A stretch of DNA of 64,000 bases from a virus (IMGVR_UViG_3300024252_000005), one strand, 5' to 3'. Counted from the stretch's first letter, positions 1 to 64,000 are shown. Notes: generated by a model not told the origin, from the sequence alone. Made by a program: numbers and translations.

Positions 1-2
1 TA

Positions 3-3000
3 TCTGATGGTGGTACGTTGAAGCGAGCTGGCTTTAGTGTTATACGTGATGCTATATTCAACGACATATCTGGAAATGCTACAGTAGCAGCTGGTGGAGC
101 TCTTACAATTGCTTCAGCATCAATTACAGGACAAACTGCAGAGGCTTCTATTGCCGATGATGACTTAATTCTAATTTCAGATACTTCTGCATCAGGTGCA
201 TTAAGAAAAATGACAAAGGCAAACTTTGTTAGTGGGCTAGGTGGTGGCACATTAGCTAATGTTGTAGAAGATACAACACCACAGCTTGGTGGAGCTTTAG
301 ATGTTAATGGTAAAGATATTGTTTCTTTGTCAAACGGAAATATTACGCTTATACCAAATGGATCCGGAGTAGTTAGAATTGATGGTACTTCTGGCATTGA
401 CATGGAGAGCGGATCAATCTCAGTAAAGAATAGCGGATCAGTTTCAAACATTAAACTTTATTGTGAGTCTAGTAATTCACACTACACACAATTGCAATCT
501 GCAGCACATGCAAGCTATAGTGGCAATGTTACCTTAACTTTACCAGCAACAACGGGTACTTTAGTAGGAACTGGAGATACAGGATCAGTTTCAAATACAA
601 TGCTTGCTGGATCTATTGCAAATGCTAAGTTAGCTAACTCTGCATTAACGGTAACTGCAGGTGATGGACTTTCAGGCGGCGGTTCAGTTGCATTAGGTGC
701 TTCAACTTCATTAGCATTAGATCTTAATGAATTAACTGCTGCAGTTGTTGATGTTGCTAATGACAGTATTGTTATTATTGATGCTAATGATAGTAATGCT
801 TCAAAGAAAGAATCAGTTGTTGATCTTGTTGCAGGTGTAGCAGGTACAGGATTAAGCGCTTCAAGCGGTCAGTTATCAATTGATGGAACAGTAACTACTT
901 TAGCAGGTTCTCAAACATTGACCAATAAGACGCTTACAAGCCCAGCGCTTAATACAGGTGTTTCAGGTACTGCAGTTCTTGATGAAGATGATATGAATTC
1001 TAACAGCGCTACAAAGCTTGCAACACAGCAATCAATCAAGGCTTACGTTGATGCACAGGTTGCTGGTGGTGGTCTTAATATTGATGGATATAGTGCTTTA
1101 GGCGGATCTGGAGTTCATCAAACTCAAGATCACTTTGTTTTATCTGATAATGGTACAGAGAAGAAGATTACTTTTTCAAATCTTGAGGATGCAATCTTTG
1201 CAAACATTTCTGGTGATGCTACAATTGCTGCTGGTGGAGCTCTAACAGTTGGTGCAAATGCTGTAGAAGGTTCAATGCTTAACAACAACACTATTTCAGG
1301 ACAAACTGAAATGACAGGTGACGTCGCCGATGCTGATGAACTTCTAATTTCTGATGCTGGTACATTAAAGAGAGCGGATTTCAGTGTTGTACGAGATGCA
1401 GTATTTAACGATGTTAGCGGAGACGCTACAGTAGCATCAGGTGGTGCTTTAACAATTGCTGCTACTTCTGTTGAGAACAGCATGCTTGCTGGTTCAATTA
1501 CAGCTGCAAAGATGAACAATGCAATATTTGCTGATCTTGAAACTCTCGGTGCTCCAGCATCTGATGGACAATTTATTGTAGCAACAGGTTCGGGTGCTTT
1601 TGCTTACGAAAGCGCAAATACAGCAAGAACTTCGTTAGGTTTAGGAACAGGTGACAGTCCTACATTTACTAGCTTGGCACTTTCAGGTCAAGCAGCAGCT
1701 CTTGCAATGAACAGCCAGAAAATTACTGGATTGGCAACACCTACAGCTGACGGTGATGCTGCAACAAAGAGCTATGTAGACTCTGTAGCACAAGGCCTAT
1801 CAGCTAAAGACTCAGTTAGAGCAGCAACAACTGCCAACGGAACTCTAGGTTCTGCGTTTGCTAACAGTCAGGCTATCGATGGTGTAACTTTAGCAACTGG
1901 TGATAGAATTCTCATTAAGGATCAATCAACTGCTTCAGAAAACGGTATTTATACAGTTAATGCTTCAGGCGCTCCGACACGAGCTGTAGACTTTGACGCA
2001 AATGCAGAAGTAGCTAAAGGAGCATTTATCTTCGTAGAAGAAGGAACAACAAACGCTGATGCTGGCTTTGTATTGACTACAGACGGAGCAATTACTTTAG
2101 GTTCTACATCTTTAGCGTTTACACAGTTTAGTGGTGCAGGTGACATTACTGCAGGCTCAGCTTTGACAAAGAGCGGCAATACACTCAATGTAGCTGTAGA
2201 TGACAGCTCAATCGAAGTTAGCTCAGATGCAATTAGAGTAAAGGCATCAGGAATTACAAGCGCAATGCTTGCTGGTTCAATTGCAAACTCTAAGCTTAAC
2301 GCAATTACAACTGCTAATAAGGTTGCTCTTTCTTCGCTTGATCTAGACGGTGGTACAGACATTGGTGCAGATCTTGCTGATGCTGATCTTATCGTTGTTG
2401 ATGATGGTGCAGGTGGTACTAATCGTAAGGCAGCACTTTCTAGAATGAAGAAATATGTTTACTCTTCAATTAGTGGTGATGCTACAGCTTCTGATGCAGG
2501 CGCGTTAACAATTGCAGCTAATGCTGTAGAAGGTTCAATGCTTAATAATAATGCTATTTCAGGTCAAACTGAGATGACGGGCGATGTTGCAGATACAGAC
2601 GAGCTTATGATCTCTGATGCTGGTACATTAAAGCGAGCTGACTTTAGCGTTGTAAGAGACGCAGTCTTTAACGACGTGAGTGGTGATGCTACAGTAGCAG
2701 CAGGAGGCGCGCTTACAATTGCTTCTGGTGCTGTTGAGACTGCAATGGTTAATGCTAACGTTTTGACAGGCCAAACTGCAGAAACGTCTATTGCTGATGA
2801 TGATCTTGTACTTATCTATGATACTTCAGCAACAGCGTTAAGAAAGATGACAAAAGCTAATTTCGTTAGTGGCTTGAGTGGCGGTGCAGCTGCAGATGAT
2901 ATTACAACAGGTGACGCTGCTGTTACTTTAGCAACATCTTCAGGTAATATTACAATTGATGCCCAAGGTAATGATACAGATATTATATTCAAGGGAACAG

Positions 3001-4445
3001 ATAACAATTCAGATATTACAATGTTAACCTTGGATGGTTCTAATGCAGGTGCTGCAACATTTAACTCAAGTGTTACTGTAGGCGGCTCATTGCTACCTTC
3101 AACTGCAAATAATCGCACTTTAGGTTCATCTTCGGCTGAGTGGTCGGATTTATATCTTGGTGATTCAAGCGTCATATACTTTGGTAATGATCAAGACGTA
3201 AGATTAACTCATGACCCAGATGATGGTCTTCGTTTTGATTTAGGAGGGTCTGAAGGTTCACACGATCCACAGCTTCAACTTAAAAGCAATAACGCATCAA
3301 GTGCTGGCCCTCGTTTAACATTTACACAGGAAAGTGCTTCTCCAGCAGCTCATGATAAATTAGGTCAAATTCTTTTTCAAGGTCATGACAGTGCTGGTAA
3401 TTTACAAGATTACGGTTATATTCATGGTAAAATATCAGACCCTGCAGACAGTTCAGAAGCAGGTACGATTTCAATACTTGCGTGGCCAGCATCAGGTAAT
3501 ACTCGTGGATTACACGTATCAGCGATCAACGATGGAACCGCACTATTGTCAAAAGTAAATATTGACCACGGAGCTGGGTATGGATTATACTTAAATAATA
3601 CACTAGTAACTTCGACAGCAGCTGAATTAAACTTACTTGATGGCGCTACTTCAGCTACTTCGACAACTTTAGTTGATGCTGACAGGGTTATTGTTAATGA
3701 TGCAGGAACAATGAAGCAGGTAGCACTTTCAGATGTTAAGACGTATATAGGAGCTGGCGCTGCAGATGATCTGACTACAGGTGACGCAGCAGTTACTTTA
3801 GCAACATCTTCAGGTAATATTACAATTGATGCTCAAGGTAATGACACAGATATCATATTCAAGGGAACAGATAACAATTCTGACATTACAATGTTAACCT
3901 TAGATGGTTCAGAAGCTGGTGACGCAACATTTAATAGAAACGTTACTGTAACTGGCGACATTATTCTTGATGACGGCGGATCTATTAAGGAAGCAGGCGG
4001 AACTGCTGCTATTACAATTGATGCTTCTGGTGAAGTGACTAAGATTGGACAAGATTCACCTTCAGACGGACAGGTATTAACTTGGGACAACTCAAACTCA
4101 AAAGTAGTTTGGTCTGCAGCTAGTGGTGGTGGATCTCAATTACCGCCAGAAGTAAAGACAGTCTCAACAACTGCAACTATTTCGCTAACACCTTCAAATG
4201 CTTCTACATACAATGCAATTGAAGTAATTTACACTACAACAGGATCAAGTGCTTATACAGTTACACTACCTACAGCTGCAAGTATTGAAGGTAAGAAGAT
4301 CCATGTTAAGAGGCTTGCAACTGCTAATGTCACAGTTGACGGACACAGTTCAGAAACAATTGATGGATCAGCAACGTTTGTATTGACAACACAATATAGC
4401 TCTGTAACAATGATTTCAGACGGTACAAATTGGTTGATTATCTAA
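3..4445 (+). CDS. Long tail fibre / fibre-like virion protein, 5'-truncated by the window edge
   Basis: The frame is open from nt 3 (SDGGTLKRA...), matching the internal repeat ISDAGTLKRADFSVVRDAVFND, so the TTG at 18 is not the real start. Ala/Gly/Ser/Thr/Asp-rich with many internal repeats; contains the common phage fibre segment VRAATT..GTL...DGVTL.TGDRILIKDQ...ENGIY and a C-terminal TLPTAASIEGKKIHVK...IDG..TFVL..QYSSVTMISDGTNWLII tip-like domain. Confidence 0.8.
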   Translation, partial: SDGGTLKRAGFSVIRDAIFNDISGNATVAAGGALTIASASITGQTAEASIADDDLILISDTSASGALRKMTKANFVSGLGGGTLANVVEDTTPQLGGALDVNGKDIVSLSNGNITLIPNGSGVVRIDGTSGIDMESGSISVKNSGSVSNIKLYCESSNSHYTQLQSAAHASYSGNVTLTLPATTGTLVGTGDTGSVSNTMLAGSIANAKLANSALTVTAGDGLSGGGSVALGASTSLALDLNELTAAVVDVANDSIVIIDANDSNASKKESVVDLVAGVAGTGLSASSGQLSIDGTVTTLAGSQTLTNKTLTSPALNTGVSGTAVLDEDDMNSNSATKLATQQSIKAYVDAQVAGGGLNIDGYSALGGSGVHQTQDHFVLSDNGTEKKITFSNLEDAIFANISGDATIAAGGALTVGANAVEGSMLNNNTISGQTEMTGDVADADELLISDAGTLKRADFSVVRDAVFNDVSGDATVASGGALTIAATSVENSMLAGSITAAKMNNAIFADLETLGAPASDGQFIVATGSGAFAYESANTARTSLGLGTGDSPTFTSLALSGQAAALAMNSQKITGLATPTADGDAATKSYVDSVAQGLSAKDSVRAATTANGTLGSAFANSQAIDGVTLATGDRILIKDQSTASENGIYTVNASGAPTRAVDFDANAEVAKGAFIFVEEGTTNADAGFVLTTDGAITLGSTSLAFTQFSGAGDITAGSALTKSGNTLNVAVDDSSIEVSSDAIRVKASGITSAMLAGSIANSKLNAITTANKVALSSLDLDGGTDIGADLADADLIVVDDGAGGTNRKAALSRMKKYVYSSISGDATASDAGALTIAANAVEGSMLNNNAISGQTEMTGDVADTDELMISDAGTLKRADFSVVRDAVFNDVSGDATVAAGGALTIASGAVETAMVNANVLTGQTAETSIADDDLVLIYDTSATALRKMTKANFVSGLSGGAAADDITTGDAAVTLATSSGNITIDAQGNDTDIIFKGTDNNSDITMLTLDGSNAGAATFNSSVTVGGSLLPSTANNRTLGSSSAEWSDLYLGDSSVIYFGNDQDVRLTHDPDDGLRFDLGGSEGSHDPQLQLKSNNASSAGPRLTFTQESASPAAHDKLGQILFQGHDSAGNLQDYGYIHGKISDPADSSEAGTISILAWPASGNTRGLHVSAINDGTALLSKVNIDHGAGYGLYLNNTLVTSTAAELNLLDGATSATSTTLVDADRVIVNDAGTMKQVALSDVKTYIGAGAADDLTTGDAAVTLATSSGNITIDAQGNDTDIIFKGTDNNSDITMLTLDGSEAGDATFNRNVTVTGDIILDDGGSIKEAGGTAAITIDASGEVTKIGQDSPSDGQVLTWDNSNSKVVWSAASGGGSQLPPEVKTVSTTATISLTPSNASTYNAIEVIYTTTGSSAYTVTLPTAASIEGKKIHVKRLATANVTVDGHSSETIDGSATFVLTTQYSSVTMISDGTNWLII
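2889..3040 (+). repeat. 152-bp direct repeat, copy 1, inside the fibre gene (AADDITTGDAAVTLATSSGNITIDAQGNDTDIIFKGTDNNSDITMLTLDGS)
   Basis: Near-identical to 3759-3910; differences are almost all synonymous. Confidence 0.95.
3759..3910 (+). repeat. 152-bp direct repeat, copy 2, inside the fibre gene
   Basis: Near-identical to 2889-3040. Confidence 0.95.
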
Positions 4446-4470
4446 TATTAATTAATTAAGTTATAAATTG

Positions 4471-4507
4471 GATATCTCTTTCATATAATATAATAGAAAG
4501 AGAGGTC
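4471..4507 (+). promoter_or_regulatory. Stem-loop that covers the putative RBS of the nuclease gene, with TATAAT boxes in the loop
   Basis: GATaTCTCTTTC (4471-4482) pairs with GAAAGAGAgGTC (4496-4507). The 13-nt loop ATATAATATAATA holds TATAAT at 4484 and 4489. ATG at 4512. Confidence 0.55.
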
Positions 4508-4511
4508 TGTT

Positions 4512-5345
4512 ATGACTGTATTGAAAGAACATGTTTCATTTTCTGAAATGAAGCAATGGAAAGAATGTTCTTGGCGGCACAAATTATTATATATTGATAA
4601 ACTATCTACTTTTGAAGAATCACCTCACTTGCATTATGGAACAATAATCCACGATGCATGTGAGCATTTTTTAAAAACTAGAGAGCTAAAAATAGACGAA
4701 GCAAAAGCTAAGATAAAAAAAGCTTGGGATGAAAATGGTTTTGACTCTGACGACTTTATACAGTTGCAGAGTCAAAAATCAAAGTTGCAAGGTTGGAATT
4801 ATAATCACAGTAAATTAGAAGACTGGCTCAAATGGACTGAGGCTTCTTTGAATTCTTTAGAAGAGTTTCTTGATGATACATTTCCTGATTGGGAGCTAGT
4901 ATCAGCAGAAGACCCACTTTATGAGAGCATAGATAATATATCCACTAAATTTAAAGGATACATAGACTGCATTATAAAGATACCATATAAGAATGACTAC
5001 AAGTACTGGATTATCGACTGGAAAACTTCTAACGGTAGAGGCTGGTCTATTGAAAAGCAAAGAGACTTTTTAACTCAATCACAAATAATTTTATATAAGC
5101 ACTTCTGGGGAAACAAAAACAATATTGATATGAAAAAAATACAATGTGGCTTTGTACTACTAAAAAAAGTTAAAAAGCAAGGAAAAGCATGTCAATTAAT
5201 AAAGGTTTCTAGTGGGCCTAAGAGTATTGAAAAAGCAAGCAAAATTATAAGAAGTATGATAAAAAATGTAAGCAAAAGCATATATTTGAAAAATAGAATG
5301 TCTTGTAAATTTTGTATATTTAAAGATACAGATCATTGTAAGTAG
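4512..5345 (+). CDS. PD-(D/E)XK exonuclease, Cas4/AddB/RecB-like, with a probable Fe-S staple
   Basis: N-terminal SFSEM..W.EC; HYGTIIHD; FKGYIDCI...IIDWKT catalytic motif; C-terminal CKFC-x7-C. Confidence 0.85.
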   Translation: MTVLKEHVSFSEMKQWKECSWRHKLLYIDKLSTFEESPHLHYGTIIHDACEHFLKTRELKIDEAKAKIKKAWDENGFDSDDFIQLQSQKSKLQGWNYNHSKLEDWLKWTEASLNSLEEFLDDTFPDWELVSAEDPLYESIDNISTKFKGYIDCIIKIPYKNDYKYWIIDWKTSNGRGWSIEKQRDFLTQSQIILYKHFWGNKNNIDMKKIQCGFVLLKKVKKQGKACQLIKVSSGPKSIEKASKIIRSMIKNVSKSIYLKNRMSCKFCIFKDTDHCK

Positions 5346-5352
5346 GTTTTAA

Positions 5353-6600
5353 TTGGAAAAGAAAAAAATATTAGTTATTTCTGATCATGCATATTCTCCA
5401 AGTGGAGTAGGTGTTCAAACAAAATACTTAATAGAAGGTCTTTTAGACAAAAACAAATACAAGTTCATTCAGCTTGGTTGCGCTTTGAAACACTATGATT
5501 ATAGAACAAAAAAAGTATCAGAAGATTTCATAATTAAACCTATAGACGGCTTTGGGAATGCAAATTTGTTAAGAACTGTGCTGCTAAAAGAACAACCTTC
5601 AGCAATAATAATATTTTCAGACCCAAGATTTTTTACTTGGTTATTTGAAATAGAAGACGAAGTTAGAAAGCTTTGTCCTATATTGTGGTGGCATGTGTGG
5701 GATAATCTCCCTTACCCAAAGTTTAACGAATGGATGTATAAATCAGTTGATGCAATTAATTGTCACTCTTATTTGACGTATAGCATGTGCAAAGATAACT
5801 TTCCAGAAAAAACTACTTTTATACCGCATGCTCTTCCTAGCAATATATTTTATAGACTCAATAAGCGCGAAATTTTAGATGAGAAGAGTAGAATACTAGG
5901 TGAAGAAAGAAAAGATAATTTTGTATGCCTATGGATGAACAGAAACTGCAAAAGAAAAAGACCTGCAGATGTTCTGCGTTCTTGGAAACTGTTTTTAAAT
6001 ATGATTCCAGAAAAAGAAAGAAACAATGTAACGTTGCTAATGCATACTAACCCAGAAGATAAAGCTGGTAACGATTTATACGAAGTAGGCAAAATGCTTG
6101 ATATACTTGATTCTTTAGCTTTTTCAACTGAAGTCTTAGAAGAGAAGCTAATTAATATAATTCACAACATATCAGATGTATGTTTAAATATAAGCTTCAA
6201 TGAAGGCTTTGGGCTTGCAACATTAGGATCAATGCAAGTAGGAAATCCAATTATAGCATCTAAAACTGGTGGGCTATATAGGCAAGTAATAAATTATAGA
6301 GATGGTACTATGAATGGTATAGGTTTAGAACCTAAACTTAAAACTCTTGTAGGCAGTCAAAATATACCTTATATCTTTGAAGAATACGTCAGCTGTGAAG
6401 ATACTGCTATAGCATTAAAAAACATCTATAGACTAAATGATCGTGAAAAAGATAAGATTAGTAAAAAGGTAGAGCTATATGTAAAAGAAGAGTTTTCTTA
6501 TAAAAAGACAATAGAATTGTGGCATAAATCAATTCAAGATGTTATTGATATTCATAAAATCAAAAAAACGCAAAAATCTGCGAGAATTACTAATTTATGA
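5353..6600 (+). CDS. GT-B fold (GT4-like) glycosyltransferase
   Basis: KILVISD..SPSGVG N-terminus; NRNCKRKR.AD; EGFGL motif. The usual second Glu of EX7E is Gly here. Confidence 0.85.
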   Translation: MEKKKILVISDHAYSPSGVGVQTKYLIEGLLDKNKYKFIQLGCALKHYDYRTKKVSEDFIIKPIDGFGNANLLRTVLLKEQPSAIIIFSDPRFFTWLFEIEDEVRKLCPILWWHVWDNLPYPKFNEWMYKSVDAINCHSYLTYSMCKDNFPEKTTFIPHALPSNIFYRLNKREILDEKSRILGEERKDNFVCLWMNRNCKRKRPADVLRSWKLFLNMIPEKERNNVTLLMHTNPEDKAGNDLYEVGKMLDILDSLAFSTEVLEEKLINIIHNISDVCLNISFNEGFGLATLGSMQVGNPIIASKTGGLYRQVINYRDGTMNGIGLEPKLKTLVGSQNIPYIFEEYVSCEDTAIALKNIYRLNDREKDKISKKVELYVKEEFSYKKTIELWHKSIQDVIDIHKIKKTQKSARITNL

Positions 6601-7775
6601 AAAAGAAAAAAGTTTTATTAAAGGGGCCTCTACTTACTAACAGCGGTTATGGTGTTCATTCTAGACAAGTATTTAGTGCTTTAATCAGTAGAAAAGACAT
6701 AGATTTGTATGCAATACCTACAAGATGGGGCAATACTTCATGGATTCTAGACAGAGAATTTAATAATGGCTTGATTGGAGAAATATTTGACATATGCCTT
6801 AAAAGCAAAAACAATATTTCTTTTGATGAGTCATATCAGGTTTTAATTCCGAACGAGTGGAGCTTATTAGCAAATAAAAATATAGGCATTACAGCTGGTT
6901 TTGAGTCAGATATTGTTAAATTATCTTGGATCTCTAAAGTAAACGAAATGGACCATGTAATAGTACCATCTATGTTTACCAGAAATGCTTTTGTTAGAAC
7001 TTCTTTAGAAAAAGGTGTAAACATAAATGCAGATATTGAAGTGATAAACGAGTGGTATTACGATAACTTTGATAAAATTGAGTTAAAAGAAGATATTTTT
7101 GACTGCTTAAGACATGAAAACAATATATTGGTAATGTGTCAAATAACAGCTAGTAGTACGTTATCTGATAGAAAAAATGCATATAAGACTATATCAACAG
7201 CTTTAGAGTTTATAAGAGACAAAAAAGACTTTGGATTATTGCTTAAGATTAATACGGGCAATTATTCTCAAAAGTGCTTTGAAAAGATTGACAAAGATAT
7301 ATTTGATAATTTTGGTGACTTATGTAAAGACAAAGTATCTATTATAAGTGAAAGCTTGAGCATAGAAGGTTTAATGCACTTATATTCTTCTCAAAAAGTA
7401 AAGTGCATGCTTTCAGGAACTAGAGGAGAAGGTTGGGGCTTACCTTTTGTCGAAGCAAGTTCTTGTGGTTTACCTATAATTTCAACAAATTACTCATCAT
7501 ATTTAGAGTTTTTAGAAGAAGATTTGCTTGGAGTTGACTATGACTTAGTAGATATAAAATTAGATGATGAAATGTTTACTGATAGTGACTCTTCACCTAA
7601 GTGGGCAGAGTTTAGAGGAGAAAGCATGCTTGAAGAATTGAATAAATTAGCAAATAATTATGATTTTTACAAAGAAATTGCTGTAAAAAGATCAAAAATT
7701 ATTAAACAAAAATATAGCATTGAGTCTATAATGAATACTTATAAATTATTTTTTGAGAAAATTGAACAACAATGA
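6597..7775 (+). CDS. GT-B fold (GT4-like) glycosyltransferase
   Basis: KVLLKGP..TNSGYG; RKN; intact GEGWGLPFVEA..CGLPIIST EX7E motif; ATGA overlap with the upstream GT. Confidence 0.85.
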   Translation: MKKKKVLLKGPLLTNSGYGVHSRQVFSALISRKDIDLYAIPTRWGNTSWILDREFNNGLIGEIFDICLKSKNNISFDESYQVLIPNEWSLLANKNIGITAGFESDIVKLSWISKVNEMDHVIVPSMFTRNAFVRTSLEKGVNINADIEVINEWYYDNFDKIELKEDIFDCLRHENNILVMCQITASSTLSDRKNAYKTISTALEFIRDKKDFGLLLKINTGNYSQKCFEKIDKDIFDNFGDLCKDKVSIISESLSIEGLMHLYSSQKVKCMLSGTRGEGWGLPFVEASSCGLPIISTNYSSYLEFLEEDLLGVDYDLVDIKLDDEMFTDSDSSPKWAEFRGESMLEELNKLANNYDFYKEIAVKRSKIIKQKYSIESIMNTYKLFFEKIEQQ

Positions 7776-8089
7776 GTTTTTTAATAGCAGTACTTGTATT
7801 TTTTATTGTTTTTTTTGGGTTTTTTTGTATAAAATTTGCAATTGCATTAATTAGAGTACAAGAAGCAATAGAAGATGCGTTAGATGAAATAGACGCAAAA
7901 TACAATAGCATAAGTAGAATTTTGCAGATACCTGTATTTTTTGATAGCCCAGAAGTTAAAAGAATAGTTAGCGAAATTTATGATGTAAGAGAATCAATCA
8001 TTTATGTTGCAGATAGACTTTCAAATTCAGTTAACAAAAAAACAAAAACAGGAATTACAAGCGAAAGTGAAGAAGATTTAGAATCTTAA
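7772..8089 (+). CDS. Small membrane-anchored coiled-coil protein
   Basis: Hydrophobic N-terminal helix (FLIAVLVFFIVFFGFFC) followed by a helical domain; ATGA overlap. Confidence 0.6.
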   Translation: MSFLIAVLVFFIVFFGFFCIKFAIALIRVQEAIEDALDEIDAKYNSISRILQIPVFFDSPEVKRIVSEIYDVRESIIYVADRLSNSVNKKTKTGITSESEEDLES

Positions 8090-8098
8090 TGAAAAGAG

Positions 8099-8860
8099 TT
8101 GACTTTGAAAAAGAAAGATTTACCATCTAACAAAAAAGAGGAACCAAAAAAGAAGAAAAAGAAGAAGTCTAATTATTATTTTACACTTGATACACAAAAT
8201 AAAATTGTAGAATATCAGCAGTTAAAAAATAAAAGAAGACAAGACAAAATTTATACTGAACATATTCAGCCAGCTTTTACAGAATTAGTACACAATCTCG
8301 TATCAGTTTATAAGTTTAAATCTTCTATAGAGGACATTAATCATTTAAAACATGATTGTGTTGTTTTTTTATATGAAACTCTATATAAGTGGAAGCCTGA
8401 GAATGGTACTAAAGCTTTTTCATATTTTAATGTAGTTGCTAAAAACTGGTTGACAATTCATTCAAGAAGATTATTAAAACATTCTAGGCGAAGTGTCTCT
8501 ACAGATAATCCTACAGATTTTACATCTTATGAAAAATCTCAGCTCAACAAAATAGACAAAGATGTTGCTGAAGAGTATGAAGATGCAATAAAAATAGAGG
8601 CATTTCCTACTACATTTCGAAACATACTAAGTCAAGTTAAAGTTAAGTTAAAAGATAACAGAGACTTTAGATGTATTGATGCTATACAACAAGTATTTGA
8701 CAACGTTGAAAATTTGGATTATCTAAATAAAAGGGCTGTTTTCGTATATTTGAGAGAAATATCAGGTCTAAATAGCACAGAATTATCTTCAAGCTTGTCA
8801 AATATTAGAAAACATTACAGAAAAATAATCGGGTCAGAGATTGACTTTGATTTCTTTTGA
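8099..8860 (+). CDS. Putative phage RNA polymerase sigma factor-like protein (gp55-like, late transcription)
   Basis: LKHDCVVFLYETLYKWKPENGTKAFSYFNVVAKN resembles sigma region 2 (D......L.....F....G..FS.Y). The C-terminal VYLREISGLNSTELSSSLSNIRK resembles a helix-turn-helix. The start codon is uncertain (TTG). Confidence 0.5.
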   Translation: MTLKKKDLPSNKKEEPKKKKKKKSNYYFTLDTQNKIVEYQQLKNKRRQDKIYTEHIQPAFTELVHNLVSVYKFKSSIEDINHLKHDCVVFLYETLYKWKPENGTKAFSYFNVVAKNWLTIHSRRLLKHSRRSVSTDNPTDFTSYEKSQLNKIDKDVAEEYEDAIKIEAFPTTFRNILSQVKVKLKDNRDFRCIDAIQQVFDNVENLDYLNKRAVFVYLREISGLNSTELSSSLSNIRKHYRKIIGSEIDFDFF

Positions 8861-8870
8861 GAGGTATTAA

Positions 8871-9248
8871 ATGAACGATAAAGATGTAGAAAAAGTATCT
8901 AATAACTTAGACAAAAATGAAAAAAAAGAAAATGCTATAAAGAACTTTGCAGACATACTTGACAGCATTGACACGCTAGAAAACAAAAAGAAGATGCTGT
9001 GGAAAGAGATATACGAAAATGCGCTTGAAGATAGAGAGAAGTCAAAGCTAATGTTTAATGATGCATATATTGGAATGCAAGGTGGAATAAACGAGCATAT
9101 GAATATAGGAGGTATTATGTCTAAGTACATTGAGAGAATGAGTAAGTCAAACGATCAGATACTTAAGTTAGCTGAATTAATTGCAAAAGAAGAAGAAAAA
9201 GAAGAAACAATATCAGACGATGATATTTTTAGTAAAATTAGCATTTAG
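8871..9248 (+). CDS. Hypothetical helical protein
   Basis: Clean ORF with a GAGG RBS; predicted helical (KYIERMSKSNDQILKLAELI). Confidence 0.6.
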   Translation: MNDKDVEKVSNNLDKNEKKENAIKNFADILDSIDTLENKKKMLWKEIYENALEDREKSKLMFNDAYIGMQGGINEHMNIGGIMSKYIERMSKSNDQILKLAELIAKEEEKEETISDDDIFSKISI

Positions 9249-9256
9249 AGAAGACT

Positions 9257-11164
9257 ATGTTTATACAAACAAGATGTTTATATGTTGTAGGGAGTGACAG
9301 ACAAAATAGTCAAAAAATCTATTCTAGTCTTGATAATCTAGGATTAATTAACAAGCTATTTTCTAAAAGCGAAGATAGTATTGATGCTATTCATGGCTTT
9401 TTGCAGCTTTTACCAGATCAGACAGTTTTTTCAAAAAAAGTTGCTAATGTTGAAAAAGATTCAACGGGCTACTATATAAGCTTACCACTTTTCAGTTCTC
9501 ATTTGAAAATGCCAGTAAAATGTGGTGAATATATTTGGGTATATCCATATGAGTCAAGCTCACAATTATATTCTGCTTTTTCTATTAACTCATACTGGGT
9601 AAGTAGAGTGCATGGTCTAGATCATTCTGAAGATGCTAATTTTACATTTAACGATAGAGATTTTATATCAAACTTTTCAAGCAAGCGTCTGAGTAAAGAC
9701 TTTGAAGAAGAAAAAGAATCAAGAGCTAGAAAAAAGAAAGTCTTGAAAGCATACAAGTCTGATCAAAAAAACAATATTGTTAAACCTTCAATAAACTTTG
9801 GCGAATCTACATTTGAACTTGATAAAAGAGAAATTGAGTACTTGGAAAATAATTTGTCTTCATATACAAATAACTGTGTACCAAAAATCACAAATCAGTC
9901 TGAAGATTTGCTTGTTCAAGGATCTAATAATACATTTATAAAAATGACTTCTGATGGTGTTGATGTATATGGAAGTTATGCTAGAAACGCTGCAGGAAGT
10001 GGTGAAATAAAAATAGTTTCCGGCCCAGGAAAATATAGTAAAGGTTACGAATATTCTAAATCTGGTTTGTTTATAAATCAAAAAGGCCAGAAGTATTTAG
10101 ACTCACCTTATAATCTTTTAGTTTCTAGTGATTCACCTTCTCCAACGAAGTTAATTCACGAAAAAGAAAATTTTGAAGAAAATATAAAAAATGTTAACTT
10201 GTACTCTTTAGAAAACATTGAAAAAAATAGAAAAGATGAAGGAGCATTTGACATATTAGATGACTCTTCAAAAATACTAGTTTCAGAGAATGCAAATTAT
10301 AATAATGTCCTAAATGACAATTTTGATATTTATTTAAATTTGAGTAGTTTTTCTTTAGAAAAAATGACTTTTGGAATACCATCAAGTTTATTATCTGAAG
10401 AAGATTTAACGTTTAATATAAATAACTTTCAAAATAACTATGCAAACATTTCAGATTTTAATATGCCTTCTATTAGTTTAATATCTAATAGTATCAACAC
10501 ATTTTCAAGAATGGGTGCCGGTAGTATTTCTTTTATAAAAGAGTATTTCTCTTATGATCTTGAAAGACAATTAAACTCATATATAAGATTAGATAAAGAT
10601 GGTAACATATATATAGATGGAAATAGAATTTTTATAGGTAGCGAATCTCTAGAAAAAGAAAAAGGAACATTTGAAAACGGTAAAGGAACAATTGTTAATA
10701 TTGGTTTAGGAGAAGAAAGCCAATCACTTGTGCTGGGTGAACAACTAAAAGAGTACATTCAAGAAATGATATATGTAAATAGAGAAGACATGGATCTTAC
10801 AAAAAAGCTCTTTGAAGAAGTTAAAAATACACAGGCTGACATGGATAGCAATACTTTTGCTGAACTTGAATTTGCATTAAACGGAACAGTTCAAAGTTTG
10901 TTAGGCGAATCTGCAAGTATTATTGGCGCAGCTGGTCCAGCTTCTGGTGCAGTTACACAAATATTAGCAACTATAAATAGTCTAGTAACAGATTTACTGT
11001 CTGCAATAAATAGTGCAAATAGTGCAAATTTAGATAGATTACAAAAGCTATCAGACGAAATAGTTTTATCAAAACTTAAAAAAGACGAAGAGCTTTCTAG
11101 TAGAATGTTAAAGATTTCAGATAATATTGATAAAATTTTAAGTAAAATTAGTAAAACATCTTAA
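9257..11164 (+). CDS. Putative baseplate hub/central spike protein (gp5/gpV-like)
   Basis: SLPLFSSHLKMPVKCGEYIWV...YW resembles a gp5-type N-terminal OB-fold; short beta-strand repeats (DLLVQGSNNTFIKM, YIRLDKDGNIYIDG); lies immediately upstream of gp25 and gp6-like genes. Confidence 0.45.
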   Translation: MFIQTRCLYVVGSDRQNSQKIYSSLDNLGLINKLFSKSEDSIDAIHGFLQLLPDQTVFSKKVANVEKDSTGYYISLPLFSSHLKMPVKCGEYIWVYPYESSSQLYSAFSINSYWVSRVHGLDHSEDANFTFNDRDFISNFSSKRLSKDFEEEKESRARKKKVLKAYKSDQKNNIVKPSINFGESTFELDKREIEYLENNLSSYTNNCVPKITNQSEDLLVQGSNNTFIKMTSDGVDVYGSYARNAAGSGEIKIVSGPGKYSKGYEYSKSGLFINQKGQKYLDSPYNLLVSSDSPSPTKLIHEKENFEENIKNVNLYSLENIEKNRKDEGAFDILDDSSKILVSENANYNNVLNDNFDIYLNLSSFSLEKMTFGIPSSLLSEEDLTFNINNFQNNYANISDFNMPSISLISNSINTFSRMGAGSISFIKEYFSYDLERQLNSYIRLDKDGNIYIDGNRIFIGSESLEKEKGTFENGKGTIVNIGLGEESQSLVLGEQLKEYIQEMIYVNREDMDLTKKLFEEVKNTQADMDSNTFAELEFALNGTVQSLLGESASIIGAAGPASGAVTQILATINSLVTDLLSAINSANSANLDRLQKLSDEIVLSKLKKDEELSSRMLKISDNIDKILSKISKTS

Positions 11165-11205
11165 GTATTATTTATTAAGCTAAATATTTATGTTTGAGGT
11201 GTAAC

Positions 11206-11703
11206 ATGTCAGAAATTAAATTTTTAAATACAGGGCAAACATTACAAGAAAAAAACGAGAAAGAACTACTCGACTCAAAGAGTATCAAAAGTGATATTTT
11301 ACCATTAGGTATTAAAATGCCGCTTGAAAGAGGTTCAAAATCATATGAATCGTTATTCAAGATGAATACAAATATTTTTGATCAAGTTTCAAACAACTTC
11401 AAAACTTTTTTGATGACAAAAAAAGGCGAATTACTTTGCAAACCTAACTTCGGAACTATATTACATGAAATATATAATAAGACTGACTTAGAACTAGACG
11501 ATATAGAAAATATTGTTATGGAAGAAATACAAAGCAGTGTTTCAGAGTTTTTTCCTTTTATTAATTTAATAGATTTTGAGTCAAAAGAAGTTACAAATAA
11601 TAGCAATGATGCAAATTATATGCTTGTTACTATAAGATATTTTATTCAGGGCTTCGAAAATAGAAAAAATAGTTTAGAGCTAAGAATTAGGAGATCTGTT
11701 TAA
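11206..11703 (+). CDS. gp25: Baseplate wedge subunit, gp25/GPW family
   Basis: DQVSNNFKTFLMTKKGE...PNFGT motif. Probable start is the ATG at 11206 after GAGGTG (ORF track starts at the TTG at 11194). Confidence 0.85.
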   Translation: MSEIKFLNTGQTLQEKNEKELLDSKSIKSDILPLGIKMPLERGSKSYESLFKMNTNIFDQVSNNFKTFLMTKKGELLCKPNFGTILHEIYNKTDLELDDIENIVMEEIQSSVSEFFPFINLIDFESKEVTNNSNDANYMLVTIRYFIQGFENRKNSLELRIRRSV

Positions 11704-13565
11704 TGTCTATAAACGTATCTAAAAAATTAATCAATCAAAGAAAAAATCAATATATAAACAAAACATTCGAAGATTTTAGAAATGAGCTGATTAACTATGC
11801 AAATACAAACTTTTCAAATCAAATACAAGACTTTTCTGAAAGTTCGTTGGGAGGAATGCTGTTAGACTTTGCTGCTATTGTAGGTGACTCTTTGTCTTTT
11901 TATGTTGAACAACAATTTAGCGAATTAAGTTATGAAACAGCTACAAGTACATCAAATATTGTTAAGCATCTAAGAAAAGCAGGCGTTAAAGGTGGAAATG
12001 CTTCACCGTCTAGTGTATATGTAACATTTTTTATTGAAGTTGACATTGATACAGACGCAAGCATAAATGATATGCTTCCAGATGCTAATCAGCTTCCAAT
12101 AATCAAAGCAGGTACGACTTTAATTTCTGATGACGGTATTGATTTTATACTATCTGAAGATGTTGATTTCAGATCAAACTATGTAAAAGAAATATCAGAA
12201 GAAGGTGAGAATGGCGCTGCTATAAAGCTAATACTTGAGAAGAAAGGTTTATGTACGTCAGGAATTTTTACTTCTGAAACTGTTTCTTTTGACTCAGACA
12301 ATCAAAACTTTTTCTTATCATATAATATACAGAACGAAAACGTACAAAATATTGTTAAAATAGTTGATAGCGATTTAAATGAATATTATGAAGTTGAATT
12401 TTTAAGCCAAAATACTGTCTATTTAAAAGTAGAAGATGCAAAAGAAAATTATTTGTACCCAACTTCAGCACCTTTTAGATACGTTGTAGAAAGAAACTTT
12501 CAAAATAATACTTCTACAGTTAGATTTGGAAATGGAAGTGGAAAAACAATTGAAGATAATATCTTGACTAACCCTGAAGATTTGCTTGTTCCTTTAAAAA
12601 ATAGAAGTTATAGCGAGAGTATATCATTAGATCCAAATAGCTTGATTAAATCTAATTCTCTAGGTGTTTCTCCTGCAGGCAAAACGTTGACGATTGAGTA
12701 TATTTATGGAGGTGGAGAAGACCATAATGTTGCAGCAGGATCAATTGAAACAATTGTCAACCCGATATTAGTTTTCCCTAATGTGGGTGATGGCAATGCG
12801 GATATTGATGGAATAATTTCAAGTGTCACAGAAACTCTAGATGCTTTTAACGAAGAAGAAGCTGTTGGTGGAACGAATAGCTTGACATTAGAAGAACTAA
12901 GACTACAAATACCAAATACTTTGGTATCACAAAATAGAATTGTAAATGAAAAAGATTTAATATCTAGAATCTATACAATGCCATCAGACTATGGTAAAGT
13001 TCATAAAATTGCATTATTAGAAAATCAATATACTAACCTGTCAAAAGATCTTTTTGTTATATGCAAAAACAATGTGGGCTTTTACGTTCATGCAAATGAT
13101 GCATTAAAAATGAATCTCAAGAATTTCATAAATAACTACAGAGTCCTAGGTGATAGTTTTAATATATTAGATACGTCTATTTATAATTTTGGAATAGAAT
13201 TAACTATTAAAGTAAAATCATCATTTGTTGTTGAAAATGTTTTAGATAACGTTATATCAAGAATTATACAGAATATGAGATTCGAAACTTTACAGATTAA
13301 CGAAGCTATAAATGTTAACGATATTATTAATATAGTCTTAAATACTGATGGCGTTTCTAGTATAGTAACGTTACCTGAAAATATTGTTAATTCAAAAAGC
13401 TTCCAGGATGACTTCTTTGACGAAGAAGAAGAAATAGACATAGAGTATTCAAATAGTAATTTTTCTCCAAAGCAACAATTTCAGGATGGTTTTATTTATC
13501 CCTTAAGAGGCGGAATATTTGAGTTCAAGCATGACAACTATGATATTGTTGTTAGAAATGGATAA
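11703..13565 (+). CDS. gp6: Baseplate wedge protein, T4 gp6 / baseplate J-like
   Basis: YINKTFEDFRNELINY...DFSESS.GGMLLD..A.VGD.LSFY; VRFGNG; GG...HNVAAGSI; AVGG...LEELR....QNRIV...D. TAATG coupling to gp25. Confidence 0.85.
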   Translation: MSINVSKKLINQRKNQYINKTFEDFRNELINYANTNFSNQIQDFSESSLGGMLLDFAAIVGDSLSFYVEQQFSELSYETATSTSNIVKHLRKAGVKGGNASPSSVYVTFFIEVDIDTDASINDMLPDANQLPIIKAGTTLISDDGIDFILSEDVDFRSNYVKEISEEGENGAAIKLILEKKGLCTSGIFTSETVSFDSDNQNFFLSYNIQNENVQNIVKIVDSDLNEYYEVEFLSQNTVYLKVEDAKENYLYPTSAPFRYVVERNFQNNTSTVRFGNGSGKTIEDNILTNPEDLLVPLKNRSYSESISLDPNSLIKSNSLGVSPAGKTLTIEYIYGGGEDHNVAAGSIETIVNPILVFPNVGDGNADIDGIISSVTETLDAFNEEEAVGGTNSLTLEELRLQIPNTLVSQNRIVNEKDLISRIYTMPSDYGKVHKIALLENQYTNLSKDLFVICKNNVGFYVHANDALKMNLKNFINNYRVLGDSFNILDTSIYNFGIELTIKVKSSFVVENVLDNVISRIIQNMRFETLQINEAINVNDIINIVLNTDGVSSIVTLPENIVNSKSFQDDFFDEEEEIDIEYSNSNFSPKQQFQDGFIYPLRGGIFEFKHDNYDIVVRNG

Positions 13566-13568
13566 AAG

Positions 13569-15482
13569 ATGATAATAACAGAAAATGCTGTAAAAGACAC
13601 ATACGTTACAGATCTTTCAACGCAATATAATAAAGGAGTAGATGCTAACTTTGGTCAAGCATCAACACTTGACTTATTTAAAATCGTAGGTGAAAATAAA
13701 AACGTTAAGCCTAGGTCACTTTTTACAATATTAGATGTCACTAGTGATCTTGTAGCTAGTAAAACGTTTACTTTAAAAGATAGTAGTGACAATAGTGTAG
13801 TTTTTATTATAGATAGTGGCTCAACGCATGAAGACGGTAGAGTTGATGCTAGTGGAAGAGTTATCATAGGAATTAACAACGTTTCTGCTGGTGTTAATCA
13901 ACTTCAGAAAGTAATAAATGCTATAAATAGTGTTTCTAGCTTTAATCAATCTGATCAAGGCGCTCCTGCTCCAGATGGTCAACAAAACTTAAAGCTTAAT
14001 ATTACTGCAACAAAATTAGAGGATTCAAAAATTCTGCTAGAACAGAATATAGCAGGAAAATCAGGTGATGGAGTAGTTACACATGATGCATCTGGCAATT
14101 TTAGCATTACACCTTTTAGAAGATTTGAGCACTCGTCAATATTACTTAAATTTGATCTTGCCTCTTTTAAAACAAACAATGTTACTACTTATGGAAGCTC
14201 TGCATTTAATAGTAATTTTAAAGCACAGTTAAAGCTAAAAGATGTTGGGAGTTCATCTGTAAGACCAAAAGACTTTAAGTTAAGACTAAGAGTTTTAAAT
14301 GAAGATTTTAATGAAGGTTTAGGCAGGGACACAGTCCACTTTTCAGATTTAGGTGATGCTAACTTTAAAACAATTAACACTAAAACAAGCAAAGTCTGGA
14401 CAAAAGAAGGTATTGTTACTTCGACAGATACATCATTACTAGCACAAGCTGTCTTTTCAACATTAGACATAGAAGATGGGAGCGAAGACATAGTTTTTGA
14501 TATAACTTCATATATTCAACATTATCTTAATACAGGTAGTAGTTTAAGTCAGTGTTTTGTAATTGATTTTGATCATGAAAACATGTTTGATGCAAATACT
14601 TATTTTTTAAAAAGGTTTGCTAGTAGAAATAACTTTAATAAAAACTACCATCCAAAAATTGAAATGAAAATAAAAGACACAGTCTTTGACATTATCACAT
14701 ATAAAGATAAAAAAAGATATCTAGATAATACAGAAAATTTTTATTTAACAAATATAATCGATAAGTCTCCAACAGCTTTTAGTGCAAACTTAAAGTTAGA
14801 GTTTTCATATTTAGATACAGATGGTTCAACAAATATACTGAGTAATAATGTAATAGATGCCACTGCAGTTAAAAATTACAAAGGTTCAGACATCCCGGGA
14901 ATTAAAAAGTTTGCTTTGACAAATAATGTTATTCAAAGCACAGAATCAAATTCAAAATTTAAAGCTGAGCTGATTAAAAATGGTTATGTAGATATAACTT
15001 TAAAATATTTTTATGACAGCAACACAGATGGTGACGTTGATAGTGACGAAATAATACTGAAAACAGAAACAGTTAAGTTTTACTTGCCTGATAGTAATCT
15101 TGAGGTATTTAGAAATGTAAGAGTTGTTGTTGACTCAGATCACAAGTCTATGAAAGTTAACAATGACTTCAAGCAGCTTAAGTTAAGTTTTATTGATACG
15201 AAGAAACAATATGATGCTGTTAAGGTTCCTGTAGACTTAATATCAGAAAATATTGGGAATGTTAATTACTCAATGTTTGATGTTGACACAGGTGAAGAGA
15301 TAATTTCAAAAGATGGTTATTACACAAAGCTTATTTACAATGGAGAATATTATCATTTGAATCTATATGCATCTAAAAATTACAAGAATAAAAGAGCAAG
15401 CTTTGTTTTCTATTATACAGACTATTTTTCTGGTCTTGAAAAACAAATATTTGACAAAAGTTTAATTATAAGGTTTGAATAA
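13569..15482 (+). CDS. Virion/baseplate structural protein
   Basis: KDTYVT...NFG..STLDLFK and SILLKFDL beta-sandwich motifs (DNRLRE-like); lies within the baseplate operon. Confidence 0.5.
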   Translation: MIITENAVKDTYVTDLSTQYNKGVDANFGQASTLDLFKIVGENKNVKPRSLFTILDVTSDLVASKTFTLKDSSDNSVVFIIDSGSTHEDGRVDASGRVIIGINNVSAGVNQLQKVINAINSVSSFNQSDQGAPAPDGQQNLKLNITATKLEDSKILLEQNIAGKSGDGVVTHDASGNFSITPFRRFEHSSILLKFDLASFKTNNVTTYGSSAFNSNFKAQLKLKDVGSSSVRPKDFKLRLRVLNEDFNEGLGRDTVHFSDLGDANFKTINTKTSKVWTKEGIVTSTDTSLLAQAVFSTLDIEDGSEDIVFDITSYIQHYLNTGSSLSQCFVIDFDHENMFDANTYFLKRFASRNNFNKNYHPKIEMKIKDTVFDIITYKDKKRYLDNTENFYLTNIIDKSPTAFSANLKLEFSYLDTDGSTNILSNNVIDATAVKNYKGSDIPGIKKFALTNNVIQSTESNSKFKAELIKNGYVDITLKYFYDSNTDGDVDSDEIILKTETVKFYLPDSNLEVFRNVRVVVDSDHKSMKVNNDFKQLKLSFIDTKKQYDAVKVPVDLISENIGNVNYSMFDVDTGEEIISKDGYYTKLIYNGEYYHLNLYASKNYKNKRASFVFYYTDYFSGLEKQIFDKSLIIRFE

Positions 15483-18400
15483 TGTCTAGACAAGCAGGAT
15501 CAGCTTCTTTAAGAAGATTACATGTTAATAATTCTATTTTTAAAAAAAAAGGGTATAATAGCAACACGAAATTAACTTCTGTTGAAAGAACAGCGAAAAA
15601 CAAACATATTACTAAGGATAGTGAAACTCTATTTAACGAGGATAAATCTGAGTACTTTGGTAGAATAGACGATTACGAAGGGCTTTTTACAACTCAACAG
15701 CTTGTAAACGTTGATTTTTCTAAATTTGAAAATCACGTATTTTTTGATTCTGCAGTAAGTAAAGTTCATTATGCATACAGAAAAATACTCAATGAATTTC
15801 CATATGACAAAACAGAATACGATGTTAATCAGTATTTTCTAAACTTAGATGGATTTACAAAACATATTTATGACAATCACATACCTAAAAACTTAGGATA
15901 TTTAAGATTTGATGGAAACAATGAAGTTTTCATAAAAGATAAAAATGGAAACTTGTTTAATGATTACAAAGGCGAAGTAAAATCAGGTCTTTTTGATATA
16001 AATAGAAACAAGTTTAGCTTTGACTTTTGGTTATATATTGACTCTCAAGCAAATAGTACAGCTTTTGGAACACAAATAATATTCCAGAAAAAAGATGATT
16101 CAGATAATGGAATAACAATATATGCAGATAACTTTACTACTTTAGATAACATTAATTACTGCGATTTAAATCTAGTAATATCAAACAATAATAATTTCCA
16201 TAAGTCTGTTTCGCAAGTAGAGCTAGGAAAATTCAATCATGTTAACTTTACAACAATTATTGTTCAAGGAAAAAGATTTACAAATTTTTATTATAACGGC
16301 AAACAGAAAAGTGTAACTCAAGATGGATCTTTAAACGTAAGCGAAAAGCTACAAAATGACTTTATTAAATCTAATGCTTTTATTGGAAATGGATCTAATC
16401 ACGCAATATTAGCAAATAACACTTTAAATGTGACAAGGACTTCGGGTCTAATAGGTTATATAGATGAATTTAGATTCTTTGTAAATTCTAGAAAAAGAAA
16501 AGACATTGTAGTAGAAAAAAATAAAAACATACATTCAGTTCCAGCACTAAATATATATTATAAGTTCAATGAGCCTTCCGGAGTATATACTAATAACAAT
16601 ATATGTTTAGATTCTTCTGGCAAAAAAGTTCACGGGCTAATAAGGAAAAATTCTGGTGGTAGCGCTTGGCAAGAATCAGAAATAAGTGAATATAGAACAA
16701 AAGACATAAATATTGATACACCAATAAAGTATGAAGTATTAAATAAATCACCTGTTATATTTCCTAATTTTTCCAATACTTTGCTAAGCCAAAAATCTTT
16801 ATTAGAAAATGCAGAAATTTATGATAAACAAAATCCTAACGTATTCTGGAAACTTTTTCCCAAGTATTTATTTGTAGAATCATCTGATAATGACGGTGTT
16901 GACAATATATTTGTAACAAAAGAAGAAGTTGCTATAGATCAAACAAACACTAAAGTGTTATTTGGAGTTACTGAACCTGGAAACTCTACGTTGATAAATC
17001 TAATTACTATATGGTCAAGGTTTTTTGATCAATTAAAATGCTATATAGATAACATATCTAAGATTATTGACTTAAACTATGACGACTTAAACAATAATAA
17101 ACAATCTAGCATAATATTGCCAACTGCTTTGTCACAAATGGGATTTGAATTTAAAGAAATATTTCCAGATATTATTCTAGACAAACTGGAAGGTAAAAAT
17201 TTAACTCATGAAGAAGTATTTAGTCAAAAATCAATTAGACAGATTCAAAACGTATTATGGAAAAGATTTTTAATTAATTCACAAGATTTCATAAGAAGCA
17301 AAGGAACAATAAACTCTATAAAATCTGTTTTCAATAGCTTTGGATTAGAACCTGATACATTTGTTAGTATAAGAGAGTTTAACTCTCAAAACAAGCTTAA
17401 TATGTCTACTTCATTTATAGAAAAAAATAAAGCACTGAAACTTGTAGACTTTTTTGATAATGGTATAATTAATACTTCTGAAACTTTTGACAATGTAAGC
17501 GGTTATCCCGCTAATAGATTGTTATTAGAGACACAAATGTATGACTCAAACAATAATATATTTTTAGATTTTACATCTAATTGGTCGTTAGAAGCGTATG
17601 TCAAATTTGATCAGCTTAAGCTAGAATCTTACAACAATAAACAATCAATATTTAGAATAGACAAAGAGGACAATGTTAATAGCAAAGTTCCCTATATAAA
17701 CTTAGTATTTTCTAGAGATAAATCTACAGACATTTCAGGCACTTTTACATTGTATGTTAGGGAAACAAATAATAATAGTCAAATCGTAGCATCTAGCTTG
17801 AACGACGTTAACTTGTTTGACGGTAAGTTACATTATATATGCATAAACAGAAAACATTTAACTGATAGCTATTCTCGTTACAATTTGTTTGAGTGCAATT
17901 CAGATTTTGGATCTAAAAACAAAGCAATTAATCAAGTTGAGTCTGTAGTTAACATAAAAGATAAAGACTTTTCTATAAATAAACCTTTTGTTAGAACAGG
18001 CATTGTCAAATCAGGTTTTTATGATAATGTAGTTACAAGCGAAAATATAAATTATACTAGGTTTGAGGGATTAATTGGCACAATTAGGCTTTGGCAAAAA
18101 GAGTTGACAAAAAAAGAAATATTAGTACATAAAACTGATATTTCCAATTCAGGCGTAGATTCATCAAACATAAAAGATGTTCACGATACGCTGATATTGC
18201 ATACAAATCTAAGAGAGAAATTAGAAACTAACTCAAATGGATTAGTAGGAATTGATAATAATTATTTTGAGCTATTTAATGAAGTAACAAGAATAAACAA
18301 TACTGCAAATGATATAAAATCTAAAATATATATAGATAATAATTACTTGACGTTGACAAAAAACATATTTAAGTTAATTGACTATATAGTTCTAGAACAA

Positions 18401-19036
18401 ACAAGTAAAATTGATTATCCAGAAAATTTTAGTAGAGTAAACATAAACTCTTTAAGCAACACAAAGTTAATGGAAGATTATGAAAATTTTAACGTTAATC
18501 CTAACTTCTCTACAGAGTCTAAATTTGCAAACTTTGAAGATATAAGATTATCTATAGACTTTTCTGTTTCCAATTTTATTGACAAAGAAATATCAAAAAT
18601 AATACTTGTAAACGATTATTTTACTCAAAACCTTAGTAATGCTTCATCTTTGTTTGAAGATAGTTACCAAAGTTTACATGAGCTAAGAAATGTATTTTAT
18701 GAAAAACTTGAAAAAGAGCTAAATATAAAAATACTATACCAAATTTACAAATATTATGATAATATTCTTGAAGACATTCTCTATCAGGCAGTACCTAGCA
18801 AGGTTCACTACCATGGCTTTAATTTTGTTTATGAATCTTCGATTGCTGAAAGAAATAAGTATCAATATAGAATGTCTGATAGTAGAATTGGATATGTTGA
18901 CTTGGAAAGCTATGTAAGTTTTGATACTTATAACAAAAGATATTCTGCAGAATTTAATATCAACGGTTTTTCAAGAAGAAACACAATATCAGATTTGAAT
19001 CCAGACAATAGCATTATAAGAAAGAGTTGGACATGA
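15482..19036 (+). CDS. Large virion protein with LamG/concanavalin-like domains
   Basis: FSFDFWLYID...GYIDEFRF...YYKFNEP and WSLEAYVKF...GTIRLW LamG-like motifs; KSKGT-like IRSKGTINSIKSVF baseplate motif; TAATG coupling. Confidence 0.6.
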   Translation: MSRQAGSASLRRLHVNNSIFKKKGYNSNTKLTSVERTAKNKHITKDSETLFNEDKSEYFGRIDDYEGLFTTQQLVNVDFSKFENHVFFDSAVSKVHYAYRKILNEFPYDKTEYDVNQYFLNLDGFTKHIYDNHIPKNLGYLRFDGNNEVFIKDKNGNLFNDYKGEVKSGLFDINRNKFSFDFWLYIDSQANSTAFGTQIIFQKKDDSDNGITIYADNFTTLDNINYCDLNLVISNNNNFHKSVSQVELGKFNHVNFTTIIVQGKRFTNFYYNGKQKSVTQDGSLNVSEKLQNDFIKSNAFIGNGSNHAILANNTLNVTRTSGLIGYIDEFRFFVNSRKRKDIVVEKNKNIHSVPALNIYYKFNEPSGVYTNNNICLDSSGKKVHGLIRKNSGGSAWQESEISEYRTKDINIDTPIKYEVLNKSPVIFPNFSNTLLSQKSLLENAEIYDKQNPNVFWKLFPKYLFVESSDNDGVDNIFVTKEEVAIDQTNTKVLFGVTEPGNSTLINLITIWSRFFDQLKCYIDNISKIIDLNYDDLNNNKQSSIILPTALSQMGFEFKEIFPDIILDKLEGKNLTHEEVFSQKSIRQIQNVLWKRFLINSQDFIRSKGTINSIKSVFNSFGLEPDTFVSIREFNSQNKLNMSTSFIEKNKALKLVDFFDNGIINTSETFDNVSGYPANRLLLETQMYDSNNNIFLDFTSNWSLEAYVKFDQLKLESYNNKQSIFRIDKEDNVNSKVPYINLVFSRDKSTDISGTFTLYVRETNNNSQIVASSLNDVNLFDGKLHYICINRKHLTDSYSRYNLFECNSDFGSKNKAINQVESVVNIKDKDFSINKPFVRTGIVKSGFYDNVVTSENINYTRFEGLIGTIRLWQKELTKKEILVHKTDISNSGVDSSNIKDVHDTLILHTNLREKLETNSNGLVGIDNNYFELFNEVTRINNTANDIKSKIYIDNNYLTLTKNIFKLIDYIVLEQTSKIDYPENFSRVNINSLSNTKLMEDYENFNVNPNFSTESKFANFEDIRLSIDFSVSNFIDKEISKIILVNDYFTQNLSNASSLFEDSYQSLHELRNVFYEKLEKELNIKILYQIYKYYDNILEDILYQAVPSKVHYHGFNFVYESSIAERNKYQYRMSDSRIGYVDLESYVSFDTYNKRYSAEFNINGFSRRNTISDLNPDNSIIRKSWT

Positions 19037-20064
19037 TTATCGTTAATATCGAAGGCTATCCGTCACATTTATTCAAAGAAGGCTCAGGTTATTTCGTAGA
19101 ATACAAAAGAAGAAATTCTAATACTTTAAATAGAAAATCAAATAACTATATAAAAAAAGAATCAAATAGTTATACAGTTAGAATGAGTTTCAATGCACTT
19201 GATTTTGTAAAAAGAAATATTAATAGTCAAAAATATTCAAATTTTTTCAAAGAAGACAAAGAAATATATATAAAACCTTATAATGATACAAGTAACGAAT
19301 ATATCGACTTACCTTTGAATACTTCTTTTTATAGAAAAAATATTGGTCATTATGACAACAATGAATCACAATTAAATATTGACTTTGATTACTTTAAAGA
19401 TAGACATAAGTTTGAAACAATAGACTACATAGGTATAAGTGAGTCTGAAATGGGAGAATATCCGCACCCAATCAGATTTAACGATTCAGACTTTTATAGA
19501 AGGGGAGCAAGAATAGAAGTTTTTGATAGTGTTAAGAGAATACAACAGTATAGTTTTGGTGTAGACAGCTTAAAAGGTATTAAAGGGAGCTCTTTTAGTA
19601 ATGGCGTTAATGGAATAAAAGAAAACGTTCATATTAAAAATTATACTATAAAAGATCAAATGCCAAACAGTTTTTTTGAAGATGGCATATTAGAAGGAAT
19701 ACTTTATAACAGTAATGATAAGTACAAAGTTGAATATAACGATCATATTCCTCCTGTGTTAGTAGAAGTAAAAACAAATAGACATTCTAATGAACCTAGA
19801 TTTGTAACCTTTAATTCTCAGAAAACAGAACCTTTTAAAGATGTAGCTTCTAATAAAAGAGATATTCTTGTAAATAATGATTCAAATTTCTTCTATAATA
19901 AATTAAGAGATGAATCTTTAAATGATATATTAATATTAAACAGAAATAATAATAATATTTATGATCTTGAAGAAGAAAAGATATATTCTAAACTAGGAAA
20001 AGCTATAGACTATTCAAAAAACACTGGTGAAGAGTCCTTTTTTTATCATGAAAGTATAGACTAA
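19027..20064 (+). CDS. Hypothetical protein (virion module)
   Basis: 345-aa ORF overlapping its neighbours in a coupled operon. Confidence 0.55.
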   Translation: MDMIIVNIEGYPSHLFKEGSGYFVEYKRRNSNTLNRKSNNYIKKESNSYTVRMSFNALDFVKRNINSQKYSNFFKEDKEIYIKPYNDTSNEYIDLPLNTSFYRKNIGHYDNNESQLNIDFDYFKDRHKFETIDYIGISESEMGEYPHPIRFNDSDFYRRGARIEVFDSVKRIQQYSFGVDSLKGIKGSSFSNGVNGIKENVHIKNYTIKDQMPNSFFEDGILEGILYNSNDKYKVEYNDHIPPVLVEVKTNRHSNEPRFVTFNSQKTEPFKDVASNKRDILVNNDSNFFYNKLRDESLNDILILNRNNNNIYDLEEEKIYSKLGKAIDYSKNTGEESFFYHESID

Positions 20065-22334
20065 TGCCGAAAATAAGAACGAAACAAATTTACAAGTCAA
20101 GTGATGGTAGCTTTATTAAAAAGTCAGGTATATTAACTAGATCTTTAAAAAGTGCAATTAAAAAAGAAAATGAATATAAGTCTTTTTTCAAAGACAGCTT
20201 TTATCATAATAACCTAGGCAAACATATAAACTCTTTGCCATATAATGACAATAATACTGTTGACTTTATAGAAAAAACAGTAAACAATACATTTCCTGTT
20301 GAAGAAGTATATAAATTAAATAACAAGATATTGCATTCACCTAATGAGTTTGATACTTCTAATAAGATTAATAAAATAGTTACTTCAACACACTATAATA
20401 TGTTTTTAAAAGAAAATTACATAGATGACAATGAAAGCTTGTTTAATGATTCTACAATACTAAGTAGAGATGAGTTAAGTAATAACGAAAAAGAAATAAG
20501 AATAAATCTAAGTTTTTCTGAGCCTTGTAGACTTTCTTTTAATAAAGACAGTAATAGTAATCAAGCTGTAAACCTTGACAATACAAATTATAACTGTATT
20601 AATGCTCCAACTGTATATTATAATTTTGCAGACAAAAAATGGGACTATTTAGGTGACATAGAAAAGAACTATTATAATTCAATAACAGATTTTAAAGAAT
20701 CTCCTATAGCATTTAATTCAATCAATACATCGAAAACAAACAAAATAAGCAATCAATCTTTAGGCTATCCTATTAATACTTTCGGCTTTCCTTTTGATGA
20801 TAGATATCAAGGTCTAGATAGACATTTACTAAAAGCAAGCAAGTATATAACTAAACCTTTTTTGTTGGAAAAAATAAAAATAAAGTTTAAAGGTTCTAGT
20901 AGAGCTGAAACTGATTCAAATCTCAGTCTTTCTATTCTTAACTCATTGAATTTTTTCATAATCAATCAAAGAAAGAATTTAAATAAGAATTCTTTTACTA
21001 ATCTTAGTTTAGACTCTGGGAGCTTTGACTATTTTACAGTTACACAAGTTTCTGGAAGTGGTGTTTATAATCATAATACAGAATCAATCACTTACAGTGT
21101 AGATGAATTTCCAGCTTTTTCTAGCATACAAAATACTGGCAATTCTAGCGAAAGTATAAGTCTAAAAGATACACATGATTCAAATAACACTTATAGCGAA
21201 CTTTCTTCTTCACAAAGAGAATTAATATCTTATTTAAGTATAGTAAATTTTGCTTCTGGCGGTACTGATGAATCTGCAATGAATATAGACATAGAAAGCA
21301 TAAGAAATAATTCGGACTATATCCATGAAGATTCATCAAAACCTTCAGATGCAGCTTTTTTTGCAAAGTGCAACTACGACAAAACTATAGAAGTTATAGG
21401 TGACATAAAAACTCCTTCATATAATGAAAAAATTGAGAGTTTTAGCAGTTTTAACATCTATCCATTTTCAAAGTATGTTAATAGAACTGGAACAGAGTAT
21501 AATACAGAAAGATCAGAAAAATCAGACTATACAATTTCTCATGATATAACAACATCAACTGATGATGCGAGTAAAGAACTTAGCATTAGCAAAAATTCTA
21601 GTAAGACTAATCATTACGTTCTTTTACCATCAGATGAACTTATTTTAGGGTTTAGTTTTAATCCCTCTATGAAGCTTTTAAGTAACAATAAAGTAGGTAG
21701 AGATGTTTATTTATTAAACGATATAGTCGAAGTTTCTCTGATAGGGAATTATTATCAAAAAGAAAAGAAAACAAAAACAAACAGAGTTACTTTCAAAAAT
21801 AATTCTTATAAAAAAATAAATTATTTTGACAGCGTAAGTAACACAGATGAAGTTGGAATGAACAATATTTACCTGAACAAAGGTGCTTATTATGATAAAA
21901 AAATTACCCGCACAATCAATTTGATTGCTCCACTCTTCCCGGGAGGTCCTACAGAGTATACGTTTACCCTCGATAATGTTAACTCAGGAGCAGTTTTTGA
22001 AAAACAAAATATTAGTGGTACTACACTTGCAACAATTGCAGCAAAAACTTTTACAAATTTTAAAAAAGCAAGTGATGAAAACGAAGAAAACTTAGACACA
22101 CTTCCGGAAGGTAGTAAAGACTATACTAATCAATATTTGAGTTATTTTAAGTCTGGAAACCCTAGTAATAGACTAAATTATAATAGATTTTCACCATTCA
22201 AAGATTTGGCTTTAAACAAATTATATTATACTGTTATTAAAAAGTTTAGAGATAGTTCTTTTAATGAAATAACATCAACAAAGTCTTATAATAGCAACAA
22301 GTATTCTATATTAGATGTTACATTTAAAGAATAG
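20064..22334 (+). CDS. Hypothetical Asn/Ser-rich protein (virion module)
   Basis: 756-aa ORF with TAATG coupling; FGFPF...YI.KPFLLEKI motif. Confidence 0.55.
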   Translation: MPKIRTKQIYKSSDGSFIKKSGILTRSLKSAIKKENEYKSFFKDSFYHNNLGKHINSLPYNDNNTVDFIEKTVNNTFPVEEVYKLNNKILHSPNEFDTSNKINKIVTSTHYNMFLKENYIDDNESLFNDSTILSRDELSNNEKEIRINLSFSEPCRLSFNKDSNSNQAVNLDNTNYNCINAPTVYYNFADKKWDYLGDIEKNYYNSITDFKESPIAFNSINTSKTNKISNQSLGYPINTFGFPFDDRYQGLDRHLLKASKYITKPFLLEKIKIKFKGSSRAETDSNLSLSILNSLNFFIINQRKNLNKNSFTNLSLDSGSFDYFTVTQVSGSGVYNHNTESITYSVDEFPAFSSIQNTGNSSESISLKDTHDSNNTYSELSSSQRELISYLSIVNFASGGTDESAMNIDIESIRNNSDYIHEDSSKPSDAAFFAKCNYDKTIEVIGDIKTPSYNEKIESFSSFNIYPFSKYVNRTGTEYNTERSEKSDYTISHDITTSTDDASKELSISKNSSKTNHYVLLPSDELILGFSFNPSMKLLSNNKVGRDVYLLNDIVEVSLIGNYYQKEKKTKTNRVTFKNNSYKKINYFDSVSNTDEVGMNNIYLNKGAYYDKKITRTINLIAPLFPGGPTEYTFTLDNVNSGAVFEKQNISGTTLATIAAKTFTNFKKASDENEENLDTLPEGSKDYTNQYLSYFKSGNPSNRLNYNRFSPFKDLALNKLYYTVIKKFRDSSFNEITSTKSYNSNKYSILDVTFKE

Positions 22335-22402
22335 TAAATTAGTTCAAAGAATTTAATTAGATTTAATATTTAGATATACTAAGATAAAACTAGGACTTTT
22401 AA

Positions 22403-23437
22403 ATGGCAGGATTTTTAGATAAGAAAAAAAGGTTAATAGACTACAAATTAACTGAACATGGTAGAAGTCAATTATCTACAGGTGATATTAGATTTAAGTA
22501 TTATGCATTTACAGATAGTTCAATAGTCTATAACAAAGAGCTATCTGTTTTAGATTCATTAATACCTAACATTCCAGAGTCAGAATTTTTTTATTTACCT
22601 ACTGAGGTTTCTACAGATCCCGGGATGTACTACAATCCAGAATTTTACTTGAGTAACGAAGCTATATACGACAATTATGAAAATGATTCAATTTTCAACT
22701 TTACAAGGACACAAAAAACATTTGCAGAAAATTTTTCATCTAGCGAATATATTTCTGACAGGGTTCTTGCAAACAAAAACTTAGATAATAACAGTTTAAC
22801 ACTAGAAAGCTCTGATTTACCTGATTCGTTTGATTTTATAGACGAAACTTATTCTAGGAAATATCCAACTGTGCATTATCTAAAAGAAAACGTAGAAAAT
22901 TTACCAGAAGTAAAAAAAGACTATAGATTTTCTAATTATTTAAAGTTCAAGAGGTTAGACCCTATAGATTCACAAGGAAATATTTTAGGATCACAAAGCG
23001 AGGATGGATTTGTTACAGACAGCTCACCTAGAAATCCTATACATTTCATCTACAAAACACTAGATTTTAAAAATGAAATATTTATAGGTGATGAAAGAGA
23101 AGATGCCATAGCTAAGGTAGTTAACTTACTTTCAAAAAATAGAGACAAGTTATTCTATTTAGATTATAATCTTGATAATTCTTTCTCTAGAGCAAATGAC
23201 AATTATGTGTTTGAAATGCACAAAATAAAAGATAATAATTTAAGTAAACTACCTTTTATAAATCTAGGTAGAATATTTGATAAATTCAATCAAAAATTTG
23301 TAAAAGTTTTCTTGATTGGAAAGTTTATTAAAAAAGAAGTTGTTAAAGAATCTTTTAACTTAGAAAACAATACAACTATAGTTGATTTATCTAATGATTA
23401 CTATTTTGTTAATTTATTTACGTTGGTGATTGAATAA
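22403..23437 (+). CDS. Virion structural protein, paralogue of 33953-34702
   Basis: N-terminus MAGFLD...IDYKLTEHGR.QL..GD..F.YYAFTD resembles MGFLN...IDAVLTDKGRELL..DGSF...F..SDDEVDY. Confidence 0.6.
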   Translation: MAGFLDKKKRLIDYKLTEHGRSQLSTGDIRFKYYAFTDSSIVYNKELSVLDSLIPNIPESEFFYLPTEVSTDPGMYYNPEFYLSNEAIYDNYENDSIFNFTRTQKTFAENFSSSEYISDRVLANKNLDNNSLTLESSDLPDSFDFIDETYSRKYPTVHYLKENVENLPEVKKDYRFSNYLKFKRLDPIDSQGNILGSQSEDGFVTDSSPRNPIHFIYKTLDFKNEIFIGDEREDAIAKVVNLLSKNRDKLFYLDYNLDNSFSRANDNYVFEMHKIKDNNLSKLPFINLGRIFDKFNQKFVKVFLIGKFIKKEVVKESFNLENNTTIVDLSNDYYFVNLFTLVIE

Positions 23438-26400
23438 TGTTAAAAAAAGCAATAAAAGGTCAAGTAATAAAAAATATTAAAAAAGAAGATGCTTTTAAAA
23501 GCGGCAATGTTTTTTATTTACCTATAGAAATACACAAACCTTCAGCTGAATTTTTTGATGTTGAAAGCTTGATTGTTTCTTACATTCCGGATACATTCAT
23601 ACAAAATTACACTACTGTATCTATGTTAGAAAGCAAAGAAAACGAAGGTTTTAAAAAAAGTGCTAAACCTCTGTACGTCAATTCTAAATCTAAGAATTTA
23701 AATTATTTCGATGAAAAAGATATAGAAGAATTTTCTTCATCTAACAGACTTTATAGAACAATTTATTCAAAAAACATAGCATCAACATTTGGTCAAGAAA
23801 TTTTTCTAGAAGATGCTACACCAATAAATTTTTCAAACAATGATAGCGAAGATATTACAGTAGCTTGTAGATCTAGTATTGACTTGATAAAGCAAAAAAC
23901 ATGTACTTTAAATTCTGAGTCTATGACACCCATAATGACACCTATATCATCACCTAAATCATCACCTAAATCAAATCCAAGACAAGTAAAATATCGATCG
24001 GGAGATGCATTGACACTTCCAGATCTCACAGTAACTTTAGACACAGAAGGTTTAAGTAGGAGACTAGACAGGGGATCAAGAGAACTTGATGCATGGACAA
24101 GAAATAGAATCGCTAACAGCGCTGATGCTGGTGAGGTGGGAAATACAACAGAACCTAGCATAGACTTAGACAAAGATGAAAACAAAGACATAAGAGAACT
24201 ATTTAGTGGAAAAGAATCTGATAATTTCCATGTTTGTTTTGGAATGAAAATAAAAGTATATGCTTTAAATAAGAAAGGCGAAGTTGTAGATAAGCTAGAA
24301 ATTAAATCTATTGCGATAGACAGATATAGTAATAGTACAAATTCAGAAATAGAAAAATCTCTAATGCTTGAAAATAGATTGAGTTTTTTTGCTGAAGATT
24401 TTTTAATGGAATTTCGACCTTATTCTTTACCTATACAAACAAATATAAGCAACAATATACCTGTAAATGGACCAATACTAAGCTATAGTAATTCTAGACT
24501 TAACAGTATCTTTTTCAATTTTTCAAATATAGAAAGTATTGATGTAACTTTAAGCTCTGACTTGATAAACAAAAATTTTAAAGTAAAAACATTTACTTCT
24601 GGCTCAAATAGTCTTGTAGACAGTACATCTCAAAGAGACTTTTCTATTGCTCTATTGGGAAATACAGATTTTGTAGATTTTGTCATAGAATCAAAAAACT
24701 ATATAGACAACAATAATTTAAGCTTCTTAAATGTTGCTTATAGCTTTAACGTAATTCTAGAAAACAAAGATATTAACATCTTTAATGAAAGCATTATTGA
24801 CAAAGAATCTATAAATCAAATTTATAACGATATTTTATTCTATAAGTTTGAAAAAGACATAAGTTCAGGCAACGTCATTAACGTAGAAATTGAAAAAATT
24901 GATATAAACGTAATAGAAAATATTTACAAAATAAAAATTAATCTTAATACAGAGAATTATTTAAGAGAGCAAATTTTGCAAAACGCAATATCTTTTAACT
25001 TTTTTAATTTAACAGGTGAGCCTATCGTAGGAATAGAAAACTTTTACTTTGATGAAAATTTAACAGATAACAACAAGTTGTCATCAAGACTTTTGAGTTT
25101 AGATAATATATTTTTTGAAAACAATACTGCAATAGTTTACATTAGAAATCCTAGCGTTGAAAGAGATCTTATAAAAGAATGTGAGTTATTATTTCATTCT
25201 GATATTTCGCCTAATCCTATTTCTATTGGAATATTTAAGTCTAAAATTCATAATATTGACTCTTTAGTGACAAATGTTTTTGAAGATTGCGCTTCAAAAA
25301 TTGGTGATTTAATAAATCCAAAATCTAACTTTAAAAACTACCCTTATGATATAATAATAAACAATATTGACCCAGATGATACTTTTGTATTAAGCATAGG
25401 AAAACTATCGGGTGATATTAGTTTTAAAAAAATAGGTTACTTTTCGACATCAACTAATGAATCAGAAAAAGAAAGATTAAACGAAATTATTAACAATACC
25501 TTAGTCAAGGTAACAAAATCAATTAAAATAAACAATCTAGAGCTAAATAGAAAAAGTGGCTATTACTTATTAAGCGATCTATGTAAAGATATTGATGATT
25601 CTTTAAACTGCAAACTTAATACATCAAGTCTAAAAATATCTGATTTCAATATTAGACAAAGTATATCAAGAAACAGTACGATAAAAAATATATATGACAT
25701 ATTAATAAATGTAAATTCTCTTGAAAGACTTTCACAAATAACCGATGAGTTTAATGCTAAATATGAAGTACTTTTAGATTTTGCTGTATTGGAAAATAAT
25801 ACTGTAGTGAACTTTGGTGAAGATACTAACATTGATCAAAGTAGAGAAAACTTAATTGATTTTATAACTTTTAATAATAACAATTTTGAAATGTCAAGAA
25901 CTATACGACTAACAGAAGCTATGTTTAGTGATTCGTTTTTTGAAAACAAGTCATCTATGTTTGAAGAAATATATAGACAATCTGATATTTTAGACACAAC
26001 TGATTATAAAAGCGAAGCAATTTCTCAAATACAAGACTTTGTTTCATTGAGAAGCAATAATGTTAATCAACTGCCTGTTGAAGACAATATATTTACATCT
26101 GACATTTCACGTTTGAATGACTTCAATTTTGAAAATGTTCAAGTTTTTTCTTCAAACATTAAATTAAGCAATGTAAATAGAAACTTTTCAATTATAAAAG
26201 AAGTAAAAAACGAAAAGCTTTTAGAGATAAGAGGGAACAATATATCTAGGCTAATAAGGAGTTTTAGAAGATATGAAAACTCAACTATATTAAAATCTTA
26301 CTGTAAGCTAGAGTATAAATTCAAAAACTCTTTACCTAACCCCACTTTCAATATCAATGATATTGAAAGGCGAGGGTTTACAATCTTAGAAAGTGATGAT

Positions 26401-26841
26401 GATAGCAGTTGTATATTTTTATTCAAAGAAGAAGAAGAAAATTCTTTACCGATTACAGTAAATATGCATGATGACTCAATACACTGTGACATAATTAGAG
26501 AAAATGAATATTTTGAAAAGTTTTCAAGTAACGACTATTATGATTCTGTTGCCAGTTTAATTGGAAAGCGACTTTCGAGAAGAAGAGATAATACTTCTGA
26601 GTCATATCCATCATTAATAGTTAAAAATATTATACTTAGAATTTATATAATTTTAACTATTAATGGAAAGCGAAATATAATGTTGTGCAATGTACCGGTT
26701 GAGCCTGATTTGCAAATGAAAGAGTATATTAGATTAAATTCTCCTTCTTTTCAAAGAAACTACTTGAATTTAGATGTAGTTGATAGCAGCAAGGTTATTT
26801 ATAAGCCAAGCATAATATATAAAGGAAGTACTAGACAATGA
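23437..26841 (+). CDS. Large hypothetical protein (virion module)
   Basis: 1134-aa ORF with TAATG coupling; no recognised motif. Confidence 0.55.
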   Translation: MLKKAIKGQVIKNIKKEDAFKSGNVFYLPIEIHKPSAEFFDVESLIVSYIPDTFIQNYTTVSMLESKENEGFKKSAKPLYVNSKSKNLNYFDEKDIEEFSSSNRLYRTIYSKNIASTFGQEIFLEDATPINFSNNDSEDITVACRSSIDLIKQKTCTLNSESMTPIMTPISSPKSSPKSNPRQVKYRSGDALTLPDLTVTLDTEGLSRRLDRGSRELDAWTRNRIANSADAGEVGNTTEPSIDLDKDENKDIRELFSGKESDNFHVCFGMKIKVYALNKKGEVVDKLEIKSIAIDRYSNSTNSEIEKSLMLENRLSFFAEDFLMEFRPYSLPIQTNISNNIPVNGPILSYSNSRLNSIFFNFSNIESIDVTLSSDLINKNFKVKTFTSGSNSLVDSTSQRDFSIALLGNTDFVDFVIESKNYIDNNNLSFLNVAYSFNVILENKDINIFNESIIDKESINQIYNDILFYKFEKDISSGNVINVEIEKIDINVIENIYKIKINLNTENYLREQILQNAISFNFFNLTGEPIVGIENFYFDENLTDNNKLSSRLLSLDNIFFENNTAIVYIRNPSVERDLIKECELLFHSDISPNPISIGIFKSKIHNIDSLVTNVFEDCASKIGDLINPKSNFKNYPYDIIINNIDPDDTFVLSIGKLSGDISFKKIGYFSTSTNESEKERLNEIINNTLVKVTKSIKINNLELNRKSGYYLLSDLCKDIDDSLNCKLNTSSLKISDFNIRQSISRNSTIKNIYDILINVNSLERLSQITDEFNAKYEVLLDFAVLENNTVVNFGEDTNIDQSRENLIDFITFNNNNFEMSRTIRLTEAMFSDSFFENKSSMFEEIYRQSDILDTTDYKSEAISQIQDFVSLRSNNVNQLPVEDNIFTSDISRLNDFNFENVQVFSSNIKLSNVNRNFSIIKEVKNEKLLEIRGNNISRLIRSFRRYENSTILKSYCKLEYKFKNSLPNPTFNINDIERRGFTILESDDDSSCIFLFKEEEENSLPITVNMHDDSIHCDIIRENEYFEKFSSNDYYDSVASLIGKRLSRRRDNTSESYPSLIVKNIILRIYIILTINGKRNIMLCNVPVEPDLQMKEYIRLNSPSFQRNYLNLDVVDSSKVIYKPSIIYKGSTRQ

Positions 26842-29800
26842 CTATTAAACTTTTTCAAAGCAAAAACTCGTCTAATAAAATAATTGTTAAAAAAGAATCA
26901 AATGATATTTCATTAGCACCAAGTCTCGAGTTATCACAAAACTTGAGTAGTTTGTTTTCTGAAAGTGAAATAAATTCATATAACGCAAATAATAAAATAA
27001 TAAATAATAACTTTGAAGTAAGTTTGTCGTTAGAAGAATTATCTGAGCCTATCCTGGAAGAAAATGATGAAAACTTTTATCTACATCCTACTGTGTATGA
27101 TGCTTACATAGATAATCACAAAGTATTTGTTCCTTCTAGCTTAAGCACTTTATTGTCTAAGTCACTTAAGAGAACTAATGATTTAGAAATAAATATACTT
27201 TCACACGAAATAATACATTTATCGTCAAAAGCCGGCACTTTTGATTCAAACATTACTTTTTTATATCAAGACGACATAGAAAATGAAACTTTTTTAAAAT
27301 TAAAACTGGGAATGATTAACAAAGTAGAGTCTATATGCGATAGATTTTTTAAATTTGTTGACCCATCTATTCACAATGATTTAGCAAGTAGTAGCTATGA
27401 CAATTGTCTGAGTATATATGACAATCTTGACAATTTAACAACGTTTTCTAATAAATTAGAAAAAGAAATTAACTATGGTAATATAGCAGAAAATTTTATT
27501 ACTTCTGGGCATAGCAAGATTAACGGGAAAATATCTAACTTAACGCTAGGAGTTCATGAATCTTCTTTGTTTTTTACTGGCAGCGACGATGAAAGATTGC
27601 TAGATGAACAAACAACTAATGAAACATCTTTGTTAAGTGTAGATGATTTAAAGATATTTTATGAAAAAATATCTGGCTTTAAAATATCTAGAAAAAATAT
27701 AGAATTTGACGAGAGTTTTTTAAATTATGAAATATTAAACTCAGATAGACTAGTTGGTCAACTAATGCTAAATTGTGGTGTGTCAATGTATAGCTTATAT
27801 CCTAATATTGACAATATTAGCAATAATGATCTTGAAACAAAAAGAATTAAAGTTAATTCAAATGCTATGCAAAGATATCCTATAATTCAAGTTTATAATT
27901 TGAGTCCAAACTCTGATATGTTTAGAGGTAATAATTATGATGTGTTGGGTATTAATGGTAGTTCATTCAACTCAAATATTTTAAAATCTTCACTATCAGG
28001 GCAAAAAATTTCATTATTTGATGATGACTTAGAAGATAAAAGATTAATTATTAAAAATCAAATGCCAGTAAAAGTTGATTATTCGCAAAAACGTAGTTTC
28101 TATGGCACTAAATTTAAAAGACAAAATAATTTTAATAACAATATTTTCAGTTTTACTATAAAATCTGGTAATAGTATTAGACTTTATGAAAATATATTCT
28201 TTGACGTTAAATCTAGTTTTGATCACTTTACACCAACATTCATTCAGCTACCAACGAGATGGATAACAAACCATAGTAGATCGGAAGACAGTGCTAACAA
28301 TGTTGCAGAAGTTACAGGAGACGATGCAAGTTTTTTTAGAAGTTTTAGCAGTTATAATTATGAAAAAAACAAGCAGGAAATAACTAATGTTTTTAAAGAA
28401 AAAATAAAAAAAGATAGCGAAGACAATTCTACTGCTAGAGCTCGAAATAGCATGATAAATGTTATATTCGACAAAATGTTCGCTAATACTTTAGCTAATA
28501 GATATCTTGACAATATAAAAAAATTTACTAATATTTATCCCGCTAATGAGTTAACTTTCGCCGGCGGTTTTCTTGAAAGCTATCATAAACATTACAACAT
28601 CACGAGAGAAATAGACAGTTCTTATAGTGATAACTTTGAAGGCCCACATAGCAATGAAAAAGGTTTGTCTTCAGAAGAAAACTTGATGGATGCTTTACAA
28701 ACAGGTTCTTGGGCAAGTGAGTACAATGAATCTATTGCAGATATTTATACTAACGACTTAAACAGCGATAATTTCATAAGCGACTCTTTTGTTTTCTTAG
28801 CAAGTAATTCGTTTTTAAGCAAGAAAGAGCTAAACAAGTTTTCTTATGAGAGAGAAATATTTTCTGAAAATAGACAAAGCTCAAAGTATATTAAAACTTT
28901 TTCCGAAAAGCTTCTCAATGGAAGAAATTCTAGCGACAACTTGAAAAATATAACCACGATTAATAGTAGTGACACTAATGACTATATAATAAAAATAGCA
29001 TCTAGCTGCAATATTGCAAGAAGAAATCTTGCAAGCGCAGAAAGTATAGATAAATTTAACGATTTTGTTAAAAAAGCTAATAGTAAAATTTCTCAAGGAG
29101 AAGAGTTTGCTTTTTTATATGATGATATTGAAGAAACCAGCTTGGATACTTTTGAAAATAGCAAGTTTATATCAAAAGGTTTAGTTTACAAAAATAATTT
29201 TTCAAAATCATTTGATAGAAATGTAAAAAATACAAGCAAAGTTTTCTCTGATTCTTTTAATGAAAGACTAGAGGATCAAGATCACATTTTTAGTTCAAAA
29301 GACTACAGAGAGTTTTTGTCAAAGTACTATACAAAATCATTTTTTAGAAATAAAAAAAGCTTATTGTTAAGAATGATAAGAGACAATATCGATATTTTTT
29401 CTACAAACAACAGTTTTTATACTAATAAAGAGTATTTTGCTTTTGATATTTTATTGGCAACTTCTCTTTCTAATGAATCAAATTTAGATAAAAATTCCAA
29501 TATTGAAAATGTAAAATTAATATTGAAAAATGCAATAATGAACATGTCAGGAGTTGATCAACAAGTTTCATTTTTGAAAAGTCAACCGGTAGACAATATT
29601 TCATTTTTTAATAAAAATATTAAAAATAATCTTGCTAGTAATAGCAAAGAATATGAATTAAGTAAGTTCTTAAAGAAAGAATTTAAAAAAGAGAGTATTG
29701 ATAAAGTAATATCTAGTATTTTCAATAAAGATACAATAAAAAATCAAGAAAATTTTATAATAAGAACAACTGCTAAGAAAGATTTAACAGTAGAAGATTT

Positions 29801-32282
29801 CAGTATGACAAAACAGAGTATAAACATAAAAAATTCTGAGAATTCTGACAGTGCTGGTGAATTCAAAAACATCCCCGGGTATTTATGTACACTAAAATTC
29901 CCGTTCATAGTTAAAAAACATGATTTTTTTAAAGATAATGTTTTAGGAAAAATAAAGTCAGCTATGTACATGAGTGATATTCTTTTTGGTGATGACGATA
30001 ACTCATATACTTCATTTTACAGAGAATATTTGAAAATATTGACAAAGTCGGCTTATAATCATGATATATTTTTTGACGAAAATAATACCGGTATTGTTTT
30101 TTACAAATCTGAAGGTGATGAAAAGATAATTGGCGGCTATAGTTTTAATGATGACTTAATTCAAAAAGGAATAATTGCAAATTTGAGCTATTTTGATTTT
30201 GATTTTACAGAAAATTCTGGCAGTTTTATAGAATTAGCTGAATTTTTTAAGTCTACATTATTGAGATTCGTGCCAGACACCGGTGAGTCTACATTATTTA
30301 GATACCTGCCAAACATCGGTGAGTCGACTCTAGAGGAGCTAGGTTTTAAGATCGATCTAAATACAGGATCTTGGGATAATTTAGTACTAGAAAATAATGA
30401 AAAAATCCTTTCAGCTTATACAAGTAATAATTTTAAAATACCTTATAGCTATTTTTATTTAGCTAGTACACCGGGTACTTTTTCAAACAAGATAACTTCG
30501 TTTGCTGAAGATGTGTTGAAAGTTTTCAAAGTTGATTTTAGCAAAATGAATAACATAGGTGATATAGATAGCTTTGTAGACAATAACAGCTTTTACGTAA
30601 GACTATTACAAGATTCTTTAGAAGCATTTTCCAGTATGTTTGTTGAGTCATATAATATTTTTAATAACTTGCTTGTTGATGAAATTAAAATTAATCTTGA
30701 AGACAAAGACGAAGAAAAAAGTAAAGCTTTTTTCAATAACATAGAAAACTTTTACAGCTTCGATAATACTTCGATTAGAAATAAGATAGTTGACGATCTT
30801 AAAAAAATATACAATGACAATATAGCAAGTCAAGGAAATTTTAAATATCAAGATAAAGAATTAGAAACCAGCTTAATAACAGATTTAGATGATAGCAATT
30901 TAAAAGTATATACTGGAAGATATGTAAAATTAAAAGAAGTCATGAGAGTATTAAGCAATAGTGATATTTCTGAAAGTATTTGTCATGATTTGATACACGG
31001 ATATTTTTTAAATTTCGAAAATAACTTAATCAATGCCGGAGAAAACACTTTAGAATTAGATCAGTCTATGGACTTTATAAGCAATGAATTAGACAACATT
31101 AGTCTAGATATATTTGATAATTTTAACAATCTGATTGGCAACGAGTTTTACCAGAATAAAATTTCAAAAGATTTACAAGAAATAATCTACTATAAAAACA
31201 TTTATAACGAAACATTTATAAGAAACAATACTTTTAACACAATAGCAGAAAAGTATGATGAGGGTAACGTTTTTAATCATAGAAAGTTATTAGCTAGTAA
31301 CATGTTTAAAAAAGCATCTGACGGTTGTGGAGTTATTTCTCGAGATATTAGTAGTTACGATACATTTGGTGTTAGCACTAGCGGGATCGCTTTACGCAGG
31401 GAAATTGAATCAAACAAAAAAATAGATATAATAAGGTTGCCTATTGATTACGAACTTTTAAGTAAAATAGGAGAAAGAGGAATACTGGAAATTTCAATTT
31501 TGCCTATTAACGTAAAGTATCCTGAAATTGAGTATGATGAGTTAAAGTATTATTACACTCCCTTTTTAACAGATGTTACTAGTAATTTCTTTTCTGATTC
31601 AGGAATATCTACTGGGAACTATTTAGGATTTTACAATGATGCACAAAAAATATCTAATCGTTATAGCGTAGTTGATAAAAGAACAGCTTTAAATGAAGTT
31701 AAAAATGTGCTTAATGATTCTTTAAGTCGAAGTGCTGAAATTTCTGGTTCACTTAGAGCAGAAAAAGTTGAAAAAGTGGCAAGAAAGCTAGTTGATGATT
31801 CAATTATGTCAAGTGCTATTAAATCTATTAACTATGTAAGCCAAAAACATTTAGATGAAAATGTAAAACTATCAAGTGAAGATACAGAAAATTTAATATC
31901 AGGACAGACTATAAGTATGACATCTTCTCTTACAGAAGACGACTTAGTAAAGATTTTTGATACGTACAGTATCAATGAATTTGAATTTATAAGTGACGAT
32001 AGAAATTATTTCAATTTAGATAGTAATAAAAATATATTAGAAAACAATGATTTTTACAAGAAATTTTTAATTGAAGTAGATAAAGATATTGCGAGTACTG
32101 AGATGATTAAGTGCTTGTTGCCTAGTGTATTTTACGATATTCACAATATCAAGATAAATAGAGATGACTTTAAAATAAATGACAGTGAAGAAGTAATTGA
32201 ATATAGATATGGAAGTAACGTTTTAGAAGATGAAAATGTTGACAAATGCTTTACGTATTATGTAGGTGTAAGGATTTTATAA
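26838..32282 (+). CDS. Very large hypothetical Asn/Ser/Lys-rich protein (virion module)
   Basis: 1814-aa ORF with an ATGA overlap; no recognised motif. Confidence 0.55.
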   Translation: MTIKLFQSKNSSNKIIVKKESNDISLAPSLELSQNLSSLFSESEINSYNANNKIINNNFEVSLSLEELSEPILEENDENFYLHPTVYDAYIDNHKVFVPSSLSTLLSKSLKRTNDLEINILSHEIIHLSSKAGTFDSNITFLYQDDIENETFLKLKLGMINKVESICDRFFKFVDPSIHNDLASSSYDNCLSIYDNLDNLTTFSNKLEKEINYGNIAENFITSGHSKINGKISNLTLGVHESSLFFTGSDDERLLDEQTTNETSLLSVDDLKIFYEKISGFKISRKNIEFDESFLNYEILNSDRLVGQLMLNCGVSMYSLYPNIDNISNNDLETKRIKVNSNAMQRYPIIQVYNLSPNSDMFRGNNYDVLGINGSSFNSNILKSSLSGQKISLFDDDLEDKRLIIKNQMPVKVDYSQKRSFYGTKFKRQNNFNNNIFSFTIKSGNSIRLYENIFFDVKSSFDHFTPTFIQLPTRWITNHSRSEDSANNVAEVTGDDASFFRSFSSYNYEKNKQEITNVFKEKIKKDSEDNSTARARNSMINVIFDKMFANTLANRYLDNIKKFTNIYPANELTFAGGFLESYHKHYNITREIDSSYSDNFEGPHSNEKGLSSEENLMDALQTGSWASEYNESIADIYTNDLNSDNFISDSFVFLASNSFLSKKELNKFSYEREIFSENRQSSKYIKTFSEKLLNGRNSSDNLKNITTINSSDTNDYIIKIASSCNIARRNLASAESIDKFNDFVKKANSKISQGEEFAFLYDDIEETSLDTFENSKFISKGLVYKNNFSKSFDRNVKNTSKVFSDSFNERLEDQDHIFSSKDYREFLSKYYTKSFFRNKKSLLLRMIRDNIDIFSTNNSFYTNKEYFAFDILLATSLSNESNLDKNSNIENVKLILKNAIMNMSGVDQQVSFLKSQPVDNISFFNKNIKNNLASNSKEYELSKFLKKEFKKESIDKVISSIFNKDTIKNQENFIIRTTAKKDLTVEDFSMTKQSINIKNSENSDSAGEFKNIPGYLCTLKFPFIVKKHDFFKDNVLGKIKSAMYMSDILFGDDDNSYTSFYREYLKILTKSAYNHDIFFDENNTGIVFYKSEGDEKIIGGYSFNDDLIQKGIIANLSYFDFDFTENSGSFIELAEFFKSTLLRFVPDTGESTLFRYLPNIGESTLEELGFKIDLNTGSWDNLVLENNEKILSAYTSNNFKIPYSYFYLASTPGTFSNKITSFAEDVLKVFKVDFSKMNNIGDIDSFVDNNSFYVRLLQDSLEAFSSMFVESYNIFNNLLVDEIKINLEDKDEEKSKAFFNNIENFYSFDNTSIRNKIVDDLKKIYNDNIASQGNFKYQDKELETSLITDLDDSNLKVYTGRYVKLKEVMRVLSNSDISESICHDLIHGYFLNFENNLINAGENTLELDQSMDFISNELDNISLDIFDNFNNLIGNEFYQNKISKDLQEIIYYKNIYNETFIRNNTFNTIAEKYDEGNVFNHRKLLASNMFKKASDGCGVISRDISSYDTFGVSTSGIALRREIESNKKIDIIRLPIDYELLSKIGERGILEISILPINVKYPEIEYDELKYYYTPFLTDVTSNFFSDSGISTGNYLGFYNDAQKISNRYSVVDKRTALNEVKNVLNDSLSRSAEISGSLRAEKVEKVARKLVDDSIMSSAIKSINYVSQKHLDENVKLSSEDTENLISGQTISMTSSLTEDDLVKIFDTYSINEFEFISDDRNYFNLDSNKNILENNDFYKKFLIEVDKDIASTEMIKCLLPSVFYDIHNIKINRDDFKINDSEEVIEYRYGSNVLEDENVDKCFTYYVGVRIL

Positions 32283-33908
32283 TTGAATATTGATACTATA
32301 AAAGATTTAGTTTTTTCATTGTCTTACGGCAAAAAAAGAAATCAAGAAGCAAATTTTTCATTTATATATAATCTATATAATGAAAATGAAACTCAAATTC
32401 CTGATGAGTTTATAATGAATACCAATAACGTATCTAAAAATAAATTTATTAGAATAGAGCTTGAAAATACTGTAGAGGTTTTAGATAGTGAAGATTTTTC
32501 TGAAGTTGAACAATTAAGATTTATAGACGAGTTGACAGATCGTGATTTATATGAATCAGAGCGTGAACTTTTTAATAAAATTGATAATTTAATACCTACA
32601 AGAAGGAGTCTAGTAGTAGACTATAAGTTTAATGAAATAAAAAATTATTTTAAAATTAACAAAAAATCTGATGCTGATATTGAAAAAGATACAATTTCAA
32701 GGATTAATAGATCGAACAACTTATCTATTCTACCTGTTAATCAATATATTGAAAAATTTGAAAGAAAAGAACTTGTTGAAAATTTCAACTACAATAATAT
32801 CACTGCTTATGAAGATATTGTTACTAGTGAAAAAATAATAGAAGCTAGAAACAGTAAAGATAACTTTATATCAAAGTTCGAATCAGGAAGCATTTTTCCT
32901 GGTTTAATTCCTTTATCTACAAGTATTAATACAGGTGATCCAAATTTATATGCTAGATTGAATGCTGTATATTGTGGAAGATATTTGGAAAAATTTGCTT
33001 TAGAAGAAAATGGAAAATATAAATTTTTATGTTCTAGGTTTTTTATAAATGCACCTCCACATAATATTGACAACTCAATTGAAGATGAAGCAATAAAATA
33101 TGGAAAAACATACAGATATGTTCATTACAATGTTTATCTATATACAGCAGTTGATCCTAGTGATAGATTTGTATTAAACCATTATTTGCTATGTGACTAT
33201 CCCTATTTAAGCAACGATATCATATGTAAGGAATTTAATATTCCACCTGCGCCTGTAGCACTTAAAGCTTCTTATAATAAAAATAGTAAAAAAATGATGT
33301 TAAGATGGCAATCTCCTACTAATTACGAAGGAGATGTTAAAGGATATCAGATACTTAAAAGGTCTAGTTTAGACGAGCCATTCAAGTTAGTTAAGCAACT
33401 AGAAGGTCATTTACCTACAGATTTATATGATTTCGTAGAAAGCGTTAGAAATTCTGACAAGATAAAAACTCCTGGAAAAGTTGTTACTTCTTATCATGAA
33501 GAAACTTTTGATGTTAATAAGATGTCAATATATGCTATAAGATCAATAGATGCACATGGTATGATATCTAGCTATGGAGAACAAATAGGTGTATATTATG
33601 ACATGCTAAGAGATAAACTTATAACTAGTTTAGTTGGAAGATCAGGTGCTGATGTACTATATCCTAATAGCACAGTACTAAATAAATCTTTATTTTTTGA
33701 AAATCTAATAGATATTGTTGATAATTTACCTTTAGCTGAACAGCCTAAAAAAATAACGCTTTATGTTACTCCTGATTTCTCATGTATCACTACGAAAAAT
33801 GAAGAAGAAAAAATTATAAATGATGGTGATGAGTATCAATTTACTTTTATGAACTTAAATGACAACATTTATAGAAGTGATAAATTTACAATAAACAATT
33901 TTGGTTAA
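32283..33908 (+). CDS. Virion protein with a C-terminal fibronectin type III-like domain
   Basis: PPAPVALKAS....MMLRWQSP....VKGYQILKR...YAIRSIDAHG.IS FN3 pattern; IKYGKTYRY. Confidence 0.6.
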   Translation: MNIDTIKDLVFSLSYGKKRNQEANFSFIYNLYNENETQIPDEFIMNTNNVSKNKFIRIELENTVEVLDSEDFSEVEQLRFIDELTDRDLYESERELFNKIDNLIPTRRSLVVDYKFNEIKNYFKINKKSDADIEKDTISRINRSNNLSILPVNQYIEKFERKELVENFNYNNITAYEDIVTSEKIIEARNSKDNFISKFESGSIFPGLIPLSTSINTGDPNLYARLNAVYCGRYLEKFALEENGKYKFLCSRFFINAPPHNIDNSIEDEAIKYGKTYRYVHYNVYLYTAVDPSDRFVLNHYLLCDYPYLSNDIICKEFNIPPAPVALKASYNKNSKKMMLRWQSPTNYEGDVKGYQILKRSSLDEPFKLVKQLEGHLPTDLYDFVESVRNSDKIKTPGKVVTSYHEETFDVNKMSIYAIRSIDAHGMISSYGEQIGVYYDMLRDKLITSLVGRSGADVLYPNSTVLNKSLFFENLIDIVDNLPLAEQPKKITLYVTPDFSCITTKNEEEKIINDGDEYQFTFMNLNDNIYRSDKFTINNFG

Positions 33909-33926
33909 TATTATTTAATATATATT

Positions 33927-33934
33927 TATAAATA
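33927..33934 (+). promoter_or_regulatory. TATAAATA, identical to the T4 late promoter, overlapping a TATTTA box at 33923
   Basis: Intergenic, 18 nt upstream of the AAGGAG-led ATG at 33953. Confidence 0.4.
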
Positions 33935-33952
33935 AAAGAAGGAGATTGACAT

Positions 33953-34702
33953 ATGGGATTTTTAAATCACGCGACAAACAATGTTATAATTGATGCTGTT
34001 TTAACTGACAAGGGTAGAGAGTTGTTGTCTAGAAATGATGGCTCATTTAAAATATCTAGATTTAGACTTTCAGATGACGAGGTTGACTACTCTGTAATAG
34101 AGCAGTATGGTATACCTTTAGGCAAAGAAAAGATTGAAAAAAATACACCTATATTTGAAGCATTAACATCTGAGAATTTAGCATTAAAATATCCATTAAT
34201 TACTTTAGACAATAATACGCAAGTTGTCTATGCTTATCCTGAGATTGTGCTAGATGGTACAACTTTGCCAATAAGCATTACAACACATTCAGAATCTCAA
34301 CCTAATAAAAAGGTTGCTATTGTTAACATTAAAACATCAATTAATCAAGATGTTGACTTTAATCTTAATAAATCAAGACTTGTAGATGAGTTTTTTAAAG
34401 TTAAAGTTTTTAACAAGCTTCTTAAAGTAACAAACGCAGATTCTGTTGATAATATAGTTAATAGTAGTGATATTACTACATTCAATGTTCTTGCAAAATC
34501 TAGAGAGTCTACAAGAGAATTCAGGGGTCAATCTGTAGCAAAAATTGAAGTTATTGCTGCTGGTATTACAAATGACAGTAGTTATAGATATTATTCTCTG
34601 GCAAGTGATAGAACTACTATTAAAACACAAATACAAATCATAGGAAATAGAACTAATTCTTCATTGATAGTCCCTATTACTATAACTAGTCAACAACTTT
34701 AA
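33953..34702 (+). CDS. Virion structural protein (baseplate/tail-collar-like N-terminus)
   Basis: IDAVLTDKGRELL...SF.ISRF.LSDDEVDY...IEKNTPIFEA; strong AAGGAG RBS. Confidence 0.65.
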   Translation: MGFLNHATNNVIIDAVLTDKGRELLSRNDGSFKISRFRLSDDEVDYSVIEQYGIPLGKEKIEKNTPIFEALTSENLALKYPLITLDNNTQVVYAYPEIVLDGTTLPISITTHSESQPNKKVAIVNIKTSINQDVDFNLNKSRLVDEFFKVKVFNKLLKVTNADSVDNIVNSSDITTFNVLAKSRESTREFRGQSVAKIEVIAAGITNDSSYRYYSLASDRTTIKTQIQIIGNRTNSSLIVPITITSQQL

Positions 34703-34716
34703 AAAGAGAGATAAGA

Positions 34717-35934
34717 ATGACAGAACTGACTAATACGTTTTTTAAAATTAATGATGCAGATATTATTAGAAAAACATCACAAGTAAAACAACTAGTAGAT
34801 ATCTTGCAAGTAGATGTTGCCAGTGTCGATGACGATGATGCACCAAGTAGCAGTAATAATACTAAAACAAGAAAGAAATATGAAGTATTTGTATCAGGAA
34901 CTGGCGCAAATGCAGTAACTAGCTCTCTTTTTCAAACAATATTTGATCAAGATTATACGACACAAACGTCAAACGAGTTGTTTGATATAGCAATAGGATG
35001 TTATGATGGAAGTAAACTAGTTTCTGATGCATCTACTGGAACTGACAGTAGTGGTAAAAGGCTTTTTCCTAACACTGTTCTTATGATGAGAGAGAAAATC
35101 AATATTTATAAGCAATATGCACAGACTTTACTTGGAGATTCTAGTAGTTTCTTTACATCACCATATGAATCAACAGTTTCTTCAGGCGATAATCCTCCAG
35201 AAAGAATTGACGAAGCAATATTTCTAAACGTTAAGCGACTTTTTGCAAGAGACAGTATTGTAAAAGAGCAATTTACAATGAAGTTATATAAAAACCCAGG
35301 GGCGGGTACAAATATTGGAACTCCAGCAGATTCAGCAAGCTCAATAACTATAACAGACTCAGGTGCTAGCACAAGTTTAAGAGTAACAAGTCAAGCTGGT
35401 AGCATTGGGACATTAGTAGAAGGTGCAAATAATGTAGGATTAATATTTTATGAAAAAGGCATTGTAGTATTAGATGCAAAAAAAGTATTTAACGGAACTG
35501 TCAACGTAAAAGGCAACATACCAACAGTTAGTGGCGGCAATGATACAGCTTTTGATGACAAGCTTTTTCCAAACTTATGGGCTACTGGTTCTATTGATAC
35601 TATTGTTGATCATATATGTAATACAAGATTCGGCAGAACGACAAGCACAGCTATGGGTTTTTTAAATCAAACAAACATTAACTCTTCTATTTACGTTTGT
35701 AGAGTTGCTCCGAGTCAAGCAAACTATTCTAGAAATCCAACTTATACAAATTCTGACGGTACTATTAGAGTTATTGATGGTTTAGATAATAGAGGTGCTG
35801 ATCCTTTCTCTTATATTACTACGATAGGGTTGTATGATACTAGCAACAACTTGCTTGCAGTTGCTAAAACATCAAGGCCTATTGAAAAAAATCCAGAAGT
35901 TGACCTTTCGATTAGCGTGAGAATAGACTACTAA
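34717..35934 (+). CDS. Virion structural protein with a tail-collar-like C-terminus
   Basis: C-terminal NYSRNPT...YITTIGLYD.SNNLLAVAK.SRPIEK...SVRIDY. Confidence 0.65.
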   Translation: MTELTNTFFKINDADIIRKTSQVKQLVDILQVDVASVDDDDAPSSSNNTKTRKKYEVFVSGTGANAVTSSLFQTIFDQDYTTQTSNELFDIAIGCYDGSKLVSDASTGTDSSGKRLFPNTVLMMREKINIYKQYAQTLLGDSSSFFTSPYESTVSSGDNPPERIDEAIFLNVKRLFARDSIVKEQFTMKLYKNPGAGTNIGTPADSASSITITDSGASTSLRVTSQAGSIGTLVEGANNVGLIFYEKGIVVLDAKKVFNGTVNVKGNIPTVSGGNDTAFDDKLFPNLWATGSIDTIVDHICNTRFGRTTSTAMGFLNQTNINSSIYVCRVAPSQANYSRNPTYTNSDGTIRVIDGLDNRGADPFSYITTIGLYDTSNNLLAVAKTSRPIEKNPEVDLSISVRIDY

Positions 35935-35935
35935 C

Positions 35936-38900
35936 ATGACAATTAATATTATTGATAAAAAAATGATAGTTCAAAATAAAATTGAACTTCACCCTTCAAT
36001 AAACTACGTTTCAGCATCTTCAGATTGCAATTTTTTAGACAGACTTGAAATAACTCAAGCTGGAACGTATGGGTTTATAAATTCTACAAATACAGATATA
36101 AAAGAGTATAAAGAATATACTGTAGGTAGTGATGCACATGACATCACTAGACAAAGACAGTATAATGTTAGTGATGCTTTCGTAAGAGATACTTCAGTTA
36201 GTTTATTAACAAAAATAACAAATTTGAAAAGTAATATATTAGCGCTAGAATCAGAGCTTAAAACTAAATTAGTTCCTGAAACTAGTAGAAATAATAATTT
36301 TATTACTAGTTTTTGTGTTGACAAGGGTGTTCAATTTAATACAGCAGGAAAACACCAGTTTGAAGTAGAAAGAATTGAAAAAGAATACTTGATAGATAGT
36401 CAAAGCTATAGAAAAAAGCTTTCTGTGCTTAATCTGTATGAATTCTATAGAGAAAACATAGAACATAATAGTTTTCATGATCTAAGCTGGGGATTTAAAA
36501 ACTACAACTCTTTAAACTTTTTCAATATATATGAAAATATTAATAGTAAATTTTCTAATAGTATAACGCATAAAAATTGTCTAATATATCCTAATCTGCT
36601 TAGTCAATCAAAACAAACTTACGACTTTACAGATGCAAAAGATTTTTCAATTAGTTTTTATATTAATCCAAAAAGAAAAAATAAAGATGCTTTTCATTAT
36701 AATCCGGGTTGTATAATTAATATCCCGGGTATAGTTTCTGTATATATTGTTAAAGGTACAAGTGTAGATGAAAAAGGTCTAACTGATAAGTTTAGAATTT
36801 TAACTCAGACAGGAGAAAAAACTTATGAAGCTTTATTTAATACAGTTGAATCAAGTAGTTTTGATTTTACTGACGAAAGTGAACAAAGCGCAGGATTAAA
36901 CTATTTAAGTAAAGATAATATTCTTTCTCATAATAATTGGCATCATGTTGCGCTTGCCTTTAGAAAAAATACAGTAAATAATTCTACAACTTGTTATTTT
37001 GAAATATTTGTAGATGGTGTTCTTATTTCTACACTTAGTGAGCAAGATAATGTTTTTCTGCAGCAATCAAATAACAGCTTTATAACAATTGGTAATAAGA
37101 TACTAGTAGAAAAAGCAGACATTAGTGACTTTGTTCTCAATGCATTTTCCAAAGACTTGACTAATGCAGACGATAACCTTGGTCCTTATGTTAAAAAACA
37201 TATACTTTTTGGTAATCAGATTGATTCTGTTTTAAACGGAGTGAGTGATCCAAGCAAAACATATGATTTTAAAAACAATTTAAACGATAGTAATTCTAGT
37301 TATATTAATGAAAATACTAGTATGGCATTAAATGCAGAAATTTGTGATATTAGATTGTACAAGCAATCTTTGGACGCTGAAAAAGTTTTAAATATTACAA
37401 AAAAAGGTATTAATAGTATTGATTATGAAAAAGATGAATACGATCTTATTTTTTACTTGCCTGTATATTTTAAGTCACAAAATGTCAAAAGACAGGGTCT
37501 TGTTAACTTAAATGCACCGTATAGAAAAACAATAGACAATGATATATCAGTACCTGTTGATGAATACCTCGAAGGTAAATATATATATAACAACGTTGAT
37601 CAAAACGTTGATGAAAATAATTTCAAAATAAAAACAGAAAATATATCTTATAATTCTGCAACTAATCCTTTCTTTTTTACATTTACAGGCGGTACAGAAG
37701 TATCAGCTGAGCATTTTACTAGAGAATTTGTTTTTAATACTCAACCCAATATAGTTATTGGTGGCAATATAAAAGAAGATTCTTATCAAAATTGCTTTTT
37801 AAGTAAAGCTTCTTTTGTTTTAGATAATGCAGATTTTAATAATAAAATAAAAGAAGGCAAAACAGCTGATACTTTTTTGCTCGATATATATAACGAAGCT
37901 TCAATAGATAATACAATAACTATAAATAGTCTTAAAACAAATGCTGATATAGATCATCAAGTAGATACTATTATTTACAAAAATTATATGATTTTACCAA
38001 GCGACAATGGTCTTCAAGAGCAGTTTTATAATAACGATGTTTTTAAGTATAATTTAGAAAGTGATTATCTAGATATACATAAAAATGATGTTGGAGAGAT
38101 AAATTATGACTTTGTTTCTCTAAACAACATAAAAAAAGATTTTAATTTAAAAAGCTCAATTAGTGCTAGGCTTTTAACAATACCAGAATATTACAATAGA
38201 GATGAACTGACGCCTTTAGAAGAAAGAAGAGAGTTTTATATAACTAATAGCAATGTTTCTTTTATTAATGAAAAGAGATTCAATGAGTTCCCAGATAAAC
38301 TGAAAAATATATCTTTGAATAACTATCATAGTGAATTTAATCTATCATTTGTTGATAATGTTGTTTCGTCTAATATTAGCGCATGGAGAAAATCTGAGCT
38401 ATCTCTTGCTAGCAAATTAGATTTAAATGAATCAGGCGACTTCTATAAAACATTTTCTAATCCTGCACAAAGAAGTTATTATTCTAGCCATGACAATACA
38501 ATATCACAATTGGAAAATTATGATCAAAAATTAATTGGTCAAGAAAGTTCAATTATTTACTGGAAAGCATATAGTCCTTTATGGCAACTTGAGGAAGATT
38601 ATAATGAAAACTCTAGTACTATTTTCTGTATTTCTACACAAATTTTCAATAACAAAATTAAAAAAGAGACTTTTACTATTAAGGATGTTGATCTGCCACT
38701 ATCTTCTGGAGTAAGTTTATTTTTTAAAGATAGTAGCTTAGGCACAATGTATAGATGTGATAGTTTAACAAAGAGCGCTGAATGGAATACCTCAGGACAT
38801 GTTCTATATAACGAAGGTATTTGTACATTATTACATCCTAGTCTTTATAATTTTGGTTTGACAAACTTTAAAATTGAAGCAAAGTCTCATGCTTCATTAA

Positions 38901-39142
38901 ATGTTTTTGAATTAAACTTGCCTGCTCATGCTGGAGAAACTAATTTATCTAAAAACAAGTCATATATTGAAGATTTAAGAATAGATAACTCTGCATTTAA
39001 CTCTGACGAAGATTTTGTTTATATTACAGATATAGACATTCACGATGAAAACTTAAATGTTGTAGCAAAAGCTAAATTAGCTCAGCCATTTCCTAAGAAG
39101 AACAGTGATAATGTGCTATTTAGAGTTAAAATGGATTTTTAA
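35936..39142 (+). CDS. Large virion protein with a LamG-like domain and a tail-collar-like C-terminus
   Basis: FSISFYINP...WHHVALAF...EIFVDG...AEICDIRLY; C-terminal YITDIDIHDENLNVVAKAKLAQP..K....LFRVKMDF, paralogous to the 34717 C-terminus. Confidence 0.65.
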   Translation: MTINIIDKKMIVQNKIELHPSINYVSASSDCNFLDRLEITQAGTYGFINSTNTDIKEYKEYTVGSDAHDITRQRQYNVSDAFVRDTSVSLLTKITNLKSNILALESELKTKLVPETSRNNNFITSFCVDKGVQFNTAGKHQFEVERIEKEYLIDSQSYRKKLSVLNLYEFYRENIEHNSFHDLSWGFKNYNSLNFFNIYENINSKFSNSITHKNCLIYPNLLSQSKQTYDFTDAKDFSISFYINPKRKNKDAFHYNPGCIINIPGIVSVYIVKGTSVDEKGLTDKFRILTQTGEKTYEALFNTVESSSFDFTDESEQSAGLNYLSKDNILSHNNWHHVALAFRKNTVNNSTTCYFEIFVDGVLISTLSEQDNVFLQQSNNSFITIGNKILVEKADISDFVLNAFSKDLTNADDNLGPYVKKHILFGNQIDSVLNGVSDPSKTYDFKNNLNDSNSSYINENTSMALNAEICDIRLYKQSLDAEKVLNITKKGINSIDYEKDEYDLIFYLPVYFKSQNVKRQGLVNLNAPYRKTIDNDISVPVDEYLEGKYIYNNVDQNVDENNFKIKTENISYNSATNPFFFTFTGGTEVSAEHFTREFVFNTQPNIVIGGNIKEDSYQNCFLSKASFVLDNADFNNKIKEGKTADTFLLDIYNEASIDNTITINSLKTNADIDHQVDTIIYKNYMILPSDNGLQEQFYNNDVFKYNLESDYLDIHKNDVGEINYDFVSLNNIKKDFNLKSSISARLLTIPEYYNRDELTPLEERREFYITNSNVSFINEKRFNEFPDKLKNISLNNYHSEFNLSFVDNVVSSNISAWRKSELSLASKLDLNESGDFYKTFSNPAQRSYYSSHDNTISQLENYDQKLIGQESSIIYWKAYSPLWQLEEDYNENSSTIFCISTQIFNNKIKKETFTIKDVDLPLSSGVSLFFKDSSLGTMYRCDSLTKSAEWNTSGHVLYNEGICTLLHPSLYNFGLTNFKIEAKSHASLNVFELNLPAHAGETNLSKNKSYIEDLRIDNSAFNSDEDFVYITDIDIHDENLNVVAKAKLAQPFPKKNSDNVLFRVKMDF

Positions 39143-39145
39143 TTA

Positions 39146-39724
39146 ATGCAAGAAATAAGTTACATAGGTTTAGATATATCTACTTCAATAATAGGTATTT
39201 GTTTTTTAGATAGTAATAGTGATTTAGTTTTATTAGATAATATTAATTTAAAAAAGACTAAATCTATGTTTAGTAAATCTGAAATTGTTAAGAATAGATT
39301 AATAGAATATAAAAATAGTCTTAAGTTTACAAAAAATATTAAAATATCTATAGAAGCGGCATTCCAATCTTTCAGCGCTGGATTCTCTTCAGCAAAGACT
39401 CTTTCTCAGTTAAATAGATTTAATGGTATTGTATCTTACTTAGTATATGATGTATTTAGTATTGAACCCTTATATATTAATGTTAACAGCGCAAGAAAAA
39501 ATTTACAAATAAAAATTGACAGAAAGTCAAAAAATTCTACAAAAGAACAAGTATTTGAATGGGCAAGAAATAACTTAAATAGTGAATTTAATTGGCCAGA
39601 AAAAATATTAAAAAGTGGTCCTAATAAAGGTCGTGTAAAATTTGATGAATCTTGTTATGATATGTCTGACGCATTTGTAATATGTAAGGCATTAATTTTC
39701 AATGAAGAATCCAACAATAAATGA
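39146..39724 (+). CDS. ruvC: RuvC-like Holliday junction resolvase
   Basis: YIGLDISTS.IG; IE; NGIVSY; DMSDA..I acidic catalytic residues. Confidence 0.8.
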   Translation: MQEISYIGLDISTSIIGICFLDSNSDLVLLDNINLKKTKSMFSKSEIVKNRLIEYKNSLKFTKNIKISIEAAFQSFSAGFSSAKTLSQLNRFNGIVSYLVYDVFSIEPLYINVNSARKNLQIKIDRKSKNSTKEQVFEWARNNLNSEFNWPEKILKSGPNKGRVKFDESCYDMSDAFVICKALIFNEESNNK

Positions 39725-40697
39725 TAAATTATACTTTCTAGAGAGTTTCTTAAAAACTAATCTTTCTAATGATGGTCTTAATGTATCTATATGGTGTCCT
39801 TTTTGTAGACATAGTAATAAAAATAAGTTAAAGCTAGCCGTACACTTAGAAAAAAACTTCTATCACTGTTGGTTATGCGACAAAAAAGGCTCTAATATAC
39901 CTTTTTTAATATCCAAGATATCTAAAACAAAATCATGTGAATCTGAAAAGTATTTTAAAAAGTACACTAAGAAAACTTTCGATTTAGGCTTAGATATAAA
40001 TAGTCTTTTTGGAGACTATGTTATCGAAGAAGATGACATTGATATAGTTGAAATACCAAAAGGCTTTAAAGTTTTAGCAAATGCCTATAACGAAATAGAT
40101 CCAGATATTAGAGATGTTTTTAGATATGCTATAAAAAGAGGCGCTAATAAACATAAGTTCTGGATGTTAAGACTAGGCTATTCTAATGATAAAGATTTTA
40201 GAAGATCATTGATTTTACCATCTTTAGATGAAAAAGGAAGTATAAATTTCTATACAGCTAGGAAAATAGATGCAGACAGCAGTAATCCTTTCAAATATAA
40301 TAATGCTAATATTAAAAAGAAGAACGTAATATTTAATGAGCTTAACATAGACTGGACTATACCTTTAACTATAGTAGAAGGTCCATTGGATCTACTTAAG
40401 ACTAATGACAACTCTACTTGTTTACTAGGGTCTTCTTTGACTAAAGACATGAAATTGTTTAAAAAAATAGTTGAAAATAAAACTCCAGTTTATCTTGCAC
40501 TTGACAGTGATGTTTATTATAAGACGCTAAGAATTGCTGATCTTTTATATGAGTATGATATAGAAACATTTATAGTAGACACAAGATCTGCAGATGATGT
40601 AGGTGACATGAGAATAGATCAATTTGAAGAATTATTAGAAAAAGCTAAACTGTACGAAAAAGAAGATACATTGCTATCTAAGATATCGAGCTTGTAA
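39702..40697 (+). CDS. dnaG: DNA primase (Zn-binding domain plus TOPRIM)
   Basis: CPFC...CWLC zinc motif; IVEGPLD and LALDSD TOPRIM motifs. Confidence 0.85.
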   Translation: MKNPTINDKLYFLESFLKTNLSNDGLNVSIWCPFCRHSNKNKLKLAVHLEKNFYHCWLCDKKGSNIPFLISKISKTKSCESEKYFKKYTKKTFDLGLDINSLFGDYVIEEDDIDIVEIPKGFKVLANAYNEIDPDIRDVFRYAIKRGANKHKFWMLRLGYSNDKDFRRSLILPSLDEKGSINFYTARKIDADSSNPFKYNNANIKKKNVIFNELNIDWTIPLTIVEGPLDLLKTNDNSTCLLGSSLTKDMKLFKKIVENKTPVYLALDSDVYYKTLRIADLLYEYDIETFIVDTRSADDVGDMRIDQFEELLEKAKLYEKEDTLLSKISSL

Positions 40698-40705
40698 AGG
40701 AAACT

Positions 40706-43700
40706 ATGTCAATAAAAATAGCACACATTTCAGACATTCATTGGAGAAGCTTAAAAAGACATGATGAGTATAAAAATATATTCGTCAAATGTTTAAATAA
40801 GCTAACAAACCTAAAGCCTGACGTTATTTATATAGGAGGAGATATTGTACATTCAAAAACACAAGGTATATCTCCTGAAATTATTGAAAATTTAACTTGG
40901 AGCTTTAACGAACTATCAAAAATAGCACCACTTCATATAATATTGGGTAATCATGATGGTTTAATACTCAATACTGATAGACAAGATGCTATAACACCTA
41001 TAATTAATGCTATAGATAATAAAAATATATTTCTTTATAAAAAAAGTGGTGTATATTCTACTGGTATTAAAGGATATGATTGGTGTGTTTTTTCCTGTTT
41101 TGATCAGGAGAACTGGAATAAAGTAAAGCCTTCTGAAGAAAATATTAATATTGCATGTTTTCATGGTGCTGTTACAGGATCAAAGACAGATATTGATTGG
41201 GAGCTAGAAGGAGAAGTAAAACTAGGTATGTTTGATGGATATGATTTTGGTCTATTTGGAGACATACACAAATTTCAGTACTTAGACAAAGATAAGCGCG
41301 TAGCTTACCCAGGATCTTTAATACAGCAAAACTATGGTGAAGATATCAAAAAGGGCTTTTTGTTCTGGGATATTAACAATAGATATGATTTTAAGTCGAA
41401 ACTAATTACAATAACCAATCCACATCCATTTGTAACAGTAGAATGGCAAGGAAACGTTGAAGAAACAATAGCTTTCTGCGCTAAAGTAAAAAAAGAAGCT
41501 AGATTTAGAATAAAATCAGAATCAAGTATTTCTCAGGCTGAAATAAAACTTTTACACTACTACTTGAAACATGAAAAAAATGCTAAAGAAATAGTATACC
41601 AAAATATACAAAGCAAGAGTTTAGAAAAAACTAGCATATCAGAAGATAGAAGTAATATACTAAATATTAGAAACAAATCTGATAGGGGAAGCTTGCTCAA
41701 ATCTTTATATAAAGATATAGATGATCTAGCTTTTGAAAAACTTGATAGTATATTTATTGAAAATTTAGACAAAATACCGGAAAACTTGTCTTCAACAGAA
41801 GGTCAGCGTTGGTCTATTAATAACATGGAGTTTAGCAATACTTTTTCTTATGGTAAAAGTAACTTTATTAATTTTAATAATCTTAATGGAGTCATAGGAA
41901 TCTTTGGGAACAATAGGTCTGGTAAATCTTCAATACCAGGGACTCTAATGTACAATTTATTCAACACCTCTGACAGAGGTGCTATTAAAAATTTAGATAT
42001 AGTAAATATTAGAAAAGGAAACTGTAAGTCTAGAGTTAATTTAAGCATAGGATCTGAAAACTATGACATTATAAGAGAGACAATTAAGAAATCTTCTAAG
42101 AAAGGTGTAGTTTCGGCAACAACTTCTCTATCACTAAAAAGAAACAATATTAATTCTGAAGAGATTAATGAAACAGAAGAACAGCGACGTGAAACAGAAA
42201 AAGTTCTAAGAAAACTAATAGGTACTTCTGAAGATTTTCTATATACAAGTTTTGCTTCGCAAGGAGAAATTAATACTTTTATTAAAGAAAAATCCAGTGC
42301 AAGAAAATCAATATTATCAAAATTTTTAAGCTTGGAGATATATGAAGAAATATATAAAAATTCAAGAGAAGATTACATTGTTTTAAAGAGTAAGCTGAAA
42401 AGTCTAAAGGAAGAAAACTGGAATGTCACAATTTCAGATCTTAATAAAAAAATTGAAGATATTGATTATAAAGAAATAAAAAATCAAGAAAAAATTTCTA
42501 TTGCAAGACAGCTAGAAGTCAATCTAAGAGTTCAATTAAGAGACCTAGAAAAAGATATTAAGAAACACCCATCAGGATATACTATAGATACAGCTAACAA
42601 AGAGCTTAATTTTTCAAATAACGCTAAAGTTAGAGAAGAAAACTTTATAAAAGATCTAGAGCGTGACATATCAGACTCAAAAGAAAAAATAAGAAAAATC
42701 GAGTTATTTAAAGAAAACTACTCTATCGAATCTCTTGAATCAGAAAAAGAAAAGCTAGATAGTTTATCTAAAAATATTACTTTTTTCAAACAAGAGAGGA
42801 ATTCTCTTACAAGAGAAAAAAATAATAGCTGTAATGAAATAAAAATTTTAGATCAAGTGCCTTGCGGAGACAAATATCAAACTTGTAAATTTATAAGCAA
42901 AGCACACAAAGCTCAATCAGAGCTTCCTGATTTAACTAAAAGCATAAAAGAAGTTGAAAGTTCAATATATGAAATCAAAGGCGCGATTGAAAGATTAGAA
43001 AAAGAAAACATCAAAGAAAACATCAAAAAGTATAATAATATTCTAAATAAAGAATACAAGCTTAAGATTGACTTAGACGGCTATAAAGAAAAAATATCTG
43101 CAAAAAAAGAAAAAATAAATTCTATTAATGAAAAAATAGAAAAGCTATCTGTTTTATCTTTAGAATTGGCTTCTTACAACGATGATAGTATTATTGAAAA
43201 AACAGAAAAGCTAAAACAGGATCTAAACAGAGTACAAGAAGATATATCTACAAATGAATCTCTTTCTAGAAAAAGTCAACATGAAACATTTCAGGCTAAA
43301 GCTGACATAAAAGAAACTATCAATGAGAAAGAAGAGTATCATAAAGTAATAGATAAATTTAAGTTATATGACATGTTTTCTTTTGCTGTTTCTAAAAAAG
43401 GTATACCAACATTACTAATAAATTCTTATTTACCCAAGATAAACAATGAGATTAATAATATTTTAAGTGGAGTAACTTCTTTTAAAATAGAAATAGCTGA
43501 TGACACAAATAATAATAATTTAAATGTTTATATTGACTATGGTGATTCAAAAAGAATTATTGAATGTGGCAGTGGAATGGAAAAAATGATGGCTTCTATA
43601 GCAATTAGAGTAGCGCTAATAAACATTTCTTATTTGCCAAAGTCAGATATTTTTATAATAGATGAGGGTTTTGGGGCTCTAGATGAATCAAACATAGAAG

Positions 43701-43843
43701 CATGTGGTAGACTACTAAAAAGTTTAAAAAGATATTTTAAGACTATACTAATAATTTCTCATGTAGATTCAATTAAAGATATCGTTGATAAGAATATTGA
43801 AATAATAATTAAAGGACAAGATTCATATGTCGAATATAAATGA
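40706..43843 (+). CDS. sbcCD: Single-chain SbcD/Mre11 nuclease fused to an SbcC/Rad50 ATPase (T4 gp47-gp46-like)
   Basis: Metallophosphoesterase motifs DIH, GGDIVH, GNHD, HG, GDIH; Walker A GNNRSGKSS; Q-loop ASQGE; coiled coils; signature variant GSGMEK; Walker B IIDEGFGALD; ISH. All in one uninterrupted ORF. Confidence 0.92.
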   Translation: MSIKIAHISDIHWRSLKRHDEYKNIFVKCLNKLTNLKPDVIYIGGDIVHSKTQGISPEIIENLTWSFNELSKIAPLHIILGNHDGLILNTDRQDAITPIINAIDNKNIFLYKKSGVYSTGIKGYDWCVFSCFDQENWNKVKPSEENINIACFHGAVTGSKTDIDWELEGEVKLGMFDGYDFGLFGDIHKFQYLDKDKRVAYPGSLIQQNYGEDIKKGFLFWDINNRYDFKSKLITITNPHPFVTVEWQGNVEETIAFCAKVKKEARFRIKSESSISQAEIKLLHYYLKHEKNAKEIVYQNIQSKSLEKTSISEDRSNILNIRNKSDRGSLLKSLYKDIDDLAFEKLDSIFIENLDKIPENLSSTEGQRWSINNMEFSNTFSYGKSNFINFNNLNGVIGIFGNNRSGKSSIPGTLMYNLFNTSDRGAIKNLDIVNIRKGNCKSRVNLSIGSENYDIIRETIKKSSKKGVVSATTSLSLKRNNINSEEINETEEQRRETEKVLRKLIGTSEDFLYTSFASQGEINTFIKEKSSARKSILSKFLSLEIYEEIYKNSREDYIVLKSKLKSLKEENWNVTISDLNKKIEDIDYKEIKNQEKISIARQLEVNLRVQLRDLEKDIKKHPSGYTIDTANKELNFSNNAKVREENFIKDLERDISDSKEKIRKIELFKENYSIESLESEKEKLDSLSKNITFFKQERNSLTREKNNSCNEIKILDQVPCGDKYQTCKFISKAHKAQSELPDLTKSIKEVESSIYEIKGAIERLEKENIKENIKKYNNILNKEYKLKIDLDGYKEKISAKKEKINSINEKIEKLSVLSLELASYNDDSIIEKTEKLKQDLNRVQEDISTNESLSRKSQHETFQAKADIKETINEKEEYHKVIDKFKLYDMFSFAVSKKGIPTLLINSYLPKINNEINNILSGVTSFKIEIADDTNNNNLNVYIDYGDSKRIIECGSGMEKMMASIAIRVALINISYLPKSDIFIIDEGFGALDESNIEACGRLLKSLKRYFKTILIISHVDSIKDIVDKNIEIIIKGQDSYVEYK

Positions 43844-44087
43844 AGCAAAGTGGTATGAAATTGACAAAGATTTAGAAGAAGCTTTTGTCAATGGCATTAG
43901 ATTCGTAAGGCCTAAAAATGACATTACATTAAGCTTAGATTGTCCAGTTTGTAAAAACTTGATATGCACAATAGAAGATGTAGAAATGATGAAAAAAGAA
44001 GGAGTATGTGAAGATTGCTATACAACTTATTACTATAATAATAAAGAAAAATGGGAAAAAGGTTGGAGACCAGAGATAATTAAATAA
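43827..44087 (+). CDS. Small zinc-finger protein
   Basis: CPVC...CEDC; overlaps the end of the Mre11-Rad50 gene. Confidence 0.6.
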   Translation: MSNINEAKWYEIDKDLEEAFVNGIRFVRPKNDITLSLDCPVCKNLICTIEDVEMMKKEGVCEDCYTTYYYNNKEKWEKGWRPEIIK

Positions 44088-44109
44088 ATAAATTATAAAG
44101 GAAAGTCAA

Positions 44110-44484
44110 ATGGAATACGATTTAATAGCTATGATTGGAAATTGTATAGATAATGTCTATAACAATACATGTGAAGATGGATCTAGAAGAACTGTCGCTA
44201 GACTTTTAAACGATAATTGCATGTCTATTGAGTACAGAACTATTTTGAACGTAGCTAGAGAAGAAGATTTGCATATTCAAATGCAGCATATGAAAAAAGA
44301 AACAAACGATATGATTTCTTCAAGGCTCAAGACAATAAAAGCTGAATTTAAAAAATCTGCAGGTAGAGCTTTAATAACAAAAAAGACAGATGAAACTGAT
44401 TCTGTAGAGACTTTAACAGTTAGTCCATATAGCCCTCATAGAAAAATGAAATATTGCTGTAAGTATACATACGAAGTAAAATAA
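44110..44484 (+). CDS. Hypothetical protein
   Basis: Clean ORF with an AAGGA RBS, directly upstream of the terminase. Confidence 0.55.
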   Translation: MEYDLIAMIGNCIDNVYNNTCEDGSRRTVARLLNDNCMSIEYRTILNVAREEDLHIQMQHMKKETNDMISSRLKTIKAEFKKSAGRALITKKTDETDSVETLTVSPYSPHRKMKYCCKYTYEVK

Positions 44485-44485
44485 G

Positions 44486-46108
44486 ATGAAGTCTAGAAAC
44501 GGTCAAATTAGCGAAATCATAAAATGCGGAAAAGATCCCGTATATTTTATGAACAAGTATTTAAAGATACAACATCCAATGCGTGGGCTAATATCTTTCA
44601 ATACATTCCCCTTTCAGGATGACTGTGTTTCTAGTTTTAATGATCATAGATTTAATATAATACTTAAATCTCGCCAACTTGGCCTATCAACATTAGTTGC
44701 TGCTTATGCAGTATGGCAAGCTGCTTTTTACAAAGAAAAAAATATATTAATAATTGCAACAAAGCTAGCAGTCGCGCAAAACTTTATTAGAAAAGTAAAG
44801 ACTTATATAAAAAGTATGCCAAAATGGCTACTTGTTCCAATTATAACTGCTAATAATAAGCAACAAGTAGAATTTTCAAATGGTTCACAAATTAAAGCTG
44901 TACCCACATCAGAAGATGCTGGCCGCTCTGAAGCACTGTCATTGCTAATAGTAGATGAGGCAGCTTTTGTAAGAAACTTTGATGAATTATGGATGGGTCT
45001 TTATCCTACGTTATCTACTGGTGGTAGAGCAATATTGTTATCAACTCCCAATGGTGTAGGTGGTCAATATCATGAAATTTATACAAAAGCTGCAAGAAAA
45101 GAAAACGCGTTTAATCCTATAAAGCTAATGTGGGACGTCCACCCTGAAAGAGGTGATGAATGGTTTCAGAGAGAGACCAAAAATATGTCGCAAAAACAAG
45201 TCTCACAAGAGCTTTTATGCGACTTTGCTTCGTCTGGTGATACATTTCTATCAAGTGATATTATTGAAAAAATAAGAATAATGTCAAAATCACCAATGGA
45301 AAAGAGCGGTCCTGGAAATAACGTTTGGTATTGGGAATATCCGATTGAGGGCATAAGCTACGTTCTTTCAGCTGATATTGCAAGAGGCGATAGTGGTGAC
45401 TACTCAACATTTCATGTTATAAACACTAAAGACTTATCAGTTGCTTCAGAGTTTAAAGGCAAGATTCCTCCAGACCAATTTGCTTCTGTTGTGTATGACA
45501 TAGCTAAGAGATTTAACAATGCAATAGTTTGTCCTGAGAACAATGCTTATGGATATACAATGTTAGTGAAGCTAGGTGACCTTGGCTATAAAAATATATA
45601 TTTTGCTTCTGAAAGGGAAAAGTACAGATATATTTATGGTGAAGGCAATAATATAGGAAAGGCTGGATTTAATACTAACAAAGAGTCTAGAGAGAAAATA
45701 TTAGCTAACTTTGAAGAATGTCTAAGAAATGGAAAAGTAAAAAGTTATTCAAATAGACTTTACTCTGAGTTAAAGACATTTATATGGAATGGTAAAAAAA
45801 TAACTGCAATGAAAGGTTATAATGATGACTTGATAATGTCTTTAGCAATAGGTAGCTGGCTAGCATGTAACAATTCAGAAACTTATAACGTTCTACAGAT
45901 TCAACAAGCAGATGCTTTATTAAAAGGCATGGAAGTTAACAATACAAAAATAGATAATACAATACAAAATAAGAATTTTTATCAAAATAAACATAATAGT
46001 GTCAATCCGTTTATACCCGTGTATATGCCAGACAGTAGTTTTAGTGGTAAAAAAGAGATATCTCCCAAAAATCCTTTAGGTGATTTATCTTGGTTGATTG
46101 GAAAGTAA
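44486..46108 (+). CDS. terL: Terminase large subunit (T4 gp17-like)
   Basis: KSRQLGLST Walker A; LLIVDEAAF Walker B; LSTPNG motif III; SADIARG..GDYS and NDDLIMSLA RuvC-like nuclease motifs. Confidence 0.95.
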   Translation: MKSRNGQISEIIKCGKDPVYFMNKYLKIQHPMRGLISFNTFPFQDDCVSSFNDHRFNIILKSRQLGLSTLVAAYAVWQAAFYKEKNILIIATKLAVAQNFIRKVKTYIKSMPKWLLVPIITANNKQQVEFSNGSQIKAVPTSEDAGRSEALSLLIVDEAAFVRNFDELWMGLYPTLSTGGRAILLSTPNGVGGQYHEIYTKAARKENAFNPIKLMWDVHPERGDEWFQRETKNMSQKQVSQELLCDFASSGDTFLSSDIIEKIRIMSKSPMEKSGPGNNVWYWEYPIEGISYVLSADIARGDSGDYSTFHVINTKDLSVASEFKGKIPPDQFASVVYDIAKRFNNAIVCPENNAYGYTMLVKLGDLGYKNIYFASEREKYRYIYGEGNNIGKAGFNTNKESREKILANFEECLRNGKVKSYSNRLYSELKTFIWNGKKITAMKGYNDDLIMSLAIGSWLACNNSETYNVLQIQQADALLKGMEVNNTKIDNTIQNKNFYQNKHNSVNPFIPVYMPDSSFSGKKEISPKNPLGDLSWLIGK

Positions 46109-46111
46109 ATA

Positions 46112-49100
46112 ATGGCTAAAGAAAATAATAATCTATTTAAAAAGCTAACAGATCTATTTAGATCTGGTCCTGTTGTAAAAAGAAAAATAAAAAACATAAA
46201 GAATATGTCTCACTCAAAGTCTTCGCTTGAAGTCTTTAAGAAGGCACATAGCGATGTTTACAATAGCACGCTCAGCGCTTACGGTTCTTACGATAGAATG
46301 GCAAGATATTCAGATTTCTCAGAAATGGAAGCTTGTATTGCTGGTGATACATTAATTGCAACACCGAACGGTTATACAGAAATACAAGAGCTATCCAAAC
46401 AATACGGTCCAGACGAGGCTTTTATTGTTTATTCTTATGATCATGAAAAAAAGCAAATTGTTCCTGCATTAGGCAAACAAGCCAGACATACAGTTACAGA
46501 AATGTCATATAAGATTACATTTGATTCTGGTAAGACGCTTATTGCAACACCTGATCATCGTGTAATGAGAAGAGATGGCACTTATTGTGAAGTCCAACAT
46601 CTAAAAGTAGGCGATTCAATGATGCCTTTTTATAGAAAAGCTTTGTTCGATAAAGATAAAGACAGTGGCAAGGGTTATCAGTGGATCTATACTATGAACA
46701 AAGCAGATTCAACGCTTAATAACGGATGGATATCAGAGCATAGAGTTATTGCAGAGTGGGTTGCTAATAGAAAGATAAAGAATAGCGAACATGTTCATCA
46801 TAGAAACTTTATTAGAAATGATAATAGACCTGAAAATCTTCAAATTATGGATGCTAAAGAACATTTAGCATATCATGCAAACATTCTTAATGGTAAAAAG
46901 TGGGATTACAAAGAAAACTCATCATGGATAGAAAATTTTAAAAAGAATCATTCTAAGTTTATGAAAGAAAACAATCCTGCTGAACGTAAAGATGTTACAT
47001 TTGCTAAGATTTTACAAGTTTGTGATCGCGATGGATATAACTGGTCACATTTACAAAGAGTTTTTGATTGTTCATCAACAGTAATTACAAATAGATTGAG
47101 AGATGCTGGATTTAGTAATTTTACTTATTTTGCCAAAGCATACGATCCTAATTGGAAAAACAACGGGTGGAATAATAAAGGTAATAAAAATCCTAGGTAT
47201 GATAAAACGCTAACATATCAAAAAATATGTGATGCTTTCAAAGAAGGGATTACATGCAAAGACTTGGCTACTGCTTTGAATACAACATCTTCCAAGATAA
47301 ACAGTAGAATTAAAAACGAAGGATACAAAAACTTTACGGAGTTTAAAAAGTCATTTGGAAATCATAAGGTTGTAAGTGTCGAGCCATATAAAACTATAGA
47401 TCTTTATGACTTAACTGTTGACGGATATAAAAACTATGCAACAGACTCTATTCTTGTCCACAACACTCCTGAAATAAGTTCAGCACTTGACATATACTCA
47501 GAAGAATGTGTTTCGCCTGATGTCGAAGGACAAGTCTTACACATATATTCTGAAAACAGAATGATAAAGAAGATTCTTAACGAACTTTTTTATGATACTC
47601 TAAACATAGACTTCAATCTTGCAATGTGGGTTCGTAATCTATGTAAATATGGTGACTTTTTTCTTTTTAATGATATCCATCCAGAATTTGGTGTTATTAA
47701 TACATTTCCTATACCAATAGCAGAAATTGAAAGAGAAGAAGGATTTGACCCAGATGACCCAGGTGCTGTAAGGTTCAGGTGGGTAACTCAAGGCAACAGA
47801 GTACTAGAAAACTGGCAAATATCACACTTTAGACTTTTAGGTAACGATGCTTTCTTGCCTTACGGATCATCTGTATTAGAAGGTGCAAGAAGAGTATGGC
47901 GTCAATTAATTCTTATTGAAGACGCAATGCTTGTTTATCGAGTAATTAGATCTCCTGAAAGACGTGTATTTTACATAGATGTAGGTAATATTCCTCCAGA
48001 GAACATTGCAGACTACTTAGAGCAAGCACAGACTTCTCTAAAGAGAAATGCTGTAATAAACAAAAATACTGGTGAAGTAGACTTAAGATACAACCCACTT
48101 TCAGTAGACGAAGATTATTTCTTGCCTGTTCGTGGAGGTGATACTGGTACTAGAATTGATACTCTAGCAGGCGGTTCAAATACAACAGCTATTGAAGACG
48201 TTGAGTATATCCAAAAGAAGCTTTTTGCTGCTCTAAAGATTCCTAAGGCATATCTTGGCTATGATGAAGATATCGGTGCCAAAGCAACTCTTGCTCAAGA
48301 AGATATAAGATTTAGTAGGACAATACAAAGAATTCAAAAAACAATTGTTTCTGAACTTAACAAGCTAGCAATGATTCATTTGTATACACATGGGTACACA
48401 GAAGAGAACCTGCTTGAATTTGATTTAAAGCTTAGTAATCCATCGAGCATCGCGCAACAACAAAAACTGGAGTTAATTAGGACAAAGTTTGAAATAGCTG
48501 GCCAGGCTCCTGAAGGCTTTGTTGATAAAGAGTGGATAAGAAAGCATATTATTGATCTTAATGATGACGAAATAACTAGAATTGAAAAGGGAAGAGAAAA
48601 AGACAAGATAAGAGATATGCAGCTTGAAGCTGTGCAAATTCCTGAAACAGATCAGCTTTCATTCGGAGATGAAAATATTGGTGGTGATGAAGGTGGTGGT
48701 GATGGAGGTGGTGGTGATATGTTTGGGGGTGGTGGTGAAGAATCAAGTGGAGGAGGCGATGATGCAGGAGGATTAGGAGATCTATTCTCAGGAGAAATCA
48801 AATCTGGCAAGTTAATGTCTGAAGATGAGTTATCTCAATATGATGAGTTAATAGACGAAGAAGAAGTAAAGAAAGACTATAACGGCAACCCAATAAAAGC
48901 TTCAAATTCTAGCAAGTCAAATTCTCTTTTTACTGCAGGAGATTTAAATCCAGTTGTAACAGTATCAGGCGCGCAAGCAACAGGTATTCATAGAACGCAT
49001 GCAGGTACTTCTACTTTAGGGAAAAATCAATCAATTGTAACTTCTAAAGATTTGATGGACAGTATAATGCCTCAGAGTCCAGTAATTAAAAACTTTATTG

Positions 49101-49258
49101 ATAAACAGTTAAATTATAGAATGAGTAAAGACTTGGAAGACATGTCAAATAAGCTAAATATAGGCTTTAGTAAAAATAAAGTTTTATCTGAAGGAAATGA
49201 CGAAGATTACGATATACTTATAGACGATGATATTTTTGATGGAGAAAGTGTGGACTAA
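46112..49258 (+). CDS. gp20: Portal protein (T4 gp20-like) containing an intein
   Basis: After intein removal: YSDFSEMEA/TPEISSALDIYSEE; W.RNLCKYGDFF; EDAMLVYRV.RSPERRVFYIDVGN.P; EDYFLPVR; IEDVEY.QKKLFAALK.P; D.RF.RTIQRIQ. Gly/Asp-rich C-terminal tail. Confidence 0.95.
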   Translation: MAKENNNLFKKLTDLFRSGPVVKRKIKNIKNMSHSKSSLEVFKKAHSDVYNSTLSAYGSYDRMARYSDFSEMEACIAGDTLIATPNGYTEIQELSKQYGPDEAFIVYSYDHEKKQIVPALGKQARHTVTEMSYKITFDSGKTLIATPDHRVMRRDGTYCEVQHLKVGDSMMPFYRKALFDKDKDSGKGYQWIYTMNKADSTLNNGWISEHRVIAEWVANRKIKNSEHVHHRNFIRNDNRPENLQIMDAKEHLAYHANILNGKKWDYKENSSWIENFKKNHSKFMKENNPAERKDVTFAKILQVCDRDGYNWSHLQRVFDCSSTVITNRLRDAGFSNFTYFAKAYDPNWKNNGWNNKGNKNPRYDKTLTYQKICDAFKEGITCKDLATALNTTSSKINSRIKNEGYKNFTEFKKSFGNHKVVSVEPYKTIDLYDLTVDGYKNYATDSILVHNTPEISSALDIYSEECVSPDVEGQVLHIYSENRMIKKILNELFYDTLNIDFNLAMWVRNLCKYGDFFLFNDIHPEFGVINTFPIPIAEIEREEGFDPDDPGAVRFRWVTQGNRVLENWQISHFRLLGNDAFLPYGSSVLEGARRVWRQLILIEDAMLVYRVIRSPERRVFYIDVGNIPPENIADYLEQAQTSLKRNAVINKNTGEVDLRYNPLSVDEDYFLPVRGGDTGTRIDTLAGGSNTTAIEDVEYIQKKLFAALKIPKAYLGYDEDIGAKATLAQEDIRFSRTIQRIQKTIVSELNKLAMIHLYTHGYTEENLLEFDLKLSNPSSIAQQQKLELIRTKFEIAGQAPEGFVDKEWIRKHIIDLNDDEITRIEKGREKDKIRDMQLEAVQIPETDQLSFGDENIGGDEGGGDGGGGDMFGGGGEESSGGGDDAGGLGDLFSGEIKSGKLMSEDELSQYDELIDEEEVKKDYNGNPIKASNSSKSNSLFTAGDLNPVVTVSGAQATGIHRTHAGTSTLGKNQSIVTSKDLMDSIMPQSPVIKNFIDKQLNYRMSKDLEDMSNKLNIGFSKNKVLSEGNDEDYDILIDDDIFDGESVD
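46334..47464 (+). mobile_element. Intein (377 aa, residues 75-451 of the portal precursor) with an HNH homing endonuclease
   Basis: Block A CIAGDTLIAT; block B ATPDH; block F YDLTVDGYKNY; block G VHN followed by Thr+1; internal EHRVIAE...HVHHRNFIRNDNRPENL HNH motif. Confidence 0.93.
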
Positions 49259-50085
49259 TGCCGAGATCACATAATAAAAAAAGAAATGTTGGTATAATTT
49301 ATGAGCAAATTATCAACTTTGTTTGTGGAAGATTATTAGAAGAAGATAAAAAGTCTGCTGAAAGCGCTGTTAGTATTATTAAGTCTCATTTTAGGCCTAG
49401 CTCACAGCTATATAAAGAGTATAAATTATTTAAAGCTTTAGCAACTACTCATAATGTAAACGACCAATTAGCTTCTTCTATTATAAACGAAGCAAAAAAA
49501 GCATGTAATAAAATGTTTAACAGCGAAAGCTTAGAAAAAGAGAAATCTTCACTTATAAGAGATCTTAACTATGCTTTCGGAAAAGGTGTTATTTTTGAGG
49601 AGAAAGTTAGCAACTATAGAACTTATGCAACAATTCAGACTTTGTTAAATGAGTGGAGAAATAATAGTAACAACTTTGATAAAACAACAGAATATGAAAT
49701 TAAACTTCATAGTAGTTTAACAAAAAAAGAAGTTTTAAAAGAAAGAAAGATGCCAATTAGTGTTGATCCTTTAACATATAATATAATGAAAGATAAGTTT
49801 AATAAAAAGTATATGACTCAATTAAATGAATCTCAGAAAGATATTGTTGGCTCTTTTATTAACGACGAAGAGCAAGTAATTGTAGAGAAATATACTAAAT
49901 TAAAAGAATCTTGCATGAAAGTTTTAAATAATTACATTAATCGTTGCAATAATTCTATTCTAGTTGAAAAGAACAATAAGATTCGCTCAAAGTTAGTTTC
50001 TTTAGATGAAAATGATTTATCAAAAGAAAATCTTCAAAAGTTTTTAATTGTGTCAAAATTAAAAGAAGAGATATTAGGAGAATAA
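49258..50085 (+). CDS. Conserved hypothetical head-module protein
   Basis: H.KKRN.GIIYE..I N-terminus; TAATG-coupled between the portal and the protease. Confidence 0.6.
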   Translation: MPRSHNKKRNVGIIYEQIINFVCGRLLEEDKKSAESAVSIIKSHFRPSSQLYKEYKLFKALATTHNVNDQLASSIINEAKKACNKMFNSESLEKEKSSLIRDLNYAFGKGVIFEEKVSNYRTYATIQTLLNEWRNNSNNFDKTTEYEIKLHSSLTKKEVLKERKMPISVDPLTYNIMKDKFNKKYMTQLNESQKDIVGSFINDEEQVIVEKYTKLKESCMKVLNNYINRCNNSILVEKNNKIRSKLVSLDENDLSKENLQKFLIVSKLKEEILGE

Positions 50086-50086
50086 A

Positions 50087-50689
50087 ATGGGTGCACCTAG
50101 GTTAATTACAGAATGGGTAAACTTCCAGTATGACCCCCAAATAATAAAAGAGCAAAAGACAGCAGGAAGTCCTTTAATAATGAAGGGCATTTTGCAAAAA
50201 GCTGAAACTCTTAATCAGAATGGCAGAGTTTACCCTAAGACTATTTTGGAAAGAGAGATAAGAAATTATCAAAAGTTTATTCAAGAGAATAGAGCATTAG
50301 GTGAGTTAGATCACCCAGATTCTTCTGTTGTTGAGCTTAAAAATGCTTCTCACAATATAAAAGAAGCGTACATGGAAGGTAATATAGTTTATGGGACTGT
50401 TGAGATCTTAAATACGCCTAGTGGAAAGATTTTGCAGTCATTAGTTGAGAGTGGAGTAACATTAGGTATATCGTCTCGAGGTGTAGGTAGTACAAAGACA
50501 GAGGGAAATATGCAAATTGTGCAAGACGATTTTCAACTTATTTGTTGGGATTTTGTAAGTGAGCCTTCGACTCCTGGAGCATTTATGATGAGAGAAGGAA
50601 AAGAGGTATCATCTCAGTTTATTAATAAAGTTTTTAACAAAACAGACAGAATAGATAGAATATTTAACGATATATTGGAGTGGAAATAA
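50087..50689 (+). CDS. gp21: Prohead core protease (T4 gp21-like)
   Basis: NQNGRVYP; GELDHP; LGISSRGVGS; DFVSEPSTPGA. Confidence 0.93.
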   Translation: MGAPRLITEWVNFQYDPQIIKEQKTAGSPLIMKGILQKAETLNQNGRVYPKTILEREIRNYQKFIQENRALGELDHPDSSVVELKNASHNIKEAYMEGNIVYGTVEILNTPSGKILQSLVESGVTLGISSRGVGSTKTEGNMQIVQDDFQLICWDFVSEPSTPGAFMMREGKEVSSQFINKVFNKTDRIDRIFNDILEWK

Positions 50690-51075
50690 TGGCTGATAAT
50701 GATCATAATACAAGATGGCCCGCGCCAAGCGTGACAAGTGTACCTGAGTATCAATTAAGCGGATTACCTTATTGCGAAACAAAGACTGTAAATAGCGCTA
50801 AATCTAGTTTTACGTTTCCTAGAGTTACAAGGTGGATAACAGTTTCTTCTACGGTTGCAGTAGACATATATTTTACAGCAGCTGGAAATGGCGATCCTCT
50901 AAATGATCAATATTATACAGTACCTGCTAATACACATACTCTAAGGCTAGAATTAAGATGCGCAAAACTATATGTAAAAACCACTGCAGATGGCAGTGTA
51001 AGTGTTGCTGCAGGATTAACGCATATTGACAAATCGAAAACTGTGCCTGAAGCTATGTTAGATTGGATTGAGTAA
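50680..51075 (+). CDS. Hypothetical head-module protein
   Basis: Beta-rich ORF (EYQLSGLP...FPRVTRWITV) overlapping the protease stop. Confidence 0.55.
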   Translation: MEIMADNDHNTRWPAPSVTSVPEYQLSGLPYCETKTVNSAKSSFTFPRVTRWITVSSTVAVDIYFTAAGNGDPLNDQYYTVPANTHTLRLELRCAKLYVKTTADGSVSVAAGLTHIDKSKTVPEAMLDWIE

Positions 51076-51077
51076 TA

Positions 51078-51506
51078 ATGGCAAAAGTAAGCAGAAGTAT
51101 GCTTAAGGGCATTGTAAAAGAGTGCCTTGTTGAGCTTTTAGCAGAAGGTTTATCTGGTGGCGACACAAGAGAGTTAAACGAAAGCATGGGAAATAGTATT
51201 CCTACTTTTAAAAACTCTGTTAAGCGTACACAAAAGCAGGCAGCTAAAAAAGTTGTTAATGAAAGCTTTGAAGAAAACACAAGAAAAGTTATATCAAATG
51301 TAACAAGTGATCCAGTGATGGCATCTTTATTAGAAGACACAGCAAATACAACGTTGCAAGAGCAAAATAGTGCAGATTCATCTAATAGGTTTGCGGCGAA
51401 GGCAACTGACTCTTATAGTCGCGCTGTTGATAGTAGTGATCCTGTTGAGTTATTTGGTGAAGCTTCAAATAATTGGGCAGCATTAGCTTTTTCAGGTAAT
51501 AAATAA
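51078..51506 (+). CDS. Hypothetical core/head protein
   Basis: N-terminal amphipathic LKGIVKECLVELLAE motif. Confidence 0.55.
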   Translation: MAKVSRSMLKGIVKECLVELLAEGLSGGDTRELNESMGNSIPTFKNSVKRTQKQAAKKVVNESFEENTRKVISNVTSDPVMASLLEDTANTTLQEQNSADSSNRFAAKATDSYSRAVDSSDPVELFGEASNNWAALAFSGNK

Positions 51507-51585
51507 AGAAAATAATAAAAATAATGTTTTTAGACATAGTTAGAAATATATTGATTAAACAAGAAACAATTTATGGAGTTTACTT

Positions 51586-51876
51586 ATGTCTAGAAATAGA
51601 GAAAGAATGGTTGAAGTTACACCTTCTACAATTAGAAGACTAGTTAGAGAAGAGCGCGCTCGCTTAAATGAGACCTTAGAGCTCAAAGCTCGTCATCCAT
51701 CAGATGTTGCCAAAAAGACACGTGAAGTTGATGCAACTGCTTATGCAGATACATTAGCAAAGTGTATGGACTATTATCAGATGGCAAAGCTTAAAGAGTC
51801 AAAAATGGTAGAAGAATTAAAAAGACTTCAGGAAGTTAAAAGAGAGCTCAAGAAGAGAATACTTAAAGGTATCTAA
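51586..51876 (+). CDS. Small basic head/core protein
   Basis: VTPSTIRRLVREE...RLNE motif shared with 63671-63916; GGAG RBS. Confidence 0.55.
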   Translation: MSRNRERMVEVTPSTIRRLVREERARLNETLELKARHPSDVAKKTREVDATAYADTLAKCMDYYQMAKLKESKMVEELKRLQEVKRELKKRILKGI

Positions 51877-51910
51877 TCTTTTTTAATTATAAACAGAAAA
51901 GGAGCATCAC

Positions 51911-52504
51911 ATGGCAGGTTATAATGGCTTAGGACAAGGCGTTTTTACAAATGCAACAACTTTTAATGATCAAATTGGAAGACAAAGAGACAAATACAGC
52001 GCTAAAAACCGCGCAAGAAACGTAGACGAAAATTTAGGTGTTTCTAGAGATACATCAGCTTTATTTCCAAGTTTTGTTGCTCAAGATATATATGACAGAA
52101 GCGTAGAAGAATTTCAAGGTTTAGACTTTTTAGCTGCAGGAGGTAACCCGGACTTTGGGCCTACTGGTGTCAAGCTAGATAATGATGGAACACCTATGTT
52201 TACAAATGTTAATTTACAAATCGATCAGCCTAATAAAAAGGGTCCTAACTTAATAGCACCTGATATTAATAACTTGACTGCACCTACAGCTGAACAAGAA
52301 ACATCTAGCTTTACTAATAGAGGTTTTGGCTGGAAAGATGGTAGAAATGAGTCTGGTACAGAAACTGCTAGAATTGGTGAATATTTTAGCAAGCACTATA
52401 ACGCTACGGGTATTGACCAAAGTATTACTAGACCTAAGTTCGGTGAAGCAAAAGATCCGGGTACACCAGCAAATCCTGATGCAATAAACTACGATCAGCC
52501 TTAA
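51911..52504 (+). CDS. Hypothetical protein (head module)
   Basis: AAGGAG RBS; Gly/Pro/Asn-rich and probably disordered. Confidence 0.55.
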   Translation: MAGYNGLGQGVFTNATTFNDQIGRQRDKYSAKNRARNVDENLGVSRDTSALFPSFVAQDIYDRSVEEFQGLDFLAAGGNPDFGPTGVKLDNDGTPMFTNVNLQIDQPNKKGPNLIAPDINNLTAPTAEQETSSFTNRGFGWKDGRNESGTETARIGEYFSKHYNATGIDQSITRPKFGEAKDPGTPANPDAINYDQP

Positions 52505-52521
52505 TATAGAGTTTAGCTAAC

Positions 52522-53436
52522 ATGCCAAATGCACCTTATTATAATGGTAATACAAATCCTAATGCAAAGGGCGGTGCATTTGGTTATGATGGAAGAACTG
52601 GGTTAGGAATTGGTTCTCTAACAAAAGGTCCTGCTAGTGGTTTAGGTAGCAATTGGAATATGGGTGATGCTCTTAGCTCACCTAAAGGCCAGTGGGACGA
52701 TACAGAAGAAGACTATGCTGAAAAACAATTTAGGATTACTTCTAAGACAACAGTTAGAGAATTAGCAGCATTTGCTGGTTTATTAGATGAAGAAGACTAC
52801 GATGAGCTTGAAGCAGACATTGAAGGAAAAGCACATTCATCTTTTCATAGAGGTGCTGTAGATAGCTTATCTCATAGAGGAACATCTATAGGTTATATGG
52901 GTGGTATAGGATCTGATATGTCTGCTGTTATCGGTTTATCAGCAGGGAAAAGACTTGATGGTAAGGTTATGTCAGAAAAAAGAATTAAACAGTATATAAA
53001 ACAAGTTCTTTTAAATGAATTTCAAATGAGTGGAAGAATTGCTAGTATGTCTTCACCCAAAGCAAAGAATACTGGGGGAAAAAGAAGAAGTGATCCGCTT
53101 AATATAGATAATACTTCTGCTTCAACAAATACATCTGATGCAGCACCTTTAGGTCACTTGCCAACTTCAAGATCTGCTGTTAACCATAGTGGTTATACAA
53201 ATAAAGCTTTGACACCTGATAATCTAGAGCCTTACGTTAAACAAGGCAAAGCAACAACAGATGGTGGTGAAACAACAGGTGTTGAAAATAGAGATTTACA
53301 ATACAGTATATCAGCTGCAATGTTTAATATTGGTGTCAAATCAACTGGAGAAGATTTAGAAGATTCTCTAGAAGACGAGCATATCGATCAGAGAAATGTT
53401 GATTTGCATAATACAAATTATTATGTTAATTTCTAA
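52522..53436 (+). CDS. Hypothetical protein (head module)
   Basis: Gly-rich N-terminus; internal RIKQYIKQVLLNE motif. Confidence 0.55.
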   Translation: MPNAPYYNGNTNPNAKGGAFGYDGRTGLGIGSLTKGPASGLGSNWNMGDALSSPKGQWDDTEEDYAEKQFRITSKTTVRELAAFAGLLDEEDYDELEADIEGKAHSSFHRGAVDSLSHRGTSIGYMGGIGSDMSAVIGLSAGKRLDGKVMSEKRIKQYIKQVLLNEFQMSGRIASMSSPKAKNTGGKRRSDPLNIDNTSASTNTSDAAPLGHLPTSRSAVNHSGYTNKALTPDNLEPYVKQGKATTDGGETTGVENRDLQYSISAAMFNIGVKSTGEDLEDSLEDEHIDQRNVDLHNTNYYVNF

Positions 53437-53491
53437 AAAGCGCTTGTTATTAATATATAGTTAATATAAGAAATTAATTTGTGAGAGTTAT

Positions 53492-54967
53492 ATGAGTAAT
53501 AATTTATACATGGAAGCCATTGAAGCTGCAGAACAACTTAAGTTAGCTGCTGAAGATAAGGCTAAACAACAGATCATAGAATCTATGACACCTCATATCA
53601 AAGCACTTGTTGAGAAGAAGCTTATGTCTGAGTCTGATCAAGATGAGATAACTGATGAGATAACTGACGAAGACACAGATGAGTGTGGAATGATGGCTGG
53701 TCAAGAAGAGATTGTTGATGAAGTAACTTTAGATGAAGATTCAAGAAGGATCTTATCTAAGTTTATTAATAGCAATGCTCAAAGATCAGCTTTACAAGAA
53801 AAAATAGAAGAGCTTCGTGAAGGCTTACGAACTCTAAGAAAAGCTATGTTATTGTCAGAAAATGTTAAAAATTCTTCATCTACAAAGAGAAGAATTAATC
53901 TTCTTTACAAAAATATTATAAAAGAAGCAGTAAATATTAAAAGAAGCAGTATAATTAAAAATGATAAAAGCTTATTAAAAGAATATTTTAAATTAATTAA
54001 GGAGTTAGAAAATATGTCAAGACGACGCTCAAAAAGAAGTAACTATGTAAATGAGTCTCTCGAAGATCTTCTAGAAATGAACCTCTTCGAAGCTGATGAA
54101 GACGATGAAGCTGATGAATCAGAAGAAGAAGTTGAAGCTGATGAAGAAGAAGTAGAGTTTGAAATGCCAGAAGACTTAGACGAAGCACCTGCAGGAGACG
54201 TTTCAGCAGAGACAACTGTAGAAGAGCTAGCAATGATGGCAGGACTCATGGGCGGCTCAGATGAAGTTGCTGAACTCGACCTTGAAGTAGATGAAGACCT
54301 CGAGCCTGAGATGGAAGAAGAAGGCATCTTCGAGATGGATGAAATGGATCAAGAAGTTGAGGGAGATATGTATGAGTCTAGACGTCGTGACAGAGTATTA
54401 GAAATTGATGAAAACATGCTTAGAAGAGAGATTGGTAGAATGAAGGCAATTCGCGAGGGTGAAGCTAAAGATATGGCATCACACTTTGGCGGAGGTTCAT
54501 TAGAAGGTGAAGCATTTGTTGATGGCGTTGAGCTCAACAAGTTGCACGAGATGAGAACTAAAGCTGCAAAGGTTGTGCGCATGAATCGCCAGCTATCAAG
54601 CAAGCTTTCTCAGTACAAAAAGGCACTTCGTGGAATGAAGGGTCAACTTTCGGAGATGAATCTTTTCAATGCGAAGCTTCTTTATGCTAACAAGCTCATG
54701 CAGAACAGAGACCTTTCAATGAAGCAGCAGCGACACATTGTTGAGTCACTTGATGAAGCAAAGACCTTAGGTGAGGCAAAGATTCTTTTCGAGAGCCTTT
54801 CTAAGTCACTTGTAAGCGGTCGTAGAACCCGTAAGGGTGGAAACCTTTCAGAAGGTGCTTTGAGAAGACCAGCTGGTTCTTCTTCAAGACCAGTTCGCAG
54901 TGCACAGCCACTTACCGAATCTGTAGCACTTGATCGTTGGGCAACACTCGCTGGGATCAAGAAGTAA
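53492..54967 (+). CDS. gp22: Prohead core scaffolding protein (gp22-like)
   Basis: Acidic and coiled-coil; L.EMNLFNAKLLYANKL...IVESLD.A....EAK..FE.L C-terminal motif; many L/I-X-E sites; directly upstream of the MCP. Confidence 0.8.
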   Translation: MSNNLYMEAIEAAEQLKLAAEDKAKQQIIESMTPHIKALVEKKLMSESDQDEITDEITDEDTDECGMMAGQEEIVDEVTLDEDSRRILSKFINSNAQRSALQEKIEELREGLRTLRKAMLLSENVKNSSSTKRRINLLYKNIIKEAVNIKRSSIIKNDKSLLKEYFKLIKELENMSRRRSKRSNYVNESLEDLLEMNLFEADEDDEADESEEEVEADEEEVEFEMPEDLDEAPAGDVSAETTVEELAMMAGLMGGSDEVAELDLEVDEDLEPEMEEEGIFEMDEMDQEVEGDMYESRRRDRVLEIDENMLRREIGRMKAIREGEAKDMASHFGGGSLEGEAFVDGVELNKLHEMRTKAAKVVRMNRQLSSKLSQYKKALRGMKGQLSEMNLFNAKLLYANKLMQNRDLSMKQQRHIVESLDEAKTLGEAKILFESLSKSLVSGRRTRKGGNLSEGALRRPAGSSSRPVRSAQPLTESVALDRWATLAGIKK

Positions 54968-55014
54968 GAATTTTTAACACGTTTTAATTAAATTATAAAG
55001 GAATAAAAAAACAT

Positions 55015-56994
55015 ATGAGTTTTACACTTAAAACATTAACAGAAGGTATTAGAGACCGCCACGTGGGCCAGCAGAACAAGCGCCTCGTTGAGAAATGGTC
55101 TCGCACAGGTCTCCTTAGAGGCATGGAAGATGTAAACCGTGAGAACATGGCAACAATGCTTGAGAACCAGGCAGCTCAGGTTCTTCGCGAGAGCAACCTA
55201 ATGAGCAGCGGTGATGTTGGTGGTTTCACAAACATTGCTTTCCCAATCGTTCGTCGTGTTTTTGGTGGTCTTATTGCTAACGAGCTCGTCTCAATCCAGC
55301 CAATGAGCCTCCCAAGCGGTCTCCTTTTCTACCTCGATTATACATACGGTAGTGATGGCAATGGCTATAACTCTGGCGAGTCTGTTTATGGTGGACCAGC
55401 TGGAAAAGCAATTCAAGGCGGCGCTGATGCTACTGGTGGTCAATATGACCTAGTAGGTACCAGTTTTTCTCGAGTACGAATTAAGGCAAAAGACACAAGT
55501 GGTGCAGCTGAGCAAACATTGCCAGTTGATGCGTCAGCACGTCCTAACATTGCCGCGCTAGACGCAAATGAGTTGCATCTTCTTACTACTGAGCTTGGTG
55601 CATCAAACGCAGAAACAGATTCAGCTCTTTCTAGCACAAAATCTTTAAAAGTTACAAGCAGCCACGACTTATCATTAATACAGCATGATCCACAAATTAT
55701 TGACAGAATTAATGCTGGTTCTAATTATATTGCTTTACTTGTTCACCCTAACCTAACTGATACTGATGCACTTGATACTTTGGCGACTAAGCTCGACCCA
55801 GAGTATTTTAGAGAGATTTCTCTGGTAGGCACTTCAGGTACTGATGATAAAGATGTCGGCGATCAATTAGTAGTTCCACCTGATGCAGTACAATCATCAG
55901 CCCACGTTGCGGGTGGCGGTTCAGGTACAAAAGAAGTTGCTTTTAATGTAAAACGTCTGAATCAAATTGGTTCTTACACAAATAACGTCTTTACACCTGA
56001 TCCTTTGGTTGATGTTACCAGCGCAAGTGCAAGAATTTTATTTATTGTAGAAAAAGCAGTAGCTGCAGCAACAGCCCCTGTTAATCTATCAAATATAAAA
56101 ATGTCTTACGTTGAAGTTGACACAGTTGGATTTGCAGGTGGTGAAGCTACTGGAAGTCCTTCATTTGAGAGTAACATGAAACCAGCTGGAGACGAAATTT
56201 CTCCAGTAATCCCAGAGATTGACATCAAGATTGAGTCGATTCCTGTAACTGCACAAACACGTAAGTTACGTGCACGTTGGAGTCCTGAGCTTGCGCAAGA
56301 CCTTAATGCATACCACTCAATGGATGCTGAGGTTGAGCTTACTCAGATTCTTTCTGAGCAAATTGCTCTTGAGATTGACCGTGAGATTCTTGGTGATCTT
56401 CTTAACGGCGCAAAAGGCGCAAACTTCTTCTGGAGTCGTTCACCTGGCAAGTTCGTTAACAAGCGTACTGGTGCAGAGATTGCTCGTACATCATCTCTTA
56501 ACCCTGGGCCAGCTTTCACTGGTACAGTTCGTGAGTGGTATGAGACTCTTACTGAGACAGTTATCGATGTTGCTAACGAGATCCACAGAAAGACACTTCG
56601 TGGTTCTGCGAACTTCATCGTAGTTTCTCCTGACGTTGCAACTATTCTTGAGGCATCTGTACTTTACCGCCCAAGCTATAGCCTTGACGGTGACGGACAG
56701 GTTGGTGCACCATTCACAATGGGTGCAGAGAAGGTTGGTACTCTTTCTAATCGCTTTACCGTTTACAAAGACCCATACTTCCCACGCAACAAGATCCTTG
56801 TTGGTTATAAGGGCGGCTCTTACCTCGAGACTGGCTTCGTATATGCTCCATATGTACCACTCATCGTTACTCCTACAATCTTCCAGCCAGAGGATTTCAC
56901 CCCACGTAAGGGTGTTATGACTCGTTATGGTAAGAAGATGGTACGTGCTGACTTCTATGGTACTGTGACTTGTCTCGACATGAACATCATCTAA
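55015..56994 (+). CDS. gp23: Major capsid protein (T4 gp23-like) with a large insertion
   Basis: LVEKW..TGLL; A.MLENQA; FPIVRRVF..LIANELVSIQPMSLPSGLLFY; TRKLRARWSPELAQDL.AYH..DAE.EL..ILSEQI..EIDREI; APYVPL; RKGVMTRY. Confidence 0.97.
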   Translation: MSFTLKTLTEGIRDRHVGQQNKRLVEKWSRTGLLRGMEDVNRENMATMLENQAAQVLRESNLMSSGDVGGFTNIAFPIVRRVFGGLIANELVSIQPMSLPSGLLFYLDYTYGSDGNGYNSGESVYGGPAGKAIQGGADATGGQYDLVGTSFSRVRIKAKDTSGAAEQTLPVDASARPNIAALDANELHLLTTELGASNAETDSALSSTKSLKVTSSHDLSLIQHDPQIIDRINAGSNYIALLVHPNLTDTDALDTLATKLDPEYFREISLVGTSGTDDKDVGDQLVVPPDAVQSSAHVAGGGSGTKEVAFNVKRLNQIGSYTNNVFTPDPLVDVTSASARILFIVEKAVAAATAPVNLSNIKMSYVEVDTVGFAGGEATGSPSFESNMKPAGDEISPVIPEIDIKIESIPVTAQTRKLRARWSPELAQDLNAYHSMDAEVELTQILSEQIALEIDREILGDLLNGAKGANFFWSRSPGKFVNKRTGAEIARTSSLNPGPAFTGTVREWYETLTETVIDVANEIHRKTLRGSANFIVVSPDVATILEASVLYRPSYSLDGDGQVGAPFTMGAEKVGTLSNRFTVYKDPYFPRNKILVGYKGGSYLETGFVYAPYVPLIVTPTIFQPEDFTPRKGVMTRYGKKMVRADFYGTVTCLDMNII

Positions 56995-57046
56995 TTTAAT
57001 TAGACGTTCTTAACAGTCGATATCCTTTCTGGATAAGCTTTCAATT

Positions 57047-57070
57047 AAACCGTCGCAAGGCGGTTTTTTT
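57047..57070 (+). terminator. Rho-independent terminator after the major capsid gene
   Basis: AAACCGTC-GCAA-GGCGGTTT stem with a GNRA tetraloop, running into a T tract. Confidence 0.9.
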
Positions 57071-57135
57071 GTATAATAAAAAAAACATTTGAAGCATATA
57101 ATTATTATGTATACACCTCGTAAAGGCATAATAAC

Positions 57136-58518
57136 ATGAAATGTATTATATGTGGATTTGAAGGAACTGGTAAAAAGCTTAGTAATCATTTGCAAAAAGA
57201 GCATAAGATTAGTAGTAAAGACTATACATTAAAGTTTCTATATAAAAACTATAACGGTTGCTTGAATTGCGGCAAAGAAACAAGATACGTCGCATTTACT
57301 TTTAAAAAGTATTGCAAGGATTGTGCTAAACTAGGGATGAAAGAAGGTGGATGTAAAGGTGGTAAAGCTGAAGCATGGAACAAAGGAAAGACAAAGGAAA
57401 CTGACAATAGAATAAAAGGCTTATTAGGTAAAGACAATCCTTTTTGGGGAAAAAGTCATTCTGAAGAAGTTAAGAATAGAATAAGTATGACGAAAAGACT
57501 GGGCGGTATTGATATACTAGAAAGAGTCATGAAAAGAAATGATGCTTTTGAGATATTAACACCTTTAGACAAATATTTCAGTAGACAGCGTCAATATCTA
57601 GACTTTAAATGTAAAAAATGCGACTTTGTATGCAAAAAGACTTTGCAAGCGTTTGAAAGAGGTTCATTATGTCCAAAATGTTATCCTATATCTAAAAGCA
57701 AAGCAGAGCTAGAAGTATATGTTTATGTTAAGAGCTTAGGATTTAACGACGCTGTAAGCGGTGATAGAAACATAATAAAACCTAAGGAAATAGATATAAG
57801 TTTAAAACAGAGTAATTTTGGTATTGAATTTAATGGTCTATATTGGCATAGCGAAGTTATTGATAGGACAACAAAGAATGATCTATTAAACAAGACATTG
57901 CTATGTAAAGAAGTAAACATGAAGTTGATGCACATATTTTCAGACGAATGGGAATTCAAAAGGGATATATGTAAAAGTATGATAAAGAATAGATTAGGCT
58001 TGTCAAATAAAATATGGGCAAGAAAATGTAAAGTTGTTAATCTAGATAAAAAGCAATTTGATAGTTTTATGAATGATAATCATATCAGCGGAAGTGTTAA
58101 TAGTAGTGTTAGACTTGGTTTGATTTATAATGAAGAAATCGTAAGTGTTATAGGATTTAGAAAGCCAAGACAAAAAAAGTGGACTGGTTATTGGGAAATA
58201 AGTAGATTTGCAAACAAGTTAGATTATTCTGTAGTAGGAGGTTTAAGTAAGTTAATTAAAAACTTTTTAAAGAATGAGAGTAACAAGAAAATAATGACTT
58301 ATGCTGATAGAAGATTTGGAGAAGGTTTAGGATATGAAAAGGTTGGGTTTAAGAGTTTTGGTGATAGTGGAATAGATTACTGGTATTCAGATGGAATAAA
58401 TAGATATGATCGATTTACTGTTAAGTCTGACGATAAAATGTCAGAAAAAGAGAAAGCAGCAGAAATGGGTTTATATAAAGTTTGGGGATGCGGAAGCAAT
58501 ATATGGACTATTAATTAA
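57136..58518 (+). CDS. Hef-like free-standing homing endonuclease (Zn fingers, NUMOD3-like repeats, Vsr-like PD-(D/E)XK domain, C-terminal GNAT/Mom-like region)
   Basis: CxxC/HxxxxH fingers; AWNKG and NPFWGKSHSEE; EIDI....GIEFNGLYWHS; HIFSDEW; IWARKC; EISRF...VVGG.SKL...TYADRRFG.G..Y...GF. Confidence 0.75.
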   Translation: MKCIICGFEGTGKKLSNHLQKEHKISSKDYTLKFLYKNYNGCLNCGKETRYVAFTFKKYCKDCAKLGMKEGGCKGGKAEAWNKGKTKETDNRIKGLLGKDNPFWGKSHSEEVKNRISMTKRLGGIDILERVMKRNDAFEILTPLDKYFSRQRQYLDFKCKKCDFVCKKTLQAFERGSLCPKCYPISKSKAELEVYVYVKSLGFNDAVSGDRNIIKPKEIDISLKQSNFGIEFNGLYWHSEVIDRTTKNDLLNKTLLCKEVNMKLMHIFSDEWEFKRDICKSMIKNRLGLSNKIWARKCKVVNLDKKQFDSFMNDNHISGSVNSSVRLGLIYNEEIVSVIGFRKPRQKKWTGYWEISRFANKLDYSVVGGLSKLIKNFLKNESNKKIMTYADRRFGEGLGYEKVGFKSFGDSGIDYWYSDGINRYDRFTVKSDDKMSEKEKAAEMGLYKVWGCGSNIWTIN

Positions 58519-58587
58519 TTAATAATAAAGTAGAGATATATGTAGTTTAGCTATATATTTATATTATAAAACCGCAAAGGAATTAAC

Positions 58588-58980
58588 ATGTATAATAGGA
58601 AAAGTACAAGTGACGTCATCTCTATCTGGAGAGATTATTTAAATGGCAGCAGCGAAAACAAAAGAAGAATAAATGAGGCACCTGAAGACTATTATAGTCC
58701 TGGAGCTGAAGATGTAGACTTTTTCGACGATGAATATGCTCCTAATGAATTTGATCCAGACAATACATCAATAGCAAAAGACCGATCAGAATGTTTAGAA
58801 GCAATAATATCAGATTTAGCTTCTTGTAATCCAAAATGGGAGCAAGACAGAGTTGATGCATTGATTGCTATTCTTGAAGATGAAAACAAAGTATCAGATG
58901 AAGAATTATGCATGATAGCTTATAGTGATCCTGTAGATGATGACTATAATCCTGGCGGGTATGAGTCTGACGACGTATAA
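58588..58980 (+). CDS. Small acidic protein with a predicted prohead-protease-cleavable leader
   Basis: ISIWRDYLN...RRINE/A leader followed by a D/E-rich body; AAGGA RBS. Confidence 0.6.
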   Translation: MYNRKSTSDVISIWRDYLNGSSENKRRINEAPEDYYSPGAEDVDFFDDEYAPNEFDPDNTSIAKDRSECLEAIISDLASCNPKWEQDRVDALIAILEDENKVSDEELCMIAYSDPVDDDYNPGGYESDDV

Positions 58981-58991
58981 AGAGTTTTATA

Positions 58992-59249
58992 ATGAAAAGT
59001 GACTTAAAACTAATAATGGAAAATTGGAGAAGATTTCTTAAAGAAGATTCTGAAATCTACAGCGACGAAGGTCATGATGATTTCATCGATCCTAGGCATT
59101 ATGATCCTGAGTATGGTGAACCTGAGGGTGTAACTCCAGTAGACCCAGATCTTACTAGTGCACAAGGTGATGAAGATGTCTCGATTGAATATGATAGAGA
59201 TGACAGCATTGATCTTGATGATAGCTTTGAAGATGAAGATTATCGATAA
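58992..59249 (+). CDS. Small very acidic protein with a predicted capsid-targeting leader
   Basis: MKSDLKLIMENWRRFLKE/ followed by a D/E-rich body. Confidence 0.6.
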   Translation: MKSDLKLIMENWRRFLKEDSEIYSDEGHDDFIDPRHYDPEYGEPEGVTPVDPDLTSAQGDEDVSIEYDRDDSIDLDDSFEDEDYR

Positions 59250-59629
59250 TGAAAAAGCCTTTATTTTTCGAAAATAGTAAAGTTCCTAAGATATTAAGTA
59301 AGTTATCGCCTATTGAGATATGGGCAATTACATTAGGGCCTCTTGTTTTTTGTGCTGGCGAGATGTCTGAAGAAACAAAAAGACATGAGACGATACATTT
59401 TATGCAATATAAAGAAACTTTCTTTATTGGTTTTATGCTTATATATGTTTTTGATTTTTTATGGGCAGCAATAGCAAAAAAGAAAGGTTTCACGCGTGAG
59501 TCTTATTTATCAATTAGATTTGAGCAAGAAGCTTGGGAATGTGGCAAGCAAGAAGTTTATCTAGAAAAGAGGGAAAAGTTTGCTTGGAAAAAATATCCGC
59601 TAGGGGGTGTAGAAAATGAAAAACCTTAA
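59249..59629 (+). CDS. HExxH-motif protein (possible zinc metallopeptidase)
   Basis: RHETIH..Q..E; hydrophobic segment; RFEQEA; TAATG coupling. Confidence 0.55.
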   Translation: MKKPLFFENSKVPKILSKLSPIEIWAITLGPLVFCAGEMSEETKRHETIHFMQYKETFFIGFMLIYVFDFLWAAIAKKKGFTRESYLSIRFEQEAWECGKQEVYLEKREKFAWKKYPLGGVENEKP

Positions 59630-59912
59630 AGAATTTATAAAAGAATCAATAGAAGATATGTTAACTTTTAAAGGAGGCATATCATCAGATACTAGCGGTC
59701 ATGTTGATGTAATTGAAAAAGATAGAGTAAAAGCATTAGAGATACTTGCATGCAAACAATTGTTTCCAAATTTAAAAACTAACTCTTTATCATACAAGTA
59801 TCATAAAGTAAGCTCGAAATATCCTGAAGGTGTTATAGTTTCATGTAGTAATTCAAATAAAAAGTACTTAGTAGCTCATCATGGACATATTGTAGACCTT
59901 AATAGGAGATGA
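59616..59912 (+). CDS. Small protein with a T4 internal-protein-like N-terminal tag
   Basis: The N-terminus MKNLKEFIKE resembles the T4 capsid-targeting sequence MKTYQEFIAE. Confidence 0.55.
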   Translation: MKNLKEFIKESIEDMLTFKGGISSDTSGHVDVIEKDRVKALEILACKQLFPNLKTNSLSYKYHKVSSKYPEGVIVSCSNSNKKYLVAHHGHIVDLNRR

Positions 59913-59913
59913 A

Positions 59914-60444
59914 ATGCCAAGTTTTTTAAGTCAATCTAATCAAAACAAAAAAAAGTCCAACAAAGTAAATACTGCACCTAGCAGATCTGAAAGATTAGCT
60001 GCTAAAGAGTTAGACATTGATTTGGCTGATAATTGGAATGCTTACTCAAAAGAAGCAAGATTGCATATATACGTTTCAGATATGAAAGAGATGGTCAGAT
60101 TTTATAATAAAATTCTTGAATTTCCTGTCGTTAGATATTGGAGATCAGCAGGTGGTGATGGAACAATGTTGGATATTGGAGGAAATATTATAGAGCTTTT
60201 TTCAAAAAACAAGAAAAACTATGGAAACAAAAACTTTTACGGAAATGTTTCAATGTCAGTTAGAGTTAGAGATGTTCATAAATTATATGAAAAGTTTTCT
60301 AAGAAAAATATTACAATTGGCAAACTTGTTGATAATAGCTGGGGTGATTCTTCTTTTGAAGTACTAGATCCCGAAGGAAATAGAATTGCATTTTTTAGTC
60401 CTAGCACATCAAAAAGCAAATACTATAAAGTAAAGAGAAGTTAA
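59914..60444 (+). CDS. VOC (glyoxalase/bleomycin-resistance) family protein
   Basis: LHIYVSD...MVRFY.KILEF; IELF; V.DV..LYE; WG..SF.V.DPEGNRI.F. Confidence 0.85.
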   Translation: MPSFLSQSNQNKKKSNKVNTAPSRSERLAAKELDIDLADNWNAYSKEARLHIYVSDMKEMVRFYNKILEFPVVRYWRSAGGDGTMLDIGGNIIELFSKNKKNYGNKNFYGNVSMSVRVRDVHKLYEKFSKKNITIGKLVDNSWGDSSFEVLDPEGNRIAFFSPSTSKSKYYKVKRS

Positions 60445-60445
60445 A

Positions 60446-61561
60446 ATGAACAAGCTTAATGACTATATTAAGCTTTGTCTTGAGACAAGAGCTTATATGT
60501 ATCCCCCTAAAAGAATAGATGCTAAGCTTCAAAATAAACTGTCACCGAAATTAGCAAATGACAAAACTAATCTTTTGCCTGAAGAAGTTGTAAAAGATAT
60601 AGGCGATAAATGGGGTGAAGACTTTGTAATAAGTTTTGTAAGAAGCTATAAAGGAAAAGTTCCTTCTATTGAGATAAATCCTCACGCAAGATTTGCTACA
60701 CCTCATGGAATATATTCGTATTTGCTAACAAGAGAAAACTTGACTGATTTATTTCTTAAGGGTAATTTAGAAGGTGTAGATTTTGCTATGGATAGACCTT
60801 ATTTTCATATTATGAAGATAACAACACAGAACAAAGCATATATTATGCCAGATGGTACTTCTAATATCTATAGTAATAATGATAAACGTGAGTTTATGCA
60901 TGATGTTCAAGAAATGGTAAGGACATCATTAATGTCTCAAGTTGCTAGCAGAAGAGCACCTGATAGGAAGATTAATGAAAAAAACTATACATCAACTTTG
61001 TATAGCGCAGGATATTCTTCTTCTAGAGTAGCAAGAGCAATACATAAAGCATATGATGCTGTTTGCTTAAAAGCGCCTGAAGAAAGCAAAGTTGATTTAA
61101 ACAAGTTTACAGAGAATGCTGCTATATTCTTGGATTTTCTTATAGACAGAAAAGCGAAAAGTACTGTGGAAAAGAAAAGAAGCTATCATAAAGATTATAA
61201 ATCATCTAAAGCAATATTAGATAAAAATACTGGGTATTTATTTTTAAAACTATATAGAATAGCAGATATATTATCTTATATGACACCTAGCCCTAAGCAA
61301 GGATCGGGCAGACATAATGATCCATCTAGACTTTCTTTATTACTTAGAAGTGTCAATATAGAAGCAATAATTGACAAAGGATTTGGATTGCTACACCATC
61401 TTCAGCCAACTCAAGCTGTTGCAATAAATTACGGCGGTGGTGACAAGAAATCCCAATTTAGTTCAATTGAAAACTTAGGTACATATAAAAATATATTCAA
61501 ATATTGTACAGCTGAAGAACTTGAAACTTTATTTGTAGAACACGCAGACTATTTACATTAA
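60446..61561 (+). CDS. Hypothetical protein with a predicted cleavable leader (MNKLNDYIKLCLE)
   Basis: 371-aa ORF; contains FATPHGIYSY. Confidence 0.55.
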   Translation: MNKLNDYIKLCLETRAYMYPPKRIDAKLQNKLSPKLANDKTNLLPEEVVKDIGDKWGEDFVISFVRSYKGKVPSIEINPHARFATPHGIYSYLLTRENLTDLFLKGNLEGVDFAMDRPYFHIMKITTQNKAYIMPDGTSNIYSNNDKREFMHDVQEMVRTSLMSQVASRRAPDRKINEKNYTSTLYSAGYSSSRVARAIHKAYDAVCLKAPEESKVDLNKFTENAAIFLDFLIDRKAKSTVEKKRSYHKDYKSSKAILDKNTGYLFLKLYRIADILSYMTPSPKQGSGRHNDPSRLSLLLRSVNIEAIIDKGFGLLHHLQPTQAVAINYGGGDKKSQFSSIENLGTYKNIFKYCTAEELETLFVEHADYLH

Positions 61562-61566
61562 ACATA

Positions 61567-61968
61567 ATGTGGTATATCTACGTTGTTGTATGTTTTGACA
61601 ATTCATTGTATTGTGGTATAACTACAAATCTAGAAAGAAGATTAAAACAGCACAATGGTGAGATCAAAGGAGGCGCTAAGTATACTAGAGGTAGAAGGCC
61701 TTGTCAATTTGTATATACTAAAAAGGCAGCCAATAGATCAGCTGCCTCTAAAGAAGAATGTAAATTCAAAAAGTTAAGCAGGAAAAATAAACTAATATTC
61801 CTACTTAAAAATAATTATGAGCCCATATCAGGTGAAGGTGCGTCTTCAGAAGATTCTTCGCCGGCGGGTACAGGCATATCATCGCAATCTTCACCTTCTT
61901 CAAGTAATTCTGGTTCGCAAGCAGGATCTGTCTCTGGTTGTGGTTCATCACATCCTTCTCCAGCTTGA
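61567..61968 (+). CDS. GIY-YIG nuclease (short, UPF0213/SLX1-like)
   Basis: WYIYVV.C.DNSLYCGITTNLERRLKQHNG...GAKYTRGRRP...A.K.E. The last ~50 codons overlap the antisense lipoprotein gene. Confidence 0.85.
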   Translation: MWYIYVVVCFDNSLYCGITTNLERRLKQHNGEIKGGAKYTRGRRPCQFVYTKKAANRSAASKEECKFKKLSRKNKLIFLLKNNYEPISGEGASSEDSSPAGTGISSQSSPSSSNSGSQAGSVSGCGSSHPSPA

Positions 61969-62294
61969 AACTCAGGTGAACAATCTTCAATTTGATCGCC
62001 GGCAACAACTTCACCTGCTGGAAGAACTAAGTCTCCTGCAACTTCTGGCTCATCGCCAGCAGATACCAAATCTCCTGCTACAATTGGCTCTTCACCTGCA
62101 TCAGAAGTTCCTGAAGCAGATTCTTCGCCAGCAGCCTCACCTGCTGATTCTCCTGCCATGGTCTCTCCAGCTTGTACTCCAGAGTCGCTAGCTTGGGGAG
62201 GTTCGTCTACATCTTCATCAGACTCGCAACCAGAACTGAACAAAGACGTGAATACAATTAAAATTGCTAACAAAAAAGATCTAATCTTTAACAT
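61815..62294 (-). CDS. Acidic low-complexity lipoprotein
   Basis: MLKIR + hydrophobic stretch + FSSG/C lipobox; repeated AGE/AGD; AGGAG RBS. Confidence 0.75.
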   Translation of the reverse strand: MLKIRSFLLAILIVFTSLFSSGCESDEDVDEPPQASDSGVQAGETMAGESAGEAAGEESASGTSDAGEEPIVAGDLVSAGDEPEVAGDLVLPAGEVVAGDQIEDCSPEFQAGEGCDEPQPETDPACEPELLEEGEDCDDMPVPAGEESSEDAPSPDMGS

Positions 62295-62437
62295 ATAATT
62301 ACTCCTAGTAATGATTATTAATAAAAAAATTTTATTAATAAAAAAATATTATTAATAAAAAAATATTATAATAAAAAAATATTATAATAAAAAAATATTG
62401 AAATTATAATTAATTTATGTAAGGAGTAATTATATGT
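62291..62437. repeat. Perfect 16-bp inverted repeats (62291-62306 and 62422-62437) flanking a 115-bp AT-rich spacer
   Basis: ACATATAATTACTCCT and AGGAGTAATTATATGT are exact reverse complements; each contains the RBS and ATG of one of the two divergent genes. Confidence 0.9.
62314..62396. repeat. Five tandem copies of a 16-17-nt unit ATTAT(T)AATAAAAAAAT
   Basis: Units at 62314, 62331 and 62348 (17 nt) and at 62365 and 62381 (16 nt); no spacers between them. Confidence 0.95.
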
Positions 62438-62790
62438 CAATAGAAGAAAAATTAAAAGAATTGTCAAAATATGCGGAGATGCATATAACACAACTAATAG
62501 CTTCAGCAATACTTTCGTTTATTTGCGGATTTATTTTGCAAAAGTCTATAACAGATCCGTGTATAAGGTCAGTAGTATGTGAGGAAATAATAGACGATAG
62601 AGACAAACTTTCAGATCAATTAGATCAAGAAAGACAGAATTGTTTAGATGAGAAAAAAGATATGGGTAAATCTTTAAGAGATAAATTGAATGAAGAATGT
62701 ACTAAAAGTATAGAAGAAGCAACAAAAGATTGTGAATTTTCTGAACGTCATCACTGTAGAATATGTAAAGCAAGAGGTGTATGTAAATGA
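62434..62790 (+). CDS. Membrane-anchored Cys-rich coiled-coil protein (possible i-spanin-like)
   Basis: One TM helix (LIASAILSFICGFIL) followed by a coiled coil with several Cys. Confidence 0.45.
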   Translation: MSIEEKLKELSKYAEMHITQLIASAILSFICGFILQKSITDPCIRSVVCEEIIDDRDKLSDQLDQERQNCLDEKKDMGKSLRDKLNEECTKSIEEATKDCEFSERHHCRICKARGVCK

Positions 62791-63311
62791 AAAGAGCTAT
62801 TTTATTTTTGTTTTGTATTATTTTTAATATTTCTATTGCAAATGGGCAAAAAGTAAATATACCTTCAATGACAGAGACGATATTAACAACAACAGAAGTT
62901 GAAGATGAAGGCGATTTTGTTTCTCAGCATGAAGATATAAAGTTGACGCTTGGGACCTTAGAATTTCCTGCGAAGTTTCTATATAAAGAAGAGTTAGCTC
63001 CTCATCAAGGTTATTTAATTAAGTTTAAAGATTTCATTAGAGTAGAAAAGCTTTTTAAAAATATGAATAAAGGTTGTGATATTCTATACGACGAGTTATT
63101 GAAAGAATGCAAAAGAGGCTTAACTCAATGTCAAGATGATTGCAATGAAAGAGTTAAAAAGCTGCTGGAAGAAAAAGATAGCTTAAAGATTAGTTTAGAA
63201 TTGCAAATCAAGAAAACTGAAAGTGAAGTGACCAATAAATATATATGGACTTCAGCAGGCTTAGTAGTAGGAGCCGGCGTAGGAATTTTAATAAACGAAT
63301 TGTCAAAATAG
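62787..63311 (+). CDS. Secreted coiled-coil protein with a C-terminal TM helix (possible spanin-like)
   Basis: Signal-peptide-like MKRAILFLFCIIFNISIA; C-terminal IWTSAGLVVGAGVGILI; ATGA overlap. Confidence 0.45.
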   Translation: MKRAILFLFCIIFNISIANGQKVNIPSMTETILTTTEVEDEGDFVSQHEDIKLTLGTLEFPAKFLYKEELAPHQGYLIKFKDFIRVEKLFKNMNKGCDILYDELLKECKRGLTQCQDDCNERVKKLLEEKDSLKISLELQIKKTESEVTNKYIWTSAGLVVGAGVGILINELSK

Positions 63312-63365
63312 TTCGTATGCTTAGACTTAAAAATAATAATTAGATTTAGTAGGAAAGGATTTACA

Positions 63366-63632
63366 ATGGAACCAAATCTTGTGTTATCAATAGGAACAAT
63401 CATGTCAGTCATAGGACTATTTTATTCTTGGCATAAAGACTCAAAGGCCAATGCTCGAGAAGTTGCGCAGCTTACTGCAAGAGTAGATTCTTTAGAAGCT
63501 AGAGCAAAGCAAACAGATGAAGTATTACAAGAGTTATTAAGAGCTACACAAGATATTAAGGTTGCATTAGCTAGAATAGACACAAAGTTGACTAGCTTAG
63601 AGCAGGAATTTAATAGAAGTTTGCAAAATTAA
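63366..63632 (+). CDS. Holin-like / XhlA-like small membrane protein
   Basis: One N-terminal TM helix followed by a heptad coiled coil; AGGAAAGGA RBS. Confidence 0.45.
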   Translation: MEPNLVLSIGTIMSVIGLFYSWHKDSKANAREVAQLTARVDSLEARAKQTDEVLQELLRATQDIKVALARIDTKLTSLEQEFNRSLQN

Positions 63633-63670
63633 GTAATATATAATATTATAGTTATACAAGGAGACTAAAT

Positions 63671-63916
63671 ATGAAGTTGACATCAAAAATGCTAAGAAGA
63701 ATGATTAATGAAGAAATGAATAGAGAGCGATCTATTAAACGTCGACGACGCAGACTTGCTGAAAGCGCTGATCGACCTGTACGTGTAACGCCTCAGTATA
63801 TTAATCGTCTTATTAGAGAAGAGTATGCAGCATTTCAAAAGAAGCAAAGATTAGCTGAATCTCGCCGTAGAAGAGTTGCAAATGCAAGTCGTAGAAGAGC
63901 TTTGTCTAGATATTAA
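63671..63916 (+). CDS. Arg-rich small basic protein (putative DNA-condensing core protein)
   Basis: About 22 of 81 residues are Arg; two copies of a [T]xxx(L/I)xR(M/L)IxEE...RLAE/S motif; AAGGAG RBS. Confidence 0.6.
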   Translation: MKLTSKMLRRMINEEMNRERSIKRRRRRLAESADRPVRVTPQYINRLIREEYAAFQKKQRLAESRRRRVANASRRRALSRY

Positions 63917-64000
63917 TTTTTTAAAAAAAGTTATAAAAATATAAGTTAATGCATATATTATTAATCGCATTCGATATCGCATATTAATAAATTATTTCGA

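What the first reader, a model, noticed from the sequence alone, without database searches (positions are those of the whole stretch)
51078..63916. Dispersed family of proteins sharing an amphipathic leader ending in (L/I)-X-E: a candidate capsid-targeting and cargo-injection system
Seen: MKNLKEFIKE (59616), MKSDLKLIMENWRRFLKE (58992), ISIWRDYLN..RRINE (58588), MNKLNDYIKLCLE (60446), MLKGIVKECLVELLAE (51078), TPSTIRRLVREE..RLNE (51586), KMLRRMINEE..RLAE and TPQYINRLIREE..RLAE (63671), RIKQYIKQVLLNE (internal, 52522). The same site type appears in the MCP (QVLRE59/S), the protease (RLITE) and the scaffold. Established: T4 gp21 cleaves after (L/I)-X-E, and the T4 internal proteins carry the leader MKTYQEFIAE, which loads them into the head for injection (IPI blocks GmrSD restriction). 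Inference: unrelated cargo domains here have been given a common tag, forming a modular repertoire of packaged effectors outside the core head operon.
Basis: partly seen in the sequence, partly recalled or inferred. Interest (0 to 1): 0.72.

Follow-up and report, generated by a model that had tools for sequence, protein, structure and literature searches.

The report
Shared head-loading tags on phage proteins
An uncultured marine T4-like phage, like hundreds of its relatives, puts a few interchangeable short N-terminal helices ending in Ile/Leu-x-Glu on many unrelated proteins. These are most likely clip-off address tags that load proteins into the virus head, as phage T4 does on a much smaller scale, but no cleavage or packaging has been measured.

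Summary
All nine leader strings are in the sequence. Bare (L/I)-x-E is barely enriched at N-termini, but profiles show two robust tag classes. Class A is K-L-T-x3-L-R-x-I-I-x-E-E-like. Class B is L-L-x-E-W-R-x-F-L-x-E-like. Across this genome and 80 related loci, 124 matches are N-terminal and 5 internal, on 51 unrelated body families. Nearly all are followed by (I/L/V)-x-E.

Six of the eight window proteins belong to class A or B, or to a body family that carries them. The T4-like leader at 59616 and the internal motif at 52522 are conserved but weaker.

Homologues of the 60446 protein carry class A, B or T4-like leaders at the same junction, so the classes look interchangeable. That body has a weak ADP-ribosyltransferase-like fold, which recalls T4 Alt.

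Two tagged genes (51078, 51586) and 52522 with its internal motif lie inside the head module and are conserved. They look like prohead core parts, not effectors. The variable cargo lies downstream of the capsid gene.

The best reading is a T4-type capsid-targeting propeptide cut by the gp21-like protease (about 0.6). Cleavage and packaging are untested.

This scan already noted the same phenomenon in this genome (e1-5410820) and in many other genomes. I found no paper describing it outside T-even and phiKZ-like phages.

The parts
50087..50689 (+). gp21-type prohead protease. It has a conserved L-x-E site near its own N-terminus (residues 6-9, DNA 50099-50113).
   Evidence: phrog_207, E 8.5e-52. 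The N-terminal L-L-T-E-W segment is conserved in 40 orthologues. T4 gp21 has L-I-E at residue 9 (PMC9026906).
51078..51506 (+). Conserved head-module protein (my family 5) with a class A-like leader (residues 1-23, DNA 51078-51146) ending L-A-E|G. Its C-terminal W-A-x-L-A-F motif (DNA 51474-51491) is shared with the scaffold.
   Evidence: 43 orthologues. K10, E15, E19, E23 and G24 are invariant. Class A profile score 12.3 bits. C-terminal motif.
51586..51876 (+). Small basic coiled-coil head-module protein (family 13). The class A leader core is at residues 11-26, and the putative junction L-N-E|T is at residue 29 (DNA 51586-51672).
   Evidence: 29 orthologues with the leader conserved. Class A score 15.6 bits.
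52522..53436 (+). Head-module protein (family 20) with an internal leader-like helix at residues 151-166 (DNA 52972-53019), ending L-N-E|F.
   Evidence: The motif is at the same position in all 9 orthologues (weaker in L002) and is the best-conserved mid-protein segment. Profile scores are low: 3.8 bits.
53492..54967 (+). Scaffolding protein, the presumed receptor core, with several (I/L)-x-E sites and a C-terminal R-W-x-x-L-A-G motif (DNA 54935-54955).
   Evidence: Its position before the MCP, its acidic coiled-coil composition and 57 orthologues. The C-terminal motif is present in 57 of 57.
55015..56994 (+). gp23-type major capsid protein. The predicted propeptide ends at V-L-R-E59|S (DNA 55177-55191).
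   Evidence: phrog_138, E 3.6e-74. The site is conserved at about 90% in 70 orthologues. Alignment to T4 gp23 starts 19 residues downstream. The cleavage position itself is inferred.
58588..58980 (+). Class B leader protein. The W-R-x-Y-L core is at residues 5-21, the first (I/L)-x-E is at residue 30 (DNA 58588-58677), and the body is very acidic (31% D+E).
   Evidence: Class B profile score 23.4 bits, but it was in the training set. Body charge -26. It is the first gene of a tightly packed block, 58588-61561.
58992..59249 (+). Class B leader protein. The leader is residues 1-18 (DNA 58992-59045), ending L-K-E|D, and the body is 40% D+E.
   Evidence: Class B score 27.0 bits. Class B sits on 14 body families. 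There are only 5 close homologues in 5.8 billion proteins. A Shine-Dalgarno-like A-A-A-G-A-G precedes the long-form start.
59616..59912 (+). 98-residue protein with a T4-CTS-like 10-residue N-terminus (DNA 59616-59645), then a flexible linker and a small alpha/beta domain.
   Evidence: The N-terminal 21 residues are almost invariant in 11 homologues. It is the only protein of 1288 with M-K-x4-F-I-x-E (0.015 expected). In the model, helix 4-17 and the linker have pLDDT below 50, and the domain spans residues 34-98.
60446..61561 (+). 371-residue cargo (family 30). The leader is residues 1-13 (DNA 60446-60484), ending C-L-E|T-R. The body has a weak ADP-ribosyltransferase-like fold with a helical insert.
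   Evidence: Alignment A1 shows homologous bodies with class A-like, class B or T4-like leaders, all ending x-E followed by T, A or S. Model pLDDT 86. VIA Z 5.6 to MbcT, 5.3 to ParT and 4.0-4.3 to PARPs. Atlas hits are DUF3990 and ART-PolyVal clusters.
63671..63916 (+). 81-residue arginine-rich protein (family 33) with two tandem class A leaders, at residues 1-14 (DNA 63671-63712) and 39-51 (DNA 63785-63823).
   Evidence: Class A score 19.4 bits. Orthologues in L002, L003 and L064 keep both copies. After a cut at residue 31, body pI is 11.8.

Best explanation
The strings belong to a clade-wide set of portable N-terminal tags. Each is a 10-30-residue amphipathic helix, basic on one face, ending in (I/L/V)-x-Glu.

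Proposed mechanism (inferred):
1. Late in infection, the tag docks the protein onto the scaffolding core of the assembling prohead.
2. The gp21-type protease (50087-50689) cuts after the Glu. It also cuts the capsid protein after V-L-R-E59, the scaffold, and probably itself.
3. The mature body stays in the head with the DNA and can leave with it at the next infection.

Two kinds of tagged protein should be kept apart.
- Conserved head-module proteins (51078, 51586, and 52522 with an internal copy) are probably building parts of the core, like T4 gp67 and gp68.
- Fast-turnover genes downstream of the capsid gene are candidate internal proteins or effectors. These are 58588 and 58992 (very acidic), 59616, 60446 (ART-like fold) and 63671 (arginine-rich).

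Shown here: the tags are real, N-terminal, modular, kept at the protein level, interchangeable on one body family, and followed by the protease-type site.

Inferred: docking, cleavage, packaging and injection.
For: - The phage is T4-like in its head genes: protease phrog_207 and MCP phrog_138, portal PF07230 and terminase.
- Leader profile hits are 124 N-terminal versus 5 internal, on 51 body families, in this genome plus 80 related loci.
- An (I/L/V)-x-E follows the core motif in 37 of 38 class A families and 14 of 14 class B families. About 20% would be expected by chance.
- In alignment A1, one body family carries class A-like, class B and T4-like leaders. The Glu and a small residue stay at the same junction.
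- Between paralogues, 30-50% of identical leader residues use different codons, so selection acts on the peptide.
- Tagged genes sit in the head module (72 genes, 10 families) and in a hypervariable zone after the MCP (38 genes, 31 families). This matches the T4 pattern of core proteins plus polymorphic internal-protein loci (PMC9026906).
- Whole relatives carry from 1 up to 31 class A matches and up to 5 class B matches per genome, often in arrays.
- The 59616 leader matches T4 residues K2, F7, I8 and E10. Residue 7 matters for targeting and residues 8 and 10 for processing in T4.
- In both models, the leader is a separate low-confidence helix ahead of the folded body.
- T4-family proteases all cut after Glu, and T4 CTS propeptides are 10-20 residues long (PMC5694885).
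- No tag sits on a recognisable replication gene.
Against: - There are no virion proteomics, no cultured close relative and no cleavage data. tblastn of 51078 and 51586 against 50,697 cultured-phage records found nothing.
- Classes A and B have no significant similarity to the T4 CTS, gp67, the gp23 propeptide or the scaffold.
- The residue after the Glu is often Glu, Asp, Arg or Val. Whether this suits a gp21-type protease was not checked here.
- In several class A tags two or more Glu positions are possible, so the cut site is ambiguous.
- One class B protein has a HAD phosphatase domain and sits among metabolic genes on the other strand.
- No shared late-promoter word was found across the clade.
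- Conservation in the 59616 family runs well past residue 10.
Confidence: 0.6

Rival explanations
1. The leaders are docking helices for head assembly that are not removed, or are removed without any role in targeting. The tagged proteins would then be structural parts of the core or inner capsid, not delivered cargo.
For: 51078 and 51586 are as conserved as the scaffold, lie inside the head module, and have conserved regions beyond the leader. 51078 also shares a C-terminal motif with the scaffold. The residue after the Glu is often charged.
Against: 31 different body families in the variable zone after the MCP argue against fixed structural roles for most tagged proteins. The Glu at the junction is kept even when the leader class is swapped.
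Confidence: 0.15
2. The tags serve a shared function unrelated to the capsid. They might dock onto a phage or host hub protein, associate with membrane, hand over to a chaperone, or regulate turnover of a set of late accessory proteins.
For: No direct link to the head exists for the genes outside the head module. One class B protein carries an RNA-repair-type HAD domain among metabolic genes. No common late promoter was found.
Against: The same leader classes occur on proteins encoded between protease and scaffold in dozens of relatives. The tags end in the site type of the phage's own head protease. They are too charged to be secretion signals.
Confidence: 0.15
3. The two weakest examples are chance products of a Lys/Glu/Ile/Leu-rich proteome and are not members of the tag system. 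These are the N-terminus of 59616 and the internal motif of 52522.
For: Bare (L/I)-x-E is only 1.6-1.7-fold enriched. A profile of the T4-like class found no new member beyond its seeds. 59616 scores 5.2 bits and 52522 scores 3.8 bits against class A.
Against: Both motifs are conserved in every homologue found. The T4 key-residue pattern is expected 0.015 times in 1288 proteins. The related T4-like leader of 60446 is exchanged for class A and class B leaders in homologues.
Confidence: 0.1

Closest known systems
Phage T4 capsid targeting sequence (CTS) of internal proteins IPI, IPII and IPIII and of Alt, removed by prohead protease gp21 (Mullaney and Black 1996; reviewed in PMC9026906)
   Same: Both are short N-terminal propeptides on unrelated mature proteins, ending in (L/I)-x-E, in a phage with a gp21-family protease. 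The genes are dispersed and polymorphic between relatives. The cargo includes basic small proteins and possibly an ADP-ribosyltransferase-like enzyme, as with Alt.
   Different: There are at least two longer leader classes (14-19 residues) with consensus sequences unrelated to the T4 CTS. They sit on 51 body families in the sampled clade, with up to 31 matches in one genome, against about four proteins in T4. Several bodies are strongly acidic. Leader classes are swapped on one body family. Nothing has been shown experimentally.
T4 prohead core proteins gp67 and gp68
   Same: Like these, 51078, 51586 and 52522 are small proteins encoded next to the protease and scaffold genes and carry (L/I)-x-E sites. 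They are conserved along with the head module.
   Different: No detectable sequence similarity: there are no significant PHROG hits, and T4 gp67 scores 2.3 bits against the class A profile.
Propeptides of ejection and inner-body proteins of phiKZ-like giant phages (phiKZ, 201phi2-1, SPN3US; PMC5694885)
   Same: Many head proteins are processed after Glu by a T4-related protease, and diverged paralogues keep identical N-termini.
   Different: Those propeptides are mostly over 100 residues long and the site is (A/S/G)-x-E. They are not a short portable tag on dozens of unrelated bodies.

Membership tests
T4-type CTS / internal-protein system | N-terminal propeptide of about 10-20 residues | tested here: met
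   Predicted leader lengths are mostly 14-19 residues. In the window they are 10, 13, 18, 23, 29 and 30 residues.
T4-type CTS / internal-protein system | The propeptide ends in the (L/I)-x-E site of the head protease | tested here: met
   An (I/L/V)-x-E follows the core motif in 37 of 38 class A families and 14 of 14 class B families. This is a sequence-level result only.
T4-type CTS / internal-protein system | The phage encodes a gp21-family prohead protease, and its MCP has a cleavable propeptide | tested here: met
   phrog_207, E 8.5e-52. The V-L-R-E site in the MCP is conserved. The cut itself is inferred.
T4-type CTS / internal-protein system | The same tag on unrelated mature proteins | tested here: met
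   51 body families, defined by BLASTP on residues 31 onwards. Leader classes are exchanged on one family.
T4-type CTS / internal-protein system | Sequence similarity to the T4 CTS | tested here: inconclusive
   Only 59616 matches the T4 residues K2, F7, I8 and E10. Classes A and B do not resemble the T4 CTS, and profile scores against T4 proteins are insignificant.
T4-type CTS / internal-protein system | Late co-expression with head genes | tested here: inconclusive
   In this genome, A-T-A-T-(A/G)-T-A-G lies 37-41 nt upstream of the scaffold gene, two structural genes and three leader genes, and 50 nt upstream of 58588. The word is common in this AT-rich DNA, and no word is shared across the clade.
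T4-type CTS / internal-protein system | Cleavage of the tag by the protease, presence of the mature protein in virions, and injection | not testable with these tools
   The phage is uncultured and no proteomic data were available.
ADP-ribosyltransferase fold superfamily (body of the 60446 protein) | ART-type split beta-sheet core | tested here: inconclusive
   VIA Z 5.6 (MbcT), 5.3 (ParT), 5.2 (NatT) and 4.0-4.3 (PARP catalytic domains) over residues 39-357. Atlas hits are DUF3990 and ART-PolyVal clusters, with TM by target 0.35-0.59. All are below the level at which a fold is safe. Foldseek found nothing at E <= 0.001.
ADP-ribosyltransferase fold superfamily (body of the 60446 protein) | Catalytic H-Y-E or R-S-E motif, or a sequence match to a known ART family | tested here: inconclusive
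   A conserved P-H-G-x-Y-x-Y segment is present (G88 nearly invariant; Y90 and Y92 invariant), but no catalytic Glu could be assigned. There is no Pfam or PDB sequence match.
T4 gp67/gp68 prohead core proteins (51078, 51586) | Sequence homology | tested here: not met
   No significant PHROG or Pfam hit. tblastn against cultured phages found nothing. Only the gene position and site type agree.

The most novel reading that the evidence does not exclude
The leader classes are not redundant. Classes A and B, the T4-like class and a separate C-terminal scaffold-like tag (W-x-x-L-A-G/F) would be distinct addresses that bind different core components. They would set the copy number or location of dozens of swappable cargo proteins. 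This would give an abundant, uncultured marine phage clade a combinatorial protein-delivery system far larger than T4's, including an ART-like enzyme, DNA-mimic-like acidic proteins and protamine-like peptides.
Probability: 0.2. Interest if true: 0.75.

Novelty: new variant of a known kind. Interest (0 to 1): 0.5.

Why it matters
If the tags work as proposed, common marine T4-like phages carry a large and fast-changing kit of proteins into the host with their DNA. That kit would be a main arena of defence and counter-defence in the ocean.

The short tags would give a simple sequence rule for finding such proteins in metagenomes. They would also give new, orthogonal loading signals for engineered phage capsids.

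The principle is already established for T4, and T4 researchers have predicted that it is widespread. The advance is therefore one of scale, diversity and rules, not a new mechanism.

Tried and rejected
- Bare (L/I)-x-E enrichment at N-termini is too weak to mean anything.
- By eye, class B resembles the N-terminal helix of the MCP propeptide (T4 gp23 residues 9-21) and the protease N-terminus, and class A resembles T4 gp67 or the scaffold helix. None of these scores above background, and the scaffold is not hit. I dropped them as evidence.
- A profile of the T4-like class found no member beyond its seeds.
- tblastn of 51078 and 51586 against cultured phages gave no match. By eye, Flavobacterium phage immuto has class-B-like and class-A-like N-termini in its head module, but the scores are insignificant.
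- Complex prediction of scaffold plus the 59616 family gave no answer. Score 0.00; controls were not run.
- The feature search in the protein Atlas gave nothing for 60446. The fold search for 59616 gave only generic helical matches.
- A k-mer search for a shared promoter upstream of leader genes across the clade found nothing convincing.
- Literature searches found no description of such tags outside T-even and phiKZ-like phages.


Full report
**What the window is**

The window is part of a single 153-kb phage record. GC content is 26-44%, and nearly all genes are on one strand. The head genes are T4-like:
- large terminase at 44486;
- a gp20-type portal at 46112-49258, interrupted by an intein with an HNH nuclease;
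- a gp21-type protease at 50087-50689;
- a gp23-type capsid protein at 55015-56994.

The nearest cultured capsid proteins are only 42-47% identical over just over half of the query. They come from Flavobacterium phage immuto, Microcystis phage Mel-JY01 and Rhodothermus phage RM378. IMG/VR holds at least 597 related contigs, and I fetched 80 loci around their capsid genes.

**The observation**

The short motif itself proves little. (L/I)-x-E is 1.6-1.7-fold more frequent in the first 30 residues than elsewhere, and a quarter of random internal 25-residue windows contain one.

The longer leaders are a different matter. Gene starts across the whole genome showed a row of eight genes outside the window with near-identical N-termini. 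That row is the array reported earlier in this scan as e1-5410820. They also showed several more dispersed copies.

I grouped 1288 predicted proteins from this genome and the 80 loci by similarity of residues 31 onwards. Two leader classes stand out:
- Class A, roughly K-(I/L)-T-x3-L-(R/K)-x-(I/L)-(I/V)-x-E-E.
- Class B, roughly L-L-x-E-W-(R/K)-x-(F/Y)-L-x-E.

Profiles built from one sequence per body family give 124 hits of 9 bits or more within the first 30 residues and only 5 elsewhere. Those 5 include second tandem copies in small proteins (e.g. in L064 and L009); the other two were not examined. The hits lie on 51 unrelated body families.

An (I/L/V)-x-E follows the core motif in 37 of 38 class A families and in all 14 class B families. 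The residue two before the Glu is mostly Ile in class A and mostly Leu in class B. Between paralogues, a third to a half of identical leader residues use different codons, so the peptide is under selection, not the DNA.

**The window's members**

| ORF | Class or family | Notes |
|---|---|---|
| 51078 | Class A-like, family 5 | 43 orthologues; Glu and Gly invariant at the L-A-E\|G junction |
| 51586 | Class A, family 13 | 29 orthologues |
| 63671 | Class A, twice in tandem | Arginine-rich 81-residue protein |
| 58588 | Class B | Body 31% Asp+Glu |
| 58992 | Class B | Body 40% Asp+Glu |
| 60446 | T4-like leader, family 30 | See the next paragraph |
| 59616 | T4-like leader | 10-residue N-terminus invariant in 11 homologues; the only one of 1288 proteins with the T4 pattern M-K-x4-F-I-x-E (0.015 expected) |
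| 52522 | Internal motif | Same position in all nine orthologues (weaker in L002); scores low |

The leader of 60446 looks like neither class A nor class B, but its homologues settle the matter. In alignment A1 the same conserved body is preceded by one of four things: a T4-like (Y/F)-I-x-L-x-L-E leader, a class B leader, a class A-like leader (three tandem paralogues in L011), or a very short leader. In each case the leader ends in x-E followed by Thr, Ala or Ser at the same column. This is the best evidence that the classes are functionally equivalent versions of one signal.

In T4, residues 4 and 7 of the CTS matter for targeting and residues 8 and 10 for processing (PMC9026906). That is why the K2, F7, I8 and E10 match in 59616 is relevant.

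A profile of this loose T4-like class found no new members, so I do not treat it as an established class.

**Where the tagged genes lie**

Upstream of the capsid gene, the 72 tagged genes in the related loci belong to only 10 families, mainly families 5 and 13. These are conserved head-module genes between protease and scaffold.

Downstream of the capsid gene, 38 tagged genes belong to 31 families. In this window that zone is the tight block 58588-61561, which follows a homing-endonuclease gene, plus 63671.

Whole related genomes carry very different numbers, often in arrays:

| Record | Size | Class A matches | Class B matches |
|---|---|---|---|
| G003 | 273 kb | 31 | 0 |
| G002 | 257 kb | 16 | 0 |
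| G001 (complete) | 239.5 kb | 6 | 5 |

In this genome no tag sits on a recognisable replication or nucleotide-metabolism gene. The one exception is a class B protein with an RNA-repair-type HAD domain.

**What the bodies are**

The 60446 body models well (pLDDT 86). Its leader is a separate, low-confidence helix. Foldseek finds nothing significant in the PDB.

Full structural alignment ranks MbcT first and places ParT, NatT and many PARP catalytic domains among the matches. Z is 4.0-5.6 over residues 39-357, interleaved with Bcl-2-family helical-bundle matches at Z 4.1-5.3 over residues 143-293. The ESM Atlas search returns DUF3990 and ART-PolyVal clusters.

These scores are too low to be safe, and there is no sequence match. 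An ADP-ribosyltransferase-like core with a helical insert is therefore a lead, not a finding. If it holds, the protein parallels T4 Alt, a CTS-bearing packaged ADP-ribosyltransferase.

The 59616 protein models as an N-terminal helix, a disordered linker and a small alpha/beta domain with no informative structural match.

**Mechanism**

The best-supported reading is the T4 one. The tag binds the scaffolding core of the prohead. The gp21-type protease cuts after the Glu. The mature protein remains in the head.

Published support: T4-family proteases cut after Glu. T4 CTS propeptides are 10-20 residues long. T4 workers have proposed that the CTS is a general route for T4-like phages to load varied proteins (PMC9026906; PMC5694885).

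Consistent with this, the capsid protein here has a conserved V-L-R-E site at residue 59, and the protease has a conserved L-x-E near its N-terminus, as T4 gp21 does.

Docking, cleavage, packaging and injection are all inferred. The cut site is ambiguous in tags with several Glu residues. The residue after the Glu is often charged.

**Comparison and novelty**

This works like the T4 CTS and internal-protein system and meets its sequence-level criteria. The main leader classes are not similar to the T4 CTS, are longer, come in at least two interchangeable forms, and sit on far more proteins.

I found no paper describing this outside T-even and phiKZ-like phages. This scan has flagged the same phenomenon many times, including in this genome.

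I rate it a new variant of a known kind, of moderate interest.

Noticed in passing
window 54935-54955 and 51474-51491; L067 3933-4976; L031 11970-14255: A C-terminal motif, (R/N)-W-x-x-L-A-(G/F), ends the scaffold (57 of 57), the family-5 protein (40 of 43) and two other protein families encoded after the MCP in relatives. 102 of 104 occurrences are within 12 residues of the C-terminus. It may be a second, scaffold-type targeting signal. One carrier also has a class A leader.
   Followed up: partly
window 46112-49258: The portal gene is 1048 codons, against about 665-670 in relatives. It contains an intein splicing domain with an HNH endonuclease, ahead of the T4 portal domain.
   Followed up: partly
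window 57136-58518: A 460-residue homing/HNH endonuclease gene (phrog_3339 and phrog_559) sits between the capsid gene and the variable leader-gene block. It is present in only 14 of the related loci.
   Followed up: no
G000:C1:18103-18780 (L084), outside the window: A class B leader sits on a 225-residue protein with a HAD_SAK_1 domain (PF10307, E 1.3e-9), a domain from RNA-repair proteins. The gene is on the opposite strand among nucleotide-metabolism genes.
   Followed up: partly
window 59249-59629 and 59914-60444: Two genes in the same tight block have no leader. One is a small protein with an H-E-x-x-H motif (phrog_15610, 'protease', E 7.9e-20), which is adjacent to class B genes in at least L002, L003 and L064. 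The other is a glyoxalase/VOC-domain protein (PF00903, E 1.6e-12).
   Followed up: no
window 49258-50085, residues about 129-135: The conserved 275-residue protein between portal and protease has an internal L-L-N-E-W-R segment, conserved across orthologues, that resembles the class B core. Scores are below significance.
   Followed up: no
proteins P0036-P0039 (distant homologues of the 60446 protein): These roughly 505-residue homologues end in a leader-like amphipathic helix at the C-terminus. This recalls the two-ended processing of T4 Alt.
   Followed up: no
window 53453, 58538; genome positions given: The word A-T-A-T-(A/G)-T-A-G lies 37-41 nt upstream of the start codons of the scaffold gene, two large structural genes and three leader genes. 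It is a candidate late promoter, but the word is common in this AT-rich genome.
   Followed up: partly
window 61567-61968 and 61815-62294 (minus strand): A GIY-YIG domain protein (PF01541, E 1.7e-16) has a Ser/Gly-rich tail that overlaps, antisense, an ORF for an acidic lipoprotein-like protein. Which of the two is real over the overlap was not resolved.
   Followed up: no
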